DNA of 27,686 nucleotides from a virus, in UHGV virus genome UHGV-0385766; one strand, given 5' to 3'. Positions within the stretch are counted from its first letter, which is position 1. The number at the start of each line of letters is the position of its first letter. Positions 1 through 27,686 of this stretch are shown here, one piece after another. The position numbers were made by a program, and so were the translations under genes. The notes beneath the pieces are model-generated. The model did no database searches. It was not told the origin of the DNA and saw only the letters and a program-made list of their open reading frames with translations.

Positions 1-69
1 AATTTATAAAGAGTGGTAATGTTTATTCCATTGATGTTCAACTCAGATAGTAATTAAAAATATTAGGTT

Positions 70-125
70 CCCGCCACATCTTCTGCGATGTAAATAACTG
101 ACAAAGCAGATTTGGCGGGTTTTTT
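70..125 (+). terminator. Possible intrinsic terminator upstream of the tail module
   Basis: CCCGCCA (70-76) pairs with TGGCGGG (113-119), followed by TTTTTT (120-125). The loop is long (36 nt) with an inner CTGC/GCAG pairing, so the call is weak. Confidence 0.3.
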
Positions 126-140
126 GTATCCGGAGTTTAT

Positions 141-1469
141 ATGACGTGGAAAGACAGGCTTCAGGATGCGTCATTTCGCGGCGTACCGTTTAAGGTTGAA
201 GAAGAAAGTGCGGGAACCGGTCGCCGTGTGGAAACACACGAATATCCGAACCGCGACAAGCCCTATACCGAAGATCTGGGAAAAGTCACTTTCCGCCCGT
301 CCATCACAGCTTATGTGGTGGGAGATGACTGCTTTGACCAGCGCGATCGCCTGATTGACGCGCTGAATAAACCCGGTCCCGGCACGCTTGTCCACCCGAC
401 ATATGGTGAGCTGAAAGTCTGTGTTGACGGGGAAGTTCGGGTCAGCACATCGAAAAGTGAAGGGCGTATTGTCCGCTTTGACCTGAAGTTTGTCGAAGCA
501 GGAGAACTCTCTTACCCCACATCAGGTGCGGCGACGGCGCAGACGCTGATGTCATCCTGTTCTGCACTGGATGACTGCATCAGTGACAGCTTCAGCGGTT
601 TCAGTATCGATGGTGTGGCGGATTTCGTGCAGAACGACGTTATCGGTAATGCCAGCATAATGCTGGGGTATGTTTCTGATGCGATGAAAGTGGTGGATTC
701 TGCCGTATCGGATGCCGCCAGGCTGTTGCAGGGGGATATCTCGGTACTTCTGCCGCCGCCATCGTCAGGCAAAAATTTCGTTGAGCAGGTGCAGAAAATG
801 TGGCGTACCGGGAAACGCCTTTATGGTAACGCCAGCGACCTGGTCACCATGATCAAAACGCTTTCCGGTGTCAGCCTCGGCAGCGATCTGCAACCGCGCG
901 GCGTCTGGAAAACGGACAGTAAAACCACCGCCACGGCGACGCAGCAGCGTAACGTGGTTGCCAGCACCCTTCGTACGACCGCAATCAGCGAAGCGGCGTA
1001 TGCCGTCACCCGATTGCCTGCGCCAACAACTTCCGCGGTGATGCAGAATTCCGCAGTGGGGCAGGCAACAACACCTGCGCAGAGCACTGGCTGGCCTTCC
1101 GTCACGCATCCGGCACTGAACAATGCACCGGCGGTGAAAAACACGGTTGACCTGCCGACGTGGGAAGAACTGACTGACATTCGCGACACACTGAATACGG
1201 CAATTGATAAGGAGTTGTCCCGTACAACCAGTGATGCGCTGTTTCTGGCGCTGCGCCGGGTGAAAGCAGATCTGAATGCGGATATCAACACGCGCCTTGA
1301 ACAGTCTGCACGGATCATTCAGCGCACACCGGATGAGGTTTTACCCGCGCTGGTGCTGGCGGCGACCTGGTTTGATAACGCGGCGCGTGACGCGGACATT
1401 ATCCGGCGTAATGCCATTACGCATCCCGGCTTTGTGCCGGTGATCCCTCTGAAGGTGCCAGTGCAATGA
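141..1469 (+). CDS. DNA circulation protein (Mu N / gp43-like tail-associated protein)
   Basis: 442-aa ORF; N-terminus MTWKDRLQDASFRGVPFKVEEES recognised as the DNA circularisation N-terminal domain family; heads a Mu-like baseplate gene order; stop overlaps next start (ATGA at 1466-1469). Confidence 0.8.
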   Translation: MTWKDRLQDASFRGVPFKVEEESAGTGRRVETHEYPNRDKPYTEDLGKVTFRPSITAYVVGDDCFDQRDRLIDALNKPGPGTLVHPTYGELKVCVDGEVRVSTSKSEGRIVRFDLKFVEAGELSYPTSGAATAQTLMSSCSALDDCISDSFSGFSIDGVADFVQNDVIGNASIMLGYVSDAMKVVDSAVSDAARLLQGDISVLLPPPSSGKNFVEQVQKMWRTGKRLYGNASDLVTMIKTLSGVSLGSDLQPRGVWKTDSKTTATATQQRNVVASTLRTTAISEAAYAVTRLPAPTTSAVMQNSAVGQATTPAQSTGWPSVTHPALNNAPAVKNTVDLPTWEELTDIRDTLNTAIDKELSRTTSDALFLALRRVKADLNADINTRLEQSARIIQRTPDEVLPALVLAATWFDNAARDADIIRRNAITHPGFVPVIPLKVPVQ

Positions 1470-2545
1470 ACGACAATGTCACGCTACGGGTAAATGGCCG
1501 GGAGTGGAATGGCTGGACATCGGTGCGCATCGGTGCCGGTATTGAACGGCTGGCGCGGGATTTCAGTGTGGAGATCACCCGCCAGTGGCCGGGAGATGAG
1601 GGTATCACCACGCTTCAGCCGCGCATTAAAAACGGTTCAAAAGTGGAAGTGCTGATTGGTGATGAGCTGGTGATCACCGGCTGGGTGGAGGCGACGCCCG
1701 TTCGTTACGATGCCCGTTCGGTCAGCACCGGTATTGCCGGACGCAGTCTGACCGCTGACCTGATTGACTGTGCAGCCGAACCGACACAGTTTAACGGACG
1801 CTCGCTGGTGCAGATTGCGCAGGCGCTTGCTGCGCCTTTCGGCATTGAGGTGGTGAACAGCGGTGCGCCGTCGGGTGTTATTCCTGATGTTCAGCCTGAT
1901 CACGGTGAAACGGTGATTGAGGTAATCAACAAAATACTCGGTCAGCAGCAGGCACTGGCTTACGACGACCCGCACGGCAGGCTGGTGATTGGCGGTATTG
2001 GCTCAACGCGGGCACATACTGCGCTGGTACTCGGGGAAAACATCCTTTCCTGCGATACGGAGAAGAGTATCCGGGAGCGGTTTTCTGTTTACCAGGTGGC
2101 GGGGCAGCGTGCCGGAAACGACGATGATTTCGGTGAGGCCACCACCACCGCGCTGCGGGCCCGCACAGAGGACGCATTTATTGCCCGTTACCGTCCGATG
2201 TATATCAGGCAGACAGGGCAGGCTACGGGGGCAGGCTGTATTGCCCGTGCGGACTTTGAAGCCAGACAACGGGCGGCGCGGACGGATGAAACCACCTATG
2301 TGGTGCAGGGCTGGCGACAGGGTAACGGTACGCTGTGGCAGCCCAACCAGCGGGTGATTGTCTTTGATCCGGTCTGTGGTTTCGACAATACCGAACTGCT
2401 TGTTTCGGAAGTCACGTTTACTCAGGACCAGAACGGCACCCTGACGGAAATCCGTGTCGGCCCGCCTGATGCTTATCTGCCTGAACCCGAAGCCCCCGGC
2501 GCGCGGAAAAAGAAAAAAGCCAGAGTACAGGAGGACCCGTTCTGA
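1466..2545 (+). CDS. Mu P / gp44-like tail protein (baseplate hub)
   Basis: 359-aa ORF in conserved position after the N-like gene; start overlaps upstream stop; family recognition from memory. Confidence 0.75.
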   Translation: MNDNVTLRVNGREWNGWTSVRIGAGIERLARDFSVEITRQWPGDEGITTLQPRIKNGSKVEVLIGDELVITGWVEATPVRYDARSVSTGIAGRSLTADLIDCAAEPTQFNGRSLVQIAQALAAPFGIEVVNSGAPSGVIPDVQPDHGETVIEVINKILGQQQALAYDDPHGRLVIGGIGSTRAHTALVLGENILSCDTEKSIRERFSVYQVAGQRAGNDDDFGEATTTALRARTEDAFIARYRPMYIRQTGQATGAGCIARADFEARQRAARTDETTYVVQGWRQGNGTLWQPNQRVIVFDPVCGFDNTELLVSEVTFTQDQNGTLTEIRVGPPDAYLPEPEAPGARKKKKARVQEDPF

Positions 2546-3093
2546 TGAGGACGATTGAAGCCATGCAGCGACAACTCCTCGGCCTGATTGGGCGGGCCGT
2601 GGTGAAAAGCATCAGTGCCGCCACGAAATGTCAGACCGTGGATGTGTCCCTGATTGCCGGTGAACCCAAAGCTGGGGTTGAACATCTTGAACCCTACGGT
2701 TTTACCGCAAGGGCAAACAGCGGTGCGGAAGCGGTGGTGTTGTTTCCGGATGGCGACCGTTCTCATGCGGTGGTTGTTACGGTGTCGGACCGGCGCTACC
2801 GCCTGAAAGGGCTGCAGACGGGGGAGGTGGCTGTCTATGACGATCAGGGGCAGTCCGTGACGCTGACCCGGGAGGGGATCGTGGTGGACGGTGCAGGTAA
2901 AACGATCACGTTTCGCAATTCACCTAAAGCACGTTTTGAAATGGACCTGGAAGTGACAGGACAGGTGAAAGACCTGTGCGACTCCAGCGGCACCACCATG
3001 TCAGCGATGCGGCTTGCCTATAACGGGCATCGTCACAGAGAGAACGGTCAGGGCAGTAACACCGACAAACCTGATAAAGCGATGGAGGCATGA
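2545..3093 (+). CDS. Baseplate assembly protein V-like (Mu gp45-like spike)
   Basis: 182-aa ORF; TGATG stop/start overlap at 2543-2547; position and size fit gp45/gpV family. Confidence 0.75.
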   Translation: MRTIEAMQRQLLGLIGRAVVKSISAATKCQTVDVSLIAGEPKAGVEHLEPYGFTARANSGAEAVVLFPDGDRSHAVVVTVSDRRYRLKGLQTGEVAVYDDQGQSVTLTREGIVVDGAGKTITFRNSPKARFEMDLEVTGQVKDLCDSSGTTMSAMRLAYNGHRHRENGQGSNTDKPDKAMEA

Positions 3094-3518
3094 TGGAACT
3101 GTGGCTGACGGTGAACGGTAAACGCACCTGCGCCAGCGCACCGCTGGATCCGCTGACCCGCGCCGTGGTGATTTCCCTGTTTACCTGGCGGCGGGCGGAG
3201 CCTGATGACAACGCCGACGTCCCGATGGGATGGTGGGGGGATACCTGGCCTGCGGTACAGAATGACCGTTACGGCTCCCGACTGTGGCTGCTTCAGCGCA
3301 GCAAACTGACCAATCAGCTGGTGCAGACGGTAAGGGGGTATATCCGCGAATGCCTGCAATGGATGATTGATGATGGCGTGGTGTCCCGTATTGATCTGGA
3401 TATCCGCCGCACCGGGATTAATGAACTGGGTAACAGTATCACTCTCTGGCGTCGTGACGGACCGGTAATGATTTCTTTTGATGATCTGTGGAGTGCGATA
3501 ACGCATGGCGGACAGTGA
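3090..3518 (+). CDS. Mu gp46-like baseplate protein
   Basis: 142-aa ORF; ATGA overlap with upstream gene; conserved position between gp45-like and baseplate J-like genes. Confidence 0.7.
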   Translation: MMELWLTVNGKRTCASAPLDPLTRAVVISLFTWRRAEPDDNADVPMGWWGDTWPAVQNDRYGSRLWLLQRSKLTNQLVQTVRGYIRECLQWMIDDGVVSRIDLDIRRTGINELGNSITLWRRDGPVMISFDDLWSAITHGGQ

Positions 3519-4563
3519 ATTTCAGCGCCCGACGCTGGCAGAAAATATCAGTATGCTCCGTAACGATTTATTCGCCAGGCTGGACGTCAGCGACACGCTC
3601 CGGCGCATGGATGAAGACGTGCGGGCAAAGGTGTATGCGGCGGCGCTGCATACGGTTTACGGGTACATCGATTATCTGGCAATGAACATGCTGCCTGACC
3701 TGTGCGATGAGTCCTGGCTGGCGCGACATGCTGCGATGAAACGGTGTCCGCGCAAGGGGGCCACGGCTGCCAGCGGGTATATGCGCTGGGAAGGTGTCAG
3801 CGATGGCCTGAAGGTGACCGCCGGGAGTGTTATTCAGCGCGATGACCTGGTTCAGTACACGGCAACTGCCGATGCAACCAGCACTGGTGGTGTCCTGCGT
3901 GTGCCGATCGCCTGCTCAAGTGCAGGCGCGGTCGGTAACGCTGACGACGGTACGGCATTAATCCTGGTCACGCCGGTGAATGGTCTGCCGTCTTCCGGTG
4001 TGGCTGACACCCTGACAGGCGGATTTGATACTGAAGAGCTGGAAACGTGGCGCGCCCGCGTCATTGAGCGGTATTACTGGACGCCTCAGGGCGGGGCTGA
4101 CGGGGACTATGTCGTCTGGGCTAAAGAAGTGCCCGGCATTACCCGCGCATGGACATACCGACACGGGATGGGAACGGGGACTGTCGGTGTGATGATTGCC
4201 AGCAGTGACCTGATTAATCCCATTCCGGAAGAGTCAACGGAAACGGCGGCAAGACAACATATCGAGCCACTGGCCCCGGTGGCAGGCTCTGATTTGTATG
4301 TATTCAGGCCGGTGGCGCATAAAGTGGATTTTCATATCCGCGTGACGCCGGACACACCGGAAATACGGGCTGCCATCACCGCCGAGTTGCGTTCGTTCCT
4401 GCTGCGTGATGGTTATCCGCAGGGAGAACTGAAGGTGTCACGTATCAGTGAAGCGATTTCCGGTGCGAACGGGGAATACAGCCATCAGTTGCTTGCCCCG
4501 GCGGACAATATCTCCATTGCAAAAAATGAGCTGGCGGTTCTGGGGACGATTTCATGGACGTGA
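3505..4563 (+). CDS. Baseplate J-like protein (Mu gp47-like)
   Basis: 352-aa ORF overlapping upstream stop by 14 nt; size and order typical of the Baseplate_J family. Confidence 0.8.
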
Positions 4564-5138
4564 CAAACGATGATTATATCCGTCTGTTGTCGGCACTGTT
4601 GCCGCCCGGTCCGGCGTGGTCAGTCAGCGATCCGGCGATTGCCGGTGCGGCACCGTCATTAACCCGCGTTCATCAGCGTGCGGATGCCCTGATGCGGGAG
4701 CTGGATCCGCGCACCACCACTGAACTGATAAACCGCTGGGAGCGTCTGTGCGGTCTGCCGGATGAATGTATTCCCGCAGGGACACAGACCCTTCGCCAGC
4801 GTCAGCAACGGCTGGATGCGAAGGTTAATCTGGCGGGCGGCATCAATGAGGATTTTTATCTTGCACAGCTTGCTGCCCTGGGCAGACCAGACGCCACTAT
4901 CACGCGATACGATAAAAGCACGTTCACCTGCTCATCGGCCTGTACTGACGCAGTGAATGCGCCGGAATGGCGGTATTACTGGCAGGTCAACATGCCAGCC
5001 GCCACCAACACCACCTGGATGACATGTGGCGATCCCTGTGATTCCGCACTGCGTATCTGGGGCGACACCGTTGTCGAGTGCGTGCTTAACAAACTCTGCC
5101 CTTCGCATACCTACGTAATTTTTAAATATCCGGAGTAA
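4554..5138 (+). CDS. Mu gp48-like tail protein (DUF2313 / YmfQ-like)
   Basis: 194-aa ORF overlapping the J-like stop; position immediately before the tail fibre gene. Confidence 0.75.
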
Positions 5139-5141
5139 TCC

Positions 5142-5822
5142 ATGCATCGTATAGACACGAAAACCGCGCAGAAGGATAAGTTCGGCGCGGGTAAAAACGG
5201 TTTTACCCGTGGTAACCCCCAGACTGGCACGCCTGCCACCGATCTGGATGATGACTACTTTGACATGTTGCAGGAAGAACTTTGTAGCGTTGTTGAGGCA
5301 TCCGGTGCCAGTCTGGAGAAGGCGCGGCACGACCAGCTGCTTACCGCGCTTCGTGCGCTGCTGTTAAGCCGCAAGAATCCGTTTGGCGATATCAAATCGG
5401 ATGGCACTGTGCAAACGGCTCTCGAAAACCTTGGTTTGGGAGATCTCGGGACAGCATCTGGCCGTAATGTCGGTAATACTCAATCGTTTGAAATACCTGA
5501 TATGAGTTATTTCCAGCTTACAGGGAAAGGCTCTGACAATCTGTTAGCTAAACTTCCCAATGGTTTAATCATCCAGGTCTTTCGGCGTAGGCTTGCCAAC
5601 TCAACATCAATTGGTATGCCGACAACAATCCCTGTCACCTATCCGACACCGTTCCCGACGAATATCTGGGGTGTTTTCTGCACAAAGGCAACTTATGCGC
5701 AAGTTGTGACGTCATGCGAATCAGTCACAGCAACAGGTTTCAATGCCGTAACTTGCTTAACGTCAGGTACGAGCCCCGACTCTAATCTTTCTGACGCTTA
5801 TTTTTTTGCTATTGGATATTAA
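5142..5822 (+). CDS. Tail fibre protein (short; conserved N-terminal anchor, divergent low-GC C-terminal part)
   Basis: 226-aa ORF; N-terminus [21 protein letters not shown] resembles enterobacterial prophage tail fibre N-termini; C-terminal half is visibly more AT-rich. Confidence 0.7.
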
Positions 5823-5824
5823 TT

Positions 5825-6307
5825 ATGACAACTAAAAATGAAGACAAGACTCTTCCGGAGCCGCCCCGCATTCATGGTTTTATCTGGGATGTAAATAATG
5901 TGCGGCTGCTGGCTTATGCACTCCAGACTGAATATCAGGAAAGTGGCATGTGGCCTGAGAATGGTATTGATGTTTCTGATGAGGTATCAGCCGAATTTAC
6001 CGGACAGCCACCGGAAGGAAAAACTATTGGTGTGGGGGATGACGGGATGCCTGCTTGGGTGGATATACCACCACCAACACATGAGGAACAGATTGCTGCA
6101 GCCGAACTGGAAAAGCAGCAATTGATTAATCAGGCTAACAATTATATGAACAGTAAACAATGGCCTGGTAAAGCGGCTATTGGTCGTCTGAAAGGTGAGG
6201 AACTGTCTCAATATAATTTGTGGCTGGATTATCTTGACGCACTGGAAATGGTCGATACTTCCGGCGCTCCGGATATTCAGTGGCCGGAAGAACCAGACAC
6301 AATGTAA
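5825..6307 (+). CDS. Tail fibre assembly protein (chaperone)
   Basis: 160-aa ORF directly after the fibre gene; acidic Tfa-like protein; low GC. Confidence 0.75.
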   Translation: MTTKNEDKTLPEPPRIHGFIWDVNNVRLLAYALQTEYQESGMWPENGIDVSDEVSAEFTGQPPEGKTIGVGDDGMPAWVDIPPPTHEEQIAAAELEKQQLINQANNYMNSKQWPGKAAIGRLKGEELSQYNLWLDYLDALEMVDTSGAPDIQWPEEPDTM

Positions 6308-6310
6308 GCG

Positions 6311-6354
6311 AAAAAGAAAAACCGCAGCCACGACATATGCAGGACGTGCTGCGG
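6311..6354 (-). terminator. Intrinsic terminator of the int-dinI transcript
   Basis: Stem CCGCAGC(C)ACG (6322-6332) pairs with CGTGCTGCGG (6345-6354) with one bulge; on the minus strand it is followed by TTTTTCTTTTT (complement of 6311-6321). Confidence 0.45.
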
Positions 6355-6422
6355 CTGGCTGGCGAACTTTCGATAGTGCGAGTATTGAATGATTTCCAGC
6401 CGTTACCGATTTTACGTGTTAA

Positions 6423-6671
6423 TTAGTGAACAAACCACTCGTCAGCAGATTCCCAGGTATCTTTCAGAGTCTCCTGAACAAAAGTTTTTGCAGAATCCTT
6501 ATCTGCGATGCGTGTAACAGAAAGGCCATCGTTGCTGGTGGCTTTTACGAGCACCTCTACATCGTCATAACGTTTACTGATGCGTCGGGTTAATTCTTCC
6601 TTTAACGCATCCACAGCACCGGTTGGCATTTTAGTCATTTTTTCTTTGGCTATGCAGATTTCAATACGCAT
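6423..6671 (-). CDS. dinI: DinI-like protein (DNA damage-inducible protein I family)
   Basis: 82-aa ORF; [11 protein letters not shown]...[11 protein letters not shown] matches the DinI N- and C-terminal signatures from memory; GAGGG Shine-Dalgarno 6 nt upstream of ATG. Confidence 0.75.
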
Positions 6672-6684
6672 AAAAGTCCCTCTA

Positions 6685-6704
6685 TACTGTGTTTGTATAC
6701 AGTA
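6685..6704. promoter_or_regulatory. LexA (SOS) box, near-consensus
   Basis: TACTGTGTTTGTATACAGTA: CTGT-N8-ACAG with TA flanks, 14 bp upstream of the dinI-like start codon. Confidence 0.55.
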
Positions 6705-6712
6705 TTATTTTT

Positions 6713-6732
6713 AACTGTATGGATAAACAGTG
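6713..6732. promoter_or_regulatory. Second LexA-like box
   Basis: AACTGTATGGATAAACAGTG: CTGT-N8-ACAG, ending at the int stop codon. Confidence 0.4.
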
Positions 6733-7830
6733 TCAAGAGGTCTTATTCCTGCTCCTTTGGAGCTCTTCAAAACGATTATGTAAAGATTTCGGATACAGTT
6801 CGGTATATACCTGCCATAGCACGTTTAATGAACGATGCCCTGTAACCTGGGCTACTTCCTCAATACTAAAACCAGCCTCAAATAAGCGACTTGCCCCTTC
6901 TCTACGCAAATCATGGTATCGCAGATCCTTAATACCTAATTTGCTTCTTACCCTCTGAAATCCCGCAGTAACAGAAGTGCTGTTATATGGAAAAATGAAT
7001 TCCGATTTTTGGGGCTGTCGTTGGACGATATCCCAGGCTTCCCCAAGCAAGGCTACTTTCATGTGGTTGCCTTCCTTTTTGCGTGGATCTTTCCTGTCTC
7101 TTACGAGTATAGATTTTTGTTCCTGGTCGAGATCTTCCCATCGTAACCGGCATACTTCTCCGATTCGCATACAGGACCACACAGAAAATTTGAGGATATC
7201 AACGAACGGAATTTTTGAGCATTTATGAGTAGATCGTTGTTGAAGGCCTTCAATGAGCATGTCCAGTTCATCAGATGCTGGTCTACGATTACGACGGTTT
7301 GATTTACCAATCAAACCAAGTTTAAGTAGATATGGACGAGCACTTTTCGCCGGGTTTGATGTGTAATTAATTCCGTATACAGGTTTGGCCGCATCCAGAA
7401 CACTGCCAAGATAACTAACATCGTGGCTGACTGTTGCTGGACCTGCACCAGCGTTGTTTCTTAGCCTGCAATGTTCAATTACGTCATTTTCTGTCAGTTC
7501 AGATAGTTTGATCGCGGATATGTCACTATCCATAAGCAGTTCCAGCACATATCTTTTAGTACGGCCAGCTTTACCTCCAGCATTTGGGTCATTTAAATAT
7601 TTGTGTAGTAAGTCACGGACTGTAAGTCCGTCAACTGCATTTGATGATGGAATGCCATATAGATCTAATTCCATCACTTTCTGTGTGCCCCATGTTTTGG
7701 CATGAGCATGTTTAGGGAATGTTTTGCTTTCCCTGTAAGTGATAACACCTTTTTCTTTGATAATTACATTACAGCGATAGCGTGGTGTGCCATCGGATTT
7801 TAGTCGTTTCTCTATGTTATAGTACGCCAT
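6733..7830 (-). CDS. int: Tyrosine integrase (phage integrase family)
   Basis: 365-aa ORF; C-terminal catalytic region HDLRREGASRLFEAGFSIEEVAQVTGHRSLNVLWQVYTELY carries the R...HxxR...Y pattern. Confidence 0.9.
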   Translation of the reverse strand: MAYYNIEKRLKSDGTPRYRCNVIIKEKGVITYRESKTFPKHAHAKTWGTQKVMELDLYGIPSSNAVDGLTVRDLLHKYLNDPNAGGKAGRTKRYVLELLMDSDISAIKLSELTENDVIEHCRLRNNAGAGPATVSHDVSYLGSVLDAAKPVYGINYTSNPAKSARPYLLKLGLIGKSNRRNRRPASDELDMLIEGLQQRSTHKCSKIPFVDILKFSVWSCMRIGEVCRLRWEDLDQEQKSILVRDRKDPRKKEGNHMKVALLGEAWDIVQRQPQKSEFIFPYNSTSVTAGFQRVRSKLGIKDLRYHDLRREGASRLFEAGFSIEEVAQVTGHRSLNVLWQVYTELYPKSLHNRFEELQRSRNKTS

Positions 7831-7848
7831 TACACGACCTCGTTATTT

Positions 7849-8085
7849 CGGGTTCCCATAAAGCGTGGGAACCTGTGCGGGAACCTAACGCGAGAAAAAT
7901 AGCCTGAAATGTTCAAAAATGCACGATAATCATGAAACACAAAAAATTAATCAAACCAGCGTGATGCCTGAAAAAACTGGTGTTTACTGGAATTCTCGGT
8001 TTAGCATTGCTCCTATGCTTGATAGGATGTACCGTTTTTGAAAAACAACTAGTTATACACTTTGTGGGAGCCTATTGGGAACCTG
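7849..8085. other. Candidate attP / integrase arm-site region
   Basis: GGTTCCC (7851-7857) inverted against GGGAACC (7867-7873); GGGAACC again at 7879-7885 and 8077-8083; identical 10-mer TGGGAACCTG at 7866-7875 and 8076-8085; GGGAGCC at 8065-8071; AT-rich, non-coding. Confidence 0.3.
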
Positions 8086-8143
8086 AAGTTTTGCTCTTTC
8101 TATTCATATCTATTCATAAAGCACCATTTGCTGCCTTATCTGA

Positions 8144-8170
8144 TTGACCAAAAACAACCGCGGTTATAGA
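8144..8170 (+). promoter_or_regulatory. Candidate promoter of the two-gene cassette
   Basis: TTGACC (8144-8149) and TATAGA (8165-8170); the 15-bp spacer is short, so this is tentative. Confidence 0.25.
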
Positions 8171-8225
8171 CTTTGCTCCAAATATCTAAGGCTATTGCTT
8201 AGTAAGTAAAACAGTTGAGGTTGCC

Positions 8226-8765
8226 ATGAATCCGTTTAACGCCATTACTTTTGCTGCATTGTGCGGGCCTCTGGCTTGTCCTGCTGCTATGGCGCAGGAG
8301 TTCATCATCCAGCCAGCCCCTGTGATTGCTAAACCTTTTGAGTACTCTCCTTCTGTTGAGGAATTCTCACGCAAAATGGAAGAGGGTAAGGAGATCTTGC
8401 AAAAGTTAACAATTGCAGCAGATGACTACTATATCTGTTTGATTGATCTTAATAGCCAAGATGCTCGCGAGTTTGTTTCCAAAAACGGGACAGATACGAC
8501 AGAGGCATGCGAAATGTTCCTGCGTGCTTTTGAAGAAGAAGTGAAGCGTACAATTGAATCGCCTCTGCCTGAATTTATCAGGTCAGAACTGAAGGTTTAC
8601 TGGCGTCATATTGCTAAAGCTCGCTCATCTGTCACTCGCCTTAACAATTACATAAAGAGCATATTTAAAGAAACTGTTACTTTTAGCGGGCGCGCGGATC
8701 TTGCTGGAATTGCAGCACTAGCTAGTCACACATCAAATAAGCTAAAATCGATGCAATTTCACTAA
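8226..8765 (+). CDS. Hypothetical 179-aa protein with weakly hydrophobic N-terminus; first gene of cassette
   Basis: ORF with GAGG Shine-Dalgarno 5 nt upstream of ATG; low GC; no family recognised; N-terminus MNPFNAITFAALCGPLACPAAMAQE may be a signal peptide. Confidence 0.7.
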   Translation: MNPFNAITFAALCGPLACPAAMAQEFIIQPAPVIAKPFEYSPSVEEFSRKMEEGKEILQKLTIAADDYYICLIDLNSQDAREFVSKNGTDTTEACEMFLRAFEEEVKRTIESPLPEFIRSELKVYWRHIAKARSSVTRLNNYIKSIFKETVTFSGRADLAGIAALASHTSNKLKSMQFH

Positions 8766-8781
8766 CCGATAGCGGACGACC

Positions 8782-9216
8782 ATGCATCTAGAAGTCTCTA
8801 TTAATCCAGAAACTAGAGCTGAATTTTTTGATGAAGTTTTTCTCAAATTCCCGGAGCTAGAGTCTTCTATCATTGATGATTTCAAGAGATACAAAGCAAC
8901 CGGTGAGCTTCCGCATTATTTCGGTAGGGACGTTGCGTATACTCAGCCTTATGGTGCTTTTCGGGCTGGGTTGATGCATATCCATCTTTGTCTACCGCCA
9001 AATAAGTTTCCCGAGAAACTTCCACAACCGGATAGGGTCTGCAAGAAAGGTGATCCTGATAATGATGCTTGTCTTGTGTATGTCCAAGGTGAGCTTTATG
9101 AGAATAAATATTCACTCATTGCTATTATGTATCCCGATGCACATGAAAAAGCAAGAAAACATGATGTGATGAGCTATCTGGCGCGAATTGCCCAGAATTA
9201 TAAAGATGAAAACTAA
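8782..9216 (+). CDS. YafO-family toxin-like protein (putative ribosome-dependent mRNA interferase)
   Basis: 144-aa ORF 16 nt after the upstream gene; pattern DF..YK..G.LP..FGRD...HIHL...FP...LVY.QG...LIAI..P..H..AR matches my recollection of E. coli YafO. Recognition is from memory, not an alignment. Confidence 0.55.
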   Translation: MHLEVSINPETRAEFFDEVFLKFPELESSIIDDFKRYKATGELPHYFGRDVAYTQPYGAFRAGLMHIHLCLPPNKFPEKLPQPDRVCKKGDPDNDACLVYVQGELYENKYSLIAIMYPDAHEKARKHDVMSYLARIAQNYKDEN

Positions 9217-9236
9217 CCCGCCGAAGCGGGTTTTTT
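9217..9236. terminator. Intrinsic terminator between convergent genes, possibly bidirectional
   Basis: CCCGC (9217-9221), loop CGAA, GCGGG (9226-9230), TTTTTT (9231-9236); lies between the + gene ending 9216 and the - gene ending 9243. Confidence 0.6.
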
Positions 9237-9242
9237 GTGAGA

Positions 9243-9515
9243 TTAGTTATTTATTTTCCTATTTGTTCTTACCCTCTCCCATTCAATTCTGCCTTCTTCA
9301 CGCCGTTTATCTATATATTCAGCAAGATCCTGAATGTTGATGCAGCGCTTTGCTTTCTGTGATGTACCAACACGATAAGTCGGGATCGGCAACTGGCATG
9401 CATTTGCTTTCGCTTCTGCTGTGTTAGGGCTCATACCGAAATACTTTTGGCATACAGCTGACAGCTCAATGTTTGGGGTATTGAATTCAGCCATCAGTAA
9501 AAACAAGGTGTTCAT
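9243..9515 (-). CDS. PrtN-like / excisionase-like DNA-binding protein
   Basis: Track ORF 9243-9542 uses a GTG start; the internal ATG at 9515 has a GGAGAAA Shine-Dalgarno and gives the N-terminus MNTLFLLMAEF; last gene of the leftward operon. Confidence 0.5.
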   Translation of the reverse strand: MNTLFLLMAEFNTPNIELSAVCQKYFGMSPNTAEAKANACQLPIPTYRVGTSQKAKRCINIQDLAEYIDKRREEGRIEWERVRTNRKINN

Positions 9516-9551
9516 AATTTTCTCCATCAAAACCGGCTGCACCCGGGGAAA

Positions 9552-10124
9552 TCATAATTCTGTGCTGGTGGCAGGAATTAATTTCTGCCAGATAGCGGAA
9601 ACATATTTTGCCTGATGACGGGCATCGGCCAGGGCGTTGTGCCGTTCGCCATCGAAAGGCATGTCCATTTTTGGGTCGAATCCGATGGAACGCCCAAGCG
9701 TAACGATCGTGCGTACATCGTGGTCATTCCAGTATGCCCACGGGCAGATTTGTCCTGCTCGCTCATAAGCTCCACGTAAAATTACGTTGTCGAAGGTGGC
9801 CCCGTTACCCCAGACTTTTAAATATTTCGTATTGGCTGCGTGCCGGTTAATGAAATGATTTAGTTCTGAGAGAGCATCGCTGATCGACAAAGTATCATCA
9901 ATACAGATTGCAGCTCGTGCTTCAGGGCTTTGTTTCAACCACCACAGGATGGTATCGCCGTCAGGTGTAGCTCCTTGCCCCATAGCACTTTCCAGGCTAA
10001 CAACCGTATAGAATTCTTGTCCGATGTATCCGGTTTCTGGAGTGAAGAACAGCGCGCCAATGGAAACGATCGGTGCATCCTTATTTTTCCCCATCGTCTC
10101 AAGGTCGATCATTAAGTTGTTCAT
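9552..10124 (-). CDS. 3'-5' exonuclease (DnaQ-like fold)
   Basis: Start MNNLMIDLETMG at 10124 with AGGAGGTGA Shine-Dalgarno and ATGA overlap with the upstream stop; DxE exonuclease motif; the track ORF extends to 10178 as an N-terminal artefact. Confidence 0.7.
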   Translation of the reverse strand: MNNLMIDLETMGKNKDAPIVSIGALFFTPETGYIGQEFYTVVSLESAMGQGATPDGDTILWWLKQSPEARAAICIDDTLSISDALSELNHFINRHAANTKYLKVWGNGATFDNVILRGAYERAGQICPWAYWNDHDVRTIVTLGRSIGFDPKMDMPFDGERHNALADARHQAKYVSAIWQKLIPATSTEL

Positions 10125-10801
10125 CACTTCACCTCCTGCGGCGGTTCTGGTAGAGGCATCCAATTGATTACATCGCATTCAGGTATGCTGATATCATCAC
10201 CAAGCCACCCTTGACCTTCAGACCAGCATTGCACGTAATACCCGTATTCTGTGTTCACTACGCACCACTGCGCGTCGTTCGGCATTCGCTCACTACAGCT
10301 TATCCAACCATCCGGAATTACCGGAGAGTTGCCACCGGGAATATTTTCCGGAATATTTTGTTGTGCGTTTTGTGGTTGTTCGGATTTACCCTGAAGCATG
10401 GCGGCGCAGCAGGCGTTCCATGAAATTTCCTGAAGGGAACGACGAATCTGTGTGCTGCATATACTCCTCCCTGACTCCTGGCTGTTAAACCATGTTTCAA
10501 ATTCCGGCACTACTGGTGCTGGTTGGGTGGTGACATTGGCAAAGGCTGCACGCACCCCGGCCTTAATTTCCTCTACCTCATCAGCACCTGGCGATGAATC
10601 TGACAGTGCGTGATGGAATGCGTAAGCCATGTCGTCGTTGATTTCTACAGGCACACTATCAGCCTTGCGGCGCTCCTGTAGCTCGCGCAGAGCCGCTACA
10701 ACATAATGGCTATTGTGCTGGTCAGCCCACAGAATGAGCCGAATCAACGTTGCATTTGAAACGTATTCGTCTGTTAGTTTGCTATTGGTAAAAGTCGTCA
10801 T
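10124..10801 (-). CDS. DUF551 domain protein
   Basis: 225-aa ORF; Trp/Cys-rich C-terminal domain GWISCSERMPNDAQWCVV... typical of DUF551; start overlaps the HNH stop (ATGA at 10798-10801). Confidence 0.65.
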   Translation of the reverse strand: MTTFTNSKLTDEYVSNATLIRLILWADQHNSHYVVAALRELQERRKADSVPVEINDDMAYAFHHALSDSSPGADEVEEIKAGVRAAFANVTTQPAPVVPEFETWFNSQESGRSICSTQIRRSLQEISWNACCAAMLQGKSEQPQNAQQNIPENIPGGNSPVIPDGWISCSERMPNDAQWCVVNTEYGYYVQCWSEGQGWLGDDISIPECDVINWMPLPEPPQEVK

Positions 10802-11163
10802 GCCGTAGCCCCTTCTTGATATTTTTCAAACCAGAACACAACCGGGTCAGATTTCATTTCAACCAACCCCATACGAACCAGCGCTTTGCCTTTCCCGGAC
10901 GCAAGGAATTCACGACGACCATCACTGATAATTCGCCGATAATCTTCCAGGCTACTGCAATGCTTATGCAGATTGCATGGGTGGCATGCCGGAACCATGT
11001 TGGATATATCGTCACGTTCCTGGTGAAGCATATTTCCAGCAAAACGAATGACCGGTTTTACATGGTCTGCATGCCACTTTTCGCCAAGTTCGCAGCCGCA
11101 ATAAGCGCAGCGACCGCCGAACTTCATGCGCAGTTCTGCACGTTGTTTTTTCGTCAGTGCCAT
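10798..11163 (-). CDS. HNH endonuclease
   Basis: CAYCGC...HADH...CHPCNLHKH zinc-finger/HNH motifs; start MALTKK at 11163 with AAGGAAA Shine-Dalgarno. Confidence 0.7.
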   Translation of the reverse strand: MALTKKQRAELRMKFGGRCAYCGCELGEKWHADHVKPVIRFAGNMLHQERDDISNMVPACHPCNLHKHCSSLEDYRRIISDGRREFLASGKGKALVRMGLVEMKSDPVVFWFEKYQEGATA

Positions 11164-11164
11164 A

Positions 11165-11383
11165 TCAGCTTTCCTTATATGGATTAATTTTATTGTGCAG
11201 TGTGTTGAATGACGCCCATACCACGTCGTTATACAATTCAATAACTGGCTCAATTATTTTCCCGATTCCCCATACCAGAATTAACGGGGATATCGGTATC
11301 ATCAACACGATAAACAGAATGAGAAACAGAAATTCTGTCGCTCTACTTTTTCGCGGATATTCTTTTCTGAATAATGTAGTCAT
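11165..11383 (-). CDS. Small single-pass membrane protein (72 aa)
   Basis: Hydrophobic segment FLFLILFIVLMIPISPLILVWGIG; AT-rich; preceded by an AGGAGG-hairpin-AUG arrangement. Confidence 0.5.
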   Translation of the reverse strand: MTTLFRKEYPRKSRATEFLFLILFIVLMIPISPLILVWGIGKIIEPVIELYNDVVWASFNTLHNKINPYKES

Positions 11384-11389
11384 TTCTTA

Positions 11390-11405
11390 CCGCCCTTTCG
11401 GGCGG
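11390..11405 (-). promoter_or_regulatory. Perfect hairpin between Shine-Dalgarno and start codon
   Basis: CCGCCC-TTTC-GGGCGG (GAAA tetraloop on the minus-strand RNA); AGGAGG lies immediately 5' of it (complement of 11406-11411) and AUG 6 nt 3' of it. Confidence 0.5.
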
Positions 11406-11415
11406 CCTCCTGACA

Positions 11416-11628
11416 TTAATCGTTGTAATAACTCATAGCTTCATTTGCAGCATCAACTGGATCAACATCCCACCAGCAATAATTTGGCTCGACTCCTTCA
11501 GGTGTCCACAGTTCTAATTCATTTTTTGCCGCATTCTCGTCGCCAGTAATTTTAAAAATCTGCTCAGAAAATTTCCTCACCCACTCGTTATATTTTTCCG
11601 TATTAATGGTTTTCTGTGTATTTAACAT
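11416..11628 (-). CDS. Hypothetical small acidic protein (70 aa)
   Basis: ORF with GGAGGT Shine-Dalgarno 6 nt upstream; AT-rich; no family recognised. Confidence 0.5.
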   Translation of the reverse strand: MLNTQKTINTEKYNEWVRKFSEQIFKITGDENAAKNELELWTPEGVEPNYCWWDVDPVDAANEAMSYYND

Positions 11629-11678
11629 AGATATACCTCCAGTTAAGGATTTGATTTTATTTACAGTGCTAAATTTAT

Positions 11679-12035
11679 TTATTCAGTTCTGGATTTCGTC
11701 GCCCTGCGTATCCGCGCTTTCGCGTTACGCTCAATCTGAATTAACTTTTCTATATTTTTCCGCCTTTCCTGTTCCTCCTGGCGCAATAGCCTTACATCAT
11801 CTGCCAGTCTGGTTTCTCTTTTCGCCACTGAGAGCATCCAGTCAAACGGCTCCACAACTGCACCGCAGATTTTACAGCGGACCTGACGCTCTTTTTCGTC
11901 AACCCGGACAGAAGCGTGATGGCAGTATGGTCTTTCCGATGGCTCATAAAGAAAATTAACTTGATTACGTGGGTCATCCTCTTTTACCGGAAATAAAACA
12001 ATATTACTTAACTCATTTTCTAGTTTTATTTCCAT
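11679..12035 (-). CDS. Hypothetical protein with Cys/His cluster and basic C-terminal coiled coil
   Basis: Start MEIKLENEL at 12035 with AAGGAGAGGAG Shine-Dalgarno; the track ORF extends to 12143. Confidence 0.6.
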   Translation of the reverse strand: MEIKLENELSNIVLFPVKEDDPRNQVNFLYEPSERPYCHHASVRVDEKERQVRCKICGAVVEPFDWMLSVAKRETRLADDVRLLRQEEQERRKNIEKLIQIERNAKARIRRATKSRTE

Positions 12036-12228
12036 ACTCCTCTCCTTTGATGCGCAAGTGGTTTTTCCAGCGGTTTTGCGCCGCGCTGCGCTTATCTTTG
12101 ATTCCCTCTCTGGCAATTCCAGAATATAAGTACAACACCACACGGCGATTGCTAACTCTCAACCACTGGCTGGGATAGCAACGTCTGTATACACGGGAAA
12201 TAAGCATCTTTGCTTTACGGTTTTTCAT
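12013..12228 (-). CDS. Hypothetical small basic protein (71 aa)
   Basis: ATG at 12228 with AGGAGAG Shine-Dalgarno 7 nt upstream; overlaps the next gene by 23 nt; composition unusual, so uncertain. Confidence 0.35.
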   Translation of the reverse strand: MKNRKAKMLISRVYRRCYPSQWLRVSNRRVVLYLYSGIAREGIKDKRSAAQNRWKNHLRIKGEEYGNKTRK

Positions 12229-12399
12229 CGTTTTGCTCTCCTGCGTCTCTTTGCTGCTCGTCGTGCCGCTGCAATACCGGTATGGCGGCGCTTTGGTGCC
12301 GGGATGATGTTGTCAGCCATCAGGACATGCGGCTTTGTAATTAGCGCAGAAGCCTAAAAACGAGTCGGATACGGTAACAAGCCGATACATGCACACGCA

Positions 12400-12753
12400 T
12401 TACTCACCTCCTTTACCCTGAAGCATGGCGGCGCGGCAGGCGTTCCAGCCATCAGCATATGTTTCAGTTACACCGTCGAGATGGCAGGTAAGCAAATCCA
12501 TTTCATCAGGCACTACCAGCGTTGGCGGCGCGGTGTAAAGCTGGTGCGTTCCATCAGGCAGCGAGTGACCTACATACTCACCGAACCCGTCAACACACAT
12601 GCACCCATCCTCAATAATACATGACGCCACTGGTTCTGCTTCCAGCGATGCCAAAGCAATCCGTGCCACTTCCATTTGTTCGCTACGAGTAAACCCGTTT
12701 TCAAGCGAATTTTTAATGAACAATTCAATACGTTCTTTGGTGATAGCGTTCAT
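12400..12753 (-). CDS. Hypothetical protein (117 aa) sharing a C-terminal WNAC[R/C]AAMLQGK motif with 10124-10801
   Basis: ATG at 12753 with AAGGAA Shine-Dalgarno; a 36-bp near-identical DNA segment is shared with 10385-10420. Confidence 0.6.
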   Translation of the reverse strand: MNAITKERIELFIKNSLENGFTRSEQMEVARIALASLEAEPVASCIIEDGCMCVDGFGEYVGHSLPDGTHQLYTAPPTLVVPDEMDLLTCHLDGVTETYADGWNACRAAMLQGKGGE

Positions 12754-12756
12754 GTG

Positions 12757-13335
12757 TCATTCCTTAGCCTGCAACTGCTTCTTAACCAGTTTGCGTAGAT
12801 GTGCCACAGCCATGGAAAGAGTTTCCACCGCTCGTTTATCCAGCTGTGGGGACAGAGACGCCAGTTCGTTTATTGCGATCTGAATACCATGCTCCGCCGC
12901 CAGCGTCGCGCGATTGCTCTCCAGTTCAGCAATACGATTACTTCCATCCGAGATAACACCTTCGTAATACTCACGCTGCTCGTTGAGTTTTGATTTTGTC
13001 TCCTCAAGCTCAACACGCAGCTTCCCTACCGTTAGCGCAATTTCCTCGTTCTCCTGGTCGCGGCGTTTGATGTATTGCTGGTTTCTTTCCCGTTCATCCA
13101 GCAGTGTCTGCACTAATTTAGGGTTGAAAGCTGCGATAAATTCTGCGTTGTTCTCTGCATTTTTCTGGCCGTCAAAGCCAGGCCATTTGATAATGTCTCC
13201 GCAACGTTCATCCCCCGGCGTATGCACCGCATATGTACCAGTGTCCGGCGAGATGAATGCACGCCATTCGCCCTGTGTTGCCTGTTGCGCTATCTTACGT
13301 AAGGTAGCTAATTGTTCGCTGGTAAAAGTCATCAT
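12757..13335 (-). CDS. Ea22-like early protein with coiled-coil C-terminus
   Basis: Start MMTFTSEQL at 13335 overlapping the upstream stop (ATGA); motifs GEW and NAEFIAAFNP shared with the adjacent paralog. Confidence 0.6.
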   Translation of the reverse strand: MMTFTSEQLATLRKIAQQATQGEWRAFISPDTGTYAVHTPGDERCGDIIKWPGFDGQKNAENNAEFIAAFNPKLVQTLLDERERNQQYIKRRDQENEEIALTVGKLRVELEETKSKLNEQREYYEGVISDGSNRIAELESNRATLAAEHGIQIAINELASLSPQLDKRAVETLSMAVAHLRKLVKKQLQAKE

Positions 13336-13685
13336 GGTTGCATCTCCCGTTCTTCTGCCCACTTCCGAAGCCCTTCAATCTCACCATTACGAGCTATCAG
13401 CTCGCGACACAGTCTTTCGTTTTCATCCAGCAGCGCCAGCACGGTAGCTGGATTGGCTGCGGCGATGAATTCAGCATTGGCCTGCTGTTCTATTTGGAAA
13501 TCTTCATCGAAACCGCTTTCAGGATGCGCTCCTTCAATTCTGCAAATGGGAATATATCCAGCAGCCTCGCGATGAATTAGCGCATCATCACCATCAAATC
13601 GGCCCTCTCCATATTCGAGCGACCACTCGCCACACGTTGCTTTTTCTGCCTTAGCACGCAGTGCCTGATAGTCAATCTTGCTCAC
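13332..13685 (-). CDS. Ea22-like early protein (paralog)
   Basis: 117-aa ORF; motifs CGEW and NAEFIAAANPATVLALLDE parallel the neighbouring gene. Confidence 0.6.
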   Translation of the reverse strand: MSKIDYQALRAKAEKATCGEWSLEYGEGRFDGDDALIHREAAGYIPICRIEGAHPESGFDEDFQIEQQANAEFIAAANPATVLALLDENERLCRELIARNGEIEGLRKWAEEREMQP

Positions 13686-14161
13686 TGGTTGCCTCCTTTG
13701 CGAAGCTGGTCGGCGAACAAACGTACACCAGACGCTTCACTGCGTAGAAACTTAACGGCATAATCAAAACCACCTCGTTCTGCGTCGTCTGCTACGTTGT
13801 CGAGGTTATCTGCGTACATCTCTACCCCCTGCGCCCGTACTTCAGCCAGGAAAGCATCGGTTGCTGGGGTGTCTGATTGCATAGACTTTGCGCGATAGTC
13901 ATTCCACCCTCTTGCATACATGGGATTAACTTGCACTCCATCTTTTACACAATATGCCTGCCCTCCACGGTTGATAACCTCGATTTCGTCCATAGCGCCA
14001 GACTTCAGCCCCGCATTCTCCGCTGCCAGCGTCTCGCATTTAGCTTCAAGCGCGTCGAACTTACGTACCAGGTACTCAGCATTTGTTTCGTTCACTTTCA
14101 GATCTCGCGGTACACATTTCCCGCGAAGAAACCCTTCCATTTCGAAAACATTCATGCGCAT
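13682..14161 (-). CDS. Hypothetical early protein
   Basis: 159-aa ORF; alternative start at 14155 would overlap the upstream stop as ATGA; no family recognised. Confidence 0.55.
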   Translation of the reverse strand: MRMNVFEMEGFLRGKCVPRDLKVNETNAEYLVRKFDALEAKCETLAAENAGLKSGAMDEIEVINRGGQAYCVKDGVQVNPMYARGWNDYRAKSMQSDTPATDAFLAEVRAQGVEMYADNLDNVADDAERGGFDYAVKFLRSEASGVRLFADQLRKGGNQ

Positions 14162-14688
14162 TTGCGTAACTCCGATAACTCGTTAAAACGTTCCATAAAC
14201 ATCCCGTAGGCATGGCCTGGTGACAGTGGAATAACTTTGAGCATCTCTGTTGCCGGGATACCTTCCAGTACTGGCCAGAAAGAGCCATCATCAAGCCCGA
14301 GATCGCGGCGTTCGGTTGCCAGCATGATGAGATCGGCATATTTCACAGGCGTGCTCATAACCGGGGGTAACCCGTATTTCTCACGGATTACGGCGTCTAT
14401 TTTTTCTTCCATCCGTTTATAGTCAGGAAGAAGGCGTTTCAGTGGAGCGGGAATATCCTGGCAATACGCTTCTGTTGCATCATGCATTAACGCTTCAAAA
14501 GCAAATTCCTGCGGCACCAGCTGGCTGCAAAGCACCGCATGCTGGGCGACACTGTAGAAGTGTGAAAGATGTCCTGCAAAGCGACAGATATTTGAAAGGG
14601 AAACCGCGATATCGTTAATCACGATGTCGTCTTTATTTATCTTGTCATAATAAAAATGCTTCCCGGAAAAAGTTTTAATAAATGACAT
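14152..14688 (-). CDS. HD-domain phosphohydrolase (YfdR-like 5'-deoxynucleotidase)
   Basis: Start MSFIKTF at 14688 with GGAGAA Shine-Dalgarno; H...HD metal-binding motifs (FAGHLSHF...MHDATEAY); follows YfdP/YfdQ-like genes as in the CPS-53 prophage yfdP-yfdQ-yfdR order, as I recall it. Confidence 0.7.
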   Translation of the reverse strand: MSFIKTFSGKHFYYDKINKDDIVINDIAVSLSNICRFAGHLSHFYSVAQHAVLCSQLVPQEFAFEALMHDATEAYCQDIPAPLKRLLPDYKRMEEKIDAVIREKYGLPPVMSTPVKYADLIMLATERRDLGLDDGSFWPVLEGIPATEMLKVIPLSPGHAYGMFMERFNELSELRKCA

Positions 14689-14782
14689 TTTGTTCTCCAC
14701 GTTATATGCGCTGCACCGCGCTGAATTCGGGTAAAAGGAATCCCGCACCATCCGGCGATTATTGAGTTAATTACGTTTCCAT

Positions 14783-14804
14783 AAATGCCCCCGCAGGGGC
14801 ATTT
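14783..14804 (-). other. Perfect 9-bp stem-loop between the YfdQ-like and YfdR-like genes
   Basis: AAATGCCCC-CGCA-GGGGCATTT; no strong U-tract downstream on the coding strand, so it may be a partial terminator or stability element. Confidence 0.4.
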
Positions 14805-14816
14805 GCAGTAATGAAA

Positions 14817-15641
14817 TCAGGCGGTGAAAGTACCAATAAAGGTTTCTACTTTGCTGTCTTTGAATTTCTCAACAAGCAGATCACGAAATTCGTTAGCCAT
14901 TTCTTCCTGCACTGCTTCCAGCTGAATAATGCGCAGAACCAGTACAGGACGATCGCCAGTGATAATGCTGAGGCGTAATTTAAACGGACGTTCTTTCAGG
15001 CCTTCAACCGGAACGCATTTAAATTCAAATGCCACTGGCATAATGTCTTTGGTCTTCGCTTCGACAGATTCCATCAGGGAGCGTTTGCCGCTGAAGTCAT
15101 TATCTTCAAAATCAGCGGTCTGGTTTGCTTCAATCGTGATTTTACGGACTGCCGCAGCCGCTTTGGTTGCCTGAATGGTGTCACCATTAGCATCAAAGCC
15201 CACAAGGTAGTCGGCCCAGTCTTCAATCCATTCTGCCAGTGACTTCTGGGAGTTACGCTCGCCATTAACAGACAACAGAGCAGAAAACGGTGCTGTCTTT
15301 TTCAGTTTGAGAGTGGCGGTGTTATCTGCGTGACCTGGTTCATCAATAGTACCCAGGTTAAGCACACTGACGGCTCGCATATTATCGGCATCGATAAAGC
15401 AGCGGGTGCCTTCATCTGCAAGATCTTTAGAATAACGGGTAAAGTCATCGATGCAGGCAGTGGAAAGCGCACCACGGAAACGGAAGCGATTTAAATTAAA
15501 TTTTTCCAGATCATGAATGCGGAAATTCTCAGGCAATGCCACAGCATCGGCACCAATCTTACTGATAATTTCATTAACACCCTGAGCAGAAATAAGGGCA
15601 TGGATTTGATTAATTGCGGTTGCGTCTAAGTTCTGAGACAT
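14817..15641 (-). CDS. YfdQ-like protein (DUF2303)
   Basis: 274-aa ORF with GTGAGGA Shine-Dalgarno; size and neighbours match the prophage YfdQ family as I recall it. Confidence 0.6.
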
Positions 15642-15706
15642 AATAAGTCCTCACTATATTAAGATATTCAGTGATGAGATAAATAATCAGTTAATTAAGA
15701 ACGATA

Positions 15707-16069
15707 TTAATGACCTGCTGCGCGGAGTTTTCCGTCAGGTTCACCGGCAAGAGTCAGTAATTGTCCCTGGTCTTCCTGCAGAATAGTCAGGCGACCACCG
15801 CGATTGACATACATCGGCGTTTCGGTGGTGTCTTCTTCGGAAATTTTCCCGCGGTTAGTTGGGCGAACATATGAGAGTTTGTGTTTGATTTTCACACGGT
15901 TCTCATCAAACGGTTCGATTTCCAGATTGAGTGAGACCTTCCCTTTGGTTTTCGTGTTCATCACACCGGAAGCGACTTCACTGAGAACTGCGCCGATTTT
16001 GGTTTCAAATACGCCGCCGTCCAGCTCCCCGATAAATGCCTGCACATCAGTACTGCGTTCGCTAGCCAT
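15707..16069 (-). CDS. YfdP-like protein
   Basis: Start MASERSTDVQ at 16069 with GAGGAG Shine-Dalgarno (120 aa); the track ORF extends to 16255 via a TTG start over a structured leader. Confidence 0.5.
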   Translation of the reverse strand: MASERSTDVQAFIGELDGGVFETKIGAVLSEVASGVMNTKTKGKVSLNLEIEPFDENRVKIKHKLSYVRPTNRGKISEEDTTETPMYVNRGGRLTILQEDQGQLLTLAGEPDGKLRAAGH

Positions 16070-16117
16070 TTTGCTGCTCCTCATCATATCGACCCTGCAA
16101 GGTCGGTTGGTTTCTCC

Positions 16118-16206
16118 ACAAAACAGAGAAGAACACCTGCGGTGGCAGCCGCCCGGATGGATTGGGTTATGAGCCCGTCGTCCGGTGATGCTCTTCTCTG
16201 TTTTGT
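16118..16206 (-). other. 15-bp perfect inverted repeat forming a long stem in the leader of the YfdP-like gene
   Basis: ACAAAACAGAGAAGA (16118-16132) and TCTTCTCTGTTTTGT (16192-16206) are exact reverse complements separated by 59 nt; non-coding. Confidence 0.6.
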
Positions 16207-16250
16207 AAAAAGAGCGGTACCAGCCGGAAGCAAGTGTACAAACTGGTACC
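16205..16250 (-). terminator. tL-like intrinsic terminator within the leftward operon
   Basis: GGTACCAG (16216-16223) pairs with CTGGTACC (16243-16250); on the minus strand the stem is followed by GCUCUUUUU. Confidence 0.45.
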
Positions 16251-16510
16251 GCCAAAGCAGTGGCTGTTGTGGTGACCGGTGCTGATCTCCGGCTTGCGGT
16301 TATTTCAGACTCTCACGGGCGTTTAATTGCCCCGCCGAACAGCTCTTTTCCGCAATAGCTGCAATGTCTTTCGCGCATCAGCCTGCGCATTCACCACAAC
16401 GCTAAGGATTCTCTCTGGTTGAAAATACTTAGCTGTTATGTGCCTGTCTTTTCACCACTTCAGGCTCGGTGGTATCTTGGTGTTTTCATATAGCCAAGAA
16501 GGAAATAGTT

Positions 16511-16702
16511 ATGACCAAAGAAGAAAAAATTCTTTATTTATTCCAACTATCGGTTAAGACTCACACTGCATATCAGACTGCTGCCATGACATCAGATAAA
16601 AATTACAGTACGTCAGAAAACCCGATAGACGACATAAGCAAGCTTTACGATAAGTTCGAAGCACTACTCGATAAAAAGTTTGCTGAGGCTGGGCTTGAGT
16701 GA
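16511..16702 (+). CDS. Hypothetical small protein (63 aa), opposite in orientation to the surrounding operon
   Basis: ATG at 16511 with AAGGAAA Shine-Dalgarno 7 nt upstream; the 3' end overlaps a convergent minus-strand ORF by 39 nt. Confidence 0.4.
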   Translation: MTKEEKILYLFQLSVKTHTAYQTAAMTSDKNYSTSENPIDDISKLYDKFEALLDKKFAEAGLE

Positions 16703-16840
16703 TTGTTGAATAATCGACAAAACCCAACTTAAATTTTCGTCAGTGGGCTCGATGCCATGTGCGGTGAGCTCACTTTTCAAAACTCCAAGCAATTCAGAGC
16801 TGATTTTCAATATATCTGCTTGATTTCTAACTATTCCCAC
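16664..16840 (-). CDS. Hypothetical small protein (58 aa)
   Basis: GTG at 16840 preceded by GGAGG (5-nt spacer); the track ATG at 16870 lacks a Shine-Dalgarno. Confidence 0.4.
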   Translation of the reverse strand: MGIVRNQADILKISSELLGVLKSELTAHGIEPTDENLSWVLSIIQQSLKPSLSKLFIE

Positions 16841-16929
16841 TTTTTCCTCCCTTGGTCTACGCGCGGTCATGTTTTACGCCCAAACGACTTCACAGTTATT
16901 GTTTAAAATCTGGACTTTCATTTTGTTCT

Positions 16930-17133
16930 TTAACCTCCAGATTTCCGCGCATCTAAAGGCGCATTCTCATTTGGTGTGAACTGAATAGTTGTGCTGATAT
17001 TGATTAATGCCCAGACACACAAGACTACGCACTCAGAGCAGATAGCAACTTCATCTTTTCCGCCTTTGGCGATGATTTTTTTTGCCTGCAGCTCGTTTGC
17101 GCCACAAAACGAGCATGTGAAATAACGGTTCAT
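16930..17133 (-). CDS. Small zinc-ribbon protein (CxxC...CxxC), first gene after pL
   Basis: MNRYFTCSFCGANEL...ICSECV; alternative upstream ATG at 17151. Confidence 0.55.
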   Translation of the reverse strand: MNRYFTCSFCGANELQAKKIIAKGGKDEVAICSECVVLCVWALINISTTIQFTPNENAPLDARKSGG

Positions 17134-17243
17134 TTGCGCTCTCTTACACATAGTATTTAACGAATCATCCGGTCATTCATACGCCACCGGCGGCTACTTC
17201 GTGGGCGTCCTGCCTGTTCGTTACTGCAACATCTTTAAGTTGT

Positions 17244-17272
17244 AATCTAGTTGTTGTTTTGGTTGTTGTCAA
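17244..17272 (-). promoter_or_regulatory. pL-like leftward early promoter
   Basis: On the minus strand: TTGACA (complement of 17267-17272), 17-bp spacer, TAGATT (complement of 17244-17249). Confidence 0.5.
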
Positions 17273-17276
17273 CAAC
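17262..17276. promoter_or_regulatory. Operator-like 15-bp perfect palindrome overlapping the pL -35
   Basis: GTTGTTG-T-CAACAAC; contains the ACAACTTT-type motif that recurs at oR. Confidence 0.5.
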
Positions 17277-17334
17277 TTTATGTGGTTTTGACGGATGTGA
17301 AATGAGGGCAAGGGTTATCAAAAAAGGAGGTTGT

Positions 17335-17439
17335 ATGGACGATGCGCTTTTAATTACACAAGGGACACTTTCCTTCCGTGATTGGAAACTCTCAAATCAC
17401 GGGAGGAAGATTGAAAAGGCGGGTAATAATGGTAACTAA
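17335..17439 (+). CDS. Possible small ORF (34 aa) between oL and the 3' end of cI
   Basis: AGGAGG (17325-17330) 4 nt before ATG 17335; contains an 8-bp inverted repeat CCGTGATT/AATCACGG (17376-17383 / 17395-17402); short and unsupported by homology. Confidence 0.25.
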   Translation: MDDALLITQGTLSFRDWKLSNHGRKIEKAGNNGN

Positions 17440-17466
17440 ATTTCTGAAGGAAGGTTTTTTGATGCA

Positions 17467-18153
17467 TTACCAAGTGCGCGATGACCAGAATACTCTACCT
17501 ATAACGTGAATTCTGGAACGCCTATCTTCGAAGGTGAGTATTTCATCTGGATACTCATCTTTATTGAAACTTCTTAGAATCAGACCACCGTCAGGTAAAT
17601 TGATCAATATTTTAACTCTAAGTAATACGCCATCACGTATGGCATAAAGATCCCCATCACGAATAGGAACCGTTTGGGAAACATCAACAGCAACAAAATC
17701 TCCATTGTTAAGTACAGGTAGTAAACTATTGCCCCAAATTTTTACGATCTTTGCATTGGAGACACATACACCAGCTTTTCTTAAATCAATCCTTCTTAGC
17801 GGGAACCAGTCTACAGTTGATTCAACTATTTCAGCCAAACATCCATTACCCGCTGATAACTCGACATCTAGGACTGGAATGTTTGCAAAAATGTCAGGAT
17901 CTAATGCTGTACTTTCAGCCTCCTTTACAACAAGGTCTGGGAAAGACGCGTTATCCTCAATGCCCAATTGCAACCACTTTTGAGAAACCCCTAACACTTT
18001 AGCAATCTCTTTAATTTTCCGAGGCTGTTGAGTTTCTCCATTCTCGATTTTCGCTACGGATTGTTGTGAAAGCCCAATTTTTTCAGCTAGTTGCGCCTGA
18101 CTCATTCCTGCTTTTTCTCTTTCGCTTTTTAGTCTTTCTGCCAATGTTTTCAC
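17467..18153 (-). CDS. cI: CI-like repressor (N-terminal HTH, C-terminal S24 LexA-like peptidase domain)
   Basis: GTG start with GAGGGGG Shine-Dalgarno; HTH QAQLAEKIGLSQQSVAKIENG; Ala-Gly site (SAGNG) and Ser/Lys dyad region (GNSLLP ... LRVK). Confidence 0.9.
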   Translation of the reverse strand: MKTLAERLKSEREKAGMSQAQLAEKIGLSQQSVAKIENGETQQPRKIKEIAKVLGVSQKWLQLGIEDNASFPDLVVKEAESTALDPDIFANIPVLDVELSAGNGCLAEIVESTVDWFPLRRIDLRKAGVCVSNAKIVKIWGNSLLPVLNNGDFVAVDVSQTVPIRDGDLYAIRDGVLLRVKILINLPDGGLILRSFNKDEYPDEILTFEDRRSRIHVIGRVFWSSRTW

Positions 18154-18182
18154 AACATATCCCCCTCGTTTTTATTGAGGTT

Positions 18183-18266
18183 ACAACTTTATGTTTTAGC
18201 TTTCCAACATCTAAAAGTTGTGATAAAAGTTGTTGTAGTTGTATAATCGAAGTTATCAACAACTTT
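18183..18266. promoter_or_regulatory. oR-like operator region with repeated 8-mers
   Basis: ACAACTTT at 18183-18190 and 18259-18266; inverse AAAGTTGT at 18214-18221 and 18226-18233; the same 12-mer TCAACAACTTTA occurs at oL (17269-17280) and oR (18255-18266). Confidence 0.5.
18218..18247 (+). promoter_or_regulatory. pR-like rightward early promoter
   Basis: TTGTGA (18218-18223), 18-bp spacer, consensus TATAAT (18242-18247); cro-like ATG at 18291 with AGGAGA Shine-Dalgarno. Confidence 0.55.
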
Positions 18267-18290
18267 ACTACTTACAGATAGGAGAAAGCT

Positions 18291-18539
18291 ATGACACCTG
18301 AGCAATTAGCCTTATCAGAGGCAATCGCTCTGGCTGGTGGTCAATCAGAATTGGCTCGGAAGCTCACAGCCAGCAGTGGTCGTTTAGTAAAGCAACAACA
18401 TGTCTGGAACTGGTTGAACAGAGAAAAGCGTCCCCCTGCAAAACTCTCGATATTTATTGAAATGACCACTGGCGTATCAAAAGAAAAATTACGTCCAGAT
18501 ATTTTTCAAAAGATTAAAGACTTATCAGATGGAAAGTAA
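18291..18539 (+). CDS. cro: Cro-like HTH regulator (YdaS/Cro family)
   Basis: 82-aa ORF divergent from cI across the operator region. Confidence 0.75.
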   Translation: MTPEQLALSEAIALAGGQSELARKLTASSGRLVKQQHVWNWLNREKRPPAKLSIFIEMTTGVSKEKLRPDIFQKIKDLSDGK

Positions 18540-18561
18540 CCACAGTTTTAAGGAGATAGCC

Positions 18562-19119
18562 GTGGGTAAGCATCACTGGAAAGTAGAAAAACAGCCTGAG
18601 TGGTACGTGAAAGCTGTCAGAAAAACTATCGCAACGTTGCCGGGTGGTTACGCTGAAGCAGCTGACTGGCTGGATGTAACAGAGAACGCATTATTTAACC
18701 GCCTTCGTGCCGATGGCGATCAGATTTTCCCGCTGGGATGGGCAATGATTTTGCAACGTGCTGGTGGAACTCACTTCATTGCTGACGCTGTGGCGCAGTC
18801 TGCAAATGGCGTCTTTGTGTCTCTTCCTGACGTCGAGGATGTGGACAACGCCGATATAAACCAGCGCCTGCTGGAAGTCATCGAACAGATCGGGAGTTAC
18901 TCAAAGCAGATTCGTTCGGCAATTGAAGATGGGGTAGTGGAGCCACACGAGCAGACAGCAATTAATGATGAGTTGTATCTGTCAATTTCGAAGCTCCAGG
19001 AGCATGCAGCACTGGTCTACAAAATCTTTTGCGCTCCAGAAAAGAGTAACGCCCGCGAGTGTGCAGCTCCGGGCGTCGTGGCGTCGATTGCTTCTGGTTG
19101 TGGAGAAACTAACGCATGA
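18562..19119 (+). CDS. YdaT-like / CII-type regulatory protein
   Basis: GTG at 18562 preceded by AAGGAGA (5-nt spacer); the track ORF starts at ATG 18529 without a good Shine-Dalgarno; motif [15 protein letters not shown] recognised as this family from memory. Confidence 0.55.
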
Positions 19120-19454
19120 ACAGTTTAACAACACACTACCGTCGCTCGCAACTGATTGCGCTTCCTGTACCGGGTGGAAAAGCGAAGGTGGAGTATTGCT
19201 ATGCAGTGAATGTACCAGGTGACAGGGAAATTGTAACCCACAGCTTTGCAGAGTGGGCTGTGGGTGATTTCAACCGGCAGAAGGAGACAGTCCTTTGCGA
19301 CAAGTTAACCGCTGGTTCAAAGATCACTACGGAGTGCCCGTCAGAGTCATTCGTTGGGAGCCGGAAACACAACGTGTTATCTACCTCCGCGAAGGCTATG
19401 AGCATGAATGCTTCAGTCCGCTCGAACAGTTTCGTCGTAAATTCAGGGAAATAG
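19116..19454 (+). CDS. Hypothetical protein; C-terminal half possibly out-of-frame read-through
   Basis: ATGA overlap with the upstream stop; first 60 aa protein-like, last 50 aa Ser-rich and low-complexity; overlaps 19295-19507 by 160 nt. Confidence 0.35.
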
Positions 19455-19507
19455 AGGTCGGTCATGAGCCTGTTAATGACATCCCAGCCCATTGTGATAA
19501 ATCGTGA
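19295..19507 (+). CDS. Hypothetical protein (70 aa), TTG start
   Basis: AAGGAGA (19281-19287) 7 nt upstream of TTG 19295; protein-like composition. Confidence 0.4.
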
Positions 19508-20456
19508 TCTTGCATGCCGTATTGGTCTGAATGAGGCAATTGTGTTGCAGCAGCTTCATTACTGGCTGAATGAAACGAATTCAGGCACTGAGCATGGCGG
19601 AATTCGCTGGGTTTATAACACGACAGAACAGTGGCTGGAGCAGTTTCCGTTCTGGTCAGAGTCCACTCTGAAACGCACATTTGCAAGCCTGAAATCACTT
19701 GGGGTTTTGCGTCGCGAGCAACTCAATAAATCGAAGCGTGACATGACCAACTTCTACACGATCAACTATGAAAGTGAGCTTTTAGAAGAGGTCAAAGTGA
19801 ACGAATCCATCAGGTCAAAATGCACTTCTCCATCGGGTCAAAGTGACCTGATGGATGGGCGCAAAATGATACGATCCATTGGTTCAAAACGACACGCTGT
19901 CATCGGGTCAAAATGGCCCAATGATCTTACAGAGAATACAACAGAGATTACTACAGAGAATAAAACCTCTTCTCGTCCGGACGCTTCGCAACCGGACACG
20001 CAGACGGCTGAACAGGAGTTTTTAACTCGCCATCCTGATGCGGTTGTATTCAGTCCTAAAAAGCGCCAGTGGGGAACGCAGGATGATTTGACCTGCGCAC
20101 AGTGGCTCTGGAAAAAAATCATCGCCCTGTACGAGCAGGCCGCCGAATGTGACGGCGAGGTGGTTCGTCCCAAAGAACCTAACTGGACAGCCTGGGCAAA
20201 CGAAATTCGCCTGATGTGTGTGCAGGATGGTCGTACTCACAAACAAATCTGCGAGATGTACAGCCGCGTCAGCCGCGATCCGTTCTGGTGCCGTAACGTG
20301 CTCAGTCCGTCGAAGCTGCGGGAAAAATGGGATGAGCTTTCCCTGCGCTTATCGCCGTCCGTCAGCACATACACAGAAAAACGCGAAGACCCGTATTTCA
20401 AATCCAGTTACGACAACGTGGACTACAGCCAGATCCCGGCAGGATTCAGGGGGTGA
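19464..20456 (+). CDS. Replication initiator (lambda O-like, iteron-containing)
   Basis: 330-aa ORF with GAGG Shine-Dalgarno; contains iterons and an AT-rich segment in its middle, as in lambda O. Confidence 0.75.
   Translation: MSLLMTSQPIVINRDLACRIGLNEAIVLQQLHYWLNETNSGTEHGGIRWVYNTTEQWLEQFPFWSESTLKRTFASLKSLGVLRREQLNKSKRDMTNFYTINYESELLEEVKVNESIRSKCTSPSGQSDLMDGRKMIRSIGSKRHAVIGSKWPNDLTENTTEITTENKTSSRPDASQPDTQTAEQEFLTRHPDAVVFSPKKRQWGTQDDLTCAQWLWKKIIALYEQAAECDGEVVRPKEPNWTAWANEIRLMCVQDGRTHKQICEMYSRVSRDPFWCRNVLSPSKLREKWDELSLRLSPSVSTYTEKREDPYFKSSYDNVDYSQIPAGFRG
19806..19966 (+). repeat. Origin of replication: iterons plus AT-rich unwinding element
   Basis: TCCATYRGKTCAAARYG-type iterons starting at 19806, 19829, 19875 and 19900, with a degenerate copy near 19852 (about 23-bp period); then ACAGAGAWT at 19929, 19941 and 19953 (12-bp period) in AT-rich sequence. 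Confidence 0.6.
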
Positions 20457-20550
20457 TCATGAGTCTGTTAAATGACGTTCAGAAATTCATTGAAGCCCAT
20501 CCGGGCTGTACTTCCGGAGACATTGCGGATGCTTTTTACGTGGGGGCTTA

Positions 20551-21204
20551 ATGAGTAATAAATATTGCCAGGCGCTGGTAGAACTGCGGAACAAACCAGC
20601 CCATGAACTGAAGGAAGTGGGCGATCAGTGGCGCACGCCGGACAACATTTTCTGGGGAATTAACACCTTGTTTGGTCCGTTTGTTCTGGATCTGTTCACT
20701 GACGGTGATAACGCCAAATGTGCCGCGTATTACACGGCGGAAGACAACGCGCTGGCGCATGACTGGTCAGAACGTCTTGCGGAGCTTAAAGGTGCTGCCT
20801 TTGGTAATCCCCCATACAGCCGCGCCAGTCAGCATGAGGGGCAATACATCACCGGCATGCGTTACATCATGAAACATGCCAGTGCCATGCGTGATAAGGG
20901 CGGGCGCTATGTTTTCCTGATCAAAGCTGCCACCAGCGAAGTGTGGTGGCCGGAAGATGCGGACCATATTGCTTTTATTCGCGGGCGTATTGGTTTTGAA
21001 CTGCCTGCCTGGTTTATCCCGAAGGATGAGAAGCAGGTGCCGACAGGCGCTTTCTTCGCTGGTGCTATTGCTGTTTTCGACAAGACCTGGAAGGGACCGG
21101 CAATCAGCTACATCGGGCGCGATGAACTTGAGGCATGTGGTGAGGCGTTTCTGGCGCAGGTTCGCCAGCAGGCAGAAAAACTGGTCAGGGAGATGGCGGC
21201 ATGA
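20551..21204 (+). CDS. Phage DNA N6-adenine methyltransferase (Dam-like)
   Basis: 217-aa ORF; catalytic FGNPPYS (NPPY) motif; GTGGGGG Shine-Dalgarno. Confidence 0.8.
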   Translation: MSNKYCQALVELRNKPAHELKEVGDQWRTPDNIFWGINTLFGPFVLDLFTDGDNAKCAAYYTAEDNALAHDWSERLAELKGAAFGNPPYSRASQHEGQYITGMRYIMKHASAMRDKGGRYVFLIKAATSEVWWPEDADHIAFIRGRIGFELPAWFIPKDEKQVPTGAFFAGAIAVFDKTWKGPAISYIGRDELEACGEAFLAQVRQQAEKLVREMAA

Positions 21205-21527
21205 CGACGTTAACTCAATGCCAGCAGCAGGTGCTGGATATGCTGATTTCTTATCAGAAAGAACGTGGCTTCCCGCCAACCAATCAGGAGGTGGCAACCA
21301 TGCTGGGATACCGTTCAGTGAATGCAGCGGTGGAGCATCTTCGCGCACTGGAGAAAAAAGGCGTCATCACGATAAAGCGTGGCGTGGCCCGGGGGATAAC
21401 GCTTCATACCGCGGTGAAGGACGACGACAGCGAGGCGGTCGGGATTATCCGCGCACTGCTTGCCGGTGAGGAAAACGCAAGGCTGCGTGCAACCCACTGG
21501 TTACATGAGAGGGACCTGAAAGTATGA
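21201..21527 (+). CDS. LexA DNA-binding-domain-like winged-helix protein
   Basis: 108-aa ORF, ATGA overlap with dam; N-terminus QQVLDMLISYQKERGFPPTNQEVATMLGYRS resembles the LexA N-terminal domain; no peptidase domain. Confidence 0.55.
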   Translation: MTTLTQCQQQVLDMLISYQKERGFPPTNQEVATMLGYRSVNAAVEHLRALEKKGVITIKRGVARGITLHTAVKDDDSEAVGIIRALLAGEENARLRATHWLHERDLKV

Positions 21528-21913
21528 AGCTGATCCTGCCTTTTCCGCCCAGCGTGAACACGTACTGGCGACACCCCAACAAAGGGGCGTTTGCTGGTAA
21601 GAGCCTGATAAGCGCGGCGGGGCGAAAATTCCAGAGCGCGGCGTGCGCAGCAATAGTTGAGCAGTTACGTCGTCTGCCGAAACCAACGTCGGCACCTGCT
21701 TCAGTGGAGATCGTGTTGTTTCCTCCGGATAACCGGATCCGCGATCTGGACAACTATAACAAGGCGCTGTTTGACGCCCTGACCCACGCGGGTGTGTGGG
21801 AAGACGACAGTCAGGTGAAAAGAATGCTGGTTGAGTGGGGACCGGTTATCCCGGGAGGGAAGGTCGAGATCACTATCAGTAAGTACGAGAAAACGGCGGG
21901 TGCAGCCGCCTGA
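21524..21913 (+). CDS. rusA: RusA-family Holliday junction resolvase
   Basis: 129-aa ORF; FPPSVNTYWRH ... DLDNYNKALFDALTHAGVWEDDSQV matches RusA motifs; ATGA overlap upstream. Confidence 0.8.
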   Translation: MKLILPFPPSVNTYWRHPNKGAFAGKSLISAAGRKFQSAACAAIVEQLRRLPKPTSAPASVEIVLFPPDNRIRDLDNYNKALFDALTHAGVWEDDSQVKRMLVEWGPVIPGGKVEITISKYEKTAGAAA

Positions 21914-21932
21914 TTAAGAGGAGAAACGAAGT

Positions 21933-22742
21933 ATGAATAATCTGATGGTCATTGATGGTATTGAAGTTCGTCGTGATGCTTATGGGCGTTACAGCCTGAA
22001 CGATCTGCATCGCGCAGCAGTAGCATCTGGTGCAAATGCCAGAACCAAGGAGCCAGGAAAGTTTCTTTCCAGCCAACAAACTGTTGAGCTTGTTCATGAA
22101 TTGACCAACACCCAGAATTTGGGTGTTGACCCGGTGAGTGTGATTCATGGGGGAAATGAACGGGGAACGTATGTCTGTAAGGAACTGGTGTATGCCTATG
22201 CAATGTGGATCAGCCCGTCATTCCATCTGAAGGTGATCCGTACTTTCGACATGGTAACCAGCGCACCGGAAAAATTATCCGGACAGGCTGCTGACAAGAT
22301 GCAGGCTGGTGTGATTCTGCTGGACTTTATGCGCCGGGAATTAAACCTGTCTAACTCTTCAGTGCTTGGAGCCTGTCAGAAACTCCAGGAGGCTGTTGGC
22401 TTACCGAATCTGGCACCGCGCTATGCCATTGATGCTCCTGCTGATGCACACGATGGCTCAAGTCGCCCCACGCTGTCACTGAGTGCACTGCTGAAACAGT
22501 ATGGTATCCGCCTGACGGCTAATCAGGCATATCACCAGATGGCGAAGCTGGGGATCGTTGAACAACGCGAACGATACAGCCGTACCGCGATTAACAACAT
22601 CAAAAAATTCTGGTCGCTGACAGCGAAAGGCTGCATGTTCGGCAAGAACATCACCAGTCCCGCAAATCCGCGCGAGACGCAGCCGCATTTCTTCGAATCC
22701 CGATTCCCTGAGCTGTTAAAGCTGCTCGATACCGTTCATTGA
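21933..22742 (+). CDS. KilA-N domain protein (antirepressor-like)
   Basis: 269-aa ORF with AAGAGGAGA Shine-Dalgarno; N-terminal GTYVCKELVYAYAMWISPSFHLKV matches the KilA-N pattern. Confidence 0.65.
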   Translation: MNNLMVIDGIEVRRDAYGRYSLNDLHRAAVASGANARTKEPGKFLSSQQTVELVHELTNTQNLGVDPVSVIHGGNERGTYVCKELVYAYAMWISPSFHLKVIRTFDMVTSAPEKLSGQAADKMQAGVILLDFMRRELNLSNSSVLGACQKLQEAVGLPNLAPRYAIDAPADAHDGSSRPTLSLSALLKQYGIRLTANQAYHQMAKLGIVEQRERYSRTAINNIKKFWSLTAKGCMFGKNITSPANPRETQPHFFESRFPELLKLLDTVH

Positions 22743-22743
22743 G

Positions 22744-23739
22744 GTGACCGTGAGAGCACTACTGACCCCTGAAATTGCCCCGCGTATGGGGATCGTATTG
22801 TTCAGGCCAGGTTCAGAGCTGATGCCCCTGTTTATGCAGGGGCGTGTCCTGCTGGAGCCTGAGCCGGAGCGTTATTCATCTTTCGCCAGTGGTGCCGTTC
22901 CCGCGGCATCACAACCGCTGGCGGATGATCCTGCTGTTCGGGCCGTGTTCCGCAATGAGGCAGTGATCCGTCGTGCTGGTGGCGTGGAATGTCTTGAAAG
23001 CTGGTTACTTCGTGAAAAAGGCTGCCAGTGGCCTCATTCCGACTGGCACAGCGAGAACATGACCACAATGCGACACGCTCCGGGCGCAATCCGTCTGTGC
23101 TGGCACTGTGATAACCAGCTGCGCGATCAGTTCACGGAGCGGCTGGAATCAATGGCAACGGATAACTGTGCCCGCTGGGTGTTGTCTGTTGTGCGTCGGG
23201 ATCTCGGTTTTGATGATAGTCACGTTGTGACAATGCCGGAACTGTGCTGGTGGCTGATTCGTAATGACCTGGCGGATGCCTTACCGGAAAGTGCAGCCCG
23301 TAAGGCACTGAGATTACCAAAGCCTGTTGTGCCGTCTGTCACCCGGGAGAGTGACCTTGTTCCTTCGGTTCCTGCCACCAGCATTATCCAGGATAAAGCG
23401 AAAAAGGTGCTGGAGCTGAAAGTGGATCCGGAGTCGCCGGAGTCTTTTATGTTACGCCCTAAACGTCGCCGCTGGGTTAACGAAAAGTACACGCGCTGGG
23501 TTAAGACGCAGCCGTGTGCATGTTGTGGAAAGCCTGCTGATGATCCCCACCACCTGATAGGTCACGGTCAGGGTGGAATGGGTACAAAAGCGCATGACCT
23601 CTTTGTGTTGCCTTTGTGCAGAAAGCATCACGACGAGCTGCATGCGGATACCGTGGCATTTGAAGAGAAGTATGGCTCCCAGTTGGAGCTGATATTTCGT
23701 TTTATCGATCGTGCGCTGGCAATAGGCGTACTGGCGTAA
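22744..23739 (+). CDS. DUF968-like protein with C-terminal Cys/His cluster
   Basis: 331-aa ORF (GTG start in track); C-terminus CACCGKPADDPHHLIGHG...CRKHHDELH; sits between rusA and Q as in lambdoid nin regions. Confidence 0.55.
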   Translation: MTVRALLTPEIAPRMGIVLFRPGSELMPLFMQGRVLLEPEPERYSSFASGAVPAASQPLADDPAVRAVFRNEAVIRRAGGVECLESWLLREKGCQWPHSDWHSENMTTMRHAPGAIRLCWHCDNQLRDQFTERLESMATDNCARWVLSVVRRDLGFDDSHVVTMPELCWWLIRNDLADALPESAARKALRLPKPVVPSVTRESDLVPSVPATSIIQDKAKKVLELKVDPESPESFMLRPKRRRWVNEKYTRWVKTQPCACCGKPADDPHHLIGHGQGGMGTKAHDLFVLPLCRKHHDELHADTVAFEEKYGSQLELIFRFIDRALAIGVLA

Positions 23740-23752
23740 GTGGAGAACGAGC

Positions 23753-24505
23753 ATGAACCTTGAAGCCTTACCGAAATATTACTCCCCGAAATCTCCAAAA
23801 CTGAGCGATGACGCACCGGCGACAGGCTCTGGTGGTTTAACAATTACGGATGTGATGGCTGCGCAGGGGATGGTGCAGTCGAAAGCACCGCTTGGGTTTG
23901 CCTTATTCCTGGCAAAAGTTGGTGTTCAGGATCCTCAGTTTGCGATTGAAGGTCTGCTCAATTACGCGATGGCACTGGATAACCCGACATTGAATAAATT
24001 GAGTGAAGAAACCCGGCTACAGATCATTCCTTACCTTGTGAATTTTGCCTTTGCTGATTATTCCAGGTCTGCGGCAAGTAAGGCTCGCTGTGAGCATTGT
24101 GCTGGTACTGGATTTCATAATGTATTGCGCGAAGTGGTGAAACACTCCAGAAGCGGGGAATCTGTTATCAAGGAAGAGTGGGTGAAGGAACTATGTCAGC
24201 ATTGTCATGGTAAGGGAGAAGTCAGCACAGCGTGTAGAGGGTGTAAGGGGAAAGGTATTGTACTGGATGAAAAAAGAACCCGGCTTCATGGTGCGCCTGT
24301 TTATAAGATTTGTGGGCGTTGCAATGGAAACCGGTTTAGCCGTTTACCAACCACACTGGCGCGGCATCATGTCCAGAAGCTGGTACCGGACCTGACGGAT
24401 TATCAGTGGTACAAAGGATATGCAGATGTCATTGATAAACTGGTTACAAAGTGCTGGCAGGAAGAAGCATATGCAGAGACACAATTGAGAAAAGTGACAA
24501 GATAA
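23753..24505 (+). CDS. Late-gene antiterminator (Q-like, zinc-finger type)
   Basis: 250-aa ORF; CxxC-rich region CEHCAGTG...CQHCHGKG...CRGCKGKG...CGRCNG; followed by a promoter and short terminated leader. Confidence 0.7.
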   Translation: MNLEALPKYYSPKSPKLSDDAPATGSGGLTITDVMAAQGMVQSKAPLGFALFLAKVGVQDPQFAIEGLLNYAMALDNPTLNKLSEETRLQIIPYLVNFAFADYSRSAASKARCEHCAGTGFHNVLREVVKHSRSGESVIKEEWVKELCQHCHGKGEVSTACRGCKGKGIVLDEKRTRLHGAPVYKICGRCNGNRFSRLPTTLARHHVQKLVPDLTDYQWYKGYADVIDKLVTKCWQEEAYAETQLRKVTR

Positions 24506-24536
24506 ATGATTTTCGCCGAAGATGGCGACATGATGC

Positions 24537-24565
24537 TTGCATTTTTCAAAAAATATGGTTAGGAT
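24537..24565 (+). promoter_or_regulatory. Candidate late promoter pR'
   Basis: TTGCAT (24537-24542), 17-bp spacer, TAGGAT (24560-24565), 30 bp downstream of the Q-like stop. Confidence 0.4.
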
Positions 24566-24615
24566 TCTCCTAACGATGGGCTTTGTATGTCTGCCGTTAA
24601 CGAAATCATAACAAA

Positions 24616-24636
24616 CCTCGCTTCGGCGGGGTTTTT
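24616..24636 (+). terminator. tR'-like intrinsic terminator
   Basis: CCTCGC-TTCG-GCGGGG (6-bp stem with one G-U pair, UUCG tetraloop) followed by TTTTT (24632-24636). Confidence 0.6.
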
Positions 24637-24655
24637 GCTTTTCTGGAGGTCAATA

Positions 24656-24913
24656 ATGCAGGGCGAAAAGCAGCAGCCATATTTTTTTAACCCTGGTATG
24701 ACTGTTGAACAGCTTGAAGACTGGCTGGAGCAGCAAAAGCTTCATCTAAGCCGCTATAACCGTCTGGTAAAAGAAAAAGCAGAGCTTGAAGAACGGCTCA
24801 GTGATATTTCTGTGGAAATTGAACGAATGTCTGCTGGTGGTTTTAACGGAAAGTTGAGTTTCCCCTGGGAGTCAAGTTCGCTTCTGAGAAATCATCAACA
24901 GGGTAGTATTTGA
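24656..24913 (+). CDS. Hypothetical first late protein (85 aa, coiled-coil-like)
   Basis: ATG at 24656 with GGAGG Shine-Dalgarno 6 nt upstream, just beyond the terminator; the track ORF from 24587 would span the terminator. Confidence 0.5.
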   Translation: MQGEKQQPYFFNPGMTVEQLEDWLEQQKLHLSRYNRLVKEKAELEERLSDISVEIERMSAGGFNGKLSFPWESSSLLRNHQQGSI

Positions 24914-24992
24914 CTGAAATAATAAACAGACTGTCATTAAGATCCCTTCCCCTCATATCTGAGAGGACCAACAGCAATTAAGAGGGGGCTAA

Positions 24993-25379
24993 ATGTCCGA
25001 TCCGATTTCCGGTACTGGGCTGGCTGGTGGTGCCCTGACGGGTGCCAGTGTTTATGGACTGCTGACCGGAACTGATTACGGCGTTGTATTTGGCGCATTT
25101 GCAGGGGCTGTATTCTACATAGCAACAGCAGCAGATCTGAGTGCATCGCGCCGACTGGCATATTTTATCGTGTCATATATTGCCGGGATTCTTTGCTCTG
25201 GGTTGGTTGGCTCCAAGCTGGCGAACTTGACCGGATACAGTGATAAACCTCTGGATGCTATTGGTGCCGTAATCGTCTCTGCTTTAGCCGTTAAAATCCT
25301 GACGTTCCTGAATAATCAGGATATCGGCTCGCTGGTGGCGCTCATAACGCGCCGGGGAGGTTCAGGTGGAGCTAAATGA
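24993..25379 (+). CDS. Holin
   Basis: 128-aa membrane protein with Gly/Ala-rich transmembrane segments; AGAGGGGG Shine-Dalgarno; immediately upstream of the endolysin. Confidence 0.65.
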   Translation: MSDPISGTGLAGGALTGASVYGLLTGTDYGVVFGAFAGAVFYIATAADLSASRRLAYFIVSYIAGILCSGLVGSKLANLTGYSDKPLDAIGAVIVSALAVKILTFLNNQDIGSLVALITRRGGSGGAK

Positions 25380-25647
25380 CCCGACAGCAACTATAAATGC
25401 GCTGTTATGTGCTTGTGTTGTTATTACTCTGATGTTTTATCGTCGTGGTGATTCGCGGCATCGTCCTTGGGTTTCACGTTTAGCCTGGCTGATTACTGTT
25501 ACATACAGTGCTGTTCCGTTGGCCTATCTCTGTGGGATTTATCCCCATTCCTCATGGCCCATTATCGTGGCGAACACTATTTTTCTTTCCGTGCTGGTGG
25601 CCGTCAGAGGCAACGTTGCACGTCTGGTTGATCATCTGAGGCACTAA
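25366..25647 (+). CDS. Second small membrane protein of the lysis cassette (holin/antiholin-like)
   Basis: 93-aa ORF (GTG start, GGGGAGG Shine-Dalgarno) overlapping the holin end; hydrophobic segments. Confidence 0.5.
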   Translation: MELNDPTATINALLCACVVITLMFYRRGDSRHRPWVSRLAWLITVTYSAVPLAYLCGIYPHSSWPIIVANTIFLSVLVAVRGNVARLVDHLRH

Positions 25648-26261
25648 TGAACCAACAATTATTTCAAAAGGCGGCTGGTATTAGCGCCGGGCTGGCTGCG
25701 CGCTGGTTTCCGCACATTGATGCGGCGATGAAGGAATTCGGCATTACAGCACCAGCGGATCAGGCAATGTTTATCGCTCAGGTAGGCCATGAGTCGATGG
25801 GGTTTAGAGCCGTAGTTGAAAATTTTAACTACACACCATCTGCGCTGGTGGCGACGTTCGGAAAGAGGATCACACAGCAGCAGGCTGATGCCCTTGGCAG
25901 AACATCCGGACATGCAGCTCGTCAGGATGCTATTGCCAATCTGGTGTATAGCAACCGACTGGGTAACAAAGCACCAGGTGATGGCTGGAAATATCGTGGT
26001 AGAGGATTAATTCAAATCACTGGCCTCCATAATTATCGCATCTGTGGCGCGGCGCTGAAGTTAGATCTGGTGACTTCACCTGAACAACTGGAACAGGAAC
26101 TACAGGCTGCGCGCTCAGCTGCATGGTTCTACACCTCTAAAGGTTGCATGATCTACGGTGCCGATATTAACCGTGTTACGCGCATCATTAACGGCGGTTT
26201 GAACGGTATTGAGGATCGTAAGGTCCGATACAACAAGGCGCGGGCGGCGCTGCTGGTATGA
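25647..26261 (+). CDS. Endolysin (GH19 chitinase-like lysozyme family)
   Basis: 204-aa ORF; motif FIAQVGHESMGF ... YRGRGLIQITG typical of the family; TAATG overlap upstream. Confidence 0.8.
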   Translation: MNQQLFQKAAGISAGLAARWFPHIDAAMKEFGITAPADQAMFIAQVGHESMGFRAVVENFNYTPSALVATFGKRITQQQADALGRTSGHAARQDAIANLVYSNRLGNKAPGDGWKYRGRGLIQITGLHNYRICGAALKLDLVTSPEQLEQELQAARSAAWFYTSKGCMIYGADINRVTRIINGGLNGIEDRKVRYNKARAALLV

Positions 26262-26650
26262 AGATGAGTTATTGGGCGCTCATTTTAACGTTTATTGCTT
26301 GTGTCGCTGGTGGTCTTGTCTGGTCAGCGAATCACTATCATGGAAAGTTTCTGAAGGAGCAGAAGCGTGCTGATGCTGCGGAACAGCGAGCTGATTCTAC
26401 TGAGGCTATCACCGCGAATGTTCTGCGTACTATGGCAATAACGAACATCATTCAGGAGGCGAATCAACATGCAAAACAGCAGATCGCACTGGAGTCACAG
26501 AGAACCCAGGAAGATATCAAAGTGGCTGTTGCGGATGATGATTGTGCTTCACGTCCTGTGCCTGCTGCCGCTGCTGACCGGTTGCGGAAGTACGCGAACA
26601 GTTTACGTCCAGGTTCCGGTAGTTCCGTTACCAGCCAGCCTGACGGCTGA
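26258..26650 (+). CDS. i-spanin (Rz-like)
   Basis: 130-aa ORF, ATGA overlap with endolysin; N-terminal transmembrane segment; contains the embedded +1-frame o-spanin start. Confidence 0.7.
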   Translation: MKMSYWALILTFIACVAGGLVWSANHYHGKFLKEQKRADAAEQRADSTEAITANVLRTMAITNIIQEANQHAKQQIALESQRTQEDIKVAVADDDCASRPVPAAAADRLRKYANSLRPGSGSSVTSQPDG

Positions 26651-26804
26651 AACCCCTCAGCCTGATTTACCTGATCATTTTACGTGGGGCTCGAGCTTAG
26701 ATCTGAATGTCGCCTTGTTGTCTGCATTGGCGCAGTGTAATACCGATAAAGCTGACATCAGAAGGATTGAAGTTGAGCGTGGTCACATCATGCAAAAAAA
26801 ATGA
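26535..26804 (+). CDS. o-spanin (Rz1-like lipoprotein)
   Basis: Starts inside Rz in another frame; MMIVLHVLCLLPLLTGCGS has a lipobox (LLTGC); extends 154 nt beyond the Rz stop. Confidence 0.55.
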   Translation: MMIVLHVLCLLPLLTGCGSTRTVYVQVPVVPLPASLTAETPQPDLPDHFTWGSSLDLNVALLSALAQCNTDKADIRRIEVERGHIMQKK

Positions 26805-26896
26805 TGTTAACTTTGTTTTGTTCCTTGATTTGATATGTGATGGCCCAATAGATACAAAGCACCTGATTTTGGTGACTCTTTTAAAGGGCTTTACAC

Positions 26897-27217
26897 ATGA
26901 AAGATGGTATCTATTTTGTTGTTTTCAGAAGCAATCAACGTGATTTTGGTAATGGTACCGTAGTTGTCAAAAACAATGCAGTAAACGGCGGAGATTTTGG
27001 TTTTACGTATCAGGGAAAAATTGACGGTAGCCAACTTATTCTGCGCGTATCGCAGCATGATTTAAATGTCACCTCGGTTTTCCCTGGGGTAAAGAACTTT
27101 GAATTGAGTCTTTCTTTGCAGGAACGAGGACGTGATTACCTGTTAAATGGATCTGTGGTCGGAATGCCTCAGATGCAAATTTCAATTAGTGCAAAATACA
27201 TTGGTGATCTGATTTAG
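26897..27217 (+). CDS. Hypothetical protein (106 aa), post-lysis cassette
   Basis: Standalone ORF after a 90-bp AT-rich gap, followed by its own terminator; low GC; no family confidently recognised. Confidence 0.55.
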   Translation: MKDGIYFVVFRSNQRDFGNGTVVVKNNAVNGGDFGFTYQGKIDGSQLILRVSQHDLNVTSVFPGVKNFELSLSLQERGRDYLLNGSVVGMPQMQISISAKYIGDLI

Positions 27218-27237
27218 TTTATCGAGATGATAATTGA

Positions 27238-27258
27238 ACCGCCTCCGGGCGGTTTTTT
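27238..27258 (+). terminator. Intrinsic terminator
   Basis: ACCGCC-TCCG-GGCGGT followed by TTTTTT (27253-27258). Confidence 0.6.
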
Positions 27259-27294
27259 ATTGCCATTTCTATGGTCTGTTCCATCGTAATAACT

Positions 27295-27345
27295 TAAAGG
27301 GAAGCATTAATGCCGCCACGAACCCCGAAAGCCTGCCGTGTTCGC
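27295..27345. repeat. Left arm of a 51-bp near-perfect inverted repeat (contains the HNH start codon)
   Basis: TAAAGGGAAGCATTAATGCCGCCACGAACCCCGAAAGCCTGCCGTGTTCGC is the reverse complement of 27631-27681 at 50 of 51 positions. Confidence 0.9.
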
Positions 27346-27669
27346 GGCTGCCGCCATACCACTACTGACCCTTCAGGCTACTGCGAAAGCCACAAAAGCG
27401 AAGGCTGGAAGCAATACAAACCTGGACAATCCCGTCATCAGCGCGGCTACGGTTCGAAGTGGGACAGTATCCGCGCGCGTGTTCTGAAGCGTGACAAAGG
27501 CCTGTGTCAGTTATGTCTGCGTGCTGGTGTGGTGCGTGAGGCGAAAACTGTTGACCACATCATCCCTAAAGCGCATGGCGGCACTGATGCTGACAGTAAT
27601 CTGCAGAGTCTGTGCTGGCCGTGTCATAAGGCGAAGACGGCAGGCTTTCGGGGTTCGTGGCGGCATTAA
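27310..27669 (+). CDS. HNH endonuclease (terminase-associated type)
   Basis: 119-aa ORF; CxxC...C ... DHIIPKAHGG ... CWPCH motifs; located after lysis genes where HK97-like phages carry the packaging-associated HNH gene. Confidence 0.8.
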   Translation: MPPRTPKACRVRGCRHTTTDPSGYCESHKSEGWKQYKPGQSRHQRGYGSKWDSIRARVLKRDKGLCQLCLRAGVVREAKTVDHIIPKAHGGTDADSNLQSLCWPCHKAKTAGFRGSWRH

Positions 27670-27681
27670 TGCTTCCCTTTA
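27631..27681. repeat. Right arm of the 51-bp inverted repeat (contains the HNH stop codon)
   Basis: GCGAAGACGGCAGGCTTTCGGGGTTCGTGGCGGCATTAATGCTTCCCTTTA; single mismatch relative to the left arm (27340 versus 27636). Confidence 0.9.
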
Positions 27682-27686
27682 TTGCC

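What the first reader, a model, noticed from the sequence alone, without database searches (positions are those of the whole stretch)
6672..6732. Two LexA boxes between int and a phage-borne DinI-like gene
A near-consensus SOS box (6685-6704) and a second CTGT-N8-ACAG box (6713-6732) fill the 61-bp gap between the int stop and the dinI-like start. This would place the dinI-like gene under host LexA control. DinI proteins modulate the RecA filament, and this phage's CI repressor has an S24 autocleavage domain, so a phage DinI could tune RecA-dependent prophage induction.
Basis: partly seen in the sequence, partly recalled or inferred. Interest (0 to 1): 0.45.

Follow-up and report, generated by a model that had tools for sequence, protein, structure and literature searches.

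The report
LexA-controlled phage dinI cassette
The two LexA (SOS) boxes are real and sit on the promoter of a small phage-borne dinI-like gene, but this cassette is common in E. coli prophages and its SOS box was already annotated in a public phage record, so the finding is correct but ordinary.

Summary
The 61-bp gap 6672-6732 holds the only two CTGT-N8-ACAG motifs in the 27.7-kb window. Their heterology indices are 5.22 and 7.20, the range of proven E. coli SOS operators; the next-best site in the window scores 16.1.

Both genes are on the minus strand. The gap is a complete sigma-70 promoter:
- The -35 hexamer TTGACA contains the int stop codon.
- Box 2 fills the spacer.
- The -10 is TAAAAAT.
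- Box 1 covers the predicted start site, 13 nt before the ATG.
- A hairpin plus U-tract terminator follows the 82-aa DinI-family gene.

Homology with unrelated phages starts exactly at the -35, so this is a self-contained moron. The full cassette is in 1407 of 5426 complete E. coli genomes. The VT1-Sakai record annotates a putative SOS box at the homologous site. LexA control of the Gifsy dinI homologues in Salmonella is experimentally shown.

LexA control here is well supported by inference. The idea that the product tunes this phage's own RecA-dependent induction is plausible, already proposed in the literature, and untested; Gifsy dinI deletions showed no induction phenotype. Only the unannotated second operator is a small addition.

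The parts
6731..6736 (-). -35 hexamer TTGACA of the dinI-like promoter. It contains the int stop codon TGA (6735->6733).
   Evidence: Read from the sequence. The promoter scan finds TTGACA-18-AAAAAT, 10 of 12 matches. The same promoter is annotated in mEp460 record JQ182728. Homology with phages that lack this int begins at this hexamer.
6713..6732 (.). LexA box 2 (distal operator). On the minus strand it reads CACTGTTTATCCATACAGTT. It fills the -35/-10 spacer.
   Evidence: CTGT-N8-ACAG match. HI 7.20. Kept in all 55 IMG/VR relatives (HI 4.9-8.3) and in PhiR12_2 and P-EibC. Weakened in VT1-Sakai (HI 11.4) and lost in BP-4795.
6707..6713 (-). -10 element TAAAAAT
   Evidence: Invariant in the six-phage alignment.
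6685..6704 (.). LexA box 1 (proximal operator). On the minus strand it reads TACTGTATACAAACACAGTA. It covers the predicted transcription start and ends 13 nt before the ATG.
   Evidence: CTGT-N8-ACAG match. HI 5.22. The CTG and CAG triplets are invariant in all class A homologues examined. The homologous site is annotated 'putative SOS box' in VT1-Sakai AP000400.
6677..6683 (-). Shine-Dalgarno AGAGGGA, 5 nt before the ATG
   Evidence: Read from the sequence.
6423..6671 (-). dinI-like gene, 82 aa (stop codon included in the coordinates)
   Evidence: Pfam PF06183 DinI, E 1.6e-19. Matches PDB 1GHH/7YWA DinI over its full length, E 4.8e-13. 46% identical to E. coli DinI, with the C-terminal TWESADEWF helix conserved. 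Scores 72 bits against the NCBIfam DinI equivalog, below the 111-bit cut-off.
6311..6354 (-). Intrinsic terminator of the dinI-like transcript: a GC-rich hairpin (6354->6322) followed by UUUUUCUUUUU (6321->6311).
   Evidence: RNA fold of 6425->6300 and the sequence. The Stx2c phage homology block begins at about 6322.
6733..7830 (-). Upstream neighbour: a tyrosine integrase of the dusA-targeting kind, co-oriented with dinI, with no terminator between them.
   Evidence: PF00589. The same block abuts full-length dusA in E. coli K-15KW01. The 61-bp gap holds only the promoter, the two operators and the Shine-Dalgarno, and no hairpin followed by a T-run.

Best explanation
The 61-bp gap is the promoter-operator region of a self-contained phage cargo cassette (a moron).

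**Anatomy.** The cassette runs, on the minus strand:
- a sigma-70 promoter (-35 TTGACA, -10 TAAAAAT)
- two LexA operators
- a Shine-Dalgarno sequence
- an 82-aa DinI-family gene
- an intrinsic terminator

**Repression and induction.** In an undamaged lysogen, host LexA dimers occupy box 2 (in the spacer) and box 1 (over the start site). This keeps RNA polymerase off the promoter. After DNA damage, the RecA filament triggers LexA self-cleavage, both operators are vacated, and a monocistronic mRNA of about 390 nt is made.

[quoted passage not shown] This adds to the cell's DinI pool. I commit to the reading that this moderates RecA co-protease activity and stabilises filaments late in the SOS response. 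The main benefit would be to the survival of the damaged lysogen. Any slowing of cleavage of the phage's own S24-type CI repressor would be a secondary effect.

**Shown versus inferred.**
- Shown here: the anatomy, the operator quality, the conservation, the family membership and the cassette boundaries.
- Inferred: LexA binding, the timing of derepression, RecA binding and the physiological effect.
For: **Operators**
- They are the only two CTGT-N8-ACAG motifs in the window.
- HI is 5.22 and 7.20, against 16.08 for the next-best site. Markov simulations give 0.001 such sites per window.
- In the published E. coli K-12 table, the cluster that holds the validated operators extends to HI 13.6.

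**Promoter**
- TTGACA-17/18-TAAAAAT is found by the scan and was independently annotated in mEp460.

**Conservation**
- The same order (-35, box 2, -10, box 1, 13 nt, ATG) occurs in mEp460, SKA5, 1720a-02, PhiR12_2, P-EibC and VT1-Sakai, down to 62% protein identity.
- Upstream DNA is unrelated in the phages that lack this int.
- All 55 IMG/VR loci with enough upstream sequence (17 sequence variants) keep CTG-N10-CAG in both boxes. No substitution falls in the 12 core triplet positions.

**Prior annotation and experiment**
- VT1-Sakai annotates a putative SOS box and promoter at the homologous site.
- Gifsy dinI homologues sit behind a LexA box needed for mitomycin C induction, and the protein accumulates after mitomycin C (PMC3121763).
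- They are induced 4.6- to 23-fold by nalidixic acid (PMC8072944).

**Protein**
- PF06183.
- Full-length match to DinI 1GHH/7YWA.
- 46% identity to E. coli DinI, with the C-terminal helix conserved.

**Cassette limits**
- Terminator hairpin plus U-tract.
- The homology block with Stx2c phages is about 6322-6736.
- No ORF of 30 aa or more lies downstream on the same strand before the terminator.
Against: - No experiment exists for this class of cassette. I found no LexA binding or expression data for the att-proximal 82-aa type in the searchable literature.
- The operator centres are 28 bp apart (about 2.7 helical turns), so cooperative binding on the same face of the helix is not evident.
- int is co-oriented with dinI and there is no terminator between them. 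int read-through could therefore express dinI independently of LexA.
- Box 2 has decayed in VT1-Sakai and BP-4795, so the second operator is dispensable.
- The protein scores below the NCBIfam DinI equivalog cut-off and carries two 2-residue insertions relative to host DinI. Identical biochemistry is therefore assumed, not shown.
- Gifsy dinI deletions gave no induction phenotype.
Confidence: 0.8

Rival explanations
1. The cassette exists mainly to tune this phage's own induction. SOS-made phage DinI competes with the S24-type CI for the RecA filament groove. That raises the damage threshold or delays CI cleavage, acting as a negative feedback on induction.
For: - CI is an HTH + Peptidase_S24 repressor with Ala-Gly, Ser and Lys in place.
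- DinI and lambda CI use the same RecA groove elements (PMC9926225).
- LexA is cleaved early and CI late in the SOS response (abstract of PMC9926225), so DinI could be present before CI falls.
- The same suggestion was made for Stx2a phages (PMC8456039).
Against: - Non-polar deletions of the Gifsy-1 and Gifsy-3 dinI homologues did not change the level or rate of induction. However, those phages use antirepressors rather than CI cleavage (PMC3121763).
- The cassette is a mobile unit found next to many different immunity and integration modules, and in up to 9 places per genome. This fits a general cargo gene better than a part of one phage's switch.
Confidence: 0.25
2. The cassette is an induction module of the antirepressor type, like the Gifsy dinI-gfoA/gftA operon or Tum of coliphage 186. 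In those systems LexA controls an antirepressor that inactivates the phage repressor.
For: - LexA-controlled dinI homologues head antirepressor operons in the Gifsy prophages.
- Tum of phage 186 carries a DinI-like C-terminal half (PMC3121763).
- The nin-region phage dinI genes examined (mEp237, SEN34, Gifsy-1, Klebsiella and Aeromonas phages) are followed by a small ORF and a further conserved ORF, annotated DUF1367 or NinB/Orf homologue in some records.
Against: - Here dinI is followed only by about 70 nt of untranslated RNA and a terminator. No ORF of 30 aa or more fits.
- The protein is 82 aa, DinI fold only, with no N-terminal extension.
- CI has its own autocleavage domain.
- In PSP3 the DinI-like gene is not the one that carries antirepressor activity (personal communication cited in PMC3121763).
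Confidence: 0.03
3. The boxes are inactive remnants, and the gene is expressed by read-through from int. Alternatively, LexA bound here mainly serves as a roadblock that ends int transcripts.
For: - int and dinI are co-oriented.
- The int stop codon lies inside the -35 hexamer.
- No terminator separates the two genes.
Against: - Both boxes score like proven operators, and their core triplets are conserved where neighbouring positions vary.
- The same promoter-operator unit works without any int upstream in VT1-Sakai, PhiR12_2, P-EibC and the Stx phages.
Confidence: 0.05
4. The functional payload is partly or mainly an sRNA released from the dinI-like 3'UTR, by analogy with Klebsiella DinR. DinR is cut from the LexA-controlled dinI mRNA and represses ftsZ.
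For: - DinR precedent (PMC10907235).
- The 3'UTR here is about 110 nt, structured, and ends in a strong terminator.
- The 3'UTR plus the last 58 nt of the gene survive as an unannotated relic next to ykgJ in nearly all E. coli genomes.
Against: - No Rfam family hits anywhere in the window.
- The fold z-score is only -1.97.
- The 3'UTR is not conserved among class A phage cassettes beyond the closest relatives.
- The ftsZ-pairing part of DinR is Klebsiella-specific.
- No target pairing was tested here.
Confidence: 0.05

Closest known systems
dinI homologue H0001 of Stx1 phage VT1-Sakai (GenBank AP000400), with its annotated 'putative SOS box' and promoter
   Same: The cassette is homologous: about 91% DNA identity over 6380-6736 and 93% protein identity. 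The order is the same: -35 TTGACA, distal box, -10 TAAAAAT, proximal box 13 nt before the ATG. The position is the same, at the tail-fibre/att end of a lambdoid phage and antisense to the late genes.
   Different: In VT1-Sakai the cassette abuts the att site in yehV rather than an int gene. A ykgJ-like gene follows and is annotated as sharing the promoter. Its boxes are weaker (HI 9.5 and 11.4, against 5.2 and 7.2 here), and only the proximal one is annotated.
dinI-like gene mEp460_021 of phage mEp460 (JQ182728 / NC_019716)
   Same: 99.3% identical over 6380-6800, with the same stf/dinI/int arrangement and the same annotated promoter. Both LexA boxes are identical.
   Different: mEp460 has a lambda-like side tail fibre module instead of the Mu/e14-like baseplate module of this window. 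No LexA site is annotated in that record.
LexA-controlled dinI-gfoA/gftA-irsA operons of Salmonella prophages Gifsy-1, -2 and -3 (Lemire et al. 2011, PMC3121763; PMC8072944)
   Same: Each is a phage-borne DinI-family gene directly behind a promoter with a high-affinity LexA box. For Gifsy-1 I computed HI 5.26 with the box 19 nt before the ATG; the published values are 3.9-5.3. SOS induction is experimentally shown.
   Different: The Gifsy genes have one box rather than two. Their proteins are 77 aa and only 42-45% identical to this one, without its two 2-residue insertions. They lie in the nin region and are followed by an antirepressor gene that drives induction. The Gifsy repressors are not cleaved, whereas this phage has an S24-type CI and no antirepressor ORF after dinI.
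Chromosomal dinI of E. coli (PDB 1GHH, 7YWA)
   Same: Same fold family, with a full-length alignment at 46% identity and a conserved C-terminal acidic helix. It is also a LexA-repressed monocistronic gene. The HI 6.24 box in the published table is, from my memory, the dinI box.
   Different: The phage gene is a paralogue, scoring below the NCBIfam equivalog cut-off. It has two operators rather than one and lies on a mobile cassette.
Tum antirepressor of coliphage 186
   Same: It is a LexA-repressed phage gene with a DinI-like segment (PMC3121763).
   Different: Tum is 146 aa, with an antirepressor half fused to the DinI-like half. The protein here is 82 aa, DinI-like only.

Membership tests
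E. coli-type LexA operator (SOS box) | 20-bp palindrome with CTG-N10-CAG, close to TACTGTATATATATACAGTA, with a heterology index in the range of operators that bind LexA | tested here: met
   HI is 5.22 (box 1) and 7.20 (box 2), using a matrix recovered exactly from published values. The cluster holding the validated E. coli operators extends to HI 13.6.
E. coli-type LexA operator (SOS box) | Placed so that bound LexA occludes a promoter | tested here: met
   Box 2 fills the -35/-10 spacer. Box 1 spans the predicted start site.
E. coli-type LexA operator (SOS box) | Conserved in homologous loci beyond the background level | tested here: met
   Box 1 core triplets are invariant in all class A homologues examined. 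Both boxes are intact in 55 of 55 IMG/VR loci (17 variants, no change in the 12 core positions). Flanks upstream of the -35 are unrelated in the phages that lack this int.
E. coli-type LexA operator (SOS box) | Binds LexA, and the gene is derepressed upon DNA damage in a recA/lexA-dependent way | not testable with these tools
   This is shown only for the distantly related Gifsy dinI promoters. I found no data for this class of cassette.
DinI family (Pfam PF06183) | Significant full-length match to the family profile and to the solved DinI structure | tested here: met
   PF06183 scores 70.4 bits against a cut-off of 24.2. The match to 1GHH/7YWA has E 4.8e-13 over residues 1-81.
DinI family (Pfam PF06183) | Acidic C-terminal helix that contacts RecA | tested here: met
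   TWESADEWF here aligns with TWESADDWF in E. coli DinI. E74, A76, D77, W79 and F80 are invariant in 12 sequences.
Chromosomal DinI orthologue (NCBIfam NF007893 equivalog) | Score at or above the curated equivalog cut-off | tested here: not met
   72 bits against a cut-off of 111. The gene is a family member but not the housekeeping orthologue.
Phage moron (autonomous cargo cassette) | Own promoter and own terminator flanking a gene that is not needed for lytic growth, inserted between conserved modules, with homology breakpoints at the cassette ends | tested here: met
   Promoter. Terminator. Homology with phages that have other neighbours runs from about 6322 to 6736. The cassette lies between the tail-fibre genes and int or att in all records inspected.
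Gifsy-type LexA-controlled dinI-antirepressor operon | Small antirepressor gene co-transcribed downstream of dinI | tested here: not met
   No ORF of 30 aa or more lies on the minus strand between 6422 and the terminator at 6354-6311.
Tum (coliphage 186) fused antirepressor-DinI | Protein of about 146 aa with an N-terminal antirepressor half | tested here: not met
   The protein is 82 aa and aligns end to end with the 81-aa DinI.

The most novel reading that the evidence does not exclude
The cassettes may act in trans and add up. Each would be an SOS-induced, LexA-gated supply of a RecA-groove binder. Together (up to 9 places per E. coli genome match the cassette at least in part) they could raise the damage threshold for RecA-dependent repressor cleavage of all co-resident prophages, including Stx phages. 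They could also limit UmuD cleavage. Prophage dinI copy number would then be a hidden determinant of induction, toxin release and SOS mutagenesis. The tight double operator seen here (HI 5.2 and 7.2) would make this brake come on only under sustained damage.
Probability: 0.2. Interest if true: 0.5.

Novelty: already known. Interest (0 to 1): 0.15.

Why it matters
The finding shows where the host SOS repressor touches this part of the phage. Within the 27.7 kb examined, LexA can act only at the dinI-like promoter. The lysis-lysogeny switch itself must therefore sense damage through CI self-cleavage.

The cassette is very common: its full length is in about a quarter of complete E. coli genomes, often in several copies, including Stx phages. 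A real effect of phage DinI on RecA activity would therefore bear on prophage induction, Shiga-toxin release and SOS mutagenesis under antibiotics.

That functional question is still open, but the sequence feature itself is not new.

Tried and rejected
- **Rfam.** A scan of the whole window at gathering thresholds found nothing, so no known RNA lies in the gap or the 3'UTR.
- **Terminator scan.** The generic scan missed the dinI terminator because its loop is longer than the scan allows. Folding found it.
- **IMG/VR search.** A single-protein query returned only 98-100% identical relatives. These served for a within-clade conservation count but not for deep comparison. Diverged homologues came from a tblastn of phage records instead.
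- **Stx2a_JNE122398 and Yersinia YeP1.** The Stx2a_JNE122398 locus holds only an internal dinI fragment without a promoter. In YeP1 the dinI gene starts 10 nt after an upstream ORF and has no box. Both were uninformative for operator conservation.
- **Expression data.** I looked for evidence that the E. coli phage dinI copies are SOS-induced. The EHEC ciprofloxacin and mitomycin C papers report only the chromosomal dinI.
- **First Markov simulation.** It timed out and was rerun.
- **Rejected: the palindromes are int terminators.** The stems are only 6 bp and no U-tract follows.
- **Rejected: the boxes are att-related recombinase sites.** The att site lies on the other side of int, in the dusA fragment.
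- **Not done.** I did not predict the structure, search protein databases for homologues, or test pairing of the 3'UTR with ftsZ.

Full report
**1. What is in the sequence**

Both genes flanking the finding lie on the minus strand.
- The tyrosine integrase runs 7830->6733 (365 aa, PF00589).
- The DinI-family gene runs 6671->6423 (82 aa, PF06183, E 1.6e-19).

It contains TACTGTGTTTGTATACAGTA (6685-6704) and AACTGTATGGATAAACAGTG (6713-6732).

Read in the sense of the genes, the gap is a complete promoter-operator region:
- The -35 hexamer TTGACA is at 6736->6731. The int stop codon TGA (6735->6733) lies inside it.
- Box 2 follows as the 17/18-nt spacer.
- The -10 element TAAAAAT is at 6713->6707.
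- Box 1 is at 6704->6685, over the predicted start site.
- The Shine-Dalgarno AGAGGGA is at 6683->6677, followed by the ATG at 6671.

The promoter scan reports TTGACA-18-AAAAAT with 10 of 12 matches. The authors of the mEp460 record annotated the same promoter independently.

Downstream of the stop codon there is about 70 nt of untranslated RNA. A GC-rich hairpin (6354->6322) with UUUUUCUUUUU (6321->6311) follows. No ORF of 30 aa or more fits between the gene and this terminator.

**2. Is it more than chance?**

CTGT-N8-ACAG occurs exactly twice in the 27,686-bp window, both times in this gap, against 0.36 expected.

To score the boxes I took 142 published pairs of sequence and heterology index (HI) for E. 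coli K-12 (PSOSP Table S1, PMC12527982). I solved for the underlying additive matrix. The fit is exact, with a maximum error of 5e-5, and the matrix is symmetric.

| Site | HI |
|---|---|
| Box 1 | 5.22 |
| Box 2 | 7.20 |
| recA | 4.31 |
| sulA | 4.65 |
| dinI | 6.24 |
| uvrA/ssb | 6.98 |
| Upper edge of the cluster holding the validated operators | 13.6 |

The table lists sequences without gene names; I assigned the host genes from memory. The host values and the cluster edge come from the same published table.

The window has 21 CTG-N10-CAG sites in all. After these two, the best scores 16.08. In 1000 first-order Markov simulations of the window, the mean number of sites with HI <= 7.2 was 0.001. 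No simulation had two within 60 bp.

This promoter is also the only credible LexA target in the window.

**3. Comparative evidence**

The region is 99.3% identical to phage mEp460 and 98.8% to phage SKA5. The stretch 6322-6740 is 100% identical to a prophage in E. coli K-15KW01.

A tblastn of phage records found DinI-like genes in 133 records. I fetched 13 diverged ones and scanned upstream of each start codon. Two kinds of module emerge.

*Class A* has 82-aa proteins at the tail-fibre/att end of the genome. Members examined are this window, mEp460, SKA5, 1720a-02, PhiR12_2, P-EibC, VT1-Sakai and BP-4795.
- All share the order -35 / box 2 / -10 / box 1 / 13 nt / ATG.
- Sequence upstream of the -35 is unrelated in the phages that do not carry this int.
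- The CTG and CAG triplets of box 1 are invariant. Inner and flanking positions vary, giving HI 5.2-11.1.
- Box 2 is strong in most (HI 4.9-7.2), weak in VT1-Sakai (11.4) and destroyed in BP-4795 (CAG->CAA).

Among 55 near-identical IMG/VR loci with enough upstream sequence there are 17 variants of the 66-nt region. All keep both boxes (HI 4.9-8.3). None has a change in the 12 core triplet positions.

*Class B* has 77-aa proteins in the nin region. Members examined are Gifsy-1, mEp237, SEN34, Klebsiella phages and an Aeromonas phage.
- All have a single strong box (HI 3.8-5.3) 15-19 nt before the ATG.
- All are followed by a small ORF and a further conserved ORF, annotated DUF1367 or NinB/Orf homologue in some records.

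Homology between this window and Stx2c phages runs from about 6322 (the foot of the terminator) to about 6736 (the -35). The unit from promoter to terminator therefore behaves as a mobile cassette, a classical moron.

The full cassette is present in 1407 of 5426 complete E. coli genomes. Genomes that have any match carry up to 9 matching places.

**4. What is already known**

- The VT1-Sakai record (AP000400) annotates a 'putative SOS box' and a promoter upstream of its dinI homologue H0001. This is the position homologous to box 1.
[quoted passage not shown] The LexA-box region is needed for mitomycin C induction, and the DinI homologue accumulates after mitomycin C. Non-polar deletions of the dinI homologues did not alter induction (PMC3121763).
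- The three Gifsy dinI homologues are induced 4.6- to 23-fold by nalidixic acid (PMC8072944).
- The suggestion that a phage DinI would limit induction of its own Stx2a phage is in print (PMC8456039).
- A phage DinI-like gene was linked statistically to the emergence of quinolone resistance (bioRxiv 10.1101/2023.06.20.545734).

I found no experiment on the class A cassette itself.

**5. The protein**

The protein aligns end to end with E. coli DinI (PDB 1GHH and 7YWA; E 4.8e-13). Identity is 46%. The C-terminal helix TWESADEWF is conserved across 12 phage and host sequences.

It scores 72 bits against the NCBIfam equivalog for chromosomal DinI, where the cut-off is 111. It also has two 2-residue insertions that are typical of class A. 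It is therefore a family member but a paralogue.

The phage's CI (18153->17467, 228 aa) has HTH_3 and Peptidase_S24 domains. It also has an Ala-Gly site, the GNSLLP serine and the RVKIL lysine.

**6. How it most likely works**

*Shown here:* the anatomy, the operator scores, the conservation, the family membership and the cassette limits.

*Inferred:*
- LexA occupies both operators in undamaged lysogens and blocks RNA polymerase.
- RecA-stimulated LexA cleavage frees the promoter.
- A monocistronic mRNA of about 390 nt is made.
- The protein joins host DinI on RecA filaments.
- With one good and one medium operator, the promoter should be among the more tightly held SOS promoters.

I commit to the reading that the cassette is a general cargo gene. 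It would moderate RecA co-protease activity and stabilise filaments in a damaged lysogen. An effect on this phage's own CI cleavage would be possible but secondary. My reasons are:
- The cassette moves independently of immunity and integration modules.
- It is often present in several copies per genome.
- The only genetic test of phage dinI genes showed no induction phenotype. That test was done in phages that do not rely on repressor cleavage.

**7. Rivals**

- *Antirepressor-type modules (Gifsy, 186 Tum).* Excluded by the absence of a downstream ORF and by the size of the protein.
- *Inactive boxes with expression by int read-through.* Unlikely, given operator quality and conservation, and given that the same unit occurs without int. 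Read-through from int remains possible, because no terminator separates the genes.
- *A DinR-like sRNA from the 3'UTR* (PMC10907235). Not excluded, but it has little support: there is no Rfam hit, the fold z-score is modest, and the UTR is variable among phages.

**8. Verdict**

The kind of element is known and common. A homologous site was annotated as an SOS box in a public record. The proposed role in tuning induction is an existing, untested hypothesis. The only small addition is the second, unannotated operator in the promoter spacer, which is conserved in most but not all relatives.

Interest is low. Novelty: already known.

Noticed in passing
window 7919-8041 (+), and the non-coding stretch 7831-8225: A 40-aa ORF upstream of int, divergent from it, is a 5' fragment of the host gene dusA; the SKA5 record calls it 'tRNA-dihydrouridine'. 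In E. coli K-15KW01 the identical tail/dinI/int block abuts full-length dusA. The integrase is therefore of the dusA-targeting kind, attP lies just upstream of int, and the window shows the excised (phage) form rather than an integrated prophage.
   Followed up: partly
window 6344-6480; L098 2501-2640: The last ~58 nt of the dinI-like gene plus its 3'UTR match, at about 86%, an unannotated stretch between ykgJ and ecpE in roughly 5200 of 5426 complete E. coli genomes. VT1-Sakai carries a ykgJ-like gene right after its dinI. Chromosomal ykgJ may therefore be the remnant of an old phage dinI-ykgJ cassette. No CTG-N10-CAG remains in that intergenic region.
   Followed up: partly
window 6380-6416: A 36-37-nt stretch just downstream of the dinI-like stop codon is 100% identical in HK97, phi80, HK75, HK106, mEpX2 and several Stx2 phages that have no dinI there. 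In HK97 it abuts the annotated sib retroregulation site. It looks like a conserved lambdoid mosaic junction.
   Followed up: partly
window 8226-8765 (+) and 8782-9216 (+): A YafO-family toxin ORF (PF13957, E 1.9e-21) is preceded by a 179-aa ORF with no Pfam hit. This may be a toxin-antitoxin cargo pair between attP and the early genes. From my own knowledge, host yafO belongs to the LexA-controlled dinB operon. No LexA-like site lies near this copy.
   Followed up: no
L084 (phage 1720a-02) 601-849: This phage's dinI gene is a mosaic. The promoter and 5' half are like the window, and the 3' half is like P-EibC and BP-4795. This shows recombination inside the cassette.
   Followed up: no
L089 (Stx2a_JNE122398) 601-783, and many similar Stx2a phage records: These records hold only an internal fragment of dinI (query residues 11-71, 77% identity), with no start codon, promoter or LexA box upstream. 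It is a decayed copy.
   Followed up: no
window 9243-9542 (-) and 9552-10178 (-): A PrtN (pyocin activator) family protein, possibly the excisionase or a regulator, lies next to a protein with an Rv2179c-like 3'-5' exoribonuclease domain (E 1.5e-73). Both are at the att-proximal end of the early-left genes.
   Followed up: no

What the first reader, a model, noticed from the sequence alone, without database searches (positions are those of the whole stretch)
8100..9240. Low-GC two-gene cassette at the integrase hotspot: unknown 179-aa protein plus YafO-like toxin homolog
The pair 8226-8765 / 8782-9216 is an independent unit: opposite in orientation to the integrase and to the leftward early operon, preceded by an AT-rich promoter region and closed by a hairpin terminator at 9217-9236. 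It is clearly more AT-rich than the flanking tail and early genes, as expected for a horizontally acquired insert. The downstream protein matches the conserved pattern I recall for YafO, a ribosome-dependent mRNA interferase. The upstream partner is 179 aa with a hydrophobic N-terminus and no resemblance to the small YafN/RelB-type antitoxin that normally precedes YafO. A known toxin fold paired with an uncharacterised, possibly exported partner next to attP/int is the profile of an undescribed toxin-antitoxin, abortive-infection or superinfection-exclusion system.
Basis: partly seen in the sequence, partly recalled or inferred. Interest (0 to 1): 0.8.

Follow-up and report, generated by a model that had tools for sequence, protein, structure and literature searches.

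The report
YafO toxin with signal-peptide partner
A self-contained two-gene insert in an E. coli prophage pairs a known kind of RNA-cutting toxin with an unstudied partner that looks built for export from the cell, which no described antidote protein does.

Summary
8226-8765 (A, 179 aa) and 8782-9216 (B, 144 aa) are real genes in one transcription unit with its own promoter (8144-8172), a strong ribosome-binding site and a terminator overlapping B's stop codon (9215-9240).

B is a YafO-family toxin: Pfam PF13957 E=2e-21, 36% identical to K-12 YafO, and a confident model with a RelE/HigB fold. It is a separate subfamily from K-12 YafO.

A has no Pfam, PDB or fold relative and no similarity to YafN. 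Its family is tiny, 23 clusters among 1.84 billion representative proteins.

In every locus with readable upstream sequence (43 distinct pairs; Escherichia, Pantoea, Serratia, Yersinia, Photorhabdus, Xenorhabdus, Gilliamella), the 144-aa YafO gene directly follows an A homologue. All begin with a Sec-type signal-peptide-like N-terminus. K-12-type YafO pairs with YafN instead.

The cassette sits at different positions in unrelated prophages, so it moves as a unit. Here it lies beside attP in dusA, a slot that holds other cargo in sister phages.

Best reading: a toxin-antitoxin-like prophage accessory cassette (a moron) with an unprecedented, probably exported partner. Toxicity, neutralisation, export and any anti-phage role are untested. 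Databases already label B as YafO and, in one record, A as "YafM antitoxin", without evidence.

The parts
7919..8041 (+). Context: phage-borne substitute for the 5' end of dusA, with the attP crossover region near 8008-8024. In lysogens the host's own dusA promoter and first ~35 codons end up directly upstream of the cassette, on the same strand.
   Evidence: Alignment of the window with a lysogen junction: about 85% identity over the dusA 5' part, then 100% from about 8022 onward. RefSeq annotates a truncated tRNA-dihydrouridine synthase just before A.
8144..8172 (+). Sigma-70-type promoter of the cassette (TTGACC, 17 nt, TAGACT).
   Evidence: Consensus scan. Conserved in the ENNIH3, Phytobacter and Pantoea cassettes, and partly in Yersinia.
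8156..8165 (.). IR1: perfect 10-bp palindrome AACCGCGGTT inside the promoter spacer. Candidate operator.
   Evidence: in six of the eight distinct upstream regions examined, a palindrome occupies the promoter -35/spacer region with a different sequence in each clade (ATAACT-CC-AGTTAT, ATGTCT-AA-AGACAT, ACAAC-TGCG-GTTGT). No statistical test was run.
8181..8196 (.). IR2: AATATC-TAAG-GCTATT, just downstream of the -10 element. Arms pair at 5 of 6 positions in this window and at 6 of 6 in a sister copy. Candidate second operator or 5'-UTR hairpin.
   Evidence: ATAGC-N4-GCTAT, GATAAC-N4-GTTATC and CTATAGC-N4-GCTATAG occur at the same offset in different clades, with changes on both arms.
8217..8221 (+). 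Shine-Dalgarno sequence GAGGT, 4 nt before A's ATG.
   Evidence: GAGGT is invariant in all five upstream sequences aligned. This fixes the start codon and shows that the hydrophobic N-terminus is translated.
8226..8765 (+). Gene A: 179-aa partner protein. Residues 1-23 are signal-peptide-like (8226-8294, proposed cut AMA|QE). Residues ~25-43 are a disordered Pro-rich linker. Residues 44-174 form a helical bundle. The C-terminal -FH is conserved.
8782..9216 (+). Gene B: 144-aa YafO-family toxin with a RelE/BECR fold (the nuclease fold shared by RelE/ParE-type toxins). Weak ribosome-binding site, 16 nt after A's stop.
9215..9240 (.). Intrinsic terminator (AACCCGCCGAAGCGGGTT plus T-run) overlapping B's stop codon. 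It reads as a terminator on both strands and is shared with the convergent PrtN-like gene.
   Evidence: Conserved after B in other genera with compensatory stem changes.

Best explanation
The cassette is a mobile prophage accessory unit: one promoter, two genes, one terminator.

Shown:
- B is a YafO-family endoribonuclease-type toxin with a RelE fold.
- It keeps the polar residues shared with K-12 YafO.

Shown by comparative genomics: A is B's obligate partner. It has taken the place that the Phd/YefM-type antitoxin YafN holds in the K-12-type subfamily.

Inferred:
1. A counteracts B, so the pair works like a toxin-antitoxin module with the antitoxin gene first.
2. A carries a Sec-type signal peptide. 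Its cytoplasmic precursor would therefore hold B in check, and export to the periplasm would continually drain the free pool. Export would then do the job, alone or with proteolysis, that protease lability does for classical antitoxins.
3. When cassette expression stops, B is freed and cleaves mRNA, arresting the cell. Triggers could be host shut-off by a superinfecting phage or loss of the prophage.
4. The likely payoff for the prophage is abortive-infection-type defence of the lysogen population, prophage addiction, or both.

The palindromes in and just after the promoter suggest autoregulation. That also requires a cytoplasmic pool of a cassette-encoded DNA-binding species.
For: B is a YafO-family toxin.
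- PF13957 E=1.9e-21.
- 36% identity to K-12 YafO, with the HIH, Q..R, LVY and P.H motifs aligned.

Linkage of A and B.
- All 43 distinct upstream partners of the 144-aa YafO gene hit the A-family HMM.
- The gap between the genes ranges from -4 to +35 bp.
- The same pair sits at different positions in unrelated prophages of Yersinia, Serratia, Photorhabdus, Gilliamella, Pantoea and Enterobacteriaceae.
- All five loci found with A as the query also carry B.
- The cassette is in 49 of 5426 complete E. coli genomes at >=99.5% identity. Both genes are present in full in 48 of them, and the one partial match stops at the start of its record.

Partner swap. K-12-type YafO (131-134 aa) is preceded by a 95-97-aa Phd/YefM-type protein at non-phage chromosomal loci.

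Signal-peptide features hold in all clades despite sequence turnover.
- Length is 22-30 residues, with a basic n-region in most clades and 16-28 uncharged residues in a row.
- Small residues sit at -3/-1, often with Pro around -5.
- The start of the mature protein is acidic or neutral.
- AlphaFold gives an isolated N-terminal helix, a disordered linker, then a helical bundle.

Expression logic resembles a toxin-antitoxin operon. A has a strong conserved Shine-Dalgarno sequence and B a weak one. Clade-specific palindromes sit in the promoter.

Decay pattern. A Photorhabdus copy has a truncated B beside an intact A.

Neighbourhood.
- ParDE lies beside the cassette in Yersinia.
- A DUF4065 gene and a hypothetical gene occupy the same slot in phage phiSTEC1575-Stx2k. 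From my own knowledge, DUF4065 is the 'Panacea' antitoxin domain.
Against: - Nothing here demonstrates toxicity, binding, neutralisation, export or any phage phenotype.
- An exported protein is an awkward antitoxin for a cytoplasmic RNase, and no precedent was found.
- A has no recognisable DNA-binding domain, so it is unclear what would bind the palindromes.
- The N-terminal segment is more conserved than the mature domain: 84% against 55% pairwise identity in the close family.
- A shared N-terminal motif is visible even at ~20% overall identity. That is unusual for a plain signal peptide and could mean it is a binding helix instead.
- The E. coli clade has no basic residue in the n-region and a weak hydrophobic core.
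- Cysteine counts in the mature domain are often odd (read by eye), a weak argument against periplasmic life.
- No proper signal-peptide predictor and no complex prediction could be run.
Confidence: 0.5

Rival explanations
1. Ordinary cytoplasmic type II toxin-antitoxin pair with a new antitoxin fold. The hydrophobic N-terminal helix of A is not a signal peptide but the element that docks into the toxin's groove. The helical bundle dimerises and binds the promoter palindromes.
For: - The N-terminal segment is the best-conserved part of A: 84% against 55%.
- It keeps a recognisable motif, M-x-x-[FL]-N...AA..G.L.Q[PQ], even in members at ~20% identity.
- Clade-specific palindromes in the promoter imply a cytoplasmic, cassette-encoded DNA binder.
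- Odd cysteine counts in the mature part.
- The E. coli clade lacks a basic n-region.
Against: - The stretch has 16-28 residues with no charge at all. Most clades precede it with K/R and end it with small residues at -3/-1 and a Pro near -5.
- Such an apolar, proline-containing segment would be insoluble as a free docking helix.
- No HTH, RHH or other DNA-binding signature was found.
Confidence: 0.2
2. Two-compartment defence pair in which A is not the antitoxin. Mature A works in the periplasm, for example blocking DNA entry by superinfecting phage or sensing envelope damage. B is a cytoplasmic effector held in check another way, such as low translation, self-limiting cleavage of its own mRNA, or a need for a trigger.
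For: - Signal-peptide features hold across the family.
- The mature domain evolves fast (down to 14-25% identity while B stays at 51-64%), as expected for a protein facing phage or envelope partners.
- B has a weak ribosome-binding site.
- The cassette sits among prophage accessory and defence cargo.
Against: - Very tight and sometimes overlapping gene spacing (-4 to +35 bp) and strict linkage over deep divergence point to a stoichiometric or physical relationship.
- A YafO-type toxin with the family's conserved residues intact normally needs a direct inhibitor.
- No third conserved gene or known RNA is present.
Confidence: 0.17
3. B is a domesticated, non-lethal RNase that regulates A or phage transcripts, comparable to the type V GhoS/GhoT logic in which an RNase limits an exported or membrane-active product. 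The cassette is then not a toxin-antitoxin module in the usual sense.
For: A is exported or membrane-directed and sits upstream with a strong ribosome-binding site. No classical antitoxin is present.
Against: - B retains the invariant His/Arg/Gln/Tyr set shared with toxic K-12 YafO and is under strong purifying selection (68% mean column identity).
- Truncated B copies occur beside an intact A, which suggests B is the costly gene.
- The predicted mature A is a soluble helical bundle with no transmembrane segment after the signal-like N-terminus, unlike a membrane-lytic peptide.
Confidence: 0.08

Closest known systems
yafN-yafO of E. coli K-12 (type II toxin-antitoxin system; YafO is a ribosome-associated mRNA interferase, PF13957)
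   Same: The toxin belongs to the same Pfam family and has a RelE-superfamily (BECR) fold, as YafO is classed (PMC11980606). The conserved motifs align. The partner gene comes first and the genes are closely spaced.
   Different: - Only 36% identity, and B scores far below the NCBIfam equivalog cut-off (75.8 against 153 bits). It forms a separate 144-aa subfamily.
- The partner is not YafN. It is 179 aa and all-helical, belongs to no known family, and has a signal-peptide-like N-terminus.
- The cassette is phage-borne and mobile. The K-12 genes sit directly downstream of dinB on the chromosome, and two other K-12-type pairs lie at non-phage chromosomal loci.
Other RelE/ParE-superfamily modules with swapped partners (HigBA, YoeB-YefM, ParDE; survey in PMC11980606)
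   Same: A single-domain BECR toxin paired with a dedicated upstream partner. Exchange of antitoxin families between related toxins is a known theme.
   Different: None of the partner families I know of for these toxins carries a signal peptide, and a full-text search for exported or periplasmic antitoxins found none.
Toxin-antitoxin-chaperone (TAC) systems, e.g. HigBA-SecB of M. tuberculosis (from my own knowledge; mentioned in PMC11980606)
   Same: Conceptually similar: the fate of the antitoxin is tied to the protein-export or chaperone machinery rather than only to proteases.
   Different: TAC uses a third gene, a SecB-like chaperone, and a C-terminal chaperone-addiction tail. Its antitoxin is not exported. 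Here there are two genes and an N-terminal signal-like segment.
Variable cargo at the same att-proximal slot of sister lambdoid phages (phiSTEC1575-Stx2k DUF4065 gene plus a hypothetical gene; mEp460 gp23/gp24)
   Same: Same position between attP and the PrtN-like gene (annotated as excisionase in mEp460), same orientation, two small genes.
   Different: The proteins are unrelated. From my own knowledge, DUF4065 ('Panacea') antitoxins are cytoplasmic.

Membership tests
YafO toxin family (Pfam PF13957) | Sequence match above the Pfam gathering threshold over the whole domain | tested here: met
   76.5 bits against a cut-off of 25; residues 35-141 match profile positions 1-100 of 101.
YafO toxin family (Pfam PF13957) | Orthology with K-12 YafO (NCBIfam equivalog PRK09885) | tested here: not met
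   75.8 bits against a cut-off of 153. 36% identity. Separate homologue sets. B is a family member but not the same protein.
RelE/ParE (BECR-fold) toxin superfamily | RelE-like alpha/beta fold | tested here: met
RelE/ParE (BECR-fold) toxin superfamily | mRNA cleavage and growth inhibition | not testable with these tools
   Only conservation of polar residues shared with K-12 YafO could be checked (H66, H68, Q82, R85, Y100, H121).
yafNO-type module | Phd/YefM-type antitoxin (YafN) encoded immediately upstream | tested here: not met
   A against YafN gives E=1.7. A has no PhdYeFM hit. K-12-type loci do have it.
Type II toxin-antitoxin system (generic) | Two adjacent co-directional genes, tightly spaced and strictly co-inherited | tested here: met
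   16-nt gap here, -4 to +35 elsewhere. 43 of 43 distinct pairs. A and B both present in full in 48 of the 49 E. coli genomes; the other match is cut at a record start.
Type II toxin-antitoxin system (generic) | Cytoplasmic protein antitoxin that binds and neutralises the toxin | not testable with these tools
   No complex prediction or experiment was possible. The signal-peptide-like N-terminus argues against a purely cytoplasmic partner.
Type II toxin-antitoxin system (generic) | Autoregulation through palindromic operators in the promoter | tested here: inconclusive
   IR1 and IR2 are present, and they keep their symmetry while their sequence changes between clades. No DNA-binding domain was found in A or B, and no statistical test was done.
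Sec-exported protein (for A) | Three-part signal peptide with a signal-peptidase I site | tested here: inconclusive
SignalP was not available. The E. coli clade lacks a basic n-region. The segment is unusually conserved.
Catalogued anti-phage defence systems (PADLOC-DB 2.0.0) | Match to a defence-system protein model | tested here: not met
   No hit for B. Only a chance-level hit for A, E=0.017.
Prophage moron (accessory transcription unit) | Own promoter and terminator, position varying between phages, dispensable slot | tested here: met
   (promoter and terminator travel with the genes). (different positions). (other cargo in the same slot).

The most novel reading that the evidence does not exclude
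A RelE-superfamily toxin is controlled by an antitoxin whose lability comes from Sec export rather than proteolysis. More broadly, the cassette would link a cytoplasmic RNase to the state of the export machinery and the envelope. The unusually conserved signal segment would then serve two roles: export signal and toxin-binding or toxin-masking element. That would be a new way of setting the timer of a toxin-antitoxin or abortive-infection switch.
Probability: 0.2. Interest if true: 0.85.

Novelty: new variant of a known kind. Interest (0 to 1): 0.6.

Why it matters
Toxin-antitoxin modules of the RelE/ParE superfamily are among the best-studied bacterial stress and anti-phage switches. In all cases known to me, their antitoxins are small cytoplasmic proteins or RNAs.

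Here a whole subfamily of YafO toxins, spread through prophages of at least seven genera, is always paired with a protein that looks exported. If that partner is the antidote, it shows a new way to make an antitoxin short-lived and to connect a ribosome-targeting toxin to export or envelope status. If it is not, a conserved YafO toxin exists without a classical inhibitor, which is just as unexpected.

The system is easy to test. It occurs in E. coli, in isolated temperate phages (PhiR40_1, PhiR55_1), and is only about 1.1 kb.

Tried and rejected
- **Wrong start codon for A.** I considered whether the hydrophobic N-terminus is never translated. Rejected: GAGGT is invariant before the ATG, and synonymous changes run through the first 30 codons in all five sequences aligned.
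- **Internal start making a signal-less antitoxin.** No in-frame Met is conserved (M51 and M97 vary).
- **RNA antitoxin or known small RNA.** Rfam finds nothing above chance, and there are no tandem repeats of the ToxI kind.
- **Fold assignment for A.**
  - Foldseek against viral models gives nothing at E<=0.001.
  - A PDB sequence-profile search gives nothing.
  - Pfam scans of 18 diverse members give no recurring family.
  - The afdb50 library was not available.
- **Natural knock-outs.**
  - Three E. coli genomes with a 1-bp shorter match have both genes intact.
  - One metagenome copy with a truncated B has frameshifts in both genes, probably assembly error, and is uninformative.
- **Literature.** Searches on YafM/YafO, protein accessions, PHROG ids, exported antitoxins and YafO in prophage hotspots found no study of this pair. 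The 2009 YafO paper could not be read.
- **Lipoprotein reading of A.** By eye, only one distant member fits a lipobox pattern, so I did not adopt it.
Full report
**1. What is in the sequence**

Two + strand ORFs lie between the integrase (6733-7830, -) and a PrtN-like gene (9243-9542, -). They are A (8226-8765, 179 aa) and B (8782-9216, 144 aa).

- A sigma-70-like promoter, TTGACC-17-TAGACT, sits at 8144-8172.
- A GAGGT Shine-Dalgarno sequence lies 4 nt before A's ATG. It is invariant in the five upstream sequences aligned.
- The first 30 codons of A carry synonymous differences across those sequences, so the annotated start is right and conservation acts on the protein.
- B starts 16 nt after A's stop, behind a weak ribosome-binding site.
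- A 7-bp GC-rich hairpin followed by a T-run (9215-9240) overlaps B's stop codon and scores as a terminator on both strands.

GC content is 0.422 for the cassette, against 0.492 for the window, 0.561 for the tail genes and 0.459 for the early genes. The integrase (0.424) and the dinI-like gene (0.434) are equally AT-rich. Low GC therefore marks the whole att-proximal block, not the cassette alone.

**2. Where the window comes from**

The region is 99.6-99.8% identical to the temperate coliphages PhiR40_1 and PhiR55_1.

- The cassette itself occurs in 49 of 5426 complete E. coli genomes at >=99.5% identity. Both genes are present in full in 48, and the one partial match stops at the start of its record.
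- In the lysogens examined the prophage sits in dusA.
- Window 7919-8041 is a phage-borne substitute for the dusA 5' end. It is about 85% identical to the host sequence, and identity to the lysogen junction becomes complete from about 8022.
- After integration, the host's dusA promoter and first ~35 codons therefore lie about 185 bp upstream of the cassette on the same strand. Read-through from dusA into the cassette is possible but not shown.

Sister phages carry different cargo in the same slot. phiSTEC1575-Stx2k has a DUF4065-domain gene plus a hypothetical gene, and mEp460 has two hypothetical genes. The slot is a variable accessory position.

**3. Gene B**

- B matches Pfam YafO_toxin well above threshold: E=1.9e-21, 76.5 bits against a cut-off of 25.
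- It falls below the NCBIfam equivalog cut-off for K-12 YafO: 75.8 against 153 bits.
- It is 36% identical to K-12 YafO (E=2e-19), with the HIH, Q..R, LVY and P.H motifs aligned. These are among the invariant columns of B's own subfamily: H66, H68, Q82, R85, Y100, H121.
- The AlphaFold model is confident (pLDDT 95.9).

B is therefore a genuine YafO-family toxin homologue of a distinct 144-aa subfamily. Activity is inferred, not shown.

**4. Gene A**

A has no significant Pfam or NCBIfam match and no meaningful PADLOC match. It belongs to PHROG 8416, of unknown function, and has no similarity to YafN.

- The family is very small: 22 clusters in the 90%-identity collection, all named members from Enterobacterales. 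Only 23 representatives out of 1.84 billion match at E<=0.001, and the full-length ones are about 172-205 aa.
- The model (pLDDT 78.9) shows an N-terminal helix (residues 6-24), a disordered Pro-rich linker (25-43) and a helical bundle (44-174).
- Structure searches return only generic helical bundles.
- Across the whole family, E96 is invariant. R100, E103, R133, Y69 and the C-terminal -FH are nearly so.

**5. The key comparative result**

I collected 80 viral contigs carrying the 144-aa YafO gene, plus genome loci.

- Every locus with enough upstream sequence has a 175-202-aa ORF ending -4 to +35 bp before the toxin gene.
- All 43 distinct upstream proteins hit an HMM built from A's close family, with E-values from 1e-98 to 6e-5 in that small set.
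- BLAST identity to A falls to 14-30%, or is lost, while B stays at 50-64%.
- K-12-type YafO (131-134 aa) is instead preceded by a 95-97-aa Phd/YefM-type protein at non-phage chromosomal loci.

The cassette occupies different positions in unrelated prophages:

| Host | Position of the cassette |
|---|---|
| E. coli, Enterobacteriaceae ENNIH3, Phytobacter | Prophage end beside the dusA attachment site |
| Yersinia | P2-like tail cluster, next to ParDE |
| Serratia | Among tail genes (tail terminator to tape measure) |
| Photorhabdus | Baseplate cluster |
| Gilliamella | Between tail-fibre and lysis genes |

The stop-codon-overlapping terminator travels with the cassette and shows compensatory stem changes, for example CCCGC/GCGGG against CCCAC/GTGGG. 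It is present in 29 of 46 distinct downstream sequences. The unit that moves is promoter, A, B and terminator.

**6. Is A exported?**

Every clade of A starts with a segment that has the layout of a Sec signal peptide, although the sequences differ:

- MNLSLRSCLAVVLFGGVLSVPSFSA|G
- MARTKIPFSKVAMLSLALSVSTSCAQLAAA|TP
- MKTNSLLKHCFAAILSGGILSVPSYSLA|D
- MANHSVINSAILAALFAFSSQA|DE
- here, MNPFNAITFAALCGPLACPAAMA|QE

The metrics were length 22-30, 16-28 consecutive uncharged residues, small residues at -3/-1, and an acidic or neutral start to the mature protein.

Four points speak against a plain signal peptide:
- In A's close family, residues 1-24 are the most conserved part: 84% pairwise identity, against 55% for the bundle and 24% for the linker.
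- A shared motif is still visible in members at ~20% overall identity.
- The E. coli clade has no basic n-region residue and a weak hydrophobic core.
- Mature-domain cysteine counts are often odd (by eye).

I put export at roughly 0.7. I also suspect the segment has a second, sequence-specific role. No dedicated predictor was available.

**7. Regulation**

Two inverted repeats flank the -10 element.
- IR1 (8156-8165, AACCGCGGTT) lies in the promoter spacer.
- IR2 (8181-8196) lies just downstream of the -10.

Between clades the sequences change, but the symmetry and position mostly persist. IR2 recurs at the same offset in seven of eight distinct upstream regions, for example ATAGC-N4-GCTAT, GATAAC-N4-GTTATC and CTATAGC-N4-GCTATAG. 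A promoter palindrome like IR1 is present in six. This fits operators for a cassette-encoded regulator, as in classical toxin-antitoxin operons. For IR2 it could equally reflect a 5'-UTR hairpin. No DNA-binding domain was found in either protein, and I did not test significance.

**8. Mechanism**

The best-supported reading is a toxin-antitoxin-like module in which B is the RNase toxin and A its dedicated controlling partner (confidence about 0.5).

The supporting evidence is:
- gene order, tight spacing and strict linkage;
- the strong-then-weak translation signals;
- the replacement of YafN;
- a truncated B beside an intact A in one Photorhabdus genome;
- toxin-antitoxin neighbours in the same hotspots.

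How an apparently exported protein could restrain a cytoplasmic toxin is the open question. My preferred inference is that the precursor neutralises B and export drains the free pool, which makes the antidote short-lived.

The rivals are:
1. A is cytoplasmic and its N-terminal helix docks on B.
2. A acts in the periplasm and is not the antidote.
3. B is a domesticated regulatory RNase.

The biological role, whether abortive infection, exclusion or prophage addiction, is inferred only from context.

**9. What is already known**

- NCBI annotates B as a YafO-family toxin and A as hypothetical.
- The PhiR40_1 record labels the pair "YafM antitoxin / YafO toxin".
- A pangenome paper lists a "YafO/YafM" system from automated annotation (PMC10991766).
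- I found no experimental work on the pair and no report of an exported antitoxin.
- A 2025 survey of the superfamily lists PF_YafO as a small family of about 1000 members with antitoxin-then-toxin gene order. Its YafO passages do not discuss alternative partners (PMC11980606).

**10. Verdict**

The toxin is a new member of a known family. The obligate pairing with a signal-peptide-bearing partner of unknown fold is a new variant of the toxin-antitoxin theme and is worth experimental follow-up. Interest 0.6.

Noticed in passing
window 7919-8041 (attP crossover about 8008-8024): The 40-codon ORF is a phage-borne copy of the dusA 5' end, about 85% identical to the host's. On integration it would replace the host's dusA 5' end, and the displaced host dusA promoter and first ~35 codons then point into the cassette.
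   Followed up: partly
window 8099-8118: Perfect tandem direct repeat TCTATTCATA x2 between attP and the cassette promoter. It could be a recombinase or IHF arm site, or part of the regulatory region. It is conserved in the ENNIH3 sequence only in part.
   Followed up: no
window 9243-9542 (-): PrtN (pyocin activator) family protein convergent with B. The homologue in phage mEp460 is annotated as the excisionase, so this is probably the phage's Xis rather than a transcription activator.
   Followed up: partly
window 6423-6671 (-): DinI-like protein (PF06183, E=1.6e-19) encoded between the tail genes and the integrase. This is another accessory gene in the same AT-rich block.
   Followed up: no
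L104:308-1352 (phiSTEC1575-Stx2k) and L103:671-1574 (mEp460): The same att-proximal slot holds a DUF4065-domain gene plus a hypothetical gene in one sister phage and two hypothetical genes in another. The slot is a variable cargo hotspot.
   Followed up: partly
L003:2328-3176 (Yersinia mollaretii prophage): A ParD-ParE pair and an extra ParD-like fragment lie immediately upstream of the A-B cassette, between the tail tube and tape-measure genes. Two toxin-antitoxin cassettes are stacked in one tail-cluster insertion point.
   Followed up: no
L111:98-1098 (Photorhabdus antumapuensis): B is N-terminally truncated (115 aa, 92-nt gap after A) while A is intact (186 aa). This looks like a natural toxin-decay variant.
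   Followed up: partly
A family, C-terminus (window 8757-8762) and residues E96, R100, E103, R133: The last two residues (-FH) and a small set of charged residues are conserved across the A family, down to members at ~20% identity. A conserved free C-terminus could be a contact element, for example with the toxin's active site.
   Followed up: no
NZ_CM142763.1 (hit H12) and NZ_CP142787.1 (hit H41/H72): One chicken E. coli chromosome has integrase, attP and cassette contiguous (100% of 7800-9600 covered), as in the free phage, with three matching places. That suggests tandem or multiple prophages. A 55.6-kb record typed as a plasmid (strain SX12) also carries the cassette with a dusA fragment, possibly an excised or misassigned phage.
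   Followed up: no
window 10798-11253 (-): The 151-aa ORF contains CxxC...HxDH...CHxCNxxK motifs typical of HNH endonucleases. Read from the translation only.
   Followed up: no

What the first reader, a model, noticed from the sequence alone, without database searches (positions are those of the whole stretch)
11165..11640. AT-rich islet encoding a small membrane protein whose ribosome-binding site is split from its AUG by a perfect hairpin
Two small genes in a stretch far more AT-rich than their neighbours suggest an inserted unit. Upstream of the 72-aa single-pass membrane protein, the transcript reads AGGAGG, then the hairpin CCGCCC-GAAA-GGGCGG, then UAAGAA-AUG. The Shine-Dalgarno is 22 nt from the AUG in linear sequence but about 6 nt away if the hairpin forms. 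That is a structure-dependent translation switch. Small phage membrane proteins under tight translational control are often toxic, for example division inhibitors or exclusion factors.
Basis: partly seen in the sequence, partly recalled or inferred. Interest (0 to 1): 0.45.

Follow-up and report, generated by a model that had tools for sequence, protein, structure and literature searches.

The report
Portable hairpin-bridged ribosome-binding cassette in lambdoid prophages
The hairpin between the ribosome-binding site and the start codon is real, but it belongs to a short conserved cassette that many E. coli prophages place in front of unrelated genes and recombine at, so it is most likely a constitutive start signal of the phage T4 gene 38 type, not a switch for this membrane protein.

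Summary
AGGAGG (11411-11406) is followed by the hairpin CCGCCC-GAAA-GGGCGG (11405-11390), then UAAGAA, then the AUG (11383) of a 72-aa DUF4014 protein with one strongly hydrophobic segment. Both small genes are 37% G+C, against 49% for the window.

The element is not specific to this gene. The same AGGAGG-plus-hairpin block precedes at least six unrelated ORF families in lambdoid prophages, always 6-11 nt before the start codon. It has two alternative upstream flanks, and homology between phages switches exactly at it. The window looks like the product of recombination between two cassette copies that lie about 1.07 kb apart in phage ArgO145.

DUF4014 carries the cassette in 710 of 5,426 complete E. 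coli genomes. In 371 genomes it has an ordinary unsplit SD with no hairpin.

The best reading is a constitutive, hairpin-bridged ("split") Shine-Dalgarno start site. T4 genes 38 and 25 and E. coli thrS are published precedents. Here the site also serves as a recombination linker.

I found no sign of a switch. The hairpin is predicted to be always folded, and neither arm has an alternative partner. Covariation is too sparse to prove selection on the structure, and the effect on translation is untested. Nothing here tests whether DUF4014 is toxic.

The parts
11636..11640 (-). Ordinary Shine-Dalgarno (GGAGG, 7 nt before ATG 11628) of orf70. The sequence around it (AAUCCUUAACUGGAGG) is shared with the 'leader' flank of cassettes in other phages.
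11416..11628 (-). orf70: a 70-aa acidic soluble protein (phrog_4659, no Pfam family, function unknown). It is one of the two alternative upstream flanks of the cassette.
11406..11411 (-). AGGAGG, the Shine-Dalgarno of the cassette. It directly abuts the stem, and its last G can pair with U11389.
   Evidence: GGAG is kept in 77 of 79 leader-anchored copies.
11390..11405 (-). Hairpin CCGCCC-GAAA-GGGCGG: 6 G-C pairs with a GNRA tetraloop, -12.4 kcal/mol. It is also the mosaic joint.
11384..11389 (-). A-rich spacer UAAGAA between the stem and the AUG. It contains no SD-like word. UAA here is an in-frame stop that fixes the start codon.
11165..11383 (-). 72-aa DUF4014 gene: a predicted N-in single-pass membrane protein under purifying selection.
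10798..11163 (-). HNH endonuclease gene (121 aa), starting 1 nt after the DUF4014 stop with its own AAGGA SD. It also follows DUF4014 in ArgO145.

Best explanation
The 30-nt block AGGAGG / CCGCCC-GAAA-GGGCGG / A-rich spacer is a self-contained, portable translation-initiation cassette of the early-left (repressor-to-integrase) operon of Escherichia/Shigella lambdoid prophages.

In the mRNA the GNRA-capped stem is folded essentially all the time. That loops out 16 nt, so the strong SD on its 5' side sits 5-6 nt (6-11 nt in other genes) from the AUG on its 3' side. The 30S subunit binds SD and AUG together with the hairpin protruding, as shown experimentally for T4 genes 38 and 25 and for E. coli thrS. 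It acts as a constitutive start site, not a switch.

The same block sits before many different genes, so it also serves as a short patch of homology at which genes are exchanged or deleted. The window's orf70-cassette-DUF4014 junction is such a recombinant.

Shown here: the anatomy, the predicted stability, the recurrence before unrelated ORFs at constrained spacing, the absence of another SD, and the mosaic breakpoints. Inferred: that ribosomes actually use the bridged SD, and that the hairpin is needed for it.
For: (1) Geometry and stability. The spacing falls from 22 nt to 6 nt. The stem is -12.4 to -14.4 kcal/mol with pair probability about 1, and the SD is unpaired.

(2) Recurrence. More than 120 IMG/VR contigs carry the exact 21-mer. 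The downstream ORFs fall into at least six BLAST-unlinked clusters. Spacers are family-specific and narrow: 6, 7, 8-9, 10 and 11 nt. In the leader-anchored sample the spacer counts are 7 nt in 49 copies, 9 in 14, 6 in 5, 8 in 2 and 11 in 2.

(3) The element hugs the start codon, not the upstream stop. The upstream stop is 5 nt away in one flank type and 60-130 nt away in the other.

(4) No other SD. Spacers such as UAAGAA, UAGUUAA and UAAUGAAAA contain no GGAG, GAGG or AGGA. When the same ORF families lack the cassette, they have a normal SD 6-9 nt upstream: AAGGAG-AGUGAU-GUG for DUF4014 and UAAGGAAAACUGAA-AUG for the TELTKEQ family.

(5) In an anchor-selected sample that is unbiased with respect to the hairpin (n=79), GGAG is kept in 77 copies. 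The 2 copies with a broken SD are among the 7 with no ORF of >=30 aa downstream (Fisher p=0.007).

(6) Stem variation is mostly pairing-compatible on the mRNA strand. C-to-U changes that keep a G.U pair number 48, 51, 3 and 1 sequences at four stem positions. There is one compensatory G-C to A-U change (CCACCC/GGGTGG) together with its intermediate. In the unbiased sample 69 of 79 copies have 6/6 pairs.

(7) Precedent. For T4 gene 38 the spacing goes from 22 to 5 nt, and for gene 25 from 27 to 11 nt; destabilising mutations lower translation (PMC3014915). E. coli thrS has a split ribosome-binding site (PMC3936740).

(8) Recombination joint. Megablast matches end at window 11388 and restart at 11379. 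ArgO145 copy 1 matches the window 91% upstream and 57% downstream. Copy 2 matches 55% upstream and 92% downstream. Both upstream flank types combine with three downstream families.
Against: Translation was not measured.

Covariation is statistically null: 1 double change, with 169 of 500 shuffles doing as well. The SD and stem are not clearly more conserved than the 7-nt flank. Haplotype differences per site are 1.17 (SD), 2.0 (5' arm), 0.83 (3' arm) and 2.29 (flank). So conservation could reflect recent recombination and not selection on RNA.

C-to-U changes in the 5' arm (13 sequences) only modestly outnumber disruptive G-to-A changes in the 3' arm (7 sequences). Disruptive variants persist with intact downstream ORFs, for example CGGCCC in 14 sequences and CCACCC/GGGCGG in 14.

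One ORF family has its own GGAG after the hairpin (UGGAGAUAAUA-AUG), so there the bridged SD is not needed. The Citrobacter braakii copy has an intact SD and hairpin but no start codon after it.

In unrelated bacteria the same 21-mer is simply part of a longer terminator stem. The GGAGG could therefore be a relic of a stem and not an SD.
Confidence: 0.52

Rival explanations
1. One reading: a regulated, structure-dependent translation switch that keeps a toxic small membrane protein under tight control.
For: The split geometry is real. DUF4014 is a predicted single-pass membrane protein of unknown function in a phage accessory region. In the window context the AUG is predicted to pair with the end of the orf70 coding sequence, with unpaired probability 0.06. 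That could couple it to orf70 translation.
Against: The cassette precedes at least six unrelated, mostly soluble ORF families. DUF4014 is equally at home behind a plain SD, in 371 genomes. The hairpin is folded with probability about 1 and neither arm has an alternative partner. The AUG-occluding long-range pairing is matched by 5.5% of shuffled upstream sequences and cannot form in the leader-type contexts. There is no Rfam hit.
Confidence: 0.07
2. The hairpin is mainly an mRNA stability or processing element, and its position next to an SD is secondary. It could block 3' exonucleases to protect the upstream segment of the long early-left transcript, or guide RNase E to the adjacent A/U-rich spacer.
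For: It is a GC-rich GNRA hairpin with no U-tract, followed by an A/U-rich single strand. It lies at gene boundaries in a long polycistronic operon. The same sequence works as the core of a terminator stem in other bacteria.
Against: This does not explain why the element always lies 6-11 nt before a start codon while its distance to the upstream stop ranges from 5 to about 130 nt. It also does not explain why no other SD is available for the downstream genes.
Confidence: 0.15
3. The element matters only at the DNA level. It is a conserved linker ('boundary sequence'), or the relic of a truncated terminator, that persists because recombination keeps copying it. Downstream genes are translated weakly or independently of an SD.
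For: Homology breakpoints fall exactly at the element, and flanks combine freely. Covariation is not significant, and conservation is no stronger than in the flank. Longer palindromic terminators share the same 21-mer.
Against: A pure recombination patch need not keep a perfect SD abutting the stem, nor sit at SD-like effective spacing from each of six different start codons. Broken SDs are found only where no ORF follows. Most stem changes preserve pairing on the transcribed strand.
Confidence: 0.15
4. The GNRA hairpin is a protein-binding site, for example for an arginine-rich boxB-type binder or a translational repressor, that controls several early-left genes at once.
For: The stem-loop CCC-GAAA-GGG resembles the GNRA-like boxB loops of lambdoid nut sites (my own knowledge, not tested here). 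The sequence is identical in front of several genes, as expected for an operator.
Against: There is no boxA-like partner, and the element lies about 5 kb from the repressor-proximal end of the operon. I identified no candidate binding protein. Loop variants (GGCA, UAAA) are tolerated.
Confidence: 0.04

Closest known systems
Split (hairpin-bridged) translation initiation regions of phage T4 genes 38 and 25 (Nivinskas et al. 1999; Malys & Nivinskas 2009; reviewed in PMC3014915)
   Same: A strong SD lies too far from the AUG in linear sequence: 22 nt in gene 38 and 22 nt here. An intervening stable hairpin reduces this to 5-11 nt. No SD lies in the normal window.
   Different: The T4 cases are each tied to one gene and one junction, and they are proven by mutation and probing. 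Here one identical cassette serves at least six unrelated genes, moves by recombination, and is untested experimentally.
E. coli thrS 'split ribosome binding site' (Sacerdot et al., as discussed in PMC3936740)
   Same: The ribosome accommodates a folded hairpin between two single-stranded parts of its binding site.
   Different: The thrS hairpin is an operator bound by ThrRS for autoregulation. No regulator is indicated here.
Conserved 'boundary sequences' at module joints of lambdoid phages (Clark et al. 2001, HK620, from my own knowledge; the concept is cited in PMC3029335)
   Same: A short conserved intergenic sequence is flanked by non-homologous genes, and homology switches exactly at it.
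   Different: Here the boundary sequence has a specific anatomy (SD plus GNRA hairpin) that suggests it also works as an RNA element. I could not read the HK620 paper, so I do not know whether this particular sequence is among those it describes.
Rho-independent terminators built on the same word (GGAGGCCGCCC-GAAA-GGGCGGCCTC + U-run) in unrelated bacteria
   Same: The 21-nt core is identical.
   Different: In those terminators GGAGG is paired with a downstream CCUC(C) and a U-tract follows. In the prophage cassette both are missing, GGAGG is single-stranded, and a start codon follows.

Membership tests
Hairpin-bridged (split) Shine-Dalgarno initiation region, T4 gene 38/25 type | Strong SD at a linear distance from the start codon too long for normal initiation (more than about 13 nt) | tested here: met
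   AGGAGG ends 22 nt before AUG 11383.
Hairpin-bridged (split) Shine-Dalgarno initiation region, T4 gene 38/25 type | Intervening sequence folds into a stable hairpin that restores a 5-11 nt effective spacing | tested here: met
   A 6-7 bp stem at -12.4 to -14.4 kcal/mol with pair probability about 1 leaves 6 nt. The spacer is 6-11 nt in all other instances. This is prediction only.
Hairpin-bridged (split) Shine-Dalgarno initiation region, T4 gene 38/25 type | No alternative SD at canonical spacing | tested here: met
   The spacer UAAGAA has no SD core. The only G-rich word, GGCGG, lies inside the stem. One other ORF family does carry its own GGAG.
Hairpin-bridged (split) Shine-Dalgarno initiation region, T4 gene 38/25 type | Stem-destabilising mutations reduce translation and compensatory ones restore it | not testable with these tools
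   This needs reporter fusions or toeprinting.
Hairpin-bridged (split) Shine-Dalgarno initiation region, T4 gene 38/25 type | Phylogenetic support for the structure | tested here: inconclusive
   92.5% of cells are paired, with one compensatory change and several G.U-preserving changes. This is no better than shuffled controls (169/500).
Recombination linker / boundary sequence of lambdoid mosaics | Short conserved sequence at a gene boundary with unrelated sequence on either side in different genomes | tested here: met
   Breakpoints fall at 11388/11379. Flank identities are 91/57% and 55/92%. Two upstream flank types each combine with three of the downstream ORF families.
Intrinsic (Rho-independent) terminator | GC-rich hairpin immediately followed by a U-tract | tested here: not met
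   The hairpin is followed by UAAGAAAUG, and by CCUCCUGAC on the opposite strand. The scan of 10700-12300 found no terminator-like sites.
Moron (autonomous inserted gene unit) | Own promoter and terminator flanking the inserted gene(s) | tested here: not met
   No promoter-like site lies upstream of either gene on the minus strand, and there is no terminator. The two genes assort independently.
Pfam DUF4014 (PF13198) | HMM score above the gathering threshold over the full length | tested here: met
   89.2 bits against a cut-off of 23.2, residues 1-71 matching positions 1-71 of the 72-position profile. The protein also matches phrog_1832 at 2e-45.
Riboswitch / RNA thermometer / known cis-regulatory RNA | Match to a curated RNA family, or alternative mutually exclusive structures | tested here: not met
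   The only Rfam match up to E=10 is a chance-level one (RAGATH-22, 15 bits against a threshold of 120). A single dominant structure is predicted.

The most novel reading that the evidence does not exclude
The cassette is a 'plug-and-play' expression adaptor. It is a mobile, context-insulated split-SD start site whose invariant 22-30 nt also provide the homology for exchanging, deleting or capturing accessory genes in lambdoid early-left operons. Any ORF recombined in behind it would be translated at once. That would tie the mechanism of phage mosaicism directly to a translation signal, and the cassette may have been exapted from the 5' half of a terminator stem.
Probability: 0.35. Interest if true: 0.55.

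Novelty: new member of a known kind. Interest (0 to 1): 0.4.

Why it matters
If the bridged SD works as proposed, this would be a natural split ribosome-binding site outside the T4 and thrS textbook cases. It would also be a modular one, shared by unrelated genes and present in about 13% of complete E. coli genomes.

In practice it corrects the annotation logic for these operons, because the SD of several small genes lies 22-27 nt upstream. It also removes the basis for treating DUF4014 as a specially controlled toxin.

Tried and rejected
Searches that found nothing useful:
- Rfam scan of 10500-12500 at E<=10: only a chance-level hit.
- Promoter and terminator scan: nothing brackets the two genes.
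- Literature: no paper mentions DUF4014 or contains the hairpin sequence. The legacy label 'sugar acetyltransferase inhibitor' could not be traced. Prophage sRNAs of EHEC (PMC4104026) lie elsewhere, downstream of PR'.
- NCBIfam and PADLOC: no hit for either small protein.
- AlphaFold plus Foldseek: DUF4014 is a kinked long helix with no viral match. orf70 is a three-helix bundle with pLDDT 70 and no PDB match at E<=0.001.

Tests that did not reach significance:
- Covariation on 23 unbiased haplotypes.
- Asymmetry between C-to-U changes in the 5' arm and G-to-A changes in the 3' arm: only 13 against 7 sequences.
- Long-range pairing of the AUG with the end of orf70: not distinguishable from shuffles.

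A check that changed the reading:
- The genome-contig scan suggested a broad taxonomic spread. The non-enteric hits turned out to be ordinary extended terminator palindromes.

Ideas considered and rejected: intrinsic terminator (no U-tract on either strand), moron, nut/boxB site (wrong place, no boxA), translational bypass or frameshift (the two ORFs occur separately in other phages).

Full report
WHAT IS THERE. The genes of this part of the window run on the minus strand. They lie between a CI-type repressor (17467-18153) and an integrase (6733-7830), among typical lambdoid early-left accessory genes: Ead/Ea22, DUF2303, an Rv2179c-like exonuclease, DUF551 and HNH.

Read 5' to 3' on that strand, the finding consists of the following parts.
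- An ordinary SD (GGAGG, 11640-11636).
- orf70 (11628-11416, stop UAA).
- UGUC.
- AGGAGG (11411-11406).
- CCGCCC-GAAA-GGGCGG (11405-11390).
- UAAGAA.
- AUG 11383, which opens a 72-codon ORF ending at 11165.
- An HNH endonuclease gene that starts one nucleotide later.

The hairpin is predicted at -12.4 kcal/mol. With the extra G11406-U11389 pair it reaches -14.4. Its pair probabilities are >=0.999, and SD positions 1-5 stay unpaired. An SD, then a GC-rich 6-bp hairpin, then ATG appeared in only 1 of 100 dinucleotide shuffles of the window.

THE TWO GENES. The 72-aa product is a full-length DUF4014 (PF13198, 89 bits; phrog_1832).
- It has one very hydrophobic stretch (Kyte-Doolittle 3.01, residues 19-37) and a positively charged N-terminus, so it is a predicted N-in single-pass membrane protein. 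AlphaFold gives a proline-kinked long helix.
- The family is narrow (Escherichia, Shigella, Salmonella; all hits >=64% identical) but abundant. It has an invariant C-terminal LHNK-NP motif and dN/dS of about 0.22. It is a real gene.
- Its function is unknown. The database labels ('sugar acetyltransferase inhibitor', 'released from the phage upon host infection') could not be traced to any paper. PADLOC, NCBIfam and fold searches were empty.

orf70 is an acidic, soluble, probably three-helix protein of equally narrow distribution and unknown function. Both genes are 37% G+C against 49% for the window, so the 'AT-rich' observation holds.

THE ELEMENT IS A SHARED CASSETTE, NOT A FEATURE OF THIS GENE.
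- Megablast against phage genomes never covers the whole region. One set of phages (ArgO145, several Stx2a phages) matches orf70 plus the hairpin and stops at window 11388. Another set (933W, Sakai VT2 and others) matches DUF4014 from 11379 onwards.
- In 933W and pPE4, DUF4014 has no hairpin. Its GTG or ATG start follows the upstream stop, and an ordinary AAGGAG lies 6 nt before it.
- In ArgO145 the motif occurs twice: after orf70 in front of a different 60-aa gene, and about 1.07 kb further on in front of DUF4014.
- Across all fetched loci the ORFs behind the cassette form at least six BLAST-unlinked clusters. These are a 60-aa acidic protein, a heterogeneous 'TELTKEQ' group, DUF4014, a 173-aa protein, a 66-aa protein and a 194-aa protein. 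The start codon is always 6-11 nt after the stem, and the spacer length is characteristic of each family.
- Upstream there are only two flank types. One is the end of orf70. The other is a roughly 65-nt AT-rich 'leader' whose 5' part is the same sequence that precedes orf70 in the window. Both flank types occur with each of the three commonest downstream families.
- Among complete E. coli genomes, 710 of 5,426 have the cassette-DUF4014 junction and 371 have the 933W-type junction. The whole orf70-cassette-DUF4014-HNH arrangement is in 484 genomes.
- Among one-genome-per-species representatives, the lambdoid form appears only in Shigella flexneri, Citrobacter braakii and a contig binned as Collinsella.

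THE CASSETTE IS A RECOMBINATION JOINT. The 120 nt upstream of the window's cassette are 91% identical to ArgO145 copy 1 and 55% identical to copy 2. The 120 nt downstream are 57% and 92% identical respectively. The window therefore has exactly the structure expected from recombination between the two direct copies of an ArgO145-like ancestor, with loss of the three genes between them. Several contigs carry two copies 1,063-1,064 nt apart.

This replaces the 'inserted AT-rich unit' reading. The two genes are independent modules brought together at the cassette, and no promoter or terminator brackets them.

HOW IT MOST LIKELY WORKS. The best-supported mechanism is a constitutive hairpin-bridged SD.

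Arguments for it:
- The geometry is nearly identical to T4 gene 38 (22 to 5 nt) and close to gene 25 (27 to 11 nt). In those genes, mutations that destabilise the hairpin lower translation (PMC3014915). E. coli thrS is another case in which the ribosome accommodates a folded hairpin inside a split binding site (PMC3936740).
- The element always abuts the next start codon, whatever lies upstream.
- The spacers are A-rich and have no SD. The same ORF families have a normal SD at 6-9 nt whenever the cassette is absent.
- In a sample selected through the leader, which is blind to the hairpin sequence (n=79), GGAG is intact in 77 copies. The two broken SDs occur where no ORF follows (Fisher p=0.007, small numbers).
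- Most stem substitutions are C-to-U changes that keep G.U pairs on the transcribed strand. One G-C to A-U compensatory change exists together with its A.C intermediate.

Arguments that limit it:
- Covariation is not significant.
- The stem and SD are not clearly more conserved than the neighbouring 7 nt.
- Disruptive variants persist with intact ORFs.
- One ORF family carries its own SD after the stem.
- The Citrobacter copy has no ORF behind it.
- In unrelated GC-rich bacteria the same 21-mer is simply part of a longer terminator palindrome whose 3' half pairs with the GGAGG. The cassette may therefore descend from a truncated terminator, and its SD-like word may be inherited and not selected.

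I put the bridged-SD function at about 0.5-0.55. The recombination-joint role is much more secure.

WHY NOT A SWITCH. A switch needs two states. Here the stem is predicted to be closed essentially always. Neither arm has a conserved competing partner, no curated RNA family matches, and the element works in front of genes of every kind.

In the window's own context the AUG is predicted to pair with AGUUAUU near the end of orf70, which could couple the two genes. But 5.5% of shuffled upstream sequences do as well, and the pairing cannot exist in the leader-type contexts.

The orf70 stop lies only 4 nt before the SD. A terminating ribosome would therefore cover the SD and the foot of the stem, so some termination-reinitiation coupling in this particular arrangement is possible. 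That is inference only.

COMPARISON WITH WHAT IS KNOWN, AND NOVELTY.
- As a mechanism this is the known split-SD kind (T4 genes 38 and 25, E. coli thrS).
- As an evolutionary object it is the known 'boundary sequence' kind proposed for lambdoid mosaics (the concept is cited in PMC3029335; Clark et al. 2001 from my own knowledge).
- The combination may be undescribed: one identical split-SD cassette that serves many unrelated genes and acts as the crossover point. I found no paper containing the sequence, but the library lacks most subscription journals.
- I class it as a new member of a known kind. It is not a terminator (no U-tract), not a moron, and not a known regulatory RNA.

VERDICT. Interest is moderate at 0.4.

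Noticed in passing
window 11384-11411 compared with L001 1810 and 2882: The window's orf70-cassette-DUF4014 junction has the structure of a deletion by recombination between two direct cassette copies about 1.07 kb apart in ArgO145-type phages. Three small genes would have been lost.
   Followed up: yes
L125-L131, L135-L137 (genome-contig hits): The identical 21-mer occurs in unrelated GC-rich bacteria as part of longer palindromic terminators (GGAGGCCGCCC-GAAA-GGGCGGCCTC plus a T-run). This hints that the prophage cassette could be an exapted, truncated terminator stem.
   Followed up: partly
L001 2835-2881 (leader-type flank); window 11629-11665: The roughly 65-nt leader that replaces orf70 in many phages has its own hairpin, GGAGGG-AUUUCUGCA-CCCUC. 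That hairpin sequesters an SD-like word, and its CCUC could alternatively pair with the cassette SD. The leader also contains an anti-SD-like UCCUU. Its 5' part is the same sequence that precedes orf70 in the window.
   Followed up: partly
window 11381-11383 with 11428-11434 (minus strand): The DUF4014 AUG region is predicted to pair with AGUUAUU near the 3' end of orf70 (AUG unpaired probability 0.06). This is not significant against shuffled upstream sequence (5.5%).
   Followed up: yes
L015 and five other loci: A second candidate SD-hairpin-ATG arrangement with a different stem, CAGAGG-CGGCTT-GATAA-AGGCTG-TTT-ATG, lies before a 60-aa ORF.
   Followed up: no
window 12013-12399 (minus strand): The 364-nt 'gap' between orf117 and orf118 holds two small ORFs. 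One is Arg-rich and 31 aa long (12225-12320). It overlaps, through a shared ATGA, a 71-aa ORF (12013-12228) whose N-terminus MKNRKAK recurs after cassette remnants in other loci.
   Followed up: no
window 11165-11383: Database labels for DUF4014 ('sugar acetyltransferase inhibitor' in NCBI/ArgO145; 'released from the phage upon host infection' in phrog_1832) have no traceable experimental source in the searchable literature.
   Followed up: partly
window 11161-11180: The HNH endonuclease gene starts 1 nt after the DUF4014 stop (GCUGAUAUG). Its ordinary AAGGA SD lies inside the DUF4014 coding end, which is the usual coupled arrangement and contrasts with the cassette.
   Followed up: partly

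What the first reader, a model, noticed from the sequence alone, without database searches (positions are those of the whole stretch)
14152..16069. YfdP/YfdQ/YfdR-like triad including an HD-domain 5'-deoxynucleotidase
Three consecutive leftward genes match, by size, order and motifs, the yfdP-yfdQ-yfdR block that I recall from the E. coli CPS-53 prophage. The third carries H...HD metal-binding motifs of HD phosphohydrolases. A phage-borne nucleotidase together with two conserved proteins of unknown function could act on the nucleotide pool or on modified nucleotides, for example as a counter-defence or in superinfection control. The biological role of the triad is, to my knowledge, undefined.
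Basis: partly seen in the sequence, partly recalled or inferred. Interest (0 to 1): 0.5.

Follow-up and report, generated by a model that had tools for sequence, protein, structure and literature searches.

The report
Known prophage yfdP-yfdQ-yfdR early-gene block
These three leftward genes are 98-99% identical to the E. coli K-12 prophage genes yfdP, yfdQ and yfdR, an annotated and very common early-gene block of lambda-like phages whose HD enzyme is already reported to bind the host replication initiator DnaA; what the comparison adds is that yfdP-yfdQ is the strictly conserved pair and yfdR a frequent but optional neighbour.

Summary
Window 14152-16069 (minus strand) encodes YfdR (178 aa), YfdQ (274 aa, DUF2303) and YfdP (120 aa). 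They are 98%, 98% and 99% identical to the CPS-53 proteins of E. coli K-12. The block sits in the early-left operon of an SfV-like lambdoid prophage. At least 80% of the query is found in 2436 of 5426 complete E. coli genomes. It is already annotated and partly studied. Noguchi & Katayama (2016) showed that YfdR binds DnaA domain I. They also showed that multicopy yfdQ + yfdR + (yfdS or yfdT) blocks oriC initiation, and that yfdP is dispensable. A 2025 paper already calls the cluster common in lambdoid early-left operons.

The triad is not one indivisible unit. YfdP lies directly upstream of YfdQ in 78 of 80 genomes and in six distant phages. YfdR is adjacent in only 54 of 79 loci, and it also occurs alone in unrelated phages. 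A structurally conserved hairpin follows yfdQ. YfdQ and YfdP match no known fold. A Xanthomonas-phage YfdQ is deposited in the PDB (9o7m, 36 chains), with no paper found.

The counter-defence idea has no support. The finding is already known, with low to moderate interest. What YfdP-YfdQ does remains open.

The parts
15707..16069 (-). yfdP (120 aa). First gene of the conserved pair. The AlphaFold2 model has a long N-terminal helix, a three-stranded antiparallel sheet and a conserved tail that is modelled as disordered.
14817..15641 (-). yfdQ (274 aa, DUF2303). Second gene of the conserved pair.
14783..14804 (-). GC-rich stem-loop AAATGCCCCUGCGGGGGCAUUU, starting 13 nt after the yfdQ stop codon. 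It marks the joint between the yfdP-yfdQ cassette and yfdR. It is probably a weak intrinsic terminator or an mRNA 3' stabiliser.
   Evidence: Read directly from the sequence. Fold -18.2 kcal/mol, z -2.1. A stem of at least 9 bp occurs at the same place in 60 of 71 distinct loci, against 4.4% of shuffles, with many compensatory stem variants and whether or not yfdR follows. The window copy lacks a run of 5 U and was not called by the terminator scan.
14152..14688 (-). yfdR (178 aa). HD-domain phosphohydrolase (5'-deoxynucleotidase) that also binds DnaA.
   Evidence: 98% identical to K-12 YfdR. phrog_318 E 4e-111. Relative with a solved structure: 2gz4 (Atu1052), E 1.6e-12. H50, H69, D70, E73, D78 and D119 are invariant in 57 sequences. 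DnaA binding and weak nucleotidase activity are published for the K-12 protein (PMC4776307).
13682..14161 (-). Chimeric gene after yfdR. Residues 1-45 are YfdS-like and the rest is unrelated (Eae-like, phrog_614). This is the left edge of the mosaic block shared with K-12.
   Evidence: BLASTP gives 43/45 identical to the YfdS N-terminus, then no similarity. tblastn finds no YfdT and no YfdS C-terminus in the window, and DNA homology with K-12 ends at 14037. phrog_614 E 2e-49.
16070..16088 (-). Ribosome-binding region of yfdP and right edge of the mosaic block. Homology with K-12 stops here, and the K-12 SrsR-box regulatory spacer is absent.
   Evidence: Alignment with the K-12 yfdO-yfdP spacer. 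blastn extent. The SrsR-box search gives no more matches than chance.
17244..17272 (-). pL-like sigma-70 promoter candidate (TTGACA, 17 nt spacer, TAGATT). It lies just left of the cI-type repressor gene and probably drives the leftward early operon that contains the block.
   Evidence: Consensus scan, 10 of 12 matches. Repressor 17467-18153 has HTH plus Peptidase_S24 domains. This is a consensus match only, so function is inferred.

Best explanation
The locus is the yfdP-yfdQ-yfdR block of CPS-53/SfV-type lambdoid phages, and it lies in the early-left (pL) operon of an SfV-like prophage. It is made of two separable cassettes.

Cassette 1 is yfdP-yfdQ. It is an obligate two-gene unit that ends in a conserved stem-loop. 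Its products have no known fold. YfdQ probably builds a large oligomer (inferred from the 36-chain PDB entry). Its conserved placement next to ssb, exonuclease and single-strand-annealing genes suggests that it acts on phage or host DNA replication and recombination intermediates early after induction (inferred).

Cassette 2 is yfdR, an HD-domain 5'-dNMP phosphohydrolase with an intact catalytic H/HD/D set (shown by sequence). The virtually identical K-12 protein binds DnaA domain I at Phe46 and competes with DiaA and DnaB (published).

The most likely role in the phage life cycle is host take-over. On derepression, YfdR, helped genetically by YfdQ, damps DnaA-dependent helicase loading at oriC, and its nucleotidase activity trims the dNMP pool. 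That this is the native function is an inference from over-expression experiments.
For: Identity: 98-99% protein identity and one 2052-bp DNA block shared with K-12, plus RefSeq annotation in thousands of genomes.

Position: the block is leftward of a cI/S24 repressor and a pL-like promoter. It is followed by Ead/Ea22, DUF551, HNH and 3'-5' exonuclease genes and then int.

Published function: YfdR binds DnaA. yfdQ + yfdR + (yfdS or yfdT) inhibits initiation in vivo, and extracts inhibit it in vitro. yfdP is dispensable (PMC4776307; cited as such in PMC12122000).

Two-cassette structure:
- YfdP is directly upstream of YfdQ in 78 of 80 genome loci.
- The same holds in Xanthomonas, Vibrio, Pseudomonas, Psychrobacter, Acinetobacter and Stx2a-type phages.
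- YfdQ and YfdP hit 184 and 180 phage records with the same host breakdown. YfdR hits 324 records with a different one.
- YfdR is adjacent in 54, displaced in 6 and absent in 19 of 79 loci.
- Distance matrices correlate at r 0.80 for P-Q, against 0.59 for Q-R. Eight locus pairs have near-identical P and Q but more than 25% diverged R, and none shows the reverse.
- A conserved hairpin follows yfdQ.
- RegulonDB-style 'yfdPQ operon' usage appears in PMC9181523.

DNA-metabolism context of yfdP-yfdQ: gam-recT-exo-ssb-P-Q in Ss-VASD. P-Q-x-x-ERF-x-YqaJ-SSB in MET23-P3. YqaJ-DnaQ-P-Q-SSB in a Vibrio phage. SSB lies directly after Q in Proteus and Hahella prophages.

YfdR catalytic residues are invariant.
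Against: The replication-inhibition phenotype comes only from multicopy expression. Deleting yfdQRST had no effect on initiation, and the authors themselves allow that it may be an artefact.

The K-12 minimal set needs YfdS or YfdT. The window has only the first 45 residues of YfdS and no YfdT.

YfdQ did not bind YfdR or DnaA in pull-downs. yfdP-yfdQ occur without yfdR in a quarter of loci, so their core role cannot depend on YfdR.

The DNA-metabolism role of yfdP-yfdQ rests on gene neighbourhood only. No DNA-binding fold or motif was found.

The oligomer inference rests on a chain count in a PDB entry for which I found no paper.
Confidence: 0.55

Rival explanations
1. YfdP-YfdQ is an accessory of phage homologous recombination or recombination-dependent replication. 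It would be a ring- or filament-forming factor that binds ssDNA or DNA ends and works alongside SSB, exonuclease and the annealing protein. YfdR would be an unrelated neighbour.
For: yfdP-yfdQ lies within 0-3 genes of ssb, exonuclease and annealase genes in three unrelated recombination systems: RecT/Exo, ERF/YqaJ and YqaJ/DnaQ. SSB follows Q directly in several prophages. A yfdQ deletion is weakly MMS- and H2O2-sensitive (cited). The PDB entry has 36 chains, and ring or filament assembly is typical of annealing proteins (my own knowledge).
Confidence: 0.25
2. The triad is a counter-defence or superinfection-control module in which the HD enzyme destroys signalling or modified nucleotides, helped by YfdP and YfdQ.
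For: The genes are expressed early. HD-superfamily enzymes include cyclic-nucleotide phosphodiesterases (my own knowledge). YfdR has low affinity for ordinary dNMPs, so its true substrate may be something else. YfdQ and YfdP are acidic (pI 5.0 and 5.7) and of unknown fold.
Against: No experimental or comparative evidence supports it. YfdR's closest relatives are YfbR- and Atu1052-type monophosphatases, and phrog_318 is labelled a dNMP phosphatase. yfdP-yfdQ and yfdR are inherited independently, which argues against one three-part machine. YfdR homologues in other phages sit between DNA ligase and DNA polymerase genes. There are no PADLOC matches.
Confidence: 0.08
3. The block is a lysogenic-conversion or stress-tolerance cargo that benefits the host (H2O2, acid and MMS tolerance, or control of other prophages) rather than a lytic-cycle function.
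For: Deleting CPS-53, and yfdQ or yfdS singly, increases H2O2, acid or MMS sensitivity (cited). In K-12 the host regulator SrsR binds the yfdO/yfdP spacer and yfdPQ mRNA is detectable. YfdQ over-production triggered plaque formation by another phage in a preprint. The block is retained in 45% of complete E. coli genomes.
Against: In the window and in intact phages the genes lie inside the repressor-controlled early-left operon, with no promoter of their own detected. The K-12 SrsR-box spacer is specific to the deleted CPS-53 remnant and is absent here. yfdP-yfdQ also occur in phage genomes where no integrase or repressor was seen in the stretch examined. The phenotypes are weak.
Confidence: 0.1

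Closest known systems
E. coli K-12 CPS-53 (KplE1) yfdP-yfdQ-yfdR-yfdS-yfdT cluster (Noguchi & Katayama 2016, PMC4776307) and SfV orf29-31
   Same: Same three genes in the same order and spacing. Protein identity is 98-99%, and one 2052-bp block has 97.3% DNA identity. The YfdS N-terminus begins in the same way, overlapping the yfdR stop.
   Different: Here the block sits in an apparently intact early-left operon, downstream of a repressor and pL region. In K-12 it sits next to the yfdO remnant with SrsR boxes. The YfdS C-terminal DUF551 part and YfdT, one of which was needed for the K-12 phenotype, are missing.
E. coli YfbR, the HD-domain 5'-deoxyribonucleotidase (Zimmerman et al. 2008, as cited in PMC4776307), and A. 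tumefaciens Atu1052 (PDB 2gz4)
   Same: HD fold and the H...HD...D metal ligands, plus the Glu after the HD motif. The K-12 YfdR is reported to hydrolyse dNMPs.
   Different: It is not an orthologue. PF12917 scores 24 bits, below the 25.9 cut-off, and the NCBIfam equivalog scores 19.6 against 122. Much lower nucleotide affinity is reported, together with an additional DnaA-binding activity.
Other proteins that bind the initiator DnaA and block initiation: lambda P (domain III) and B. subtilis SirA, Dps and DiaA (domain I)
   Same: A phage or stress-induced protein binds the host initiator and lowers oriC firing. YfdR uses the same DnaA Phe46 surface as DiaA and DnaB.
   Different: There is no sequence or fold relation. 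YfdR is an enzyme-type HD protein. It needs YfdQ and a third small protein genetically, and the effect has been seen only on over-expression.
PDB 9o7m 'YfdQ Protein' (Xanthomonas phage CP2/MET23-P3-type DUF2303 protein)
   Same: Same family over the full length (profile E 9.8e-59, about 37-39% identity), and the gene has its own yfdP homologue directly upstream.
   Different: It comes from a Xanthomonas phage whose yfdP-yfdQ pair is followed by ERF, YqaJ and SSB genes and has no yfdR. I found no publication, and the entry is not in the fold libraries available here, so its architecture beyond '36 chains' is unknown to me.

Membership tests
YfdQ family / DUF2303 (PF10065) | Full-length match to the Pfam model above the gathering score | tested here: met
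   300.2 bits against a cut-off of 26.6, residues 7-272 on model positions 2-269 of 269. 98% identical to K-12 YfdQ.
YfdP family (phrog_204; PF27127 as precomputed label) | Sequence match to the family and to the K-12 protein that names it | tested here: met
   119/120 identical to K-12 YfdP. phrog_204 E 1.2e-49. Homologues carry PF27127 in the database. The local Pfam copy returned no match for YfdP.
YfdP-YfdQ pair | A yfdP homologue directly upstream of yfdQ on the same strand, 37-80 nt apart | tested here: met
   In the window the intergenic gap is 65 nt. 78 of 80 genome loci show the arrangement, and the two exceptions are partial YfdQ matches (residues 113-274 only; one begins at base 8 of its contig). 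All six distant phages have the pair.
HD-domain metal-dependent phosphohydrolases | H...HD...D metal-binding residues | tested here: met
   H50, H69-D70 and D119, plus E73 and D78, align with 2gz4. They are invariant in 57 sequences.
YfbR-type 5'-deoxynucleotidase (PF12917 / NCBIfam PRK03826 equivalog) | Score above the curated family cut-offs | tested here: not met
   PF12917 scores 24.0 bits against 25.9. PRK03826 scores 19.6 against 122. It is a YfdR-type relative (phrog_318, E 4e-111), not a YfbR orthologue.
YfbR-type 5'-deoxynucleotidase | dNMP phosphatase activity | not testable with these tools
   Reported for K-12 YfdR, with low affinity (Zimmerman et al. 2008, as cited in PMC4776307). 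The window protein differs at 4 of 178 residues.
YfdR as a DnaA-domain-I binding initiation inhibitor | Direct binding to DnaA (Phe46-dependent) and competition with DiaA and DnaB | not testable with these tools
   Shown for the K-12 protein. For the window protein it is inferred from 98% identity, and all four substitutions lie in residues 150-169.
K-12 minimal initiation-inhibiting gene set (yfdQ + yfdR + yfdS or yfdT) | Presence of an intact yfdS (DUF551) or yfdT next to yfdR | tested here: not met
   Only YfdS residues 1-45 are present, fused to an unrelated C-terminus. There is no YfdT match in the window. A DUF551 domain exists elsewhere (10124-10801), but BLASTP shows no significant similarity to YfdS (best E 0.54).
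Rad52/Redbeta/RecT/ERF-type single-strand annealing proteins (considered for YfdQ) | Shared fold or family match | tested here: not met
Known anti-phage defence systems (PADLOC-DB) | Match of any of the three proteins or their neighbours to a defence-system model | tested here: not met
   No matches at E <= 0.01 for nine proteins.
Intrinsic (rho-independent) terminator (considered for the hairpin after yfdQ) | GC-rich stem-loop followed by a U-run | tested here: inconclusive
   The 9-bp GC-rich stem is present and structurally conserved. The window copy is followed by AUUUAU only and is not called by the scan. The Morganella and Hahella copies have clearer T-runs.

The most novel reading that the evidence does not exclude
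YfdP-YfdQ is a widespread two-protein phage machine that has not yet been characterised. The YfdQ (DUF2303) family alone has about 1800 clusters at 50% identity, and the pair is found across gamma- and beta-proteobacterial phages. It has a new fold and forms a very large oligomer. It would carry out a distinct early function on DNA, for example protecting or organising replication and recombination intermediates or controlling host replication. YfdR and other neighbours would be exchangeable effectors plugged in behind a conserved terminator-like joint.
Probability: 0.3. Interest if true: 0.55.

Novelty: already known. Interest (0 to 1): 0.3.

Why it matters
As found, the locus is an ordinary, annotated component of E. 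coli prophages. The useful results are a correction and a pointer.

The correction is that the unit to study is the yfdP-yfdQ pair, not a three-gene machine. About half of sequenced E. coli carry it, and so do phages of Vibrio, Xanthomonas, Pseudomonas, Acinetobacter and others. It has no known fold or function.

The pointer is its fixed position beside ssb and recombination genes, together with the existence of a 36-chain solved structure. These make the question of what it does directly approachable.

For YfdR, the open question is whether DnaA binding is the native phage function, namely shutting down host initiation when the prophage is induced, or only an over-expression effect.

Tried and rejected

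(3) Finding the paper behind PDB 9o7m. Full-text searches for the entry code, YfdQ, DUF2303 and the family accessions found nothing relevant.

(4) Testing whether 9o7m also holds a YfdP-like chain or the downstream 401-aa protein of the Xanthomonas phage. No PDB matches were found.

(5) Domain fusions as a clue to function. All but a few short fragments among the top 150 DUF2303 representatives are stand-alone proteins of roughly 250-300 aa. The few P+Q 'fusions' among E. coli hits cover only parts of both proteins and look like deletions or frameshifts.

(6) Known RNA elements in the 860-nt gap upstream of yfdP and around the hairpin. Rfam gave no matches, even at E <= 1.

(7) K-12 SrsR boxes upstream of yfdP. 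They are not present, and the matches are no more than chance.

(8) The first viral-contig scan returned only 99%-identical loci, so it was useless for deep synteny. The genome-contig scan and phage tblastn were used instead.

(9) Reading Zimmerman et al. 2008 directly. The paper is not held, so the enzymology is cited second-hand from PMC4776307.
Full report
**1. What is there**

Window 14152-16069 holds three consecutive minus-strand ORFs.
- yfdR is at 14152-14688 (178 aa). The reading frame stays open up to 14751, but the ATG at 14688 has a GGAG 7 nt upstream and is the start used by PGAP and in K-12.
- yfdQ is at 14817-15641 (274 aa).
- yfdP is at 15707-16069 (120 aa), with a GAGGAG 8 nt upstream of its ATG.

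BLASTP against the K-12 MG1655 CPS-53 proteins gives 174/178, 269/274 and 119/120 identical residues. At DNA level the window and K-12 share a single 2052-bp piece of 97.3% identity, window 14037-16088.

YfdQ is a full-length DUF2303 protein (E 1.6e-89). YfdP, YfdQ and YfdR match phrog_204, phrog_210 and phrog_318. YfdR carries the HD-superfamily ligands H50, H69-D70 and D119. These align with the solved relative Atu1052 (2gz4, E 1.6e-12) and are invariant in the 57 aligned YfdR sequences.

**2. Context**

The window is an SfV-like lambdoid prophage. It has these parts:
- Mu-type baseplate and tail-fibre genes at 141-6307 and an integrase at 6733-7830.
- A leftward early operon running from a pL-like promoter (17272-17244), next to a cI/S24 repressor (17467-18153).
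- In that operon: a ClpX-zinc-finger gene, yfdP, yfdQ, yfdR, a YfdS-like chimera, two Ead/Ea22 genes, a DUF551 protein, an HNH endonuclease and an Rv2179c-type 3'-5' exonuclease.
- A rightward operon with Cro-, CII- and O-like genes, then Dam, RusA, KilA-N, DUF968 and a Q antiterminator.

No canonical Exo/Bet/Gam-type module is present. The best whole-block match is E. coli K-15KW01 at 99.5% identity.

**3. How common and how well known**

The 2.4-kb query is found in 3155 of 5426 complete E. coli genomes, 2436 of them with at least 80% coverage. RefSeq annotates it as yfdP, YfdQ family protein and yfdR 5'-deoxynucleotidase. It also occurs in 58 phage records, including SfV, mEp460, cdtI and the Stx2c phages.

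- Noguchi & Katayama 2016 (PMC4776307) isolated yfdQ-yfdR-yfdS-yfdT as a multicopy suppressor of over-initiation.
[quoted passage not shown] - Extracts containing over-supplied YfdQRST inhibit oriC replication in vitro.
- Deleting the genes had no effect, and the authors allow that the phenotype may be an over-expression artefact.
- The same paper cites Zimmerman et al. 2008 for YfdR being a YfbR-like enzyme with much lower nucleotide affinity.
[quoted passage not shown] It says that yfdQ and yfdP have no known function. It considers them unlikely to be recombination proteins, because phage ArgO145 has the cluster plus a full Rec module.

**4. The triad is really a pair plus an option**

I scanned one genome per species with a YfdQ profile and obtained 80 loci from Enterobacterales, Marinobacter, Hahella, Pontibacterium, Pseudomonas-group bacteria and Comamonas.
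- tblastn places a YfdP homologue directly upstream of YfdQ in 78 of 80 loci. The two exceptions hold only a partial YfdQ match (residues 113-274), one of them starting at base 8 of its contig.
- YfdR is adjacent in 54 of 79 loci with enough flank, displaced by one inserted gene in 6, and absent in 19, including most of the most distant loci.

In the phage collection, YfdQ and YfdP hit 184 and 180 records with almost the same organism breakdown. YfdR hits 324 records with a quite different spectrum (Bacillus, Caulobacter, Rhizobium, Stenotrophomonas and others).

Six distant phages all have a YfdP homologue immediately upstream of YfdQ: Xanthomonas MET23-P3, Vibrio 24E35.2, Pseudomonas LPPA56, Psychrobacter Psymv2, Acinetobacter fJoAci01 and Shigella Ss-VASD. 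The HMM E-values are 1e-26 to 1e-31 for the first four, and tblastn detects YfdP in all six. Only LPPA56 also has a YfdR homologue, one gene further on.

Conversely, YfdR homologues of 44-51% identity in Ralstonia, Burkholderia and Enterobacter phages have no yfdP-yfdQ within 3.5 kb. In the Burkholderia phage the gene sits between DNA ligase and DNA polymerase.

Pairwise distance matrices over 51 loci correlate at r = 0.80 for P against Q, 0.59 for Q against R and 0.51 for P against R. Eight locus pairs have P and Q no more than 10% diverged but R more than 25% diverged, and no pair shows the reverse. So yfdP-yfdQ is inherited as one unit, while yfdR is exchanged independently.

**5. A structural joint**

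Thirteen nucleotides after the yfdQ stop codon lies the palindrome AAATGCCCCTGCGGGGGCATTT (14783-14804). A stem of at least 9 bp occurs at the equivalent place in 60 of 71 distinct loci, against 4.4% of shuffled sequences. The stems differ in sequence but stay complementary: GCCCC/GGGGC, ACCCC/GGGGT, TCCCCG/CGGGGA, GCCAC/GTGGC and GCCGC/GCGGC. The stem is present whether or not yfdR follows.

It looks like a weak, partly bidirectional intrinsic terminator or an mRNA-stabilising 3' hairpin. The window copy lacks a proper U-run and was not called by the terminator scan, so its activity is inferred, not shown. It coincides with the recombination joint implied by section 4 and with the 'yfdPQ operon' usage in PMC9181523.

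The other edges of the mosaic block are sharp as well.
- Homology with K-12 starts 19 nt upstream of the yfdP ATG. The K-12 SrsR-box spacer is absent.
- Homology ends inside the next gene. Its first 45 codons are YfdS-like, and the rest is unrelated.

**6. What YfdP and YfdQ might be**

AlphaFold2 models built with 30-sequence alignments gave these results.
- YfdQ has pLDDT 77. It has a confident alpha/beta core and two low-confidence segments, 1-55 and 171-198. The second contains a strongly conserved motif.
- YfdP has pLDDT 73. It has a long helix, a three-stranded sheet, and a conserved tail that is modelled as disordered.

Sequence search does find one solved relative of YfdQ, PDB 9o7m 'YfdQ Protein', with 36 chains of one sequence. 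That sequence is 98.8% identical to the DUF2303 protein of Xanthomonas phage MET23-P3. I found no paper for it, and no YfdP-like chain is in the PDB. The chain count suggests a very large assembly, and that is all I can say about it.

The DUF2303 family comprises 1829 clusters at 50% identity. The best 150 are almost all stand-alone proteins of about 265-290 aa, so there are no informative fusions. Across 76 diverged members the near-invariant polar residues are E46, R56, T61, Y70, H104 (in a PGH motif), Q132, E140-D141, R166, C209, R223 and E242. This pattern is compatible with either an active site or an assembly interface.

The only consistent functional hint is the neighbourhood.
- Ss-VASD has gam-recT-exo-ssb-P-Q.
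- MET23-P3 has P-Q-x-x-ERF-x-YqaJ-SSB.
- A Vibrio phage has YqaJ-DnaQ-P-Q-SSB.
- SSB lies directly behind Q in Proteus and Hahella prophages.

No PADLOC model matches any of the proteins.

**7. Most likely mechanism**

These points are shown:
- The identity of the genes.
- The early-left position.
- The intact HD catalytic set.
- The obligate P-Q pairing and the independent inheritance of R.
- The conserved hairpin.

These points are published for the near-identical K-12 proteins:
- Weak dNMP hydrolysis by YfdR.
- Binding of YfdR to DnaA domain I.
- Inhibition of initiation by multicopy yfdQ + yfdR + (yfdS or yfdT).

These points are inferred. After derepression, the block serves host take-over and DNA metabolism. 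YfdR lowers DnaA-dependent helicase loading at oriC, as lambda P does by another route. YfdP-YfdQ forms a large complex that acts on replication or recombination intermediates.

There are caveats. The phenotype is known only from over-expression. The window lacks the YfdS C-terminal part and YfdT, one of which the K-12 phenotype required. YfdQ did not bind YfdR or DnaA. yfdP-yfdQ exist without yfdR, so their core function must be independent of YfdR.

I put about 0.55 on this composite statement. The identity and architecture parts are near certain, and the native-function part stands at roughly 0.4.

**8. Verdict**

The homology is right. The 'undefined role' is overstated, the 'triad' is really a pair plus an optional enzyme, and the counter-defence idea is unsupported. 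Interest is low to moderate, because the yfdP-yfdQ pair is very widespread yet has no known fold or function.

Noticed in passing
window 14783-14804 (minus strand); equivalent positions in L083-L162: A GC-rich stem-loop lies directly after the yfdQ stop codon. Its structure is conserved through compensatory changes across genera, with stems of at least 9 bp in 60 of 71 distinct loci against 4.4% of shuffles. It is present whether or not yfdR follows. It may be a weak terminator or an mRNA stabiliser.
   Followed up: partly
window 13682-14161 (minus strand): The gene after yfdR is a chimera. Its first 45 residues are 96% identical to K-12 YfdS, and the remaining 114 are unrelated (phrog_614, annotated 'Eae' in related phages). 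It is a clean mosaic joint inside a coding sequence. Its start overlaps the yfdR stop.
   Followed up: partly
window 19464-20456 (plus strand): A 330-aa protein with no Pfam match. Bases 19954-20334 are 97.6% identical to the K-12 remnant gene yfdO ('defective replication protein O'). No P-, DnaC- or DnaB-type helicase loader or primase was recognised among the rightward-operon genes scanned, so the replication module looks incomplete or unconventional, as reported for phage LLS.
   Followed up: no
window 16469-16702 (plus strand): A small ORF (77 aa as listed, 63 aa in RefSeq; phrog_2605, unknown function) lies antisense inside the leftward early operon. It sits in the 860-nt gap between the ClpX-zinc-finger gene and yfdP, which makes it a moron-like insertion.
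   Followed up: no
window 8226-9216 (plus strand): A YafO-family type II toxin gene (8782-9216, PF13957 E 2e-21) is preceded by a 179-aa ORF without a family match (8226-8765). The pair sits between the integrase and the end of the early-left operon.
   Followed up: no
window 16930-17151 (minus strand): The first gene after the pL-like promoter encodes a 73-aa protein with a ClpX-type C4 zinc finger (PF06689, E 7e-11). It occupies the position where lambda has N.
   Followed up: no
L093 5947-6762, L095 5947-6474, L097 5956-6744, L110 5877-6986: In Serratia, Symbiopectobacterium, Atlantibacter and Acerihabitans prophages, a gene encoding tandem 'TGITSLPEGLSVGGSLDL' repeats of variable copy number is inserted exactly between yfdQ (after the hairpin) and yfdR.
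   Followed up: no
L163 3493-3867; phage records OL762410 and MW822538: YfdP homologues in Xanthomonas and Vibrio phage records are annotated 'translation elongation factor'. This looks like an annotation error that has been propagated.
   Followed up: partly
window 141-7830: Mu-type baseplate genes (DNA_circ_N, GpP, Gp45, Baseplate_J, Gp48), a tail fibre and its assembly protein are followed directly by the integrase. The element is therefore an SfV-like hybrid with a Mu-like tail and lambdoid regulation. G+C drops from about 0.58 to about 0.43 at roughly position 5000.
   Followed up: partly
window 12757-13685 (minus strand): Two adjacent, overlapping Ead/Ea22-like genes (201 and 117 aa) lie downstream of the block.
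   Followed up: no

What the first reader, a model, noticed from the sequence alone, without database searches (positions are those of the whole stretch)
16070..16510. About 440 bp of structured non-coding RNA inside the leftward operon: tL-like terminator followed by a 15-bp perfect long-range stem
There is no credible ORF between the YfdP-like start (16069) and the next upstream gene. On the minus-strand transcript a terminator hairpin (GGUACCAG/CUGGUACC plus U-tract, 16250-16205) is immediately followed by a 15-bp perfect inverted repeat (16118-16132 / 16192-16206) enclosing a 59-nt GC-rich loop with sub-hairpins. The whole structure ends about 50 nt before the YfdP-like start codon. A perfect 15-bp duplex is long enough to be an RNase III substrate, so this could be a processing site, an attenuator controlled by antitermination, or a phage small RNA.
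Basis: seen in the sequence. Interest (0 to 1): 0.5.

Follow-up and report, generated by a model that had tools for sequence, protein, structure and literature searches.

The report
Phage sRNA terminator plus conserved leader RNA
The interval holds an already published prophage small RNA (sRNA-17) with its terminator, followed by an undescribed, widely conserved folded RNA that heads phage operons just after a terminator and carries a copy of the initiator-tRNA anticodon arm.

Summary
On the minus strand there is a hairpin plus U-run (16252-16207), then a perfect 15-bp inverted repeat (16206-16192 / 16132-16118). That repeat is unique in the window and absent from 100 resamples.

The first half is known. 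16401-16208 is the 193-nt sRNA-17 of E. coli K1 RS218 (Sun et al. 2020), and the hairpin is its terminator.

The second half is not in Rfam or the searched literature. The 15-bp stem is helix P1 of a ~100-nt three-way-junction RNA (16213-16110). It occurs in at least 120 viral contigs and about 23 Enterobacterales genomes, and in 76 of 80 loci chosen only by YfdP protein. Covariation and G·U pairs place it on the yfdP-sense strand. It nearly always abuts a terminator's U-run. It precedes yfdP, rdgC or xis-like genes, and a variant precedes holins in late operons. Its P2 arm carries a near-invariant motif sharing 14 nt with the tRNA-fMet anticodon arm.

Inferred mechanism: the terminator silences yfdPQR. 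Antiterminated pL transcripts read through and fold the element, and RNase III cuts P1. No cleavage data exist, and the role of the invariant motif is unknown.

The parts
16208..16401 (-). sRNA-17 gene body (193-194 nt), 5' CGUUGUGGUGAAUGCG... 3' ...GGUACCGCUCUUUU. Its 5' end (GUUGUGGUGA, 16400-16391) pairs with UCACCACAAC (16275-16266) just before the terminator.
   Evidence: The 'full length', RACE and northern primers of Sun et al. 2020 and their supplementary alignment match this stretch and strand (against the sequence). The stretch is identical to mEp460 over this span. The 10-bp inverted repeat is I5, and the fold is.
16214..16252 (-). Intrinsic terminator hairpin: 10-12 bp stem, 15-19 nt loop.
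   Evidence: The published 3' RACE end of sRNA-17 lies in the following U-run. In 44 of 54 non-redundant homologues, a stem of 5 bp or more ends within 3 nt of a T-run that abuts P1, and there are about nine different stem sequences.
16207..16213 (-). U-tract UCUUUUU of the terminator. On read-through it can pair with GGAGA (16117-16113) and extend P1 to 25 bp.
   Evidence: pairs 3-127, 4-126, 5-125 and 7-123 are kept in 34-37 of 39 sequences, but those columns do not covary.
16187..16206 (-). P1 5' arm of the post-terminator leader element.
16153..16185 (-). P2 arm: CCGGA/UCCGG closing helix, internal loops, then the hairpin GGG-CUCAUAA-CCC. It contains the near-invariant 21-mer GACGGGCUCAUAACCCAAUCC (16179-16159). 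The segment CGGGCUCAUAACCC is identical to the E. coli tRNA-fMet anticodon arm.
   Evidence: pairs 31-59 and 33-57 covary; metY sequence; variation in loci that were not selected by the motif.
16139..16152 (-). P3 arm (GCGG-CUGCCA-CCGC). It varies in length (14-47 nt) and sequence among homologues, and its loop is often UUGCAG.
   Evidence: (pair 64-98: GC 27 / AU 8 / UA 1).
16118..16137 (-). P1 3' arm.
16110..16117 (-). Conserved single-stranded tail GGAGAAAC.
   Evidence: GGAGA is present in all 39 aligned sequences; the model match ends at 16110.
16090..16105 (-). HP3, a small hairpin CGACCU-UGCA-GGGUCG between the element and the yfdP ribosome-binding site.
   Evidence: A hairpin is present in 52 of 54 representatives with many different stems, and 41 of 54 carry the loop motif (U/G)(U/G)GCAG.
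16067..16082 (-). yfdP Shine-Dalgarno sequence (GAGGAG, 16082-16077) and ATG (16069-16067).
   Evidence: RefSeq CDS WP_000135680.1.
17160..17226 (-). Element X, a second conserved structured RNA that starts 10-25 nt after the candidate pL promoter (TTGACA-17-TAGATT, 17272-17244). It is the proposed (inferred) RNA antiterminator that lets pL transcripts pass the terminator at 16252-16207.
   Evidence: a 28-mer is present in 53 of 166 loci, 350-1800 nt upstream of the leader element, after many different operator/promoter types; 97.3% paired; covariation 0.375 against 0.105 in shuffles.

Best explanation
The interval is the distal part of the long untranslated leader of the prophage's early-left (pL) operon. 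It has two units.

Unit 1 (16401-16208) is the published sRNA-17, which ends at an intrinsic terminator.

Unit 2 (16213-16110) starts at that terminator's U-run. It is a conserved three-way-junction RNA, here called the post-terminator leader element. It is followed by a small hairpin (HP3) and the yfdP ribosome-binding site.

Proposed working:
1. RNA polymerase that is not antiterminated stops at 16207-16211. This yields the short stable RNA and keeps yfdP-yfdQ-yfdR silent in the lysogen.
2. After induction, transcripts from pL read through. They are probably made terminator-resistant by the promoter-proximal RNA element X, which sits where putL sits in HK022.
3. The read-through RNA folds into P1-P2-P3. 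The 20-25 bp P1 duplex is then cut by RNase III. This severs the mRNA from its about 1.1-kb leader and leaves an HP3-capped yfdP mRNA for translation.
4. The cut also releases the P2-P3 domain, whose near-invariant initiator-tRNA-like arm must bind some partner.

Shown: the identity with sRNA-17, the terminator, the fold, its strand, its conservation and its fixed position behind terminators.

Inferred: read-through control by element X, RNase III cleavage, the consequences for translation, and any role of P2.
For: Identity with sRNA-17: the published primers, RACE ends and alignment map to 16208-16401 on the minus strand.

Cis effect: replacing sRNA-17 with a CmR cassette raised the downstream neighbours most. 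yfdP went from 0.49 to 47 reads and yfdR from 0 to 8.5.

Structure:
- 95.3% of cells are paired, against 38-50% when the partners are slid.
- Covariation is 0.156, against 0.086 in shuffles (0 of 500 reach it).
- Pair 16-114 is GC in 22 sequences and CG in 17. RNAalifold finds the same helices.

Strand: U.G at pair 26-104 in 34 of 39 sequences. The covariance model scores 116.6 bits on the sense strand and 43.3 on the antisense strand.

Linkage to terminators: 103 of 106 contexts have a T-run plus a stable hairpin directly upstream. 44 of 54 meet strict criteria, with about nine stem types.

Independence from the downstream gene: the element precedes YfdP, RdgC (PF04381) or an excisionase-like gene. 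76 of 80 loci picked only by YfdP protein have it about 40 nt upstream.

Same design in late operons: terminator, U-run, long helix, same core, then holin, in at least 12 contigs with four holin types.

Operon context: a repressor gene, a pL-like promoter and a covarying element X right after many different immunity promoters. There is no annotated gene in the 630-1000 nt gap between the repressor gene and yfdP in LLS, ST64B and phiNP.
Against: - There are no transcript-end or RNase III data for the element.
- K-12's CPS-53 has lost the element, so published K-12 data sets cannot be used.
- A plain RNase III site would not need an invariant interior, so the model leaves the most conserved part unexplained.
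- Most homologues carry a conserved mismatch in P1 (pair 18-112 is unpaired in 30 of 39). This is compatible with RNase III substrates but not diagnostic.
- Element X shows no convincing sequence homology to HK022 putL, and its minimum-free-energy fold is unremarkable (z = 0.58).
- The yfdP rise in the deletion strain could come from the cassette's promoter rather than from loss of a control element.
- In this window the sequence upstream of 16405 differs from RS218/mEp460, and no good sigma-70 promoter for sRNA-17 was found. The short RNA here may be only a terminated or processed piece of the pL transcript.
Confidence: 0.5

Rival explanations
1. The element is mainly a vehicle for a small stable RNA. 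The P2-P3 domain, clamped or excised by P1, mimics the anticodon arm of initiator tRNA. It would act as a decoy or ligand for something that recognises that arm, such as a tRNA-fMet-cleaving VapC-type toxin, MetRS, or the 30S P site with IF3. It would be produced in bulk at the head of the early and late transcripts.
For: - 14 nt (CGGGCUCAUAACCC) are identical to E. coli metY tRNA-fMet, including the three G-C pairs and the CAU loop.
- My estimate of such a match to any E. coli tRNA arising by chance in a 100-nt element is about 1e-3.
- This is the most conserved block. CUCAU is kept in every copy, including loci that were not selected by the motif.
- The same core sits on quite different helices in late-operon leaders and in one Acidobacteria contig.
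- Leaders of phiNP and Kp4866-6 also carry two T-arm-like hairpins (GGUUCGAUUCC) inside another long helix.
- Hosts of these phages (Shigella, Salmonella) carry VapC toxins that cut tRNA-fMet in this arm. This last point is from my own knowledge and was not tested.
Against: - There is no cloverleaf (ARAGORN finds nothing).
- Only 3 stem pairs match the tRNA; the next positions are mismatched.
- Loop positions 37-38 vary (AA, UA, UC), including the base next to the known VapC cut site.
- There is no evidence that the domain is released or accumulates.
- The searched literature holds no precedent.
Confidence: 0.15
2. The element is a protein-binding translational operator. A phage or host protein would bind the invariant P2 internal loops and/or the recurring U-(G/U)GCA-G hairpins (P3 and HP3). 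This would set translation of the first cistron (yfdP, rdgC or holin) on read-through transcripts.
For: - Sequence invariance lies in loops and internal loops, while the stems covary.
- HP3 lies 8-25 nt before the Shine-Dalgarno sequence in 52 of 54 representatives. Its loop motif is conserved in 41 of 54, on many different stems.
- The same loop recurs in P3.
Against: - No candidate binding protein is shared by all contexts, and the downstream genes differ.
- The small ORFs between pL and the element are not conserved across the family.
- This is purely inferential.
Confidence: 0.15
3. The element itself is a put-like RNA. P2 and P3, two adjacent stem-loops, would bind the transcribing RNA polymerase and make it processive through the terminators further down the long operon.
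For: - It has two adjacent stem-loops of about 70 nt in total, with conserved bulges, as put RNA does.
- It sits at the head of long operons.
- No N-like gene is annotated in many of these phages.
Against: - It lies after, not before, the terminator it is welded to.
- In late operons a Q-type antiterminator gene is already present upstream.
- It has no sequence similarity to putL.
- A better-placed candidate (element X) exists next to pL.
Confidence: 0.08
4. There is no RNA function. The conserved block would be a DNA-level 'linker' at a mosaic module boundary, a decayed tRNA gene or att relic, or part of a protein-coding gene as annotated in SfII and mEp460.
For: - Flanking modules differ on both sides while the block stays about 95-100% identical among E. 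coli and Shigella phages.
- Depositors annotated ORFs across it.
- Sense-strand frames are often open.
Against: - Compensatory double changes occur at 8 pairs, and strand-specific G.U pairs are present.
- The length varies by non-multiples of 3, and some copies have stops in all frames.
- The conserved spatial coupling to a terminator and a ribosome-binding site would not be expected of a DNA linker.
Confidence: 0.04

Closest known systems
sRNA-17 of E. coli K1 RS218 (Sun et al. 2020, Front Microbiol 11:574833; PMC7719688)
   Same: It is the same sequence, on the same strand, in the same mEp460-like prophage position upstream of yfdP.
   Different: - The paper treats it as a free-standing ArcA-regulated trans-acting sRNA and does not mention the downstream hairpin or the operon context.
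- In this window the promoter region containing the ArcA site is replaced by SfII-like sequence.
- The strongest 'targets' reported, yfdP and yfdR, are the cis-downstream genes.
Phage lambda pL leader: the RNase III site between nutL and the N ribosome-binding site, and terminator tL1 (own knowledge)
   Same: A long duplex lies in the early-left leader just upstream of the first gene's ribosome-binding site, on transcripts that depend on antitermination.
   Different: - There is no sequence relation and no nut boxA/boxB.
- Here the hairpin is welded to a terminator and has a conserved branched interior.
- Cleavage has not been shown.
Lambda 6S RNA / tR' and Q antitermination (own knowledge)
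   Same: A short (about 194 nt) terminated leader transcript is made in the absence of antitermination. The late-operon variants of the element sit exactly between a tR'-like terminator and the holin gene.
   Different: Lambda has no comparable conserved structured element after tR'. The window copy is in the early-left operon, not the late one.
HK022 put RNAs (King et al. 1996; Hwang et al. 2022, PMC9378689)
   Same: They are protein-independent RNA control of terminator read-through in an N-less lambdoid phage. Element X at 17226-17160 has putL's position and size and two covarying stems.
   Different: There is no convincing sequence homology, and Rfam has no put model to test against. The element in the finding lies downstream of a terminator, which is the wrong side for put.
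Lambda sib/tI retroregulation (own knowledge)
   Same: A terminator and an RNase III duplex are juxtaposed, and the duplex can only form on read-through transcripts.
   Different: In sib the terminator stem is itself part of the RNase III stem, and the site lies downstream of the regulated gene (int). Here only the U-run joins the duplex, and the site is upstream of the genes.
tRNA-fMet anticodon arm, and tRNA-mimicking mRNA operators such as the E. coli thrS operator (own knowledge)
   Same: It is a hairpin in an mRNA leader that copies a tRNA anticodon arm. 14 nt are identical to metY.
   Different: No cognate binding protein is known. Only three stem pairs are kept, and there is no cloverleaf.

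Membership tests
Intrinsic (Rho-independent) terminator | G+C-rich hairpin immediately followed by a U-run on the transcribed strand | tested here: met
   A 10-12 bp stem at 16252-16214 is followed by UCUUUUU at 16213-16207. The simple scanner missed it because its loop limit is 8 nt.
Intrinsic (Rho-independent) terminator | A transcript 3' end maps in the U-run | tested here: met
   The published 3' RACE end and the 'full-length' primer AAAAGAGCGGTACC... of sRNA-17 map to 16208 in an identical sequence. This was not measured in this strain.
Intrinsic (Rho-independent) terminator | The hairpin is conserved as structure rather than as sequence in homologues | tested here: met
   44 of 54 representatives have a stem of 5 bp or more ending within 3 nt of a T-run of 4 or more. 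About nine stem sequence types occur, including GCGGTACCAG, GTCGGCGTC, GGCGGTTATCCA, TGCCCATC and GCGGCATC.
sRNA-17 (Sun et al. 2020) | Sequence and strand identical to the RACE-defined 193-nt RNA | tested here: met
   The primers and supplementary alignment match the window at 16208-16401 on the minus strand. The window equals mEp460 over this span.
sRNA-17 (Sun et al. 2020) | Own ArcA-bound promoter directly upstream | tested here: not met
   Upstream of about 16405 the window follows SfII, not mEp460/RS218. No consensus sigma-70 promoter was found. By eye only a weak GAGAAT -10 lies 7 nt before 16401.
RNase III processing site (lambda N-leader / T7 R1.1 type) | About two turns (20 bp or more) of RNA duplex, possibly with small internal loops | tested here: met
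   P1 has 20 pairs, or 25 with the U-run. It is kept in 39 of 39 homologues at 94% pairing.
RNase III processing site (lambda N-leader / T7 R1.1 type) | rnc-dependent staggered cleavage in the duplex | not testable with these tools
   No end-mapping data are available. K-12 lacks the element.
HK022 put RNA | Lies downstream of the promoter and upstream of the terminators it suppresses | tested here: not met
   The element starts at the U-run of the terminator. Element X at 17226-17160 does meet this criterion.
HK022 put RNA | Sequence or structure similarity to putL/putR | tested here: not met
   A by-eye comparison with HK022 putL found only ACGAAC and GGAUGA shared with element X, and nothing shared with P1-P3. 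Rfam holds no put model.
tRNA or tRNA-like gene | Cloverleaf detectable by a tRNA finder | tested here: not met
   ARAGORN found 0 genes in the window and in 17 related loci.
tRNA or tRNA-like gene | Anticodon stem-loop identity with initiator tRNA | tested here: met
   CGGGCTCATAACCC (within 16177-16164) equals metY positions 28-41. The flanking stem positions do not pair.
Any described RNA family (Rfam 15) | Match at or near a family's gathering score | tested here: not met
   There was no hit in the window at gathering threshold. Permissive search gave only chance-level hits at E greater than 7. There was none over the element in 10 related loci.
Lambda sib/tI-type retroregulator | Located downstream of the regulated gene, with the terminator stem forming part of the RNase III duplex | tested here: not met
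   The element lies upstream of yfdP. The terminator hairpin and P1 are separate helices, and only the U-run is shared.

The most novel reading that the evidence does not exclude
Lambdoid prophages of Enterobacterales place, right behind the gate-keeping terminators of their early-left and late operons, a dedicated RNA domain that copies the anticodon arm of initiator tRNA. It would be made only when the phage switches to lytic transcription. It would act on the translation-initiation machinery or on a tRNA-fMet-directed nuclease, for example as a decoy against VapC-type toxins or as a cis-acting P-site ligand that loads 30S subunits on the first cistron. sRNA-17 would then be merely the terminated stump of this system.
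Probability: 0.12. Interest if true: 0.85.

Novelty: new variant of a known kind. Interest (0 to 1): 0.58.

Why it matters
1. It re-reads a published 'virulence sRNA'. sRNA-17 sits in the leader of a prophage early operon and ends at the operon's gate terminator. Its strongest reported 'targets' are the cis-downstream genes. Phenotypes of the marked deletion may therefore reflect de-silencing of prophage genes such as yfdR, whose product binds DnaA according to the title of PMC4776307.

2. It defines a widespread, covariation-supported RNA motif that is absent from Rfam. The motif is found in hundreds of Enterobacterales prophages, including Stx2-converting, SfII/SfIV/SfV, ST64B and Klebsiella phages. 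It has a fixed place behind antitermination-controlled terminators in two different operon types.

3. Together with element X at pL, it suggests that a large group of N-less lambdoid phages runs its early-left operon by RNA-only devices. That would make an HK022-like strategy common rather than exotic, and directly testable.

4. The exact copy of the initiator-tRNA anticodon arm is an unexplained feature with a specific set of candidate partners that can be tested.

Tried and rejected
- **Rfam.** Gathering and permissive searches on the window and on 10 homologous loci found no family over the element.
- **Hairpin ribozyme.** A 14.5-bit hit on the plus strand (AAACAGAGAAG) was rejected. It is on the wrong strand, has no structure support, and the matching bases vary in homologues.
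- **tRNA/tmRNA genes.** None were found.
- **Protein-coding readings.** SfII_35, mEp460_036, the in-frame 182-aa extension of yfdP and a 25-aa ORF in sRNA-17 were rejected. Reasons are indels that are not multiples of 3, stops in some copies, and covariation.
- **Homology to the E. coli metY-rimP leader**, which has a tRNA-fMet gene, terminators and RNase III sites. No similarity was seen beyond the anticodon arm.
- **HK022 putL.** There was no convincing similarity to either RNA element.
- **K-12 data.** CPS-53 has a deletion that removes everything upstream of -20 of yfdP, so K-12 transcriptomics cannot help.
- **A second copy in the window**, for example behind the Q-like gene. None was found.
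- **Pairing of 16265-16255 with the yfdP start region**. It is probably fortuitous, because the two modules are not co-inherited.
- **An ops/RfaH site** in the GGCGGTA of the terminator arm. By eye it matches 8 of 12 positions and lacks the C3:G8 pair, so it was not pursued.
- **Cross-phylum hits** to the 21-mer (L139, L140). About one chance match is expected in 596 Gb (my arithmetic). L139 lies inside a gene and is treated as chance. L140 sits at the tip of a strong hairpin (z = -4.64) and is kept only as a lead.
- **Failed script.** Loading HK022 (L155) into the sandbox failed, so that comparison was done by eye.
- **Unplanned use of a capped scan.** It still served as the motif-independent test.
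Full report
**1. What is in the sequence**

Read on the minus strand, which is the sense strand of yfdP-yfdQ-yfdR, the interval contains these features in order:
- A hairpin GCGGUACCAG(UU)...(GG)CUGGUACCGC at 16252-16214.
- UCUUUUU at 16213-16207.
- With no spacer, a long inverted repeat. It is 15 bp perfect (16206-16192 / 16132-16118). As RNA it is continuous to 20 bp through G.U pairs, and it reaches 25 bp if the U-run pairs with GGAGA.

Between the arms the fold is not a loop but two arms:
- P2 (16185-16153): CCGGA/UCCGG enclosing GGG-CUCAUAA-CCC.
- P3 (16152-16139): GCGG-CUGCCA-CCGC.

Downstream follow a conserved GGAGAAAC (16117-16110), a small hairpin HP3 (16105-16090), the GAGGAG Shine-Dalgarno sequence and the yfdP ATG at 16069.

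The 15-bp perfect repeat is the only one of its kind in the window, and none arose in 100 Markov resamples. The minus-strand fold has z = -6.98, against -3.95 for the plus strand.

**2. Context**

The window is identical to a prophage of E. coli K-15KW01 inserted next to zur/dinF. Reading leftward, the order is:
- the CI-like repressor gene (17467-18153);
- a pL-like promoter, TTGACA-17-TAGATT, at 17272-17244;
- a ClpX-type zinc-finger ORF;
- an unannotated 68-aa ORF, overlapped by a rightward 63-aa gene (16511-16702);
- the interval in question;
- yfdP, yfdQ (DUF2303), yfdR and further early-left genes.

RefSeq annotates nothing in 16070-16510.

**3. The first half is already known**

A literature search for yfdP plus sRNA returned Sun et al. 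2020 (PMC7719688). They mapped a 193-nt RNA, sRNA-17, by 5'/3' RACE and northern blot in the mEp460-like prophage of E. coli K1 RS218.

Several of their sequences match the window at 16208-16401, with the RNA on the minus strand:
- the 'full-length' primers AAAAGAGCGGTACCAGCC... and CGTTGTGGTGAATGCGCAGG...;
- the antisense 5'-RACE primers and the northern probe;
- their supplementary alignment.

The window and mEp460 are identical across this stretch.

Two qualifications apply:
- Upstream of about 16405 the window follows phage SfII rather than mEp460/RS218. The ArcA-bound promoter fragment of the paper is absent, and I found no good sigma-70 promoter.
- The 5'-end block CGUUGUGGUGAAUGCG is conserved in LLS, ST64B, phiNP, Kp4866-6 and SfII. 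In phiNP and ST64B it doubles as the 3' arm of yet another long hairpin, itself preceded by another terminator in ST64B. The mapped 5' end could therefore be a processing product of a longer leader.

In the paper the deletion was a CmR-cassette replacement. By far the strongest changes were in the cis-downstream genes: yfdP went from 0.49 to 47 reads and yfdR from 0 to 8.5. That points to a cis effect on the operon rather than trans regulation.

**4. The second half is a conserved RNA element that is not in the libraries**

BLAST with 16085-16260 hit 71 phage records. E. coli and Shigella phages (mEp460, cdtI, Stx2a/Stx2c/Stx2k phages, SfII, SfIV, SfV) match at 94-100%. Salmonella ST64B, Klebsiella, Citrobacter phiNP and E. 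coli LLS/Flotzy match at about 85%, and only over the long hairpin.

In ST64B, phiNP and LLS the repressor gene is followed by 630-1000 nt without any annotated gene. Then comes the hairpin, then yfdP.

An exact scan for the most conserved 21-mer, GACGGGCTCATNACCCAATCC, gave:
- 26 genome contigs from Escherichia, Shigella, Citrobacter, Enterobacter, Kosakonia, Leclercia, Klebsiella, Raoultella, Phytobacter, Mixta, Erwinia, Pantoea and others.

A 39-sequence non-redundant alignment (A3) supports the fold:
- 95.3% of cells are paired, against 38-50% when partners are slid by 1-3 columns.
- The covariation score is 0.156, against 0.086 in shuffles (0 of 500 reach it).
- Clear double changes occur at pair 16-114 (GC 22 / CG 17), 11-119 (CG 30 / AU 4 / UG 2), 19-111 (AU 34 / GC 4), 22-108 (AU 31 / GC 7), 31-59 (GC 36 / AU 3), 33-57 (GC 30 / AU 4 / GU 4) and 64-98 (GC 27 / AU 8).
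- RNAalifold predicts the same P1 and P2 on its own.

The strand is settled by the U.G pair at 26-104 in 34 of 39 sequences and G.U at 10-120 in 12 of 39. A covariance model built from A3 scores 116.6 bits on the yfdP-sense strand against 43.3 on the other.

Pair 18-112 is a mismatch in 30 of 39 sequences. The 'perfect 15 bp' is thus a peculiarity of the E. coli copies, and the family feature is an imperfect helix of about 20 bp.

Rfam 15 has no matching family, either in the window or in ten homologous loci. ARAGORN sees no tRNA. Coding is excluded by lengths of 104-131 nt that differ by non-multiples of three, and by copies with stops in all frames.

**5. A motif-independent test**

The 21-mer scan forces invariance of the core. 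I therefore collected 80 metagenome loci using only YfdP protein similarity and searched them with the model.
- 76 have a full-length sense-strand match ending about 40 nt before yfdP.
- The four exceptions are two K-12-type deletions, one other junction and one contig with no upstream sequence.
- 65 of the 80 carry the exact 21-mer.
- The variants keep CUCAU and the G-C pairs. They change the last two loop bases (AA to UA or UC) or change AAUCC to AACCC.

**6. Fixed coupling to a terminator, free choice of downstream gene**

Coupling to a terminator:
- In 103 of 106 distinct contexts, a T-run and a stable hairpin lie directly upstream of P1.
- With strict criteria, 44 of 54 representatives qualify.
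- The stems fall into about nine unrelated sequence types. This is the signature of a conserved terminator rather than conserved sequence.

Choice of downstream gene:
- The first gene is yfdP in most contexts, but an RdgC homologue (PF04381, E = 1e-112 and 1e-30) or an excisionase-like protein in others.
- HP3 is present in 52 of 54 representatives with many different stems. 41 of 54 share the loop motif (U/G)(U/G)GCAG, which also recurs in P3.

**7. The same core in late operons**

Some 21-mer hits had a different scaffold: L009, L141, L151 and 10 more contigs found with a scaffold-specific pattern. In these the order is:
- a Q-type gene region;
- one or two terminators with U-runs;
- a long helix, for example CACAAUA...UAUUGUG in L151;
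- the identical core;
- a P3-like arm;
- a ribosome-binding site and a holin, of four different types;
- endolysin and spanin.

The module is thus used behind the gate terminator of both lytic operons.

One Acidobacteria metagenome contig (L140) has the 21-mer at the tip of a strong hairpin next to a lysozyme-like gene. About one chance match is expected in a 596-Gb collection (my arithmetic), so I keep it only as a lead.

**8. The invariant motif**

The E. coli initiator tRNA gene metY reads ...GCTCGTCGGGCTCATAACCCGAAGATCG.... The element shares CGGGCTCATAACCC, which is the three G-C pairs and the CAU loop that define initiator tRNA.

I estimate the chance of a 14-nt match between a 100-nt element and any E. 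coli tRNA at about 1e-3, and the match falls on the most conserved block. Beyond the three G-C pairs the stem does not continue.

The leaders of phiNP and Kp4866-6 contain, inside another long helix, two hairpins with canonical T-arm sequence (GGUUCGAUUCC). I found no literature on such mimics in phage leaders.

**9. How the terminator might be passed**

Ten to 25 nt after the pL-like promoter lies a second conserved RNA, element X (17226-17160):

(A/G)CGAACAGGCAGGACGCCCACGAAGUAGCCGCC-[stem]-AUGAUUCG(U/C)

- Its 28-nt core is present in 53 of the 166 loci held at the time, 350-1800 nt upstream of the leader element.
- It always follows promoters and operators of many different immunity types.
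- Two helices covary: 97.3% paired, score 0.375 against 0.105, and pairs 39-56 and 41-54 each show three pair types.

This is the position and size of putL in HK022, which needs no N protein. I could not show sequence homology, and Rfam offers no put model. That element X confers read-through is an inference.

**10. Mechanism I commit to (confidence about 0.5 for the whole chain)**

Shown:
- Unit 1 is sRNA-17 with an intrinsic terminator.
- Unit 2 is a structured, strand-specific, widely conserved RNA welded to that terminator and placed before the first ribosome-binding site of the operon.

Inferred:
- Unmodified polymerase stops at 16207-16211, which keeps yfdPQR silent.
- pL transcripts that are made terminator-resistant (element X) read through and fold the element.
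- RNase III cuts the 20-25 bp P1, detaching the mRNA from its about 1.1-kb leader and leaving an HP3-capped message. This parallels the RNase III site in lambda's N leader.
- The released or clamped P2-P3 domain has a function of its own that explains its invariance.

Rivals are:
- an initiator-tRNA-arm decoy or ligand (0.15);
- a protein-bound translational operator (0.15);
- a put-like polymerase modifier (0.08);
- no RNA function (0.04).

**11. Verdict**

The small RNA and its terminator are already known. The long-stem element is a real, undescribed RNA motif of a familiar general kind (a phage leader RNA) with unusual features: post-terminator placement in two operon types, and an initiator-tRNA anticodon-arm copy. 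Its function remains to be shown.

Noticed in passing
window 17160-17226 (minus strand), promoter candidate 17244-17272: Element X is a roughly 67-nt conserved RNA with two covarying helices, starting 10-25 nt after the pL-like promoter. Its 28-nt core occurs in 53 of 166 related loci, always right behind immunity-specific promoters of many types. It has the same position and size as HK022 putL but no clear homology, and it is not in Rfam.
   Followed up: partly
L009, L021, L141, L151, L157-L166 (e.g. L009 84-200; L151 4870-4990 minus strand): A late-operon version of the leader element. The same 21-nt core sits on a different long helix, between tR'-like terminators and holin genes of four types, followed by endolysin and spanin.
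   Followed up: partly
L006 (phiNP) 2185-2325; Kp4866-6 L005, homologous region: Another long-range hairpin lies further upstream in the same leaders (arms CACAACGAUGAGAGCA / UGCUCUCUUCGUUGUG, paralogous to P1). It encloses two hairpins with canonical tRNA T-arm sequence (GGUUCGAUUCC). The fold has z = -4.32. It is absent from the window.
   Followed up: partly
window 16511-16702 (+) and 16664-16870 (-): A rightward 63-aa gene (WP_000159356.1, no Pfam match) sits antisense inside the leftward leader. It overlaps an unannotated leftward 68-aa ORF with an arginine-rich N-terminus (MTARRPREEK), which is in the position where lambda has N. At most one of the two is likely to be real.
   Followed up: no
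window 16255-16265 versus 16064-16080 (minus strand): The segment just upstream of the terminator (CAGCCACUGCU) is complementary to the yfdP Shine-Dalgarno/AUG region (AGCAG-CAAAA-UGGCU), and they pair in the 342-nt minimum-free-energy fold. The two modules are not co-inherited in other phages, so this is probably fortuitous. It could still contribute to the reported rise in yfdP transcript when sRNA-17 is deleted.
   Followed up: partly
window 16313-16390 (minus strand): A 25-codon ORF lies inside sRNA-17 (MRRLMRERHCSYCGKELFGGAIKRP) and contains a CxxC pair. It starts 11 nt from the mapped 5' end. It has no proper Shine-Dalgarno spacing and is not conserved in the SfII/ST64B-type version.
   Followed up: no
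L002 (mEp460) 5845-6033: An isrK Hfq-binding RNA (67 bits) and a C4 antisense RNA (83.6 bits) lie side by side in the pR-side Rha/antirepressor region of mEp460. The window gave no Rfam hit at all.
   Followed up: no
L156 (E. coli K-12 CPS-53) 5240-5620: In K-12 the whole leader, including the element, is deleted. Iteron-like repeats (GATTTTGACGGGTCA and similar) abut yfdP about 20 nt before its Shine-Dalgarno sequence, so K-12 yfdPQRST has lost its native control region.
   Followed up: partly
window 5219-5316 and 19805-19857: These are the only other perfect inverted repeats of 12 bp or more with short spacers in the window: 12 bp at 5219/5305 and 13 bp at 19805/19845. They were not examined.
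   Followed up: no
L140 (Acidobacteriaceae MAG contig PMHC01000083.1) 2540-2640 minus strand: The exact 21-mer core sits at the tip of an 18-bp interrupted hairpin (z = -4.64). It lies between a proline-rich small ORF and an 83-aa ORF, near a lysozyme-like gene. About one chance hit is expected in the collection, so its homology is uncertain.
   Followed up: partly

What the first reader, a model, noticed from the sequence alone, without database searches (positions are those of the whole stretch)
16511..16840. Convergent overlapping small-gene pair, each with a strong ribosome-binding site
A + strand ORF (16511-16702) sits inside the leftward operon and overlaps the 3' end of a - strand ORF (16664-16840) by 39 bp. 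Both have good Shine-Dalgarno sequences. Transcripts from the two strands would be antisense over the overlap, as in antisense-controlled regulators or toxin/antitoxin-like pairs. At least one may be a real antisense-regulated gene.
Basis: seen in the sequence. Interest (0 to 1): 0.45.

Follow-up and report, generated by a model that had tools for sequence, protein, structure and literature searches.

The report
Paired small genes at prophage sieB slot
Both small overlapping genes are real, conserved protein-coding genes that always travel together in lambda-like prophages, and the rightward one sits where the phage exclusion gene sieB normally sits, behind the same conserved promoter and antisense-RNA (sas) element, so it is probably made in the dormant prophage and shut off by antisense RNA when the phage wakes up.

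Summary
The + ORF is 16511-16702 (63 aa). The - ORF is 16664-16840 (58 aa, GTG start). Both have Shine-Dalgarno sequences and they overlap by 39 bp.

Neither is a shadow ORF. In 8 divergent loci both stay open, with pN/pS of 0.22 and 0.36.

The two families co-occur in exactly the same 117 of 236 loci. They are always convergent and, where both are intact, their 3' ends overlap by 15-45 nt. This holds down to about 40% identity (Edwardsiella phage EPP-1).

The 70 nt upstream of the + ORF (16439-16510) are homologous to the region upstream of sieB in P22, lambda and Rac. That region is the template of the P22 antisense RNA sas. The element forms two hairpins, one of which covaries. In other phages it precedes more than 40 unrelated 'cargo' genes.

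The - ORF belongs to the repressor-controlled leftward (PL-like) early operon.

Best reading: the + gene is expressed in the lysogen from the sieB slot and is silenced by a PL-derived sas-like antisense RNA. It is paired with a cognate early gene whose product may neutralise it. The protein functions are unknown. A toxin-antitoxin reading is not supported. RefSeq and the SfII record do not annotate the - ORF.

The parts
16439..16510 (.). Conserved Psie/sas-like cassette upstream of the + ORF. It carries the promoter and leader of the + gene on the + strand, and is the template of a two-hairpin antisense RNA on the - strand.
   Evidence: It is more conserved than the flanking CDS in all relatives, including EPP-1, L110 and L111. 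Positions 16439-16473 are 94% identical to lambda and P22 just upstream of sieB. It aligns with the P22, lambda and Rac sieB upstream regions. The P22 sas RNA sequence in PMC13397905 Table 2 is the reverse complement of the P22 counterpart.
16451..16478 (+). Predicted sigma-70 promoter of the + ORF: TTCACC (16451-56), 16-nt spacer, TGg-TATCTT (extended -10, 16470-78). The inferred TSS is about 16484-16487.
   Evidence: Read from the sequence. The TGGTATNCT motif is conserved in 'short-type' elements. By analogy, the annotated P22 sieB TSS falls at the equivalent loop sequence. It scores 8/12 and so falls below the consensus scanner's threshold. Not experimentally shown.
16454..16473 (-). Hairpin 1 of the sas-like RNA (ACCAC-N10-GUGGU). 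It is nearly invariant.
   Evidence: One match in the window against 0.01 expected. The five pairs are invariant in 19 elements.
16475..16499 (-). Hairpin 2 of the sas-like RNA (UCUUGG-N13-CCAAGA). The arm at 16494-16499 abuts and overlaps the SD of the + ORF.
   Evidence: Complementarity is kept with many different arm sequences, for example TCTCG/CGAGA, TGCTGG/CCAGCA, TACTGG/CCAGTA and TCCTTTTA/TAAAAGGA. A Watson-Crick stem of at least 6 bp occurs in 53% of 85 distinct elements against 1.9% of shuffles. RNAalifold predicts it with covarying pairs: CG8/AU3/GC3/UG3/UA1 and UA8/CG8.
16511..16702 (+). 63-aa gene, a cargo at the sieB slot. It is predicted to be a two-helix soluble protein of unknown function (phrog_2605; WP_000159356.1; SfII_36).
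   Evidence: Homologues reach down to about 40% identity. pN/pS is 0.22 with no stops or indels. The AF2 model is a helical hairpin with pLDDT 73.
16664..16840 (-). 58-aa gene (GTG start) in the PL early-left operon. It is a two-helix 'hairpin domain' (phrog_15476). RefSeq and the SfII record do not annotate it.
   Evidence: The start codon and SD are conserved in position. pN/pS is 0.36 with no stops or indels. AF2 pLDDT is 69. The same domain forms the C-terminus of 92-201-aa phage proteins. It is not annotated in 63 E. coli genomes or in SfII.
16664..16702 (.). 39-bp dual-coding 3' overlap of the two genes.
   Evidence: The overlap is 39, 27, 33, 15 or 45 nt in relatives.
16664..16746 (+). 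Predicted 28-bp interrupted hairpin around the + ORF stop. Its right arm is 16714-16746. Function unknown.
   Evidence: RNAalifold consensus on 7 divergent modules. z is -3.0 in L014 but only -1.5 in the window. Third-position diversity of the - ORF falls to 0.12 in 16703-16738 against 0.50 elsewhere (p = 7e-5). There is no covariation, and the hairpin is absent in the 27-nt and 33-nt overlap groups.
16930..17151 (-). ClpX C4-type zinc-finger ORF (73 aa), the first gene of the PL operon here. Most relatives lack it. In one relative (P0040) it is fused to the hairpin domain.
   Evidence: Pfam PF06689, E = 6.7e-11. Annotated by PGAP. Relatives place the PL leader directly next to the 58-aa gene.
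17161..17220 (-). Conserved leader of the PL transcript. Function unknown.
   Evidence: 38-40 nt are 97-100% identical in divergent loci. Its fold is no better than shuffles.
17227..17289 (-). PL-like promoter (TTGACA-17-TAGATT, 17272-17244) with flanking CAAC-N8-GTTG operators that recur in the OR region.

Best explanation
The locus is a two-gene accessory module at the 'sieB slot' of a lambdoid (SfII/SfV/CPS-53-like) prophage.

**The + gene.** The 63-aa + gene is a cargo gene. It is transcribed rightward, against the early-left operon, from a Psie-like promoter inside a conserved 70-nt cassette. It is therefore expected to be made in the lysogen, when PL is repressed.

**The - gene.** The 58-aa - gene is an early gene of the repressor-controlled PL operon and is expected to be made only after induction or infection.

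**The switch.** When PL fires, leftward transcription reads antisense through the + gene and through the cassette. The - strand of the cassette folds into two hairpins and is complementary to the leader, SD and start codon of the + gene. It is a homologue of P22 sas RNA. It should block translation of the + gene and, together with transcriptional collision, shut it off. The 3' overlap gives a second stretch of sense/antisense RNA.

**The pairing.** The two protein families are never found apart. I therefore infer that the early 58-aa protein acts on the lysogen-expressed 63-aa protein or on its pathway, as a self-immunity or escape function analogous to Esc for SieB.

**Status of each step**
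- Shown: both genes are real and conserved; they co-occur strictly; the cassette is homologous to the sieB/sas region; hairpin 2 covaries; PL carries operators.
- Inferred: promoter use, production of the antisense RNA, timing of expression, and any protein-protein relationship.
For: **Gene reality**
- Homologues exist down to 40-64% identity.
- No stops or indels occur in 8 divergent loci, and third-position variation dominates.
- pN/pS is 0.22 and 0.36, against 0.35-2.6 in the other frames. The only other frames below 0.7 are the antisense frames that share third positions with the real frame, and all other frames carry stop codons.

**Pairing**
- All 35 distinct modules are convergent. The overlap is 39, 27 or 33 nt in 33 of them, and two have a disrupted + ORF.
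- HMMs for the two families hit exactly the same 117 of 236 loci. None of about 119 loci that have the cassette with other cargo has the hairpin domain.
- The pairing persists in EPP-1 (121-aa partner), L110 (zinc-finger fusion partner), L111 (140-aa partner) and a borderline remote pair in L173.

**sieB-slot identity**
- 16439-16473 is 94% identical to lambda and P22 upstream of sieB.
- The P22 record annotates the sieB promoter, TSS and CDS immediately downstream.
- The same gene order is seen in lambda (sieB convergent with N), P22 (gene 24) and Rac (ydaF, 4-nt overlap).
- The sequenced P22 sas RNA is the reverse complement of this region, including both hairpins (PMC13397905 Table 2).
- The function of sas is summarised in PMC12197685 and PMC7067206.

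**RNA structure**.

**Portable cassette**: the element precedes more than 40 unrelated cargo proteins, including SieB-like membrane proteins and zinc-ribbon proteins.

**PL control**: a promoter with operators shared with OR.
Against: - There are no expression data for this phage. The + promoter is only an 8/12 consensus match with an extended -10 and was not picked up by the scanner.
- The MFE fold of the window's - strand element alone is not better than shuffles and prefers another structure.
- The strand that folds cannot be decided from sequence. The wobble asymmetry test gave 76 against 79. The stability advantage of the - strand (71 of 85) may reflect its G/U richness.
- Whether sas is processed from PL or has its own promoter rests on my memory of Ranade & Poteete 1993, which I could not read.
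- Neither protein resembles SieB/Esc or any known family or fold.
- Strict co-occurrence could be mere physical linkage, because the genes overlap.
Confidence: 0.6

Rival explanations
1. Linkage only. The + gene is an independent lysogen-expressed cargo (moron) and the - gene is an unrelated early lytic gene. They co-occur because their 3' ends overlap, so recombination cannot separate them without damaging one.
For: - The overlap makes them a single recombination unit.
- Partner genes have been swapped upstream of the hairpin domain (58, 64, 92, 121, 140-201 aa), as expected if breakpoints fall just outside the overlapping part.
- Convergent 3' overlaps of 4-63 nt are common at this slot with unrelated cargo and partner genes.
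Against: - The pair is retained from 100% down to about 40% identity, with overlap lengths that changed (15, 27, 33, 39, 45 nt). The junction has therefore been remodelled repeatedly without loss of either gene.
- Both genes remain under purifying selection.
- None of about 119 loci with other cargo has the domain.
Confidence: 0.3
2. Antidote logic the other way round (toxin-antitoxin-like). The early 58-aa protein harms the host, as Kil does. The lysogen-expressed 63-aa protein protects the lysogen against leaky PL expression.
For: - Strict co-occurrence.
- Opposite, mutually exclusive promoters.
- Small early-left proteins of lambdoid phages are often toxic, for example Kil and KilR, which are annotated nearby in lambda, P22 and Rac.
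Against: - No similarity to any TA or defence model.
- Neither protein is hydrophobic.
- The cassette in front of the + gene otherwise drives exclusion-type cargo such as SieB. That fits a function directed at other phages rather than at its own operon.
Confidence: 0.12
3. The 39-bp 3' overlap itself is the regulator: convergent mRNAs pair at their 3' ends and are cleaved (for example by RNase III) or interfere, as OOP RNA does with lambda cII.
For: - The overlap is conserved as an arrangement.
- Synonymous constraint extends 36 nt beyond the overlap.
- A 28-bp hairpin spanning the junction is predicted in the 39-nt group.
Against: - The hairpin has no covariation and is absent in the 27-nt and 33-nt overlap groups.
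- The overlap length is not conserved, and P22 and lambda have none.
- If the promoters are used reciprocally, both mRNAs are rarely present together.
- The strongly conserved non-coding element is at the 5' end, not the 3' end.
Confidence: 0.2
4. One of the two is a non-functional shadow ORF.
For: - PGAP and the SfII authors annotate only the + ORF.
Against: - Only 39 of 177 or 192 nt overlap, so neither ORF can be a shadow of the other.
- Both show pN/pS well below 1, stay open without indels, and have a positionally conserved start and SD.
- The - ORF domain occurs in many longer proteins.
Confidence: 0.03

Closest known systems
P22/lambda sieB-esc locus with sas antisense RNA (Ranade & Poteete 1993; P22 record NC_002371.2)
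   Same: - Same genomic slot and orientation: rightward gene convergent with the first PL gene.
- Homologous upstream cassette with both hairpins.
- Expected expression from the prophage and antisense shut-off by the lytic phage.
   Different: - The cargo is a 63-aa soluble helical protein, not the roughly 190-aa membrane protein SieB (no PF14163).
- There is no conserved internal Esc-like start. Met26 is absent in distant homologues.
- The cassette is the 'short type': the start codon follows hairpin 2 directly, and the promoter must lie at hairpin 1.
- The genes overlap by 39 bp, whereas P22 has a 20-nt gap and lambda has none.
Rac prophage sieB / ydaF-ydaG (E. coli K-12)
   Same: - sieB is convergent with small early genes next to the repressor racR and has a 4-nt 3' overlap.
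- A diverged copy of the cassette has a compensated hairpin 2 (TCTCG/CGAGA).
   Different: - The proteins are different: SieB, and YdaF with DUF1391.
- Rac also has an annotated sRNA, KilS, further left.
Lambda OOP RNA / cII
   Same: Antisense RNA overlapping the 3' end of a convergent early gene.
   Different: - OOP is a short non-coding RNA with its own promoter and terminator.
- Here both overlapping transcripts are mRNAs, and the conserved antisense element is at the 5' end of the + gene.
Type I toxin-antitoxin loci with convergent 3' overlap (par/fst-RNAII, txpA-ratA, bsrG-SR4)
   Same: Convergent transcription with overlapping 3' ends.
   Different: - In those systems the toxin is a hydrophobic peptide and the antitoxin is a non-coding RNA.
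- Here both partners are conserved soluble proteins.
Phage morons / hypervariable accessory-gene slots (e.g. P2 and P4 defence hotspots)
   Same: A fixed position with conserved flanks and highly variable cargo.
   Different: - The conserved flank here is itself a regulatory cassette, combining a promoter with an antisense RNA template.
- I found no paper in the held library that describes the sieB slot in this way.

Membership tests
Lambdoid sieB slot (Psie/sas cassette plus cargo) | Gene transcribed opposite to PL, convergent with the first early-left gene(s), next to the immunity region | tested here: met
   Window layout compared with P22, lambda and Rac.
Lambdoid sieB slot (Psie/sas cassette plus cargo) | Upstream region homologous to the P22/lambda sieB promoter and sas template, including both hairpins | tested here: met
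   94% identity over 35 nt. Alignment. The sas sequence in PMC13397905. Hairpin conservation and covariation.
Lambdoid sieB slot (Psie/sas cassette plus cargo) | A stable leftward antisense RNA is actually produced and inhibits translation of the cargo | not testable with these tools
   Needs a Northern blot or RNA-seq, plus reporter fusions.
SieB protein family (PF14163) | Sequence homology to SieB; membrane protein | tested here: not met
   No Pfam, NCBIfam or PADLOC hit. AF2 predicts a soluble helical hairpin.
Type I toxin-antitoxin | Small hydrophobic toxin peptide and a non-coding antisense RNA antitoxin | tested here: not met
   Both partners are coding and under purifying selection. No hydrophobic segment is evident in either protein sequence, and AF2 predicts helical hairpins for both.
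Type II toxin-antitoxin | Co-directional bicistronic operon; recognisable toxin or antitoxin folds | tested here: not met
   The genes are convergent. No family or fold hits.
N-type antiterminator (for the - ORF, as an early PL gene) | Arginine-rich N-terminal RNA-binding motif; N homology | tested here: not met
   The sequence MGIVRNQADILK... has no arginine-rich motif. No Pfam hit.
ClpX C4 zinc-finger proteins (neighbour 16930-17151, and N-terminus of fusion P0040) | CxxC...CxxC ClpX-type zinc finger (PF06689) | tested here: met
   Window ORF E = 6.7e-11. P0040 has only a weak pairwise match, E = 0.007, and no Pfam hit at 0.1.

The most novel reading that the evidence does not exclude
The Psie/sas cassette marks a general hypervariable slot in lambdoid phages. 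Prophages plug diverse exclusion or conversion genes into it (more than 40 cargo families seen here), and all are switched off by the same antisense RNA when the phage goes lytic.

The 63-aa/58-aa pair is a new 'exclusion protein plus cognate early antidote' system. The C-terminal hairpin domain of the first PL protein recognises the lysogen-made 63-aa protein. The interchangeable N-terminal domains (ClpX-like zinc finger or a coiled-coil domain, fused or encoded next door) supply the neutralising activity, for example hand-over to ClpXP. This would give the phage self-immunity in the way Esc does for SieB.
Probability: 0.2. Interest if true: 0.75.

Novelty: new variant of a known kind. Interest (0 to 1): 0.5.

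Why it matters
- It adds a real 58-aa gene that RefSeq misses in every one of the 63 complete E. coli genomes that carry the module.
- It shows that two uncharacterised PHROG families form an obligate pair.
- It links the pair to the only partly understood SieB/Esc/sas self-immunity circuit.
- The conserved cassette could be used as a sequence handle to harvest candidate superinfection-exclusion or defence genes from lambdoid prophages.
- The pair offers a small, tractable case of lysogen-versus-lytic reciprocal control by antisense RNA.

Tried and rejected
**Searches that gave nothing informative**
- Rfam, at gathering threshold on the whole window and at E <= 5 on 16000-17600.
- Pfam, NCBIfam and PADLOC for both proteins. 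PHROGs returned only unknown-function families.
- AF2 models of both proteins searched with Foldseek against PDB.
- Profile searches of PDB sequences.

**Hypotheses tested and dropped**
- The two proteins are not homologous to each other (hhalign probability 0.2%).
- I tried to decide which strand forms hairpin 2 by G.U versus A.C asymmetry. The result was inconclusive, 76 against 79.
- Single-sequence folding of the window's cassette and of the PL leader is not better than shuffles.
- I looked by eye in the sequence for sigma-54, CRP, LexA, DnaA and IHF sites in the cassette and found no convincing match.
- I looked for an intrinsic terminator between the convergent genes and found none convincing.
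- An Esc-like internal start at Met26 is rejected because that Met is not conserved.

**Literature**
- Ranade & Poteete 1993 is not held.
- Nothing was found on KilS, or on a 'sieB hotspot'.

**One more family considered**
- The 'MDKxKAVL' partner family in L012 and L176 was considered as a distant hairpin-domain relative. It is not significant (E = 22).

Full report
**1. The observation**

The window is an E. coli lambdoid prophage of the SfII/SfV/CPS-53 type. The queried 901 nt around the finding (16300-17200) are 100% identical to E. coli K-15KW01, and SfII carries 16386-16923 at 99.6%.

The immunity region is clear. A cI-like repressor lies at 17467-18153 (-), a cro-like gene at 18291-18539 (+), and a cII/YmfL-like gene follows.

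Both reported ORFs exist exactly as described.
- The + ORF runs 16511-16702 (63 aa). GAAGGA lies 7 nt before its ATG.
- The - ORF runs 16664-16840 (58 aa from a GTG). GGGAGG lies 5 nt upstream of the GTG.
- They overlap by 39 bp.

PGAP and the SfII authors annotate only the + ORF. The same is true in all 63 of 5,426 complete E. coli genomes that carry the module.

**2. Both are real genes**

Each protein has homologues down to about 64% identity in a 5.8-billion-protein collection. More distant homologues appear in profile or tblastn searches.

Homologues of the - ORF are 58-59 aa. In the DNA alignment their start codon (ATG or GTG) and a G-rich SD sit at the position equivalent to 16840, although the sequences differ. 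The upstream ATG at 16870 is therefore not the start.

In eight divergent loci both frames are open without indels.
- Pooled pN/pS in the non-overlapping parts is 0.22 for the + ORF and 0.36 for the - ORF.
- Variable columns concentrate at third codon positions.
- The other frames give 0.35-2.6. The only ones below 0.7 are the antisense frames that share third positions with the real frame, and all other frames carry stop codons.

Only 39 nt overlap, so neither ORF can be the shadow of the other.

**3. They are an obligate pair**
- All 35 distinct modules recovered through either protein are convergent. In 33 the 3' overlap is 39, 27 or 33 nt. The other two have a disrupted or frameshifted + ORF.
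- Edwardsiella phage EPP-1 has a + ORF homologue at 40% identity. It overlaps by 33 nt a 121-aa gene whose C-terminal 50 residues are the 58-aa domain.
- Two distant hairpin-domain proteins from the exhaustive profile search (P0040, 92 aa; P0030, 140 aa) also have a convergent, overlapping + ORF homologue, with overlaps of 15 and 45 nt.
The other roughly 119 loci were collected only through the upstream DNA element. They carry other genes and have no hairpin domain.
- Even a borderline remote pair appears together in L173.

The two proteins are not homologous to each other. Both are predicted two-helix hairpins. Neither has any family, defence-model, solved-structure or fold match.

The hairpin domain is the C-terminal module of proteins with different N-termini. 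One N-terminus is a 'KQEP' coiled-coil-like region. In P0040 it is a ClpX-like zinc finger. In the window a ClpX-zinc-finger protein is encoded by the adjacent upstream gene, 16930-17151. Most relatives lack that gene.

**4. What the locus is**

The roughly 70 nt upstream of the + ORF (16439-16510) are better conserved than the coding sequences in every relative, including those at 40% protein identity.

In these contigs the element precedes more than 40 unrelated proteins. They include SieB-like membrane proteins and zinc-ribbon proteins, among many others.

Its first half is 94% identical to lambda, P22 and HK620 immediately upstream of sieB. The P22 RefSeq record annotates the sieB promoter, the sieB RNA start and the sieB/esc CDS just downstream.

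The gene order is the same in all of these phages, with sieB convergent with the first PL gene:
- N in lambda, abutting;
- gene 24 in P22, with a 20-nt gap;
- ydaF in Rac, with a 4-nt overlap.

The P22 antisense RNA sas, as sequenced in PMC13397905 (Table 2; 127 nt, minus strand), is the reverse complement of this region. It runs from sieB codon 2 through the leader and both hairpins to ...GACAGGCAC. Reviews describe sas as blocking SieB translation (PMC12197685, PMC7067206).

The window element aligns with the P22, lambda and Rac regions through both hairpins. In the window and in EPP-1 the start codon follows hairpin 2 directly ('short type'). P22, lambda and Rac have a 35-40-nt extension that contains the mapped promoter.

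**5. RNA structure of the cassette**

Hairpin 1 (ACCAC-N10-GTGGT, 16454-16473) is nearly invariant.

Hairpin 2 (TCTTGG-N13-CCAAGA, 16475-16499) keeps complementarity with many different arm sequences.
- A Watson-Crick stem of at least 6 bp anchored at this position occurs in 53% of 85 distinct elements, against 1.9% of shuffles.
- RNAalifold on 19 - strand sequences predicts both hairpins, with two covarying pairs in hairpin 2.

One arm of hairpin 2 overlaps the cargo's SD. The - strand RNA is therefore complementary to the leader, SD and start codon.

Which strand folds cannot be settled from sequence. The P22 data show that the - strand RNA accumulates.

On the + strand I predict the promoter TTCACC-16-TGgTATCTT (16451-16478), with a TSS near 16485. 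The mRNA would then start in the hairpin-2 loop, just as the mapped P22 sieB mRNA starts at the duplicated copy of that loop sequence. This is inference.

**6. The leftward operon**

A TTGACA-17-TAGATT promoter lies at 17272-17244 (-). It is flanked by CAAC-N8-GTTG operators that recur between cI and cro. The ClpX-zinc-finger gene and the 58-aa gene are therefore in a repressor-controlled PL operon. To reach yfdP and yfdQ, that operon must read antisense through the + gene and the cassette.

**7. The 3' junction**

In the 39-nt-overlap group, synonymous diversity of the - ORF falls from 0.50 to 0.12 over 16703-16738, which is 36 nt beyond the dual-coding stretch (p = 7e-5).

A 28-bp interrupted hairpin spanning 16664-16746 is predicted on the + RNA. 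Its five G.U pairs favour that strand. It would explain the extra constraint.

However, the hairpin shows no covariation. It is weak in the window itself (z = -1.5). It is absent in the 27-nt and 33-nt overlap groups. Its role is open: 3' stabiliser, RNase III site or terminator.

**8. Mechanism and verdict**

The most likely mechanism is reciprocal expression, with overall confidence about 0.6.
- The 63-aa cargo is made in the lysogen from the Psie-like promoter.
- On induction, PL transcription collides with it and yields a sas-like antisense RNA that blocks its translation.
- The 58-aa early protein appears at that time.

Strict co-occurrence through repeated remodelling of the junction and of the partner's N-terminus suggests that the early protein acts on the cargo protein or its pathway, as a self-immunity function like Esc. 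This inference has a probability of about 0.35. Simple physical linkage is the main rival.

A toxin-antitoxin classification fails its defining features.

The finding is a new variant of a known arrangement. It involves two uncharacterised protein families and one gene missing from reference annotation.

Noticed in passing
window 16439-16510; loci L113-L232: The Psie/sas-like cassette is a portable element found in at least 120 viral contigs, in front of more than 40 unrelated cargo genes. These include SieB-like membrane proteins, zinc-ribbon proteins and many unknowns. They are often convergent with variable first-PL genes, with 3' overlaps of 4-63 nt. The sieB position therefore looks like a hypervariable accessory-gene slot.
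   Followed up: partly
window 17161-17220 (- strand): The leader of the PL transcript is 97-100% identical over 38-40 nt in otherwise divergent loci. In those loci it sits directly upstream of the 58-aa gene. Here the ClpX-zinc-finger gene is inserted between them. The single-sequence fold is not better than shuffles. Its function (nut- or put-like?) is unknown.
   Followed up: partly
window 16930-17151 (-); protein P0040 (locus L110 2501-2779): A ClpX C4 zinc-finger protein is the first PL gene here. In L110 a similar zinc finger is fused to the hairpin domain in one 92-aa protein. This is a possible 'Rosetta stone' link between the two adjacent window genes.
   Followed up: partly
window 17227-17289 and 18183-18267: Operator-like CAAC-N8-GTTG repeats are shared by the PL-like promoter region and the cI-cro intergenic region. 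An inverted repeat at 17370-17408 after cI, read by eye from the repeat list and sequence, looks like a terminator on the - strand; the terminator scan did not list it.
   Followed up: partly
window 16664-16840 (-): The 58-aa gene is unannotated in all 63 complete E. coli RefSeq genomes that carry the module, and in the phage SfII record. Metagenome gene callers do call it.
   Followed up: yes
L012 2303-3330: Two cassettes lie in tandem. A second copy of the sas-like element has a compensated hairpin 2 (GCTGG/CCAGC) and drives a 69-aa zinc-ribbon cargo convergent with a 108-aa gene. The 58/63-aa pair follows.
   Followed up: partly
window 16300-16407: A segment of about 105 nt between yfdP and the cassette is 98-100% identical to sequences in phage P1 (plp region), Stx phages and mEp460. 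It probably accounts for most of the 2,382 E. coli genomes that matched part of the 901-nt query (not isolated). Its nature was not examined.
   Followed up: no
L233 (E. coli K-12 Rac) 1906-2003 (-) and 2066-2125: Rac has an annotated sRNA, KilS, with an intrinsic terminator just left of its diverged sas-like cassette upstream of sieB. No paper on KilS was found in the library.
   Followed up: partly
window 16703-16738: Synonymous sites of the - ORF are almost frozen for 36 nt beyond the overlap, and ACTTAAATTTTC is invariant. This matches the right arm of a predicted 28-bp hairpin on the + RNA.
   Followed up: partly
window 15707-16255 (-): The mechanical ORF for yfdP extends to a TTG at 16255 (182 aa). 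PGAP annotates 120 aa from 16069. The 370-440 nt between yfdP and the cassette have no assigned feature.
   Followed up: no
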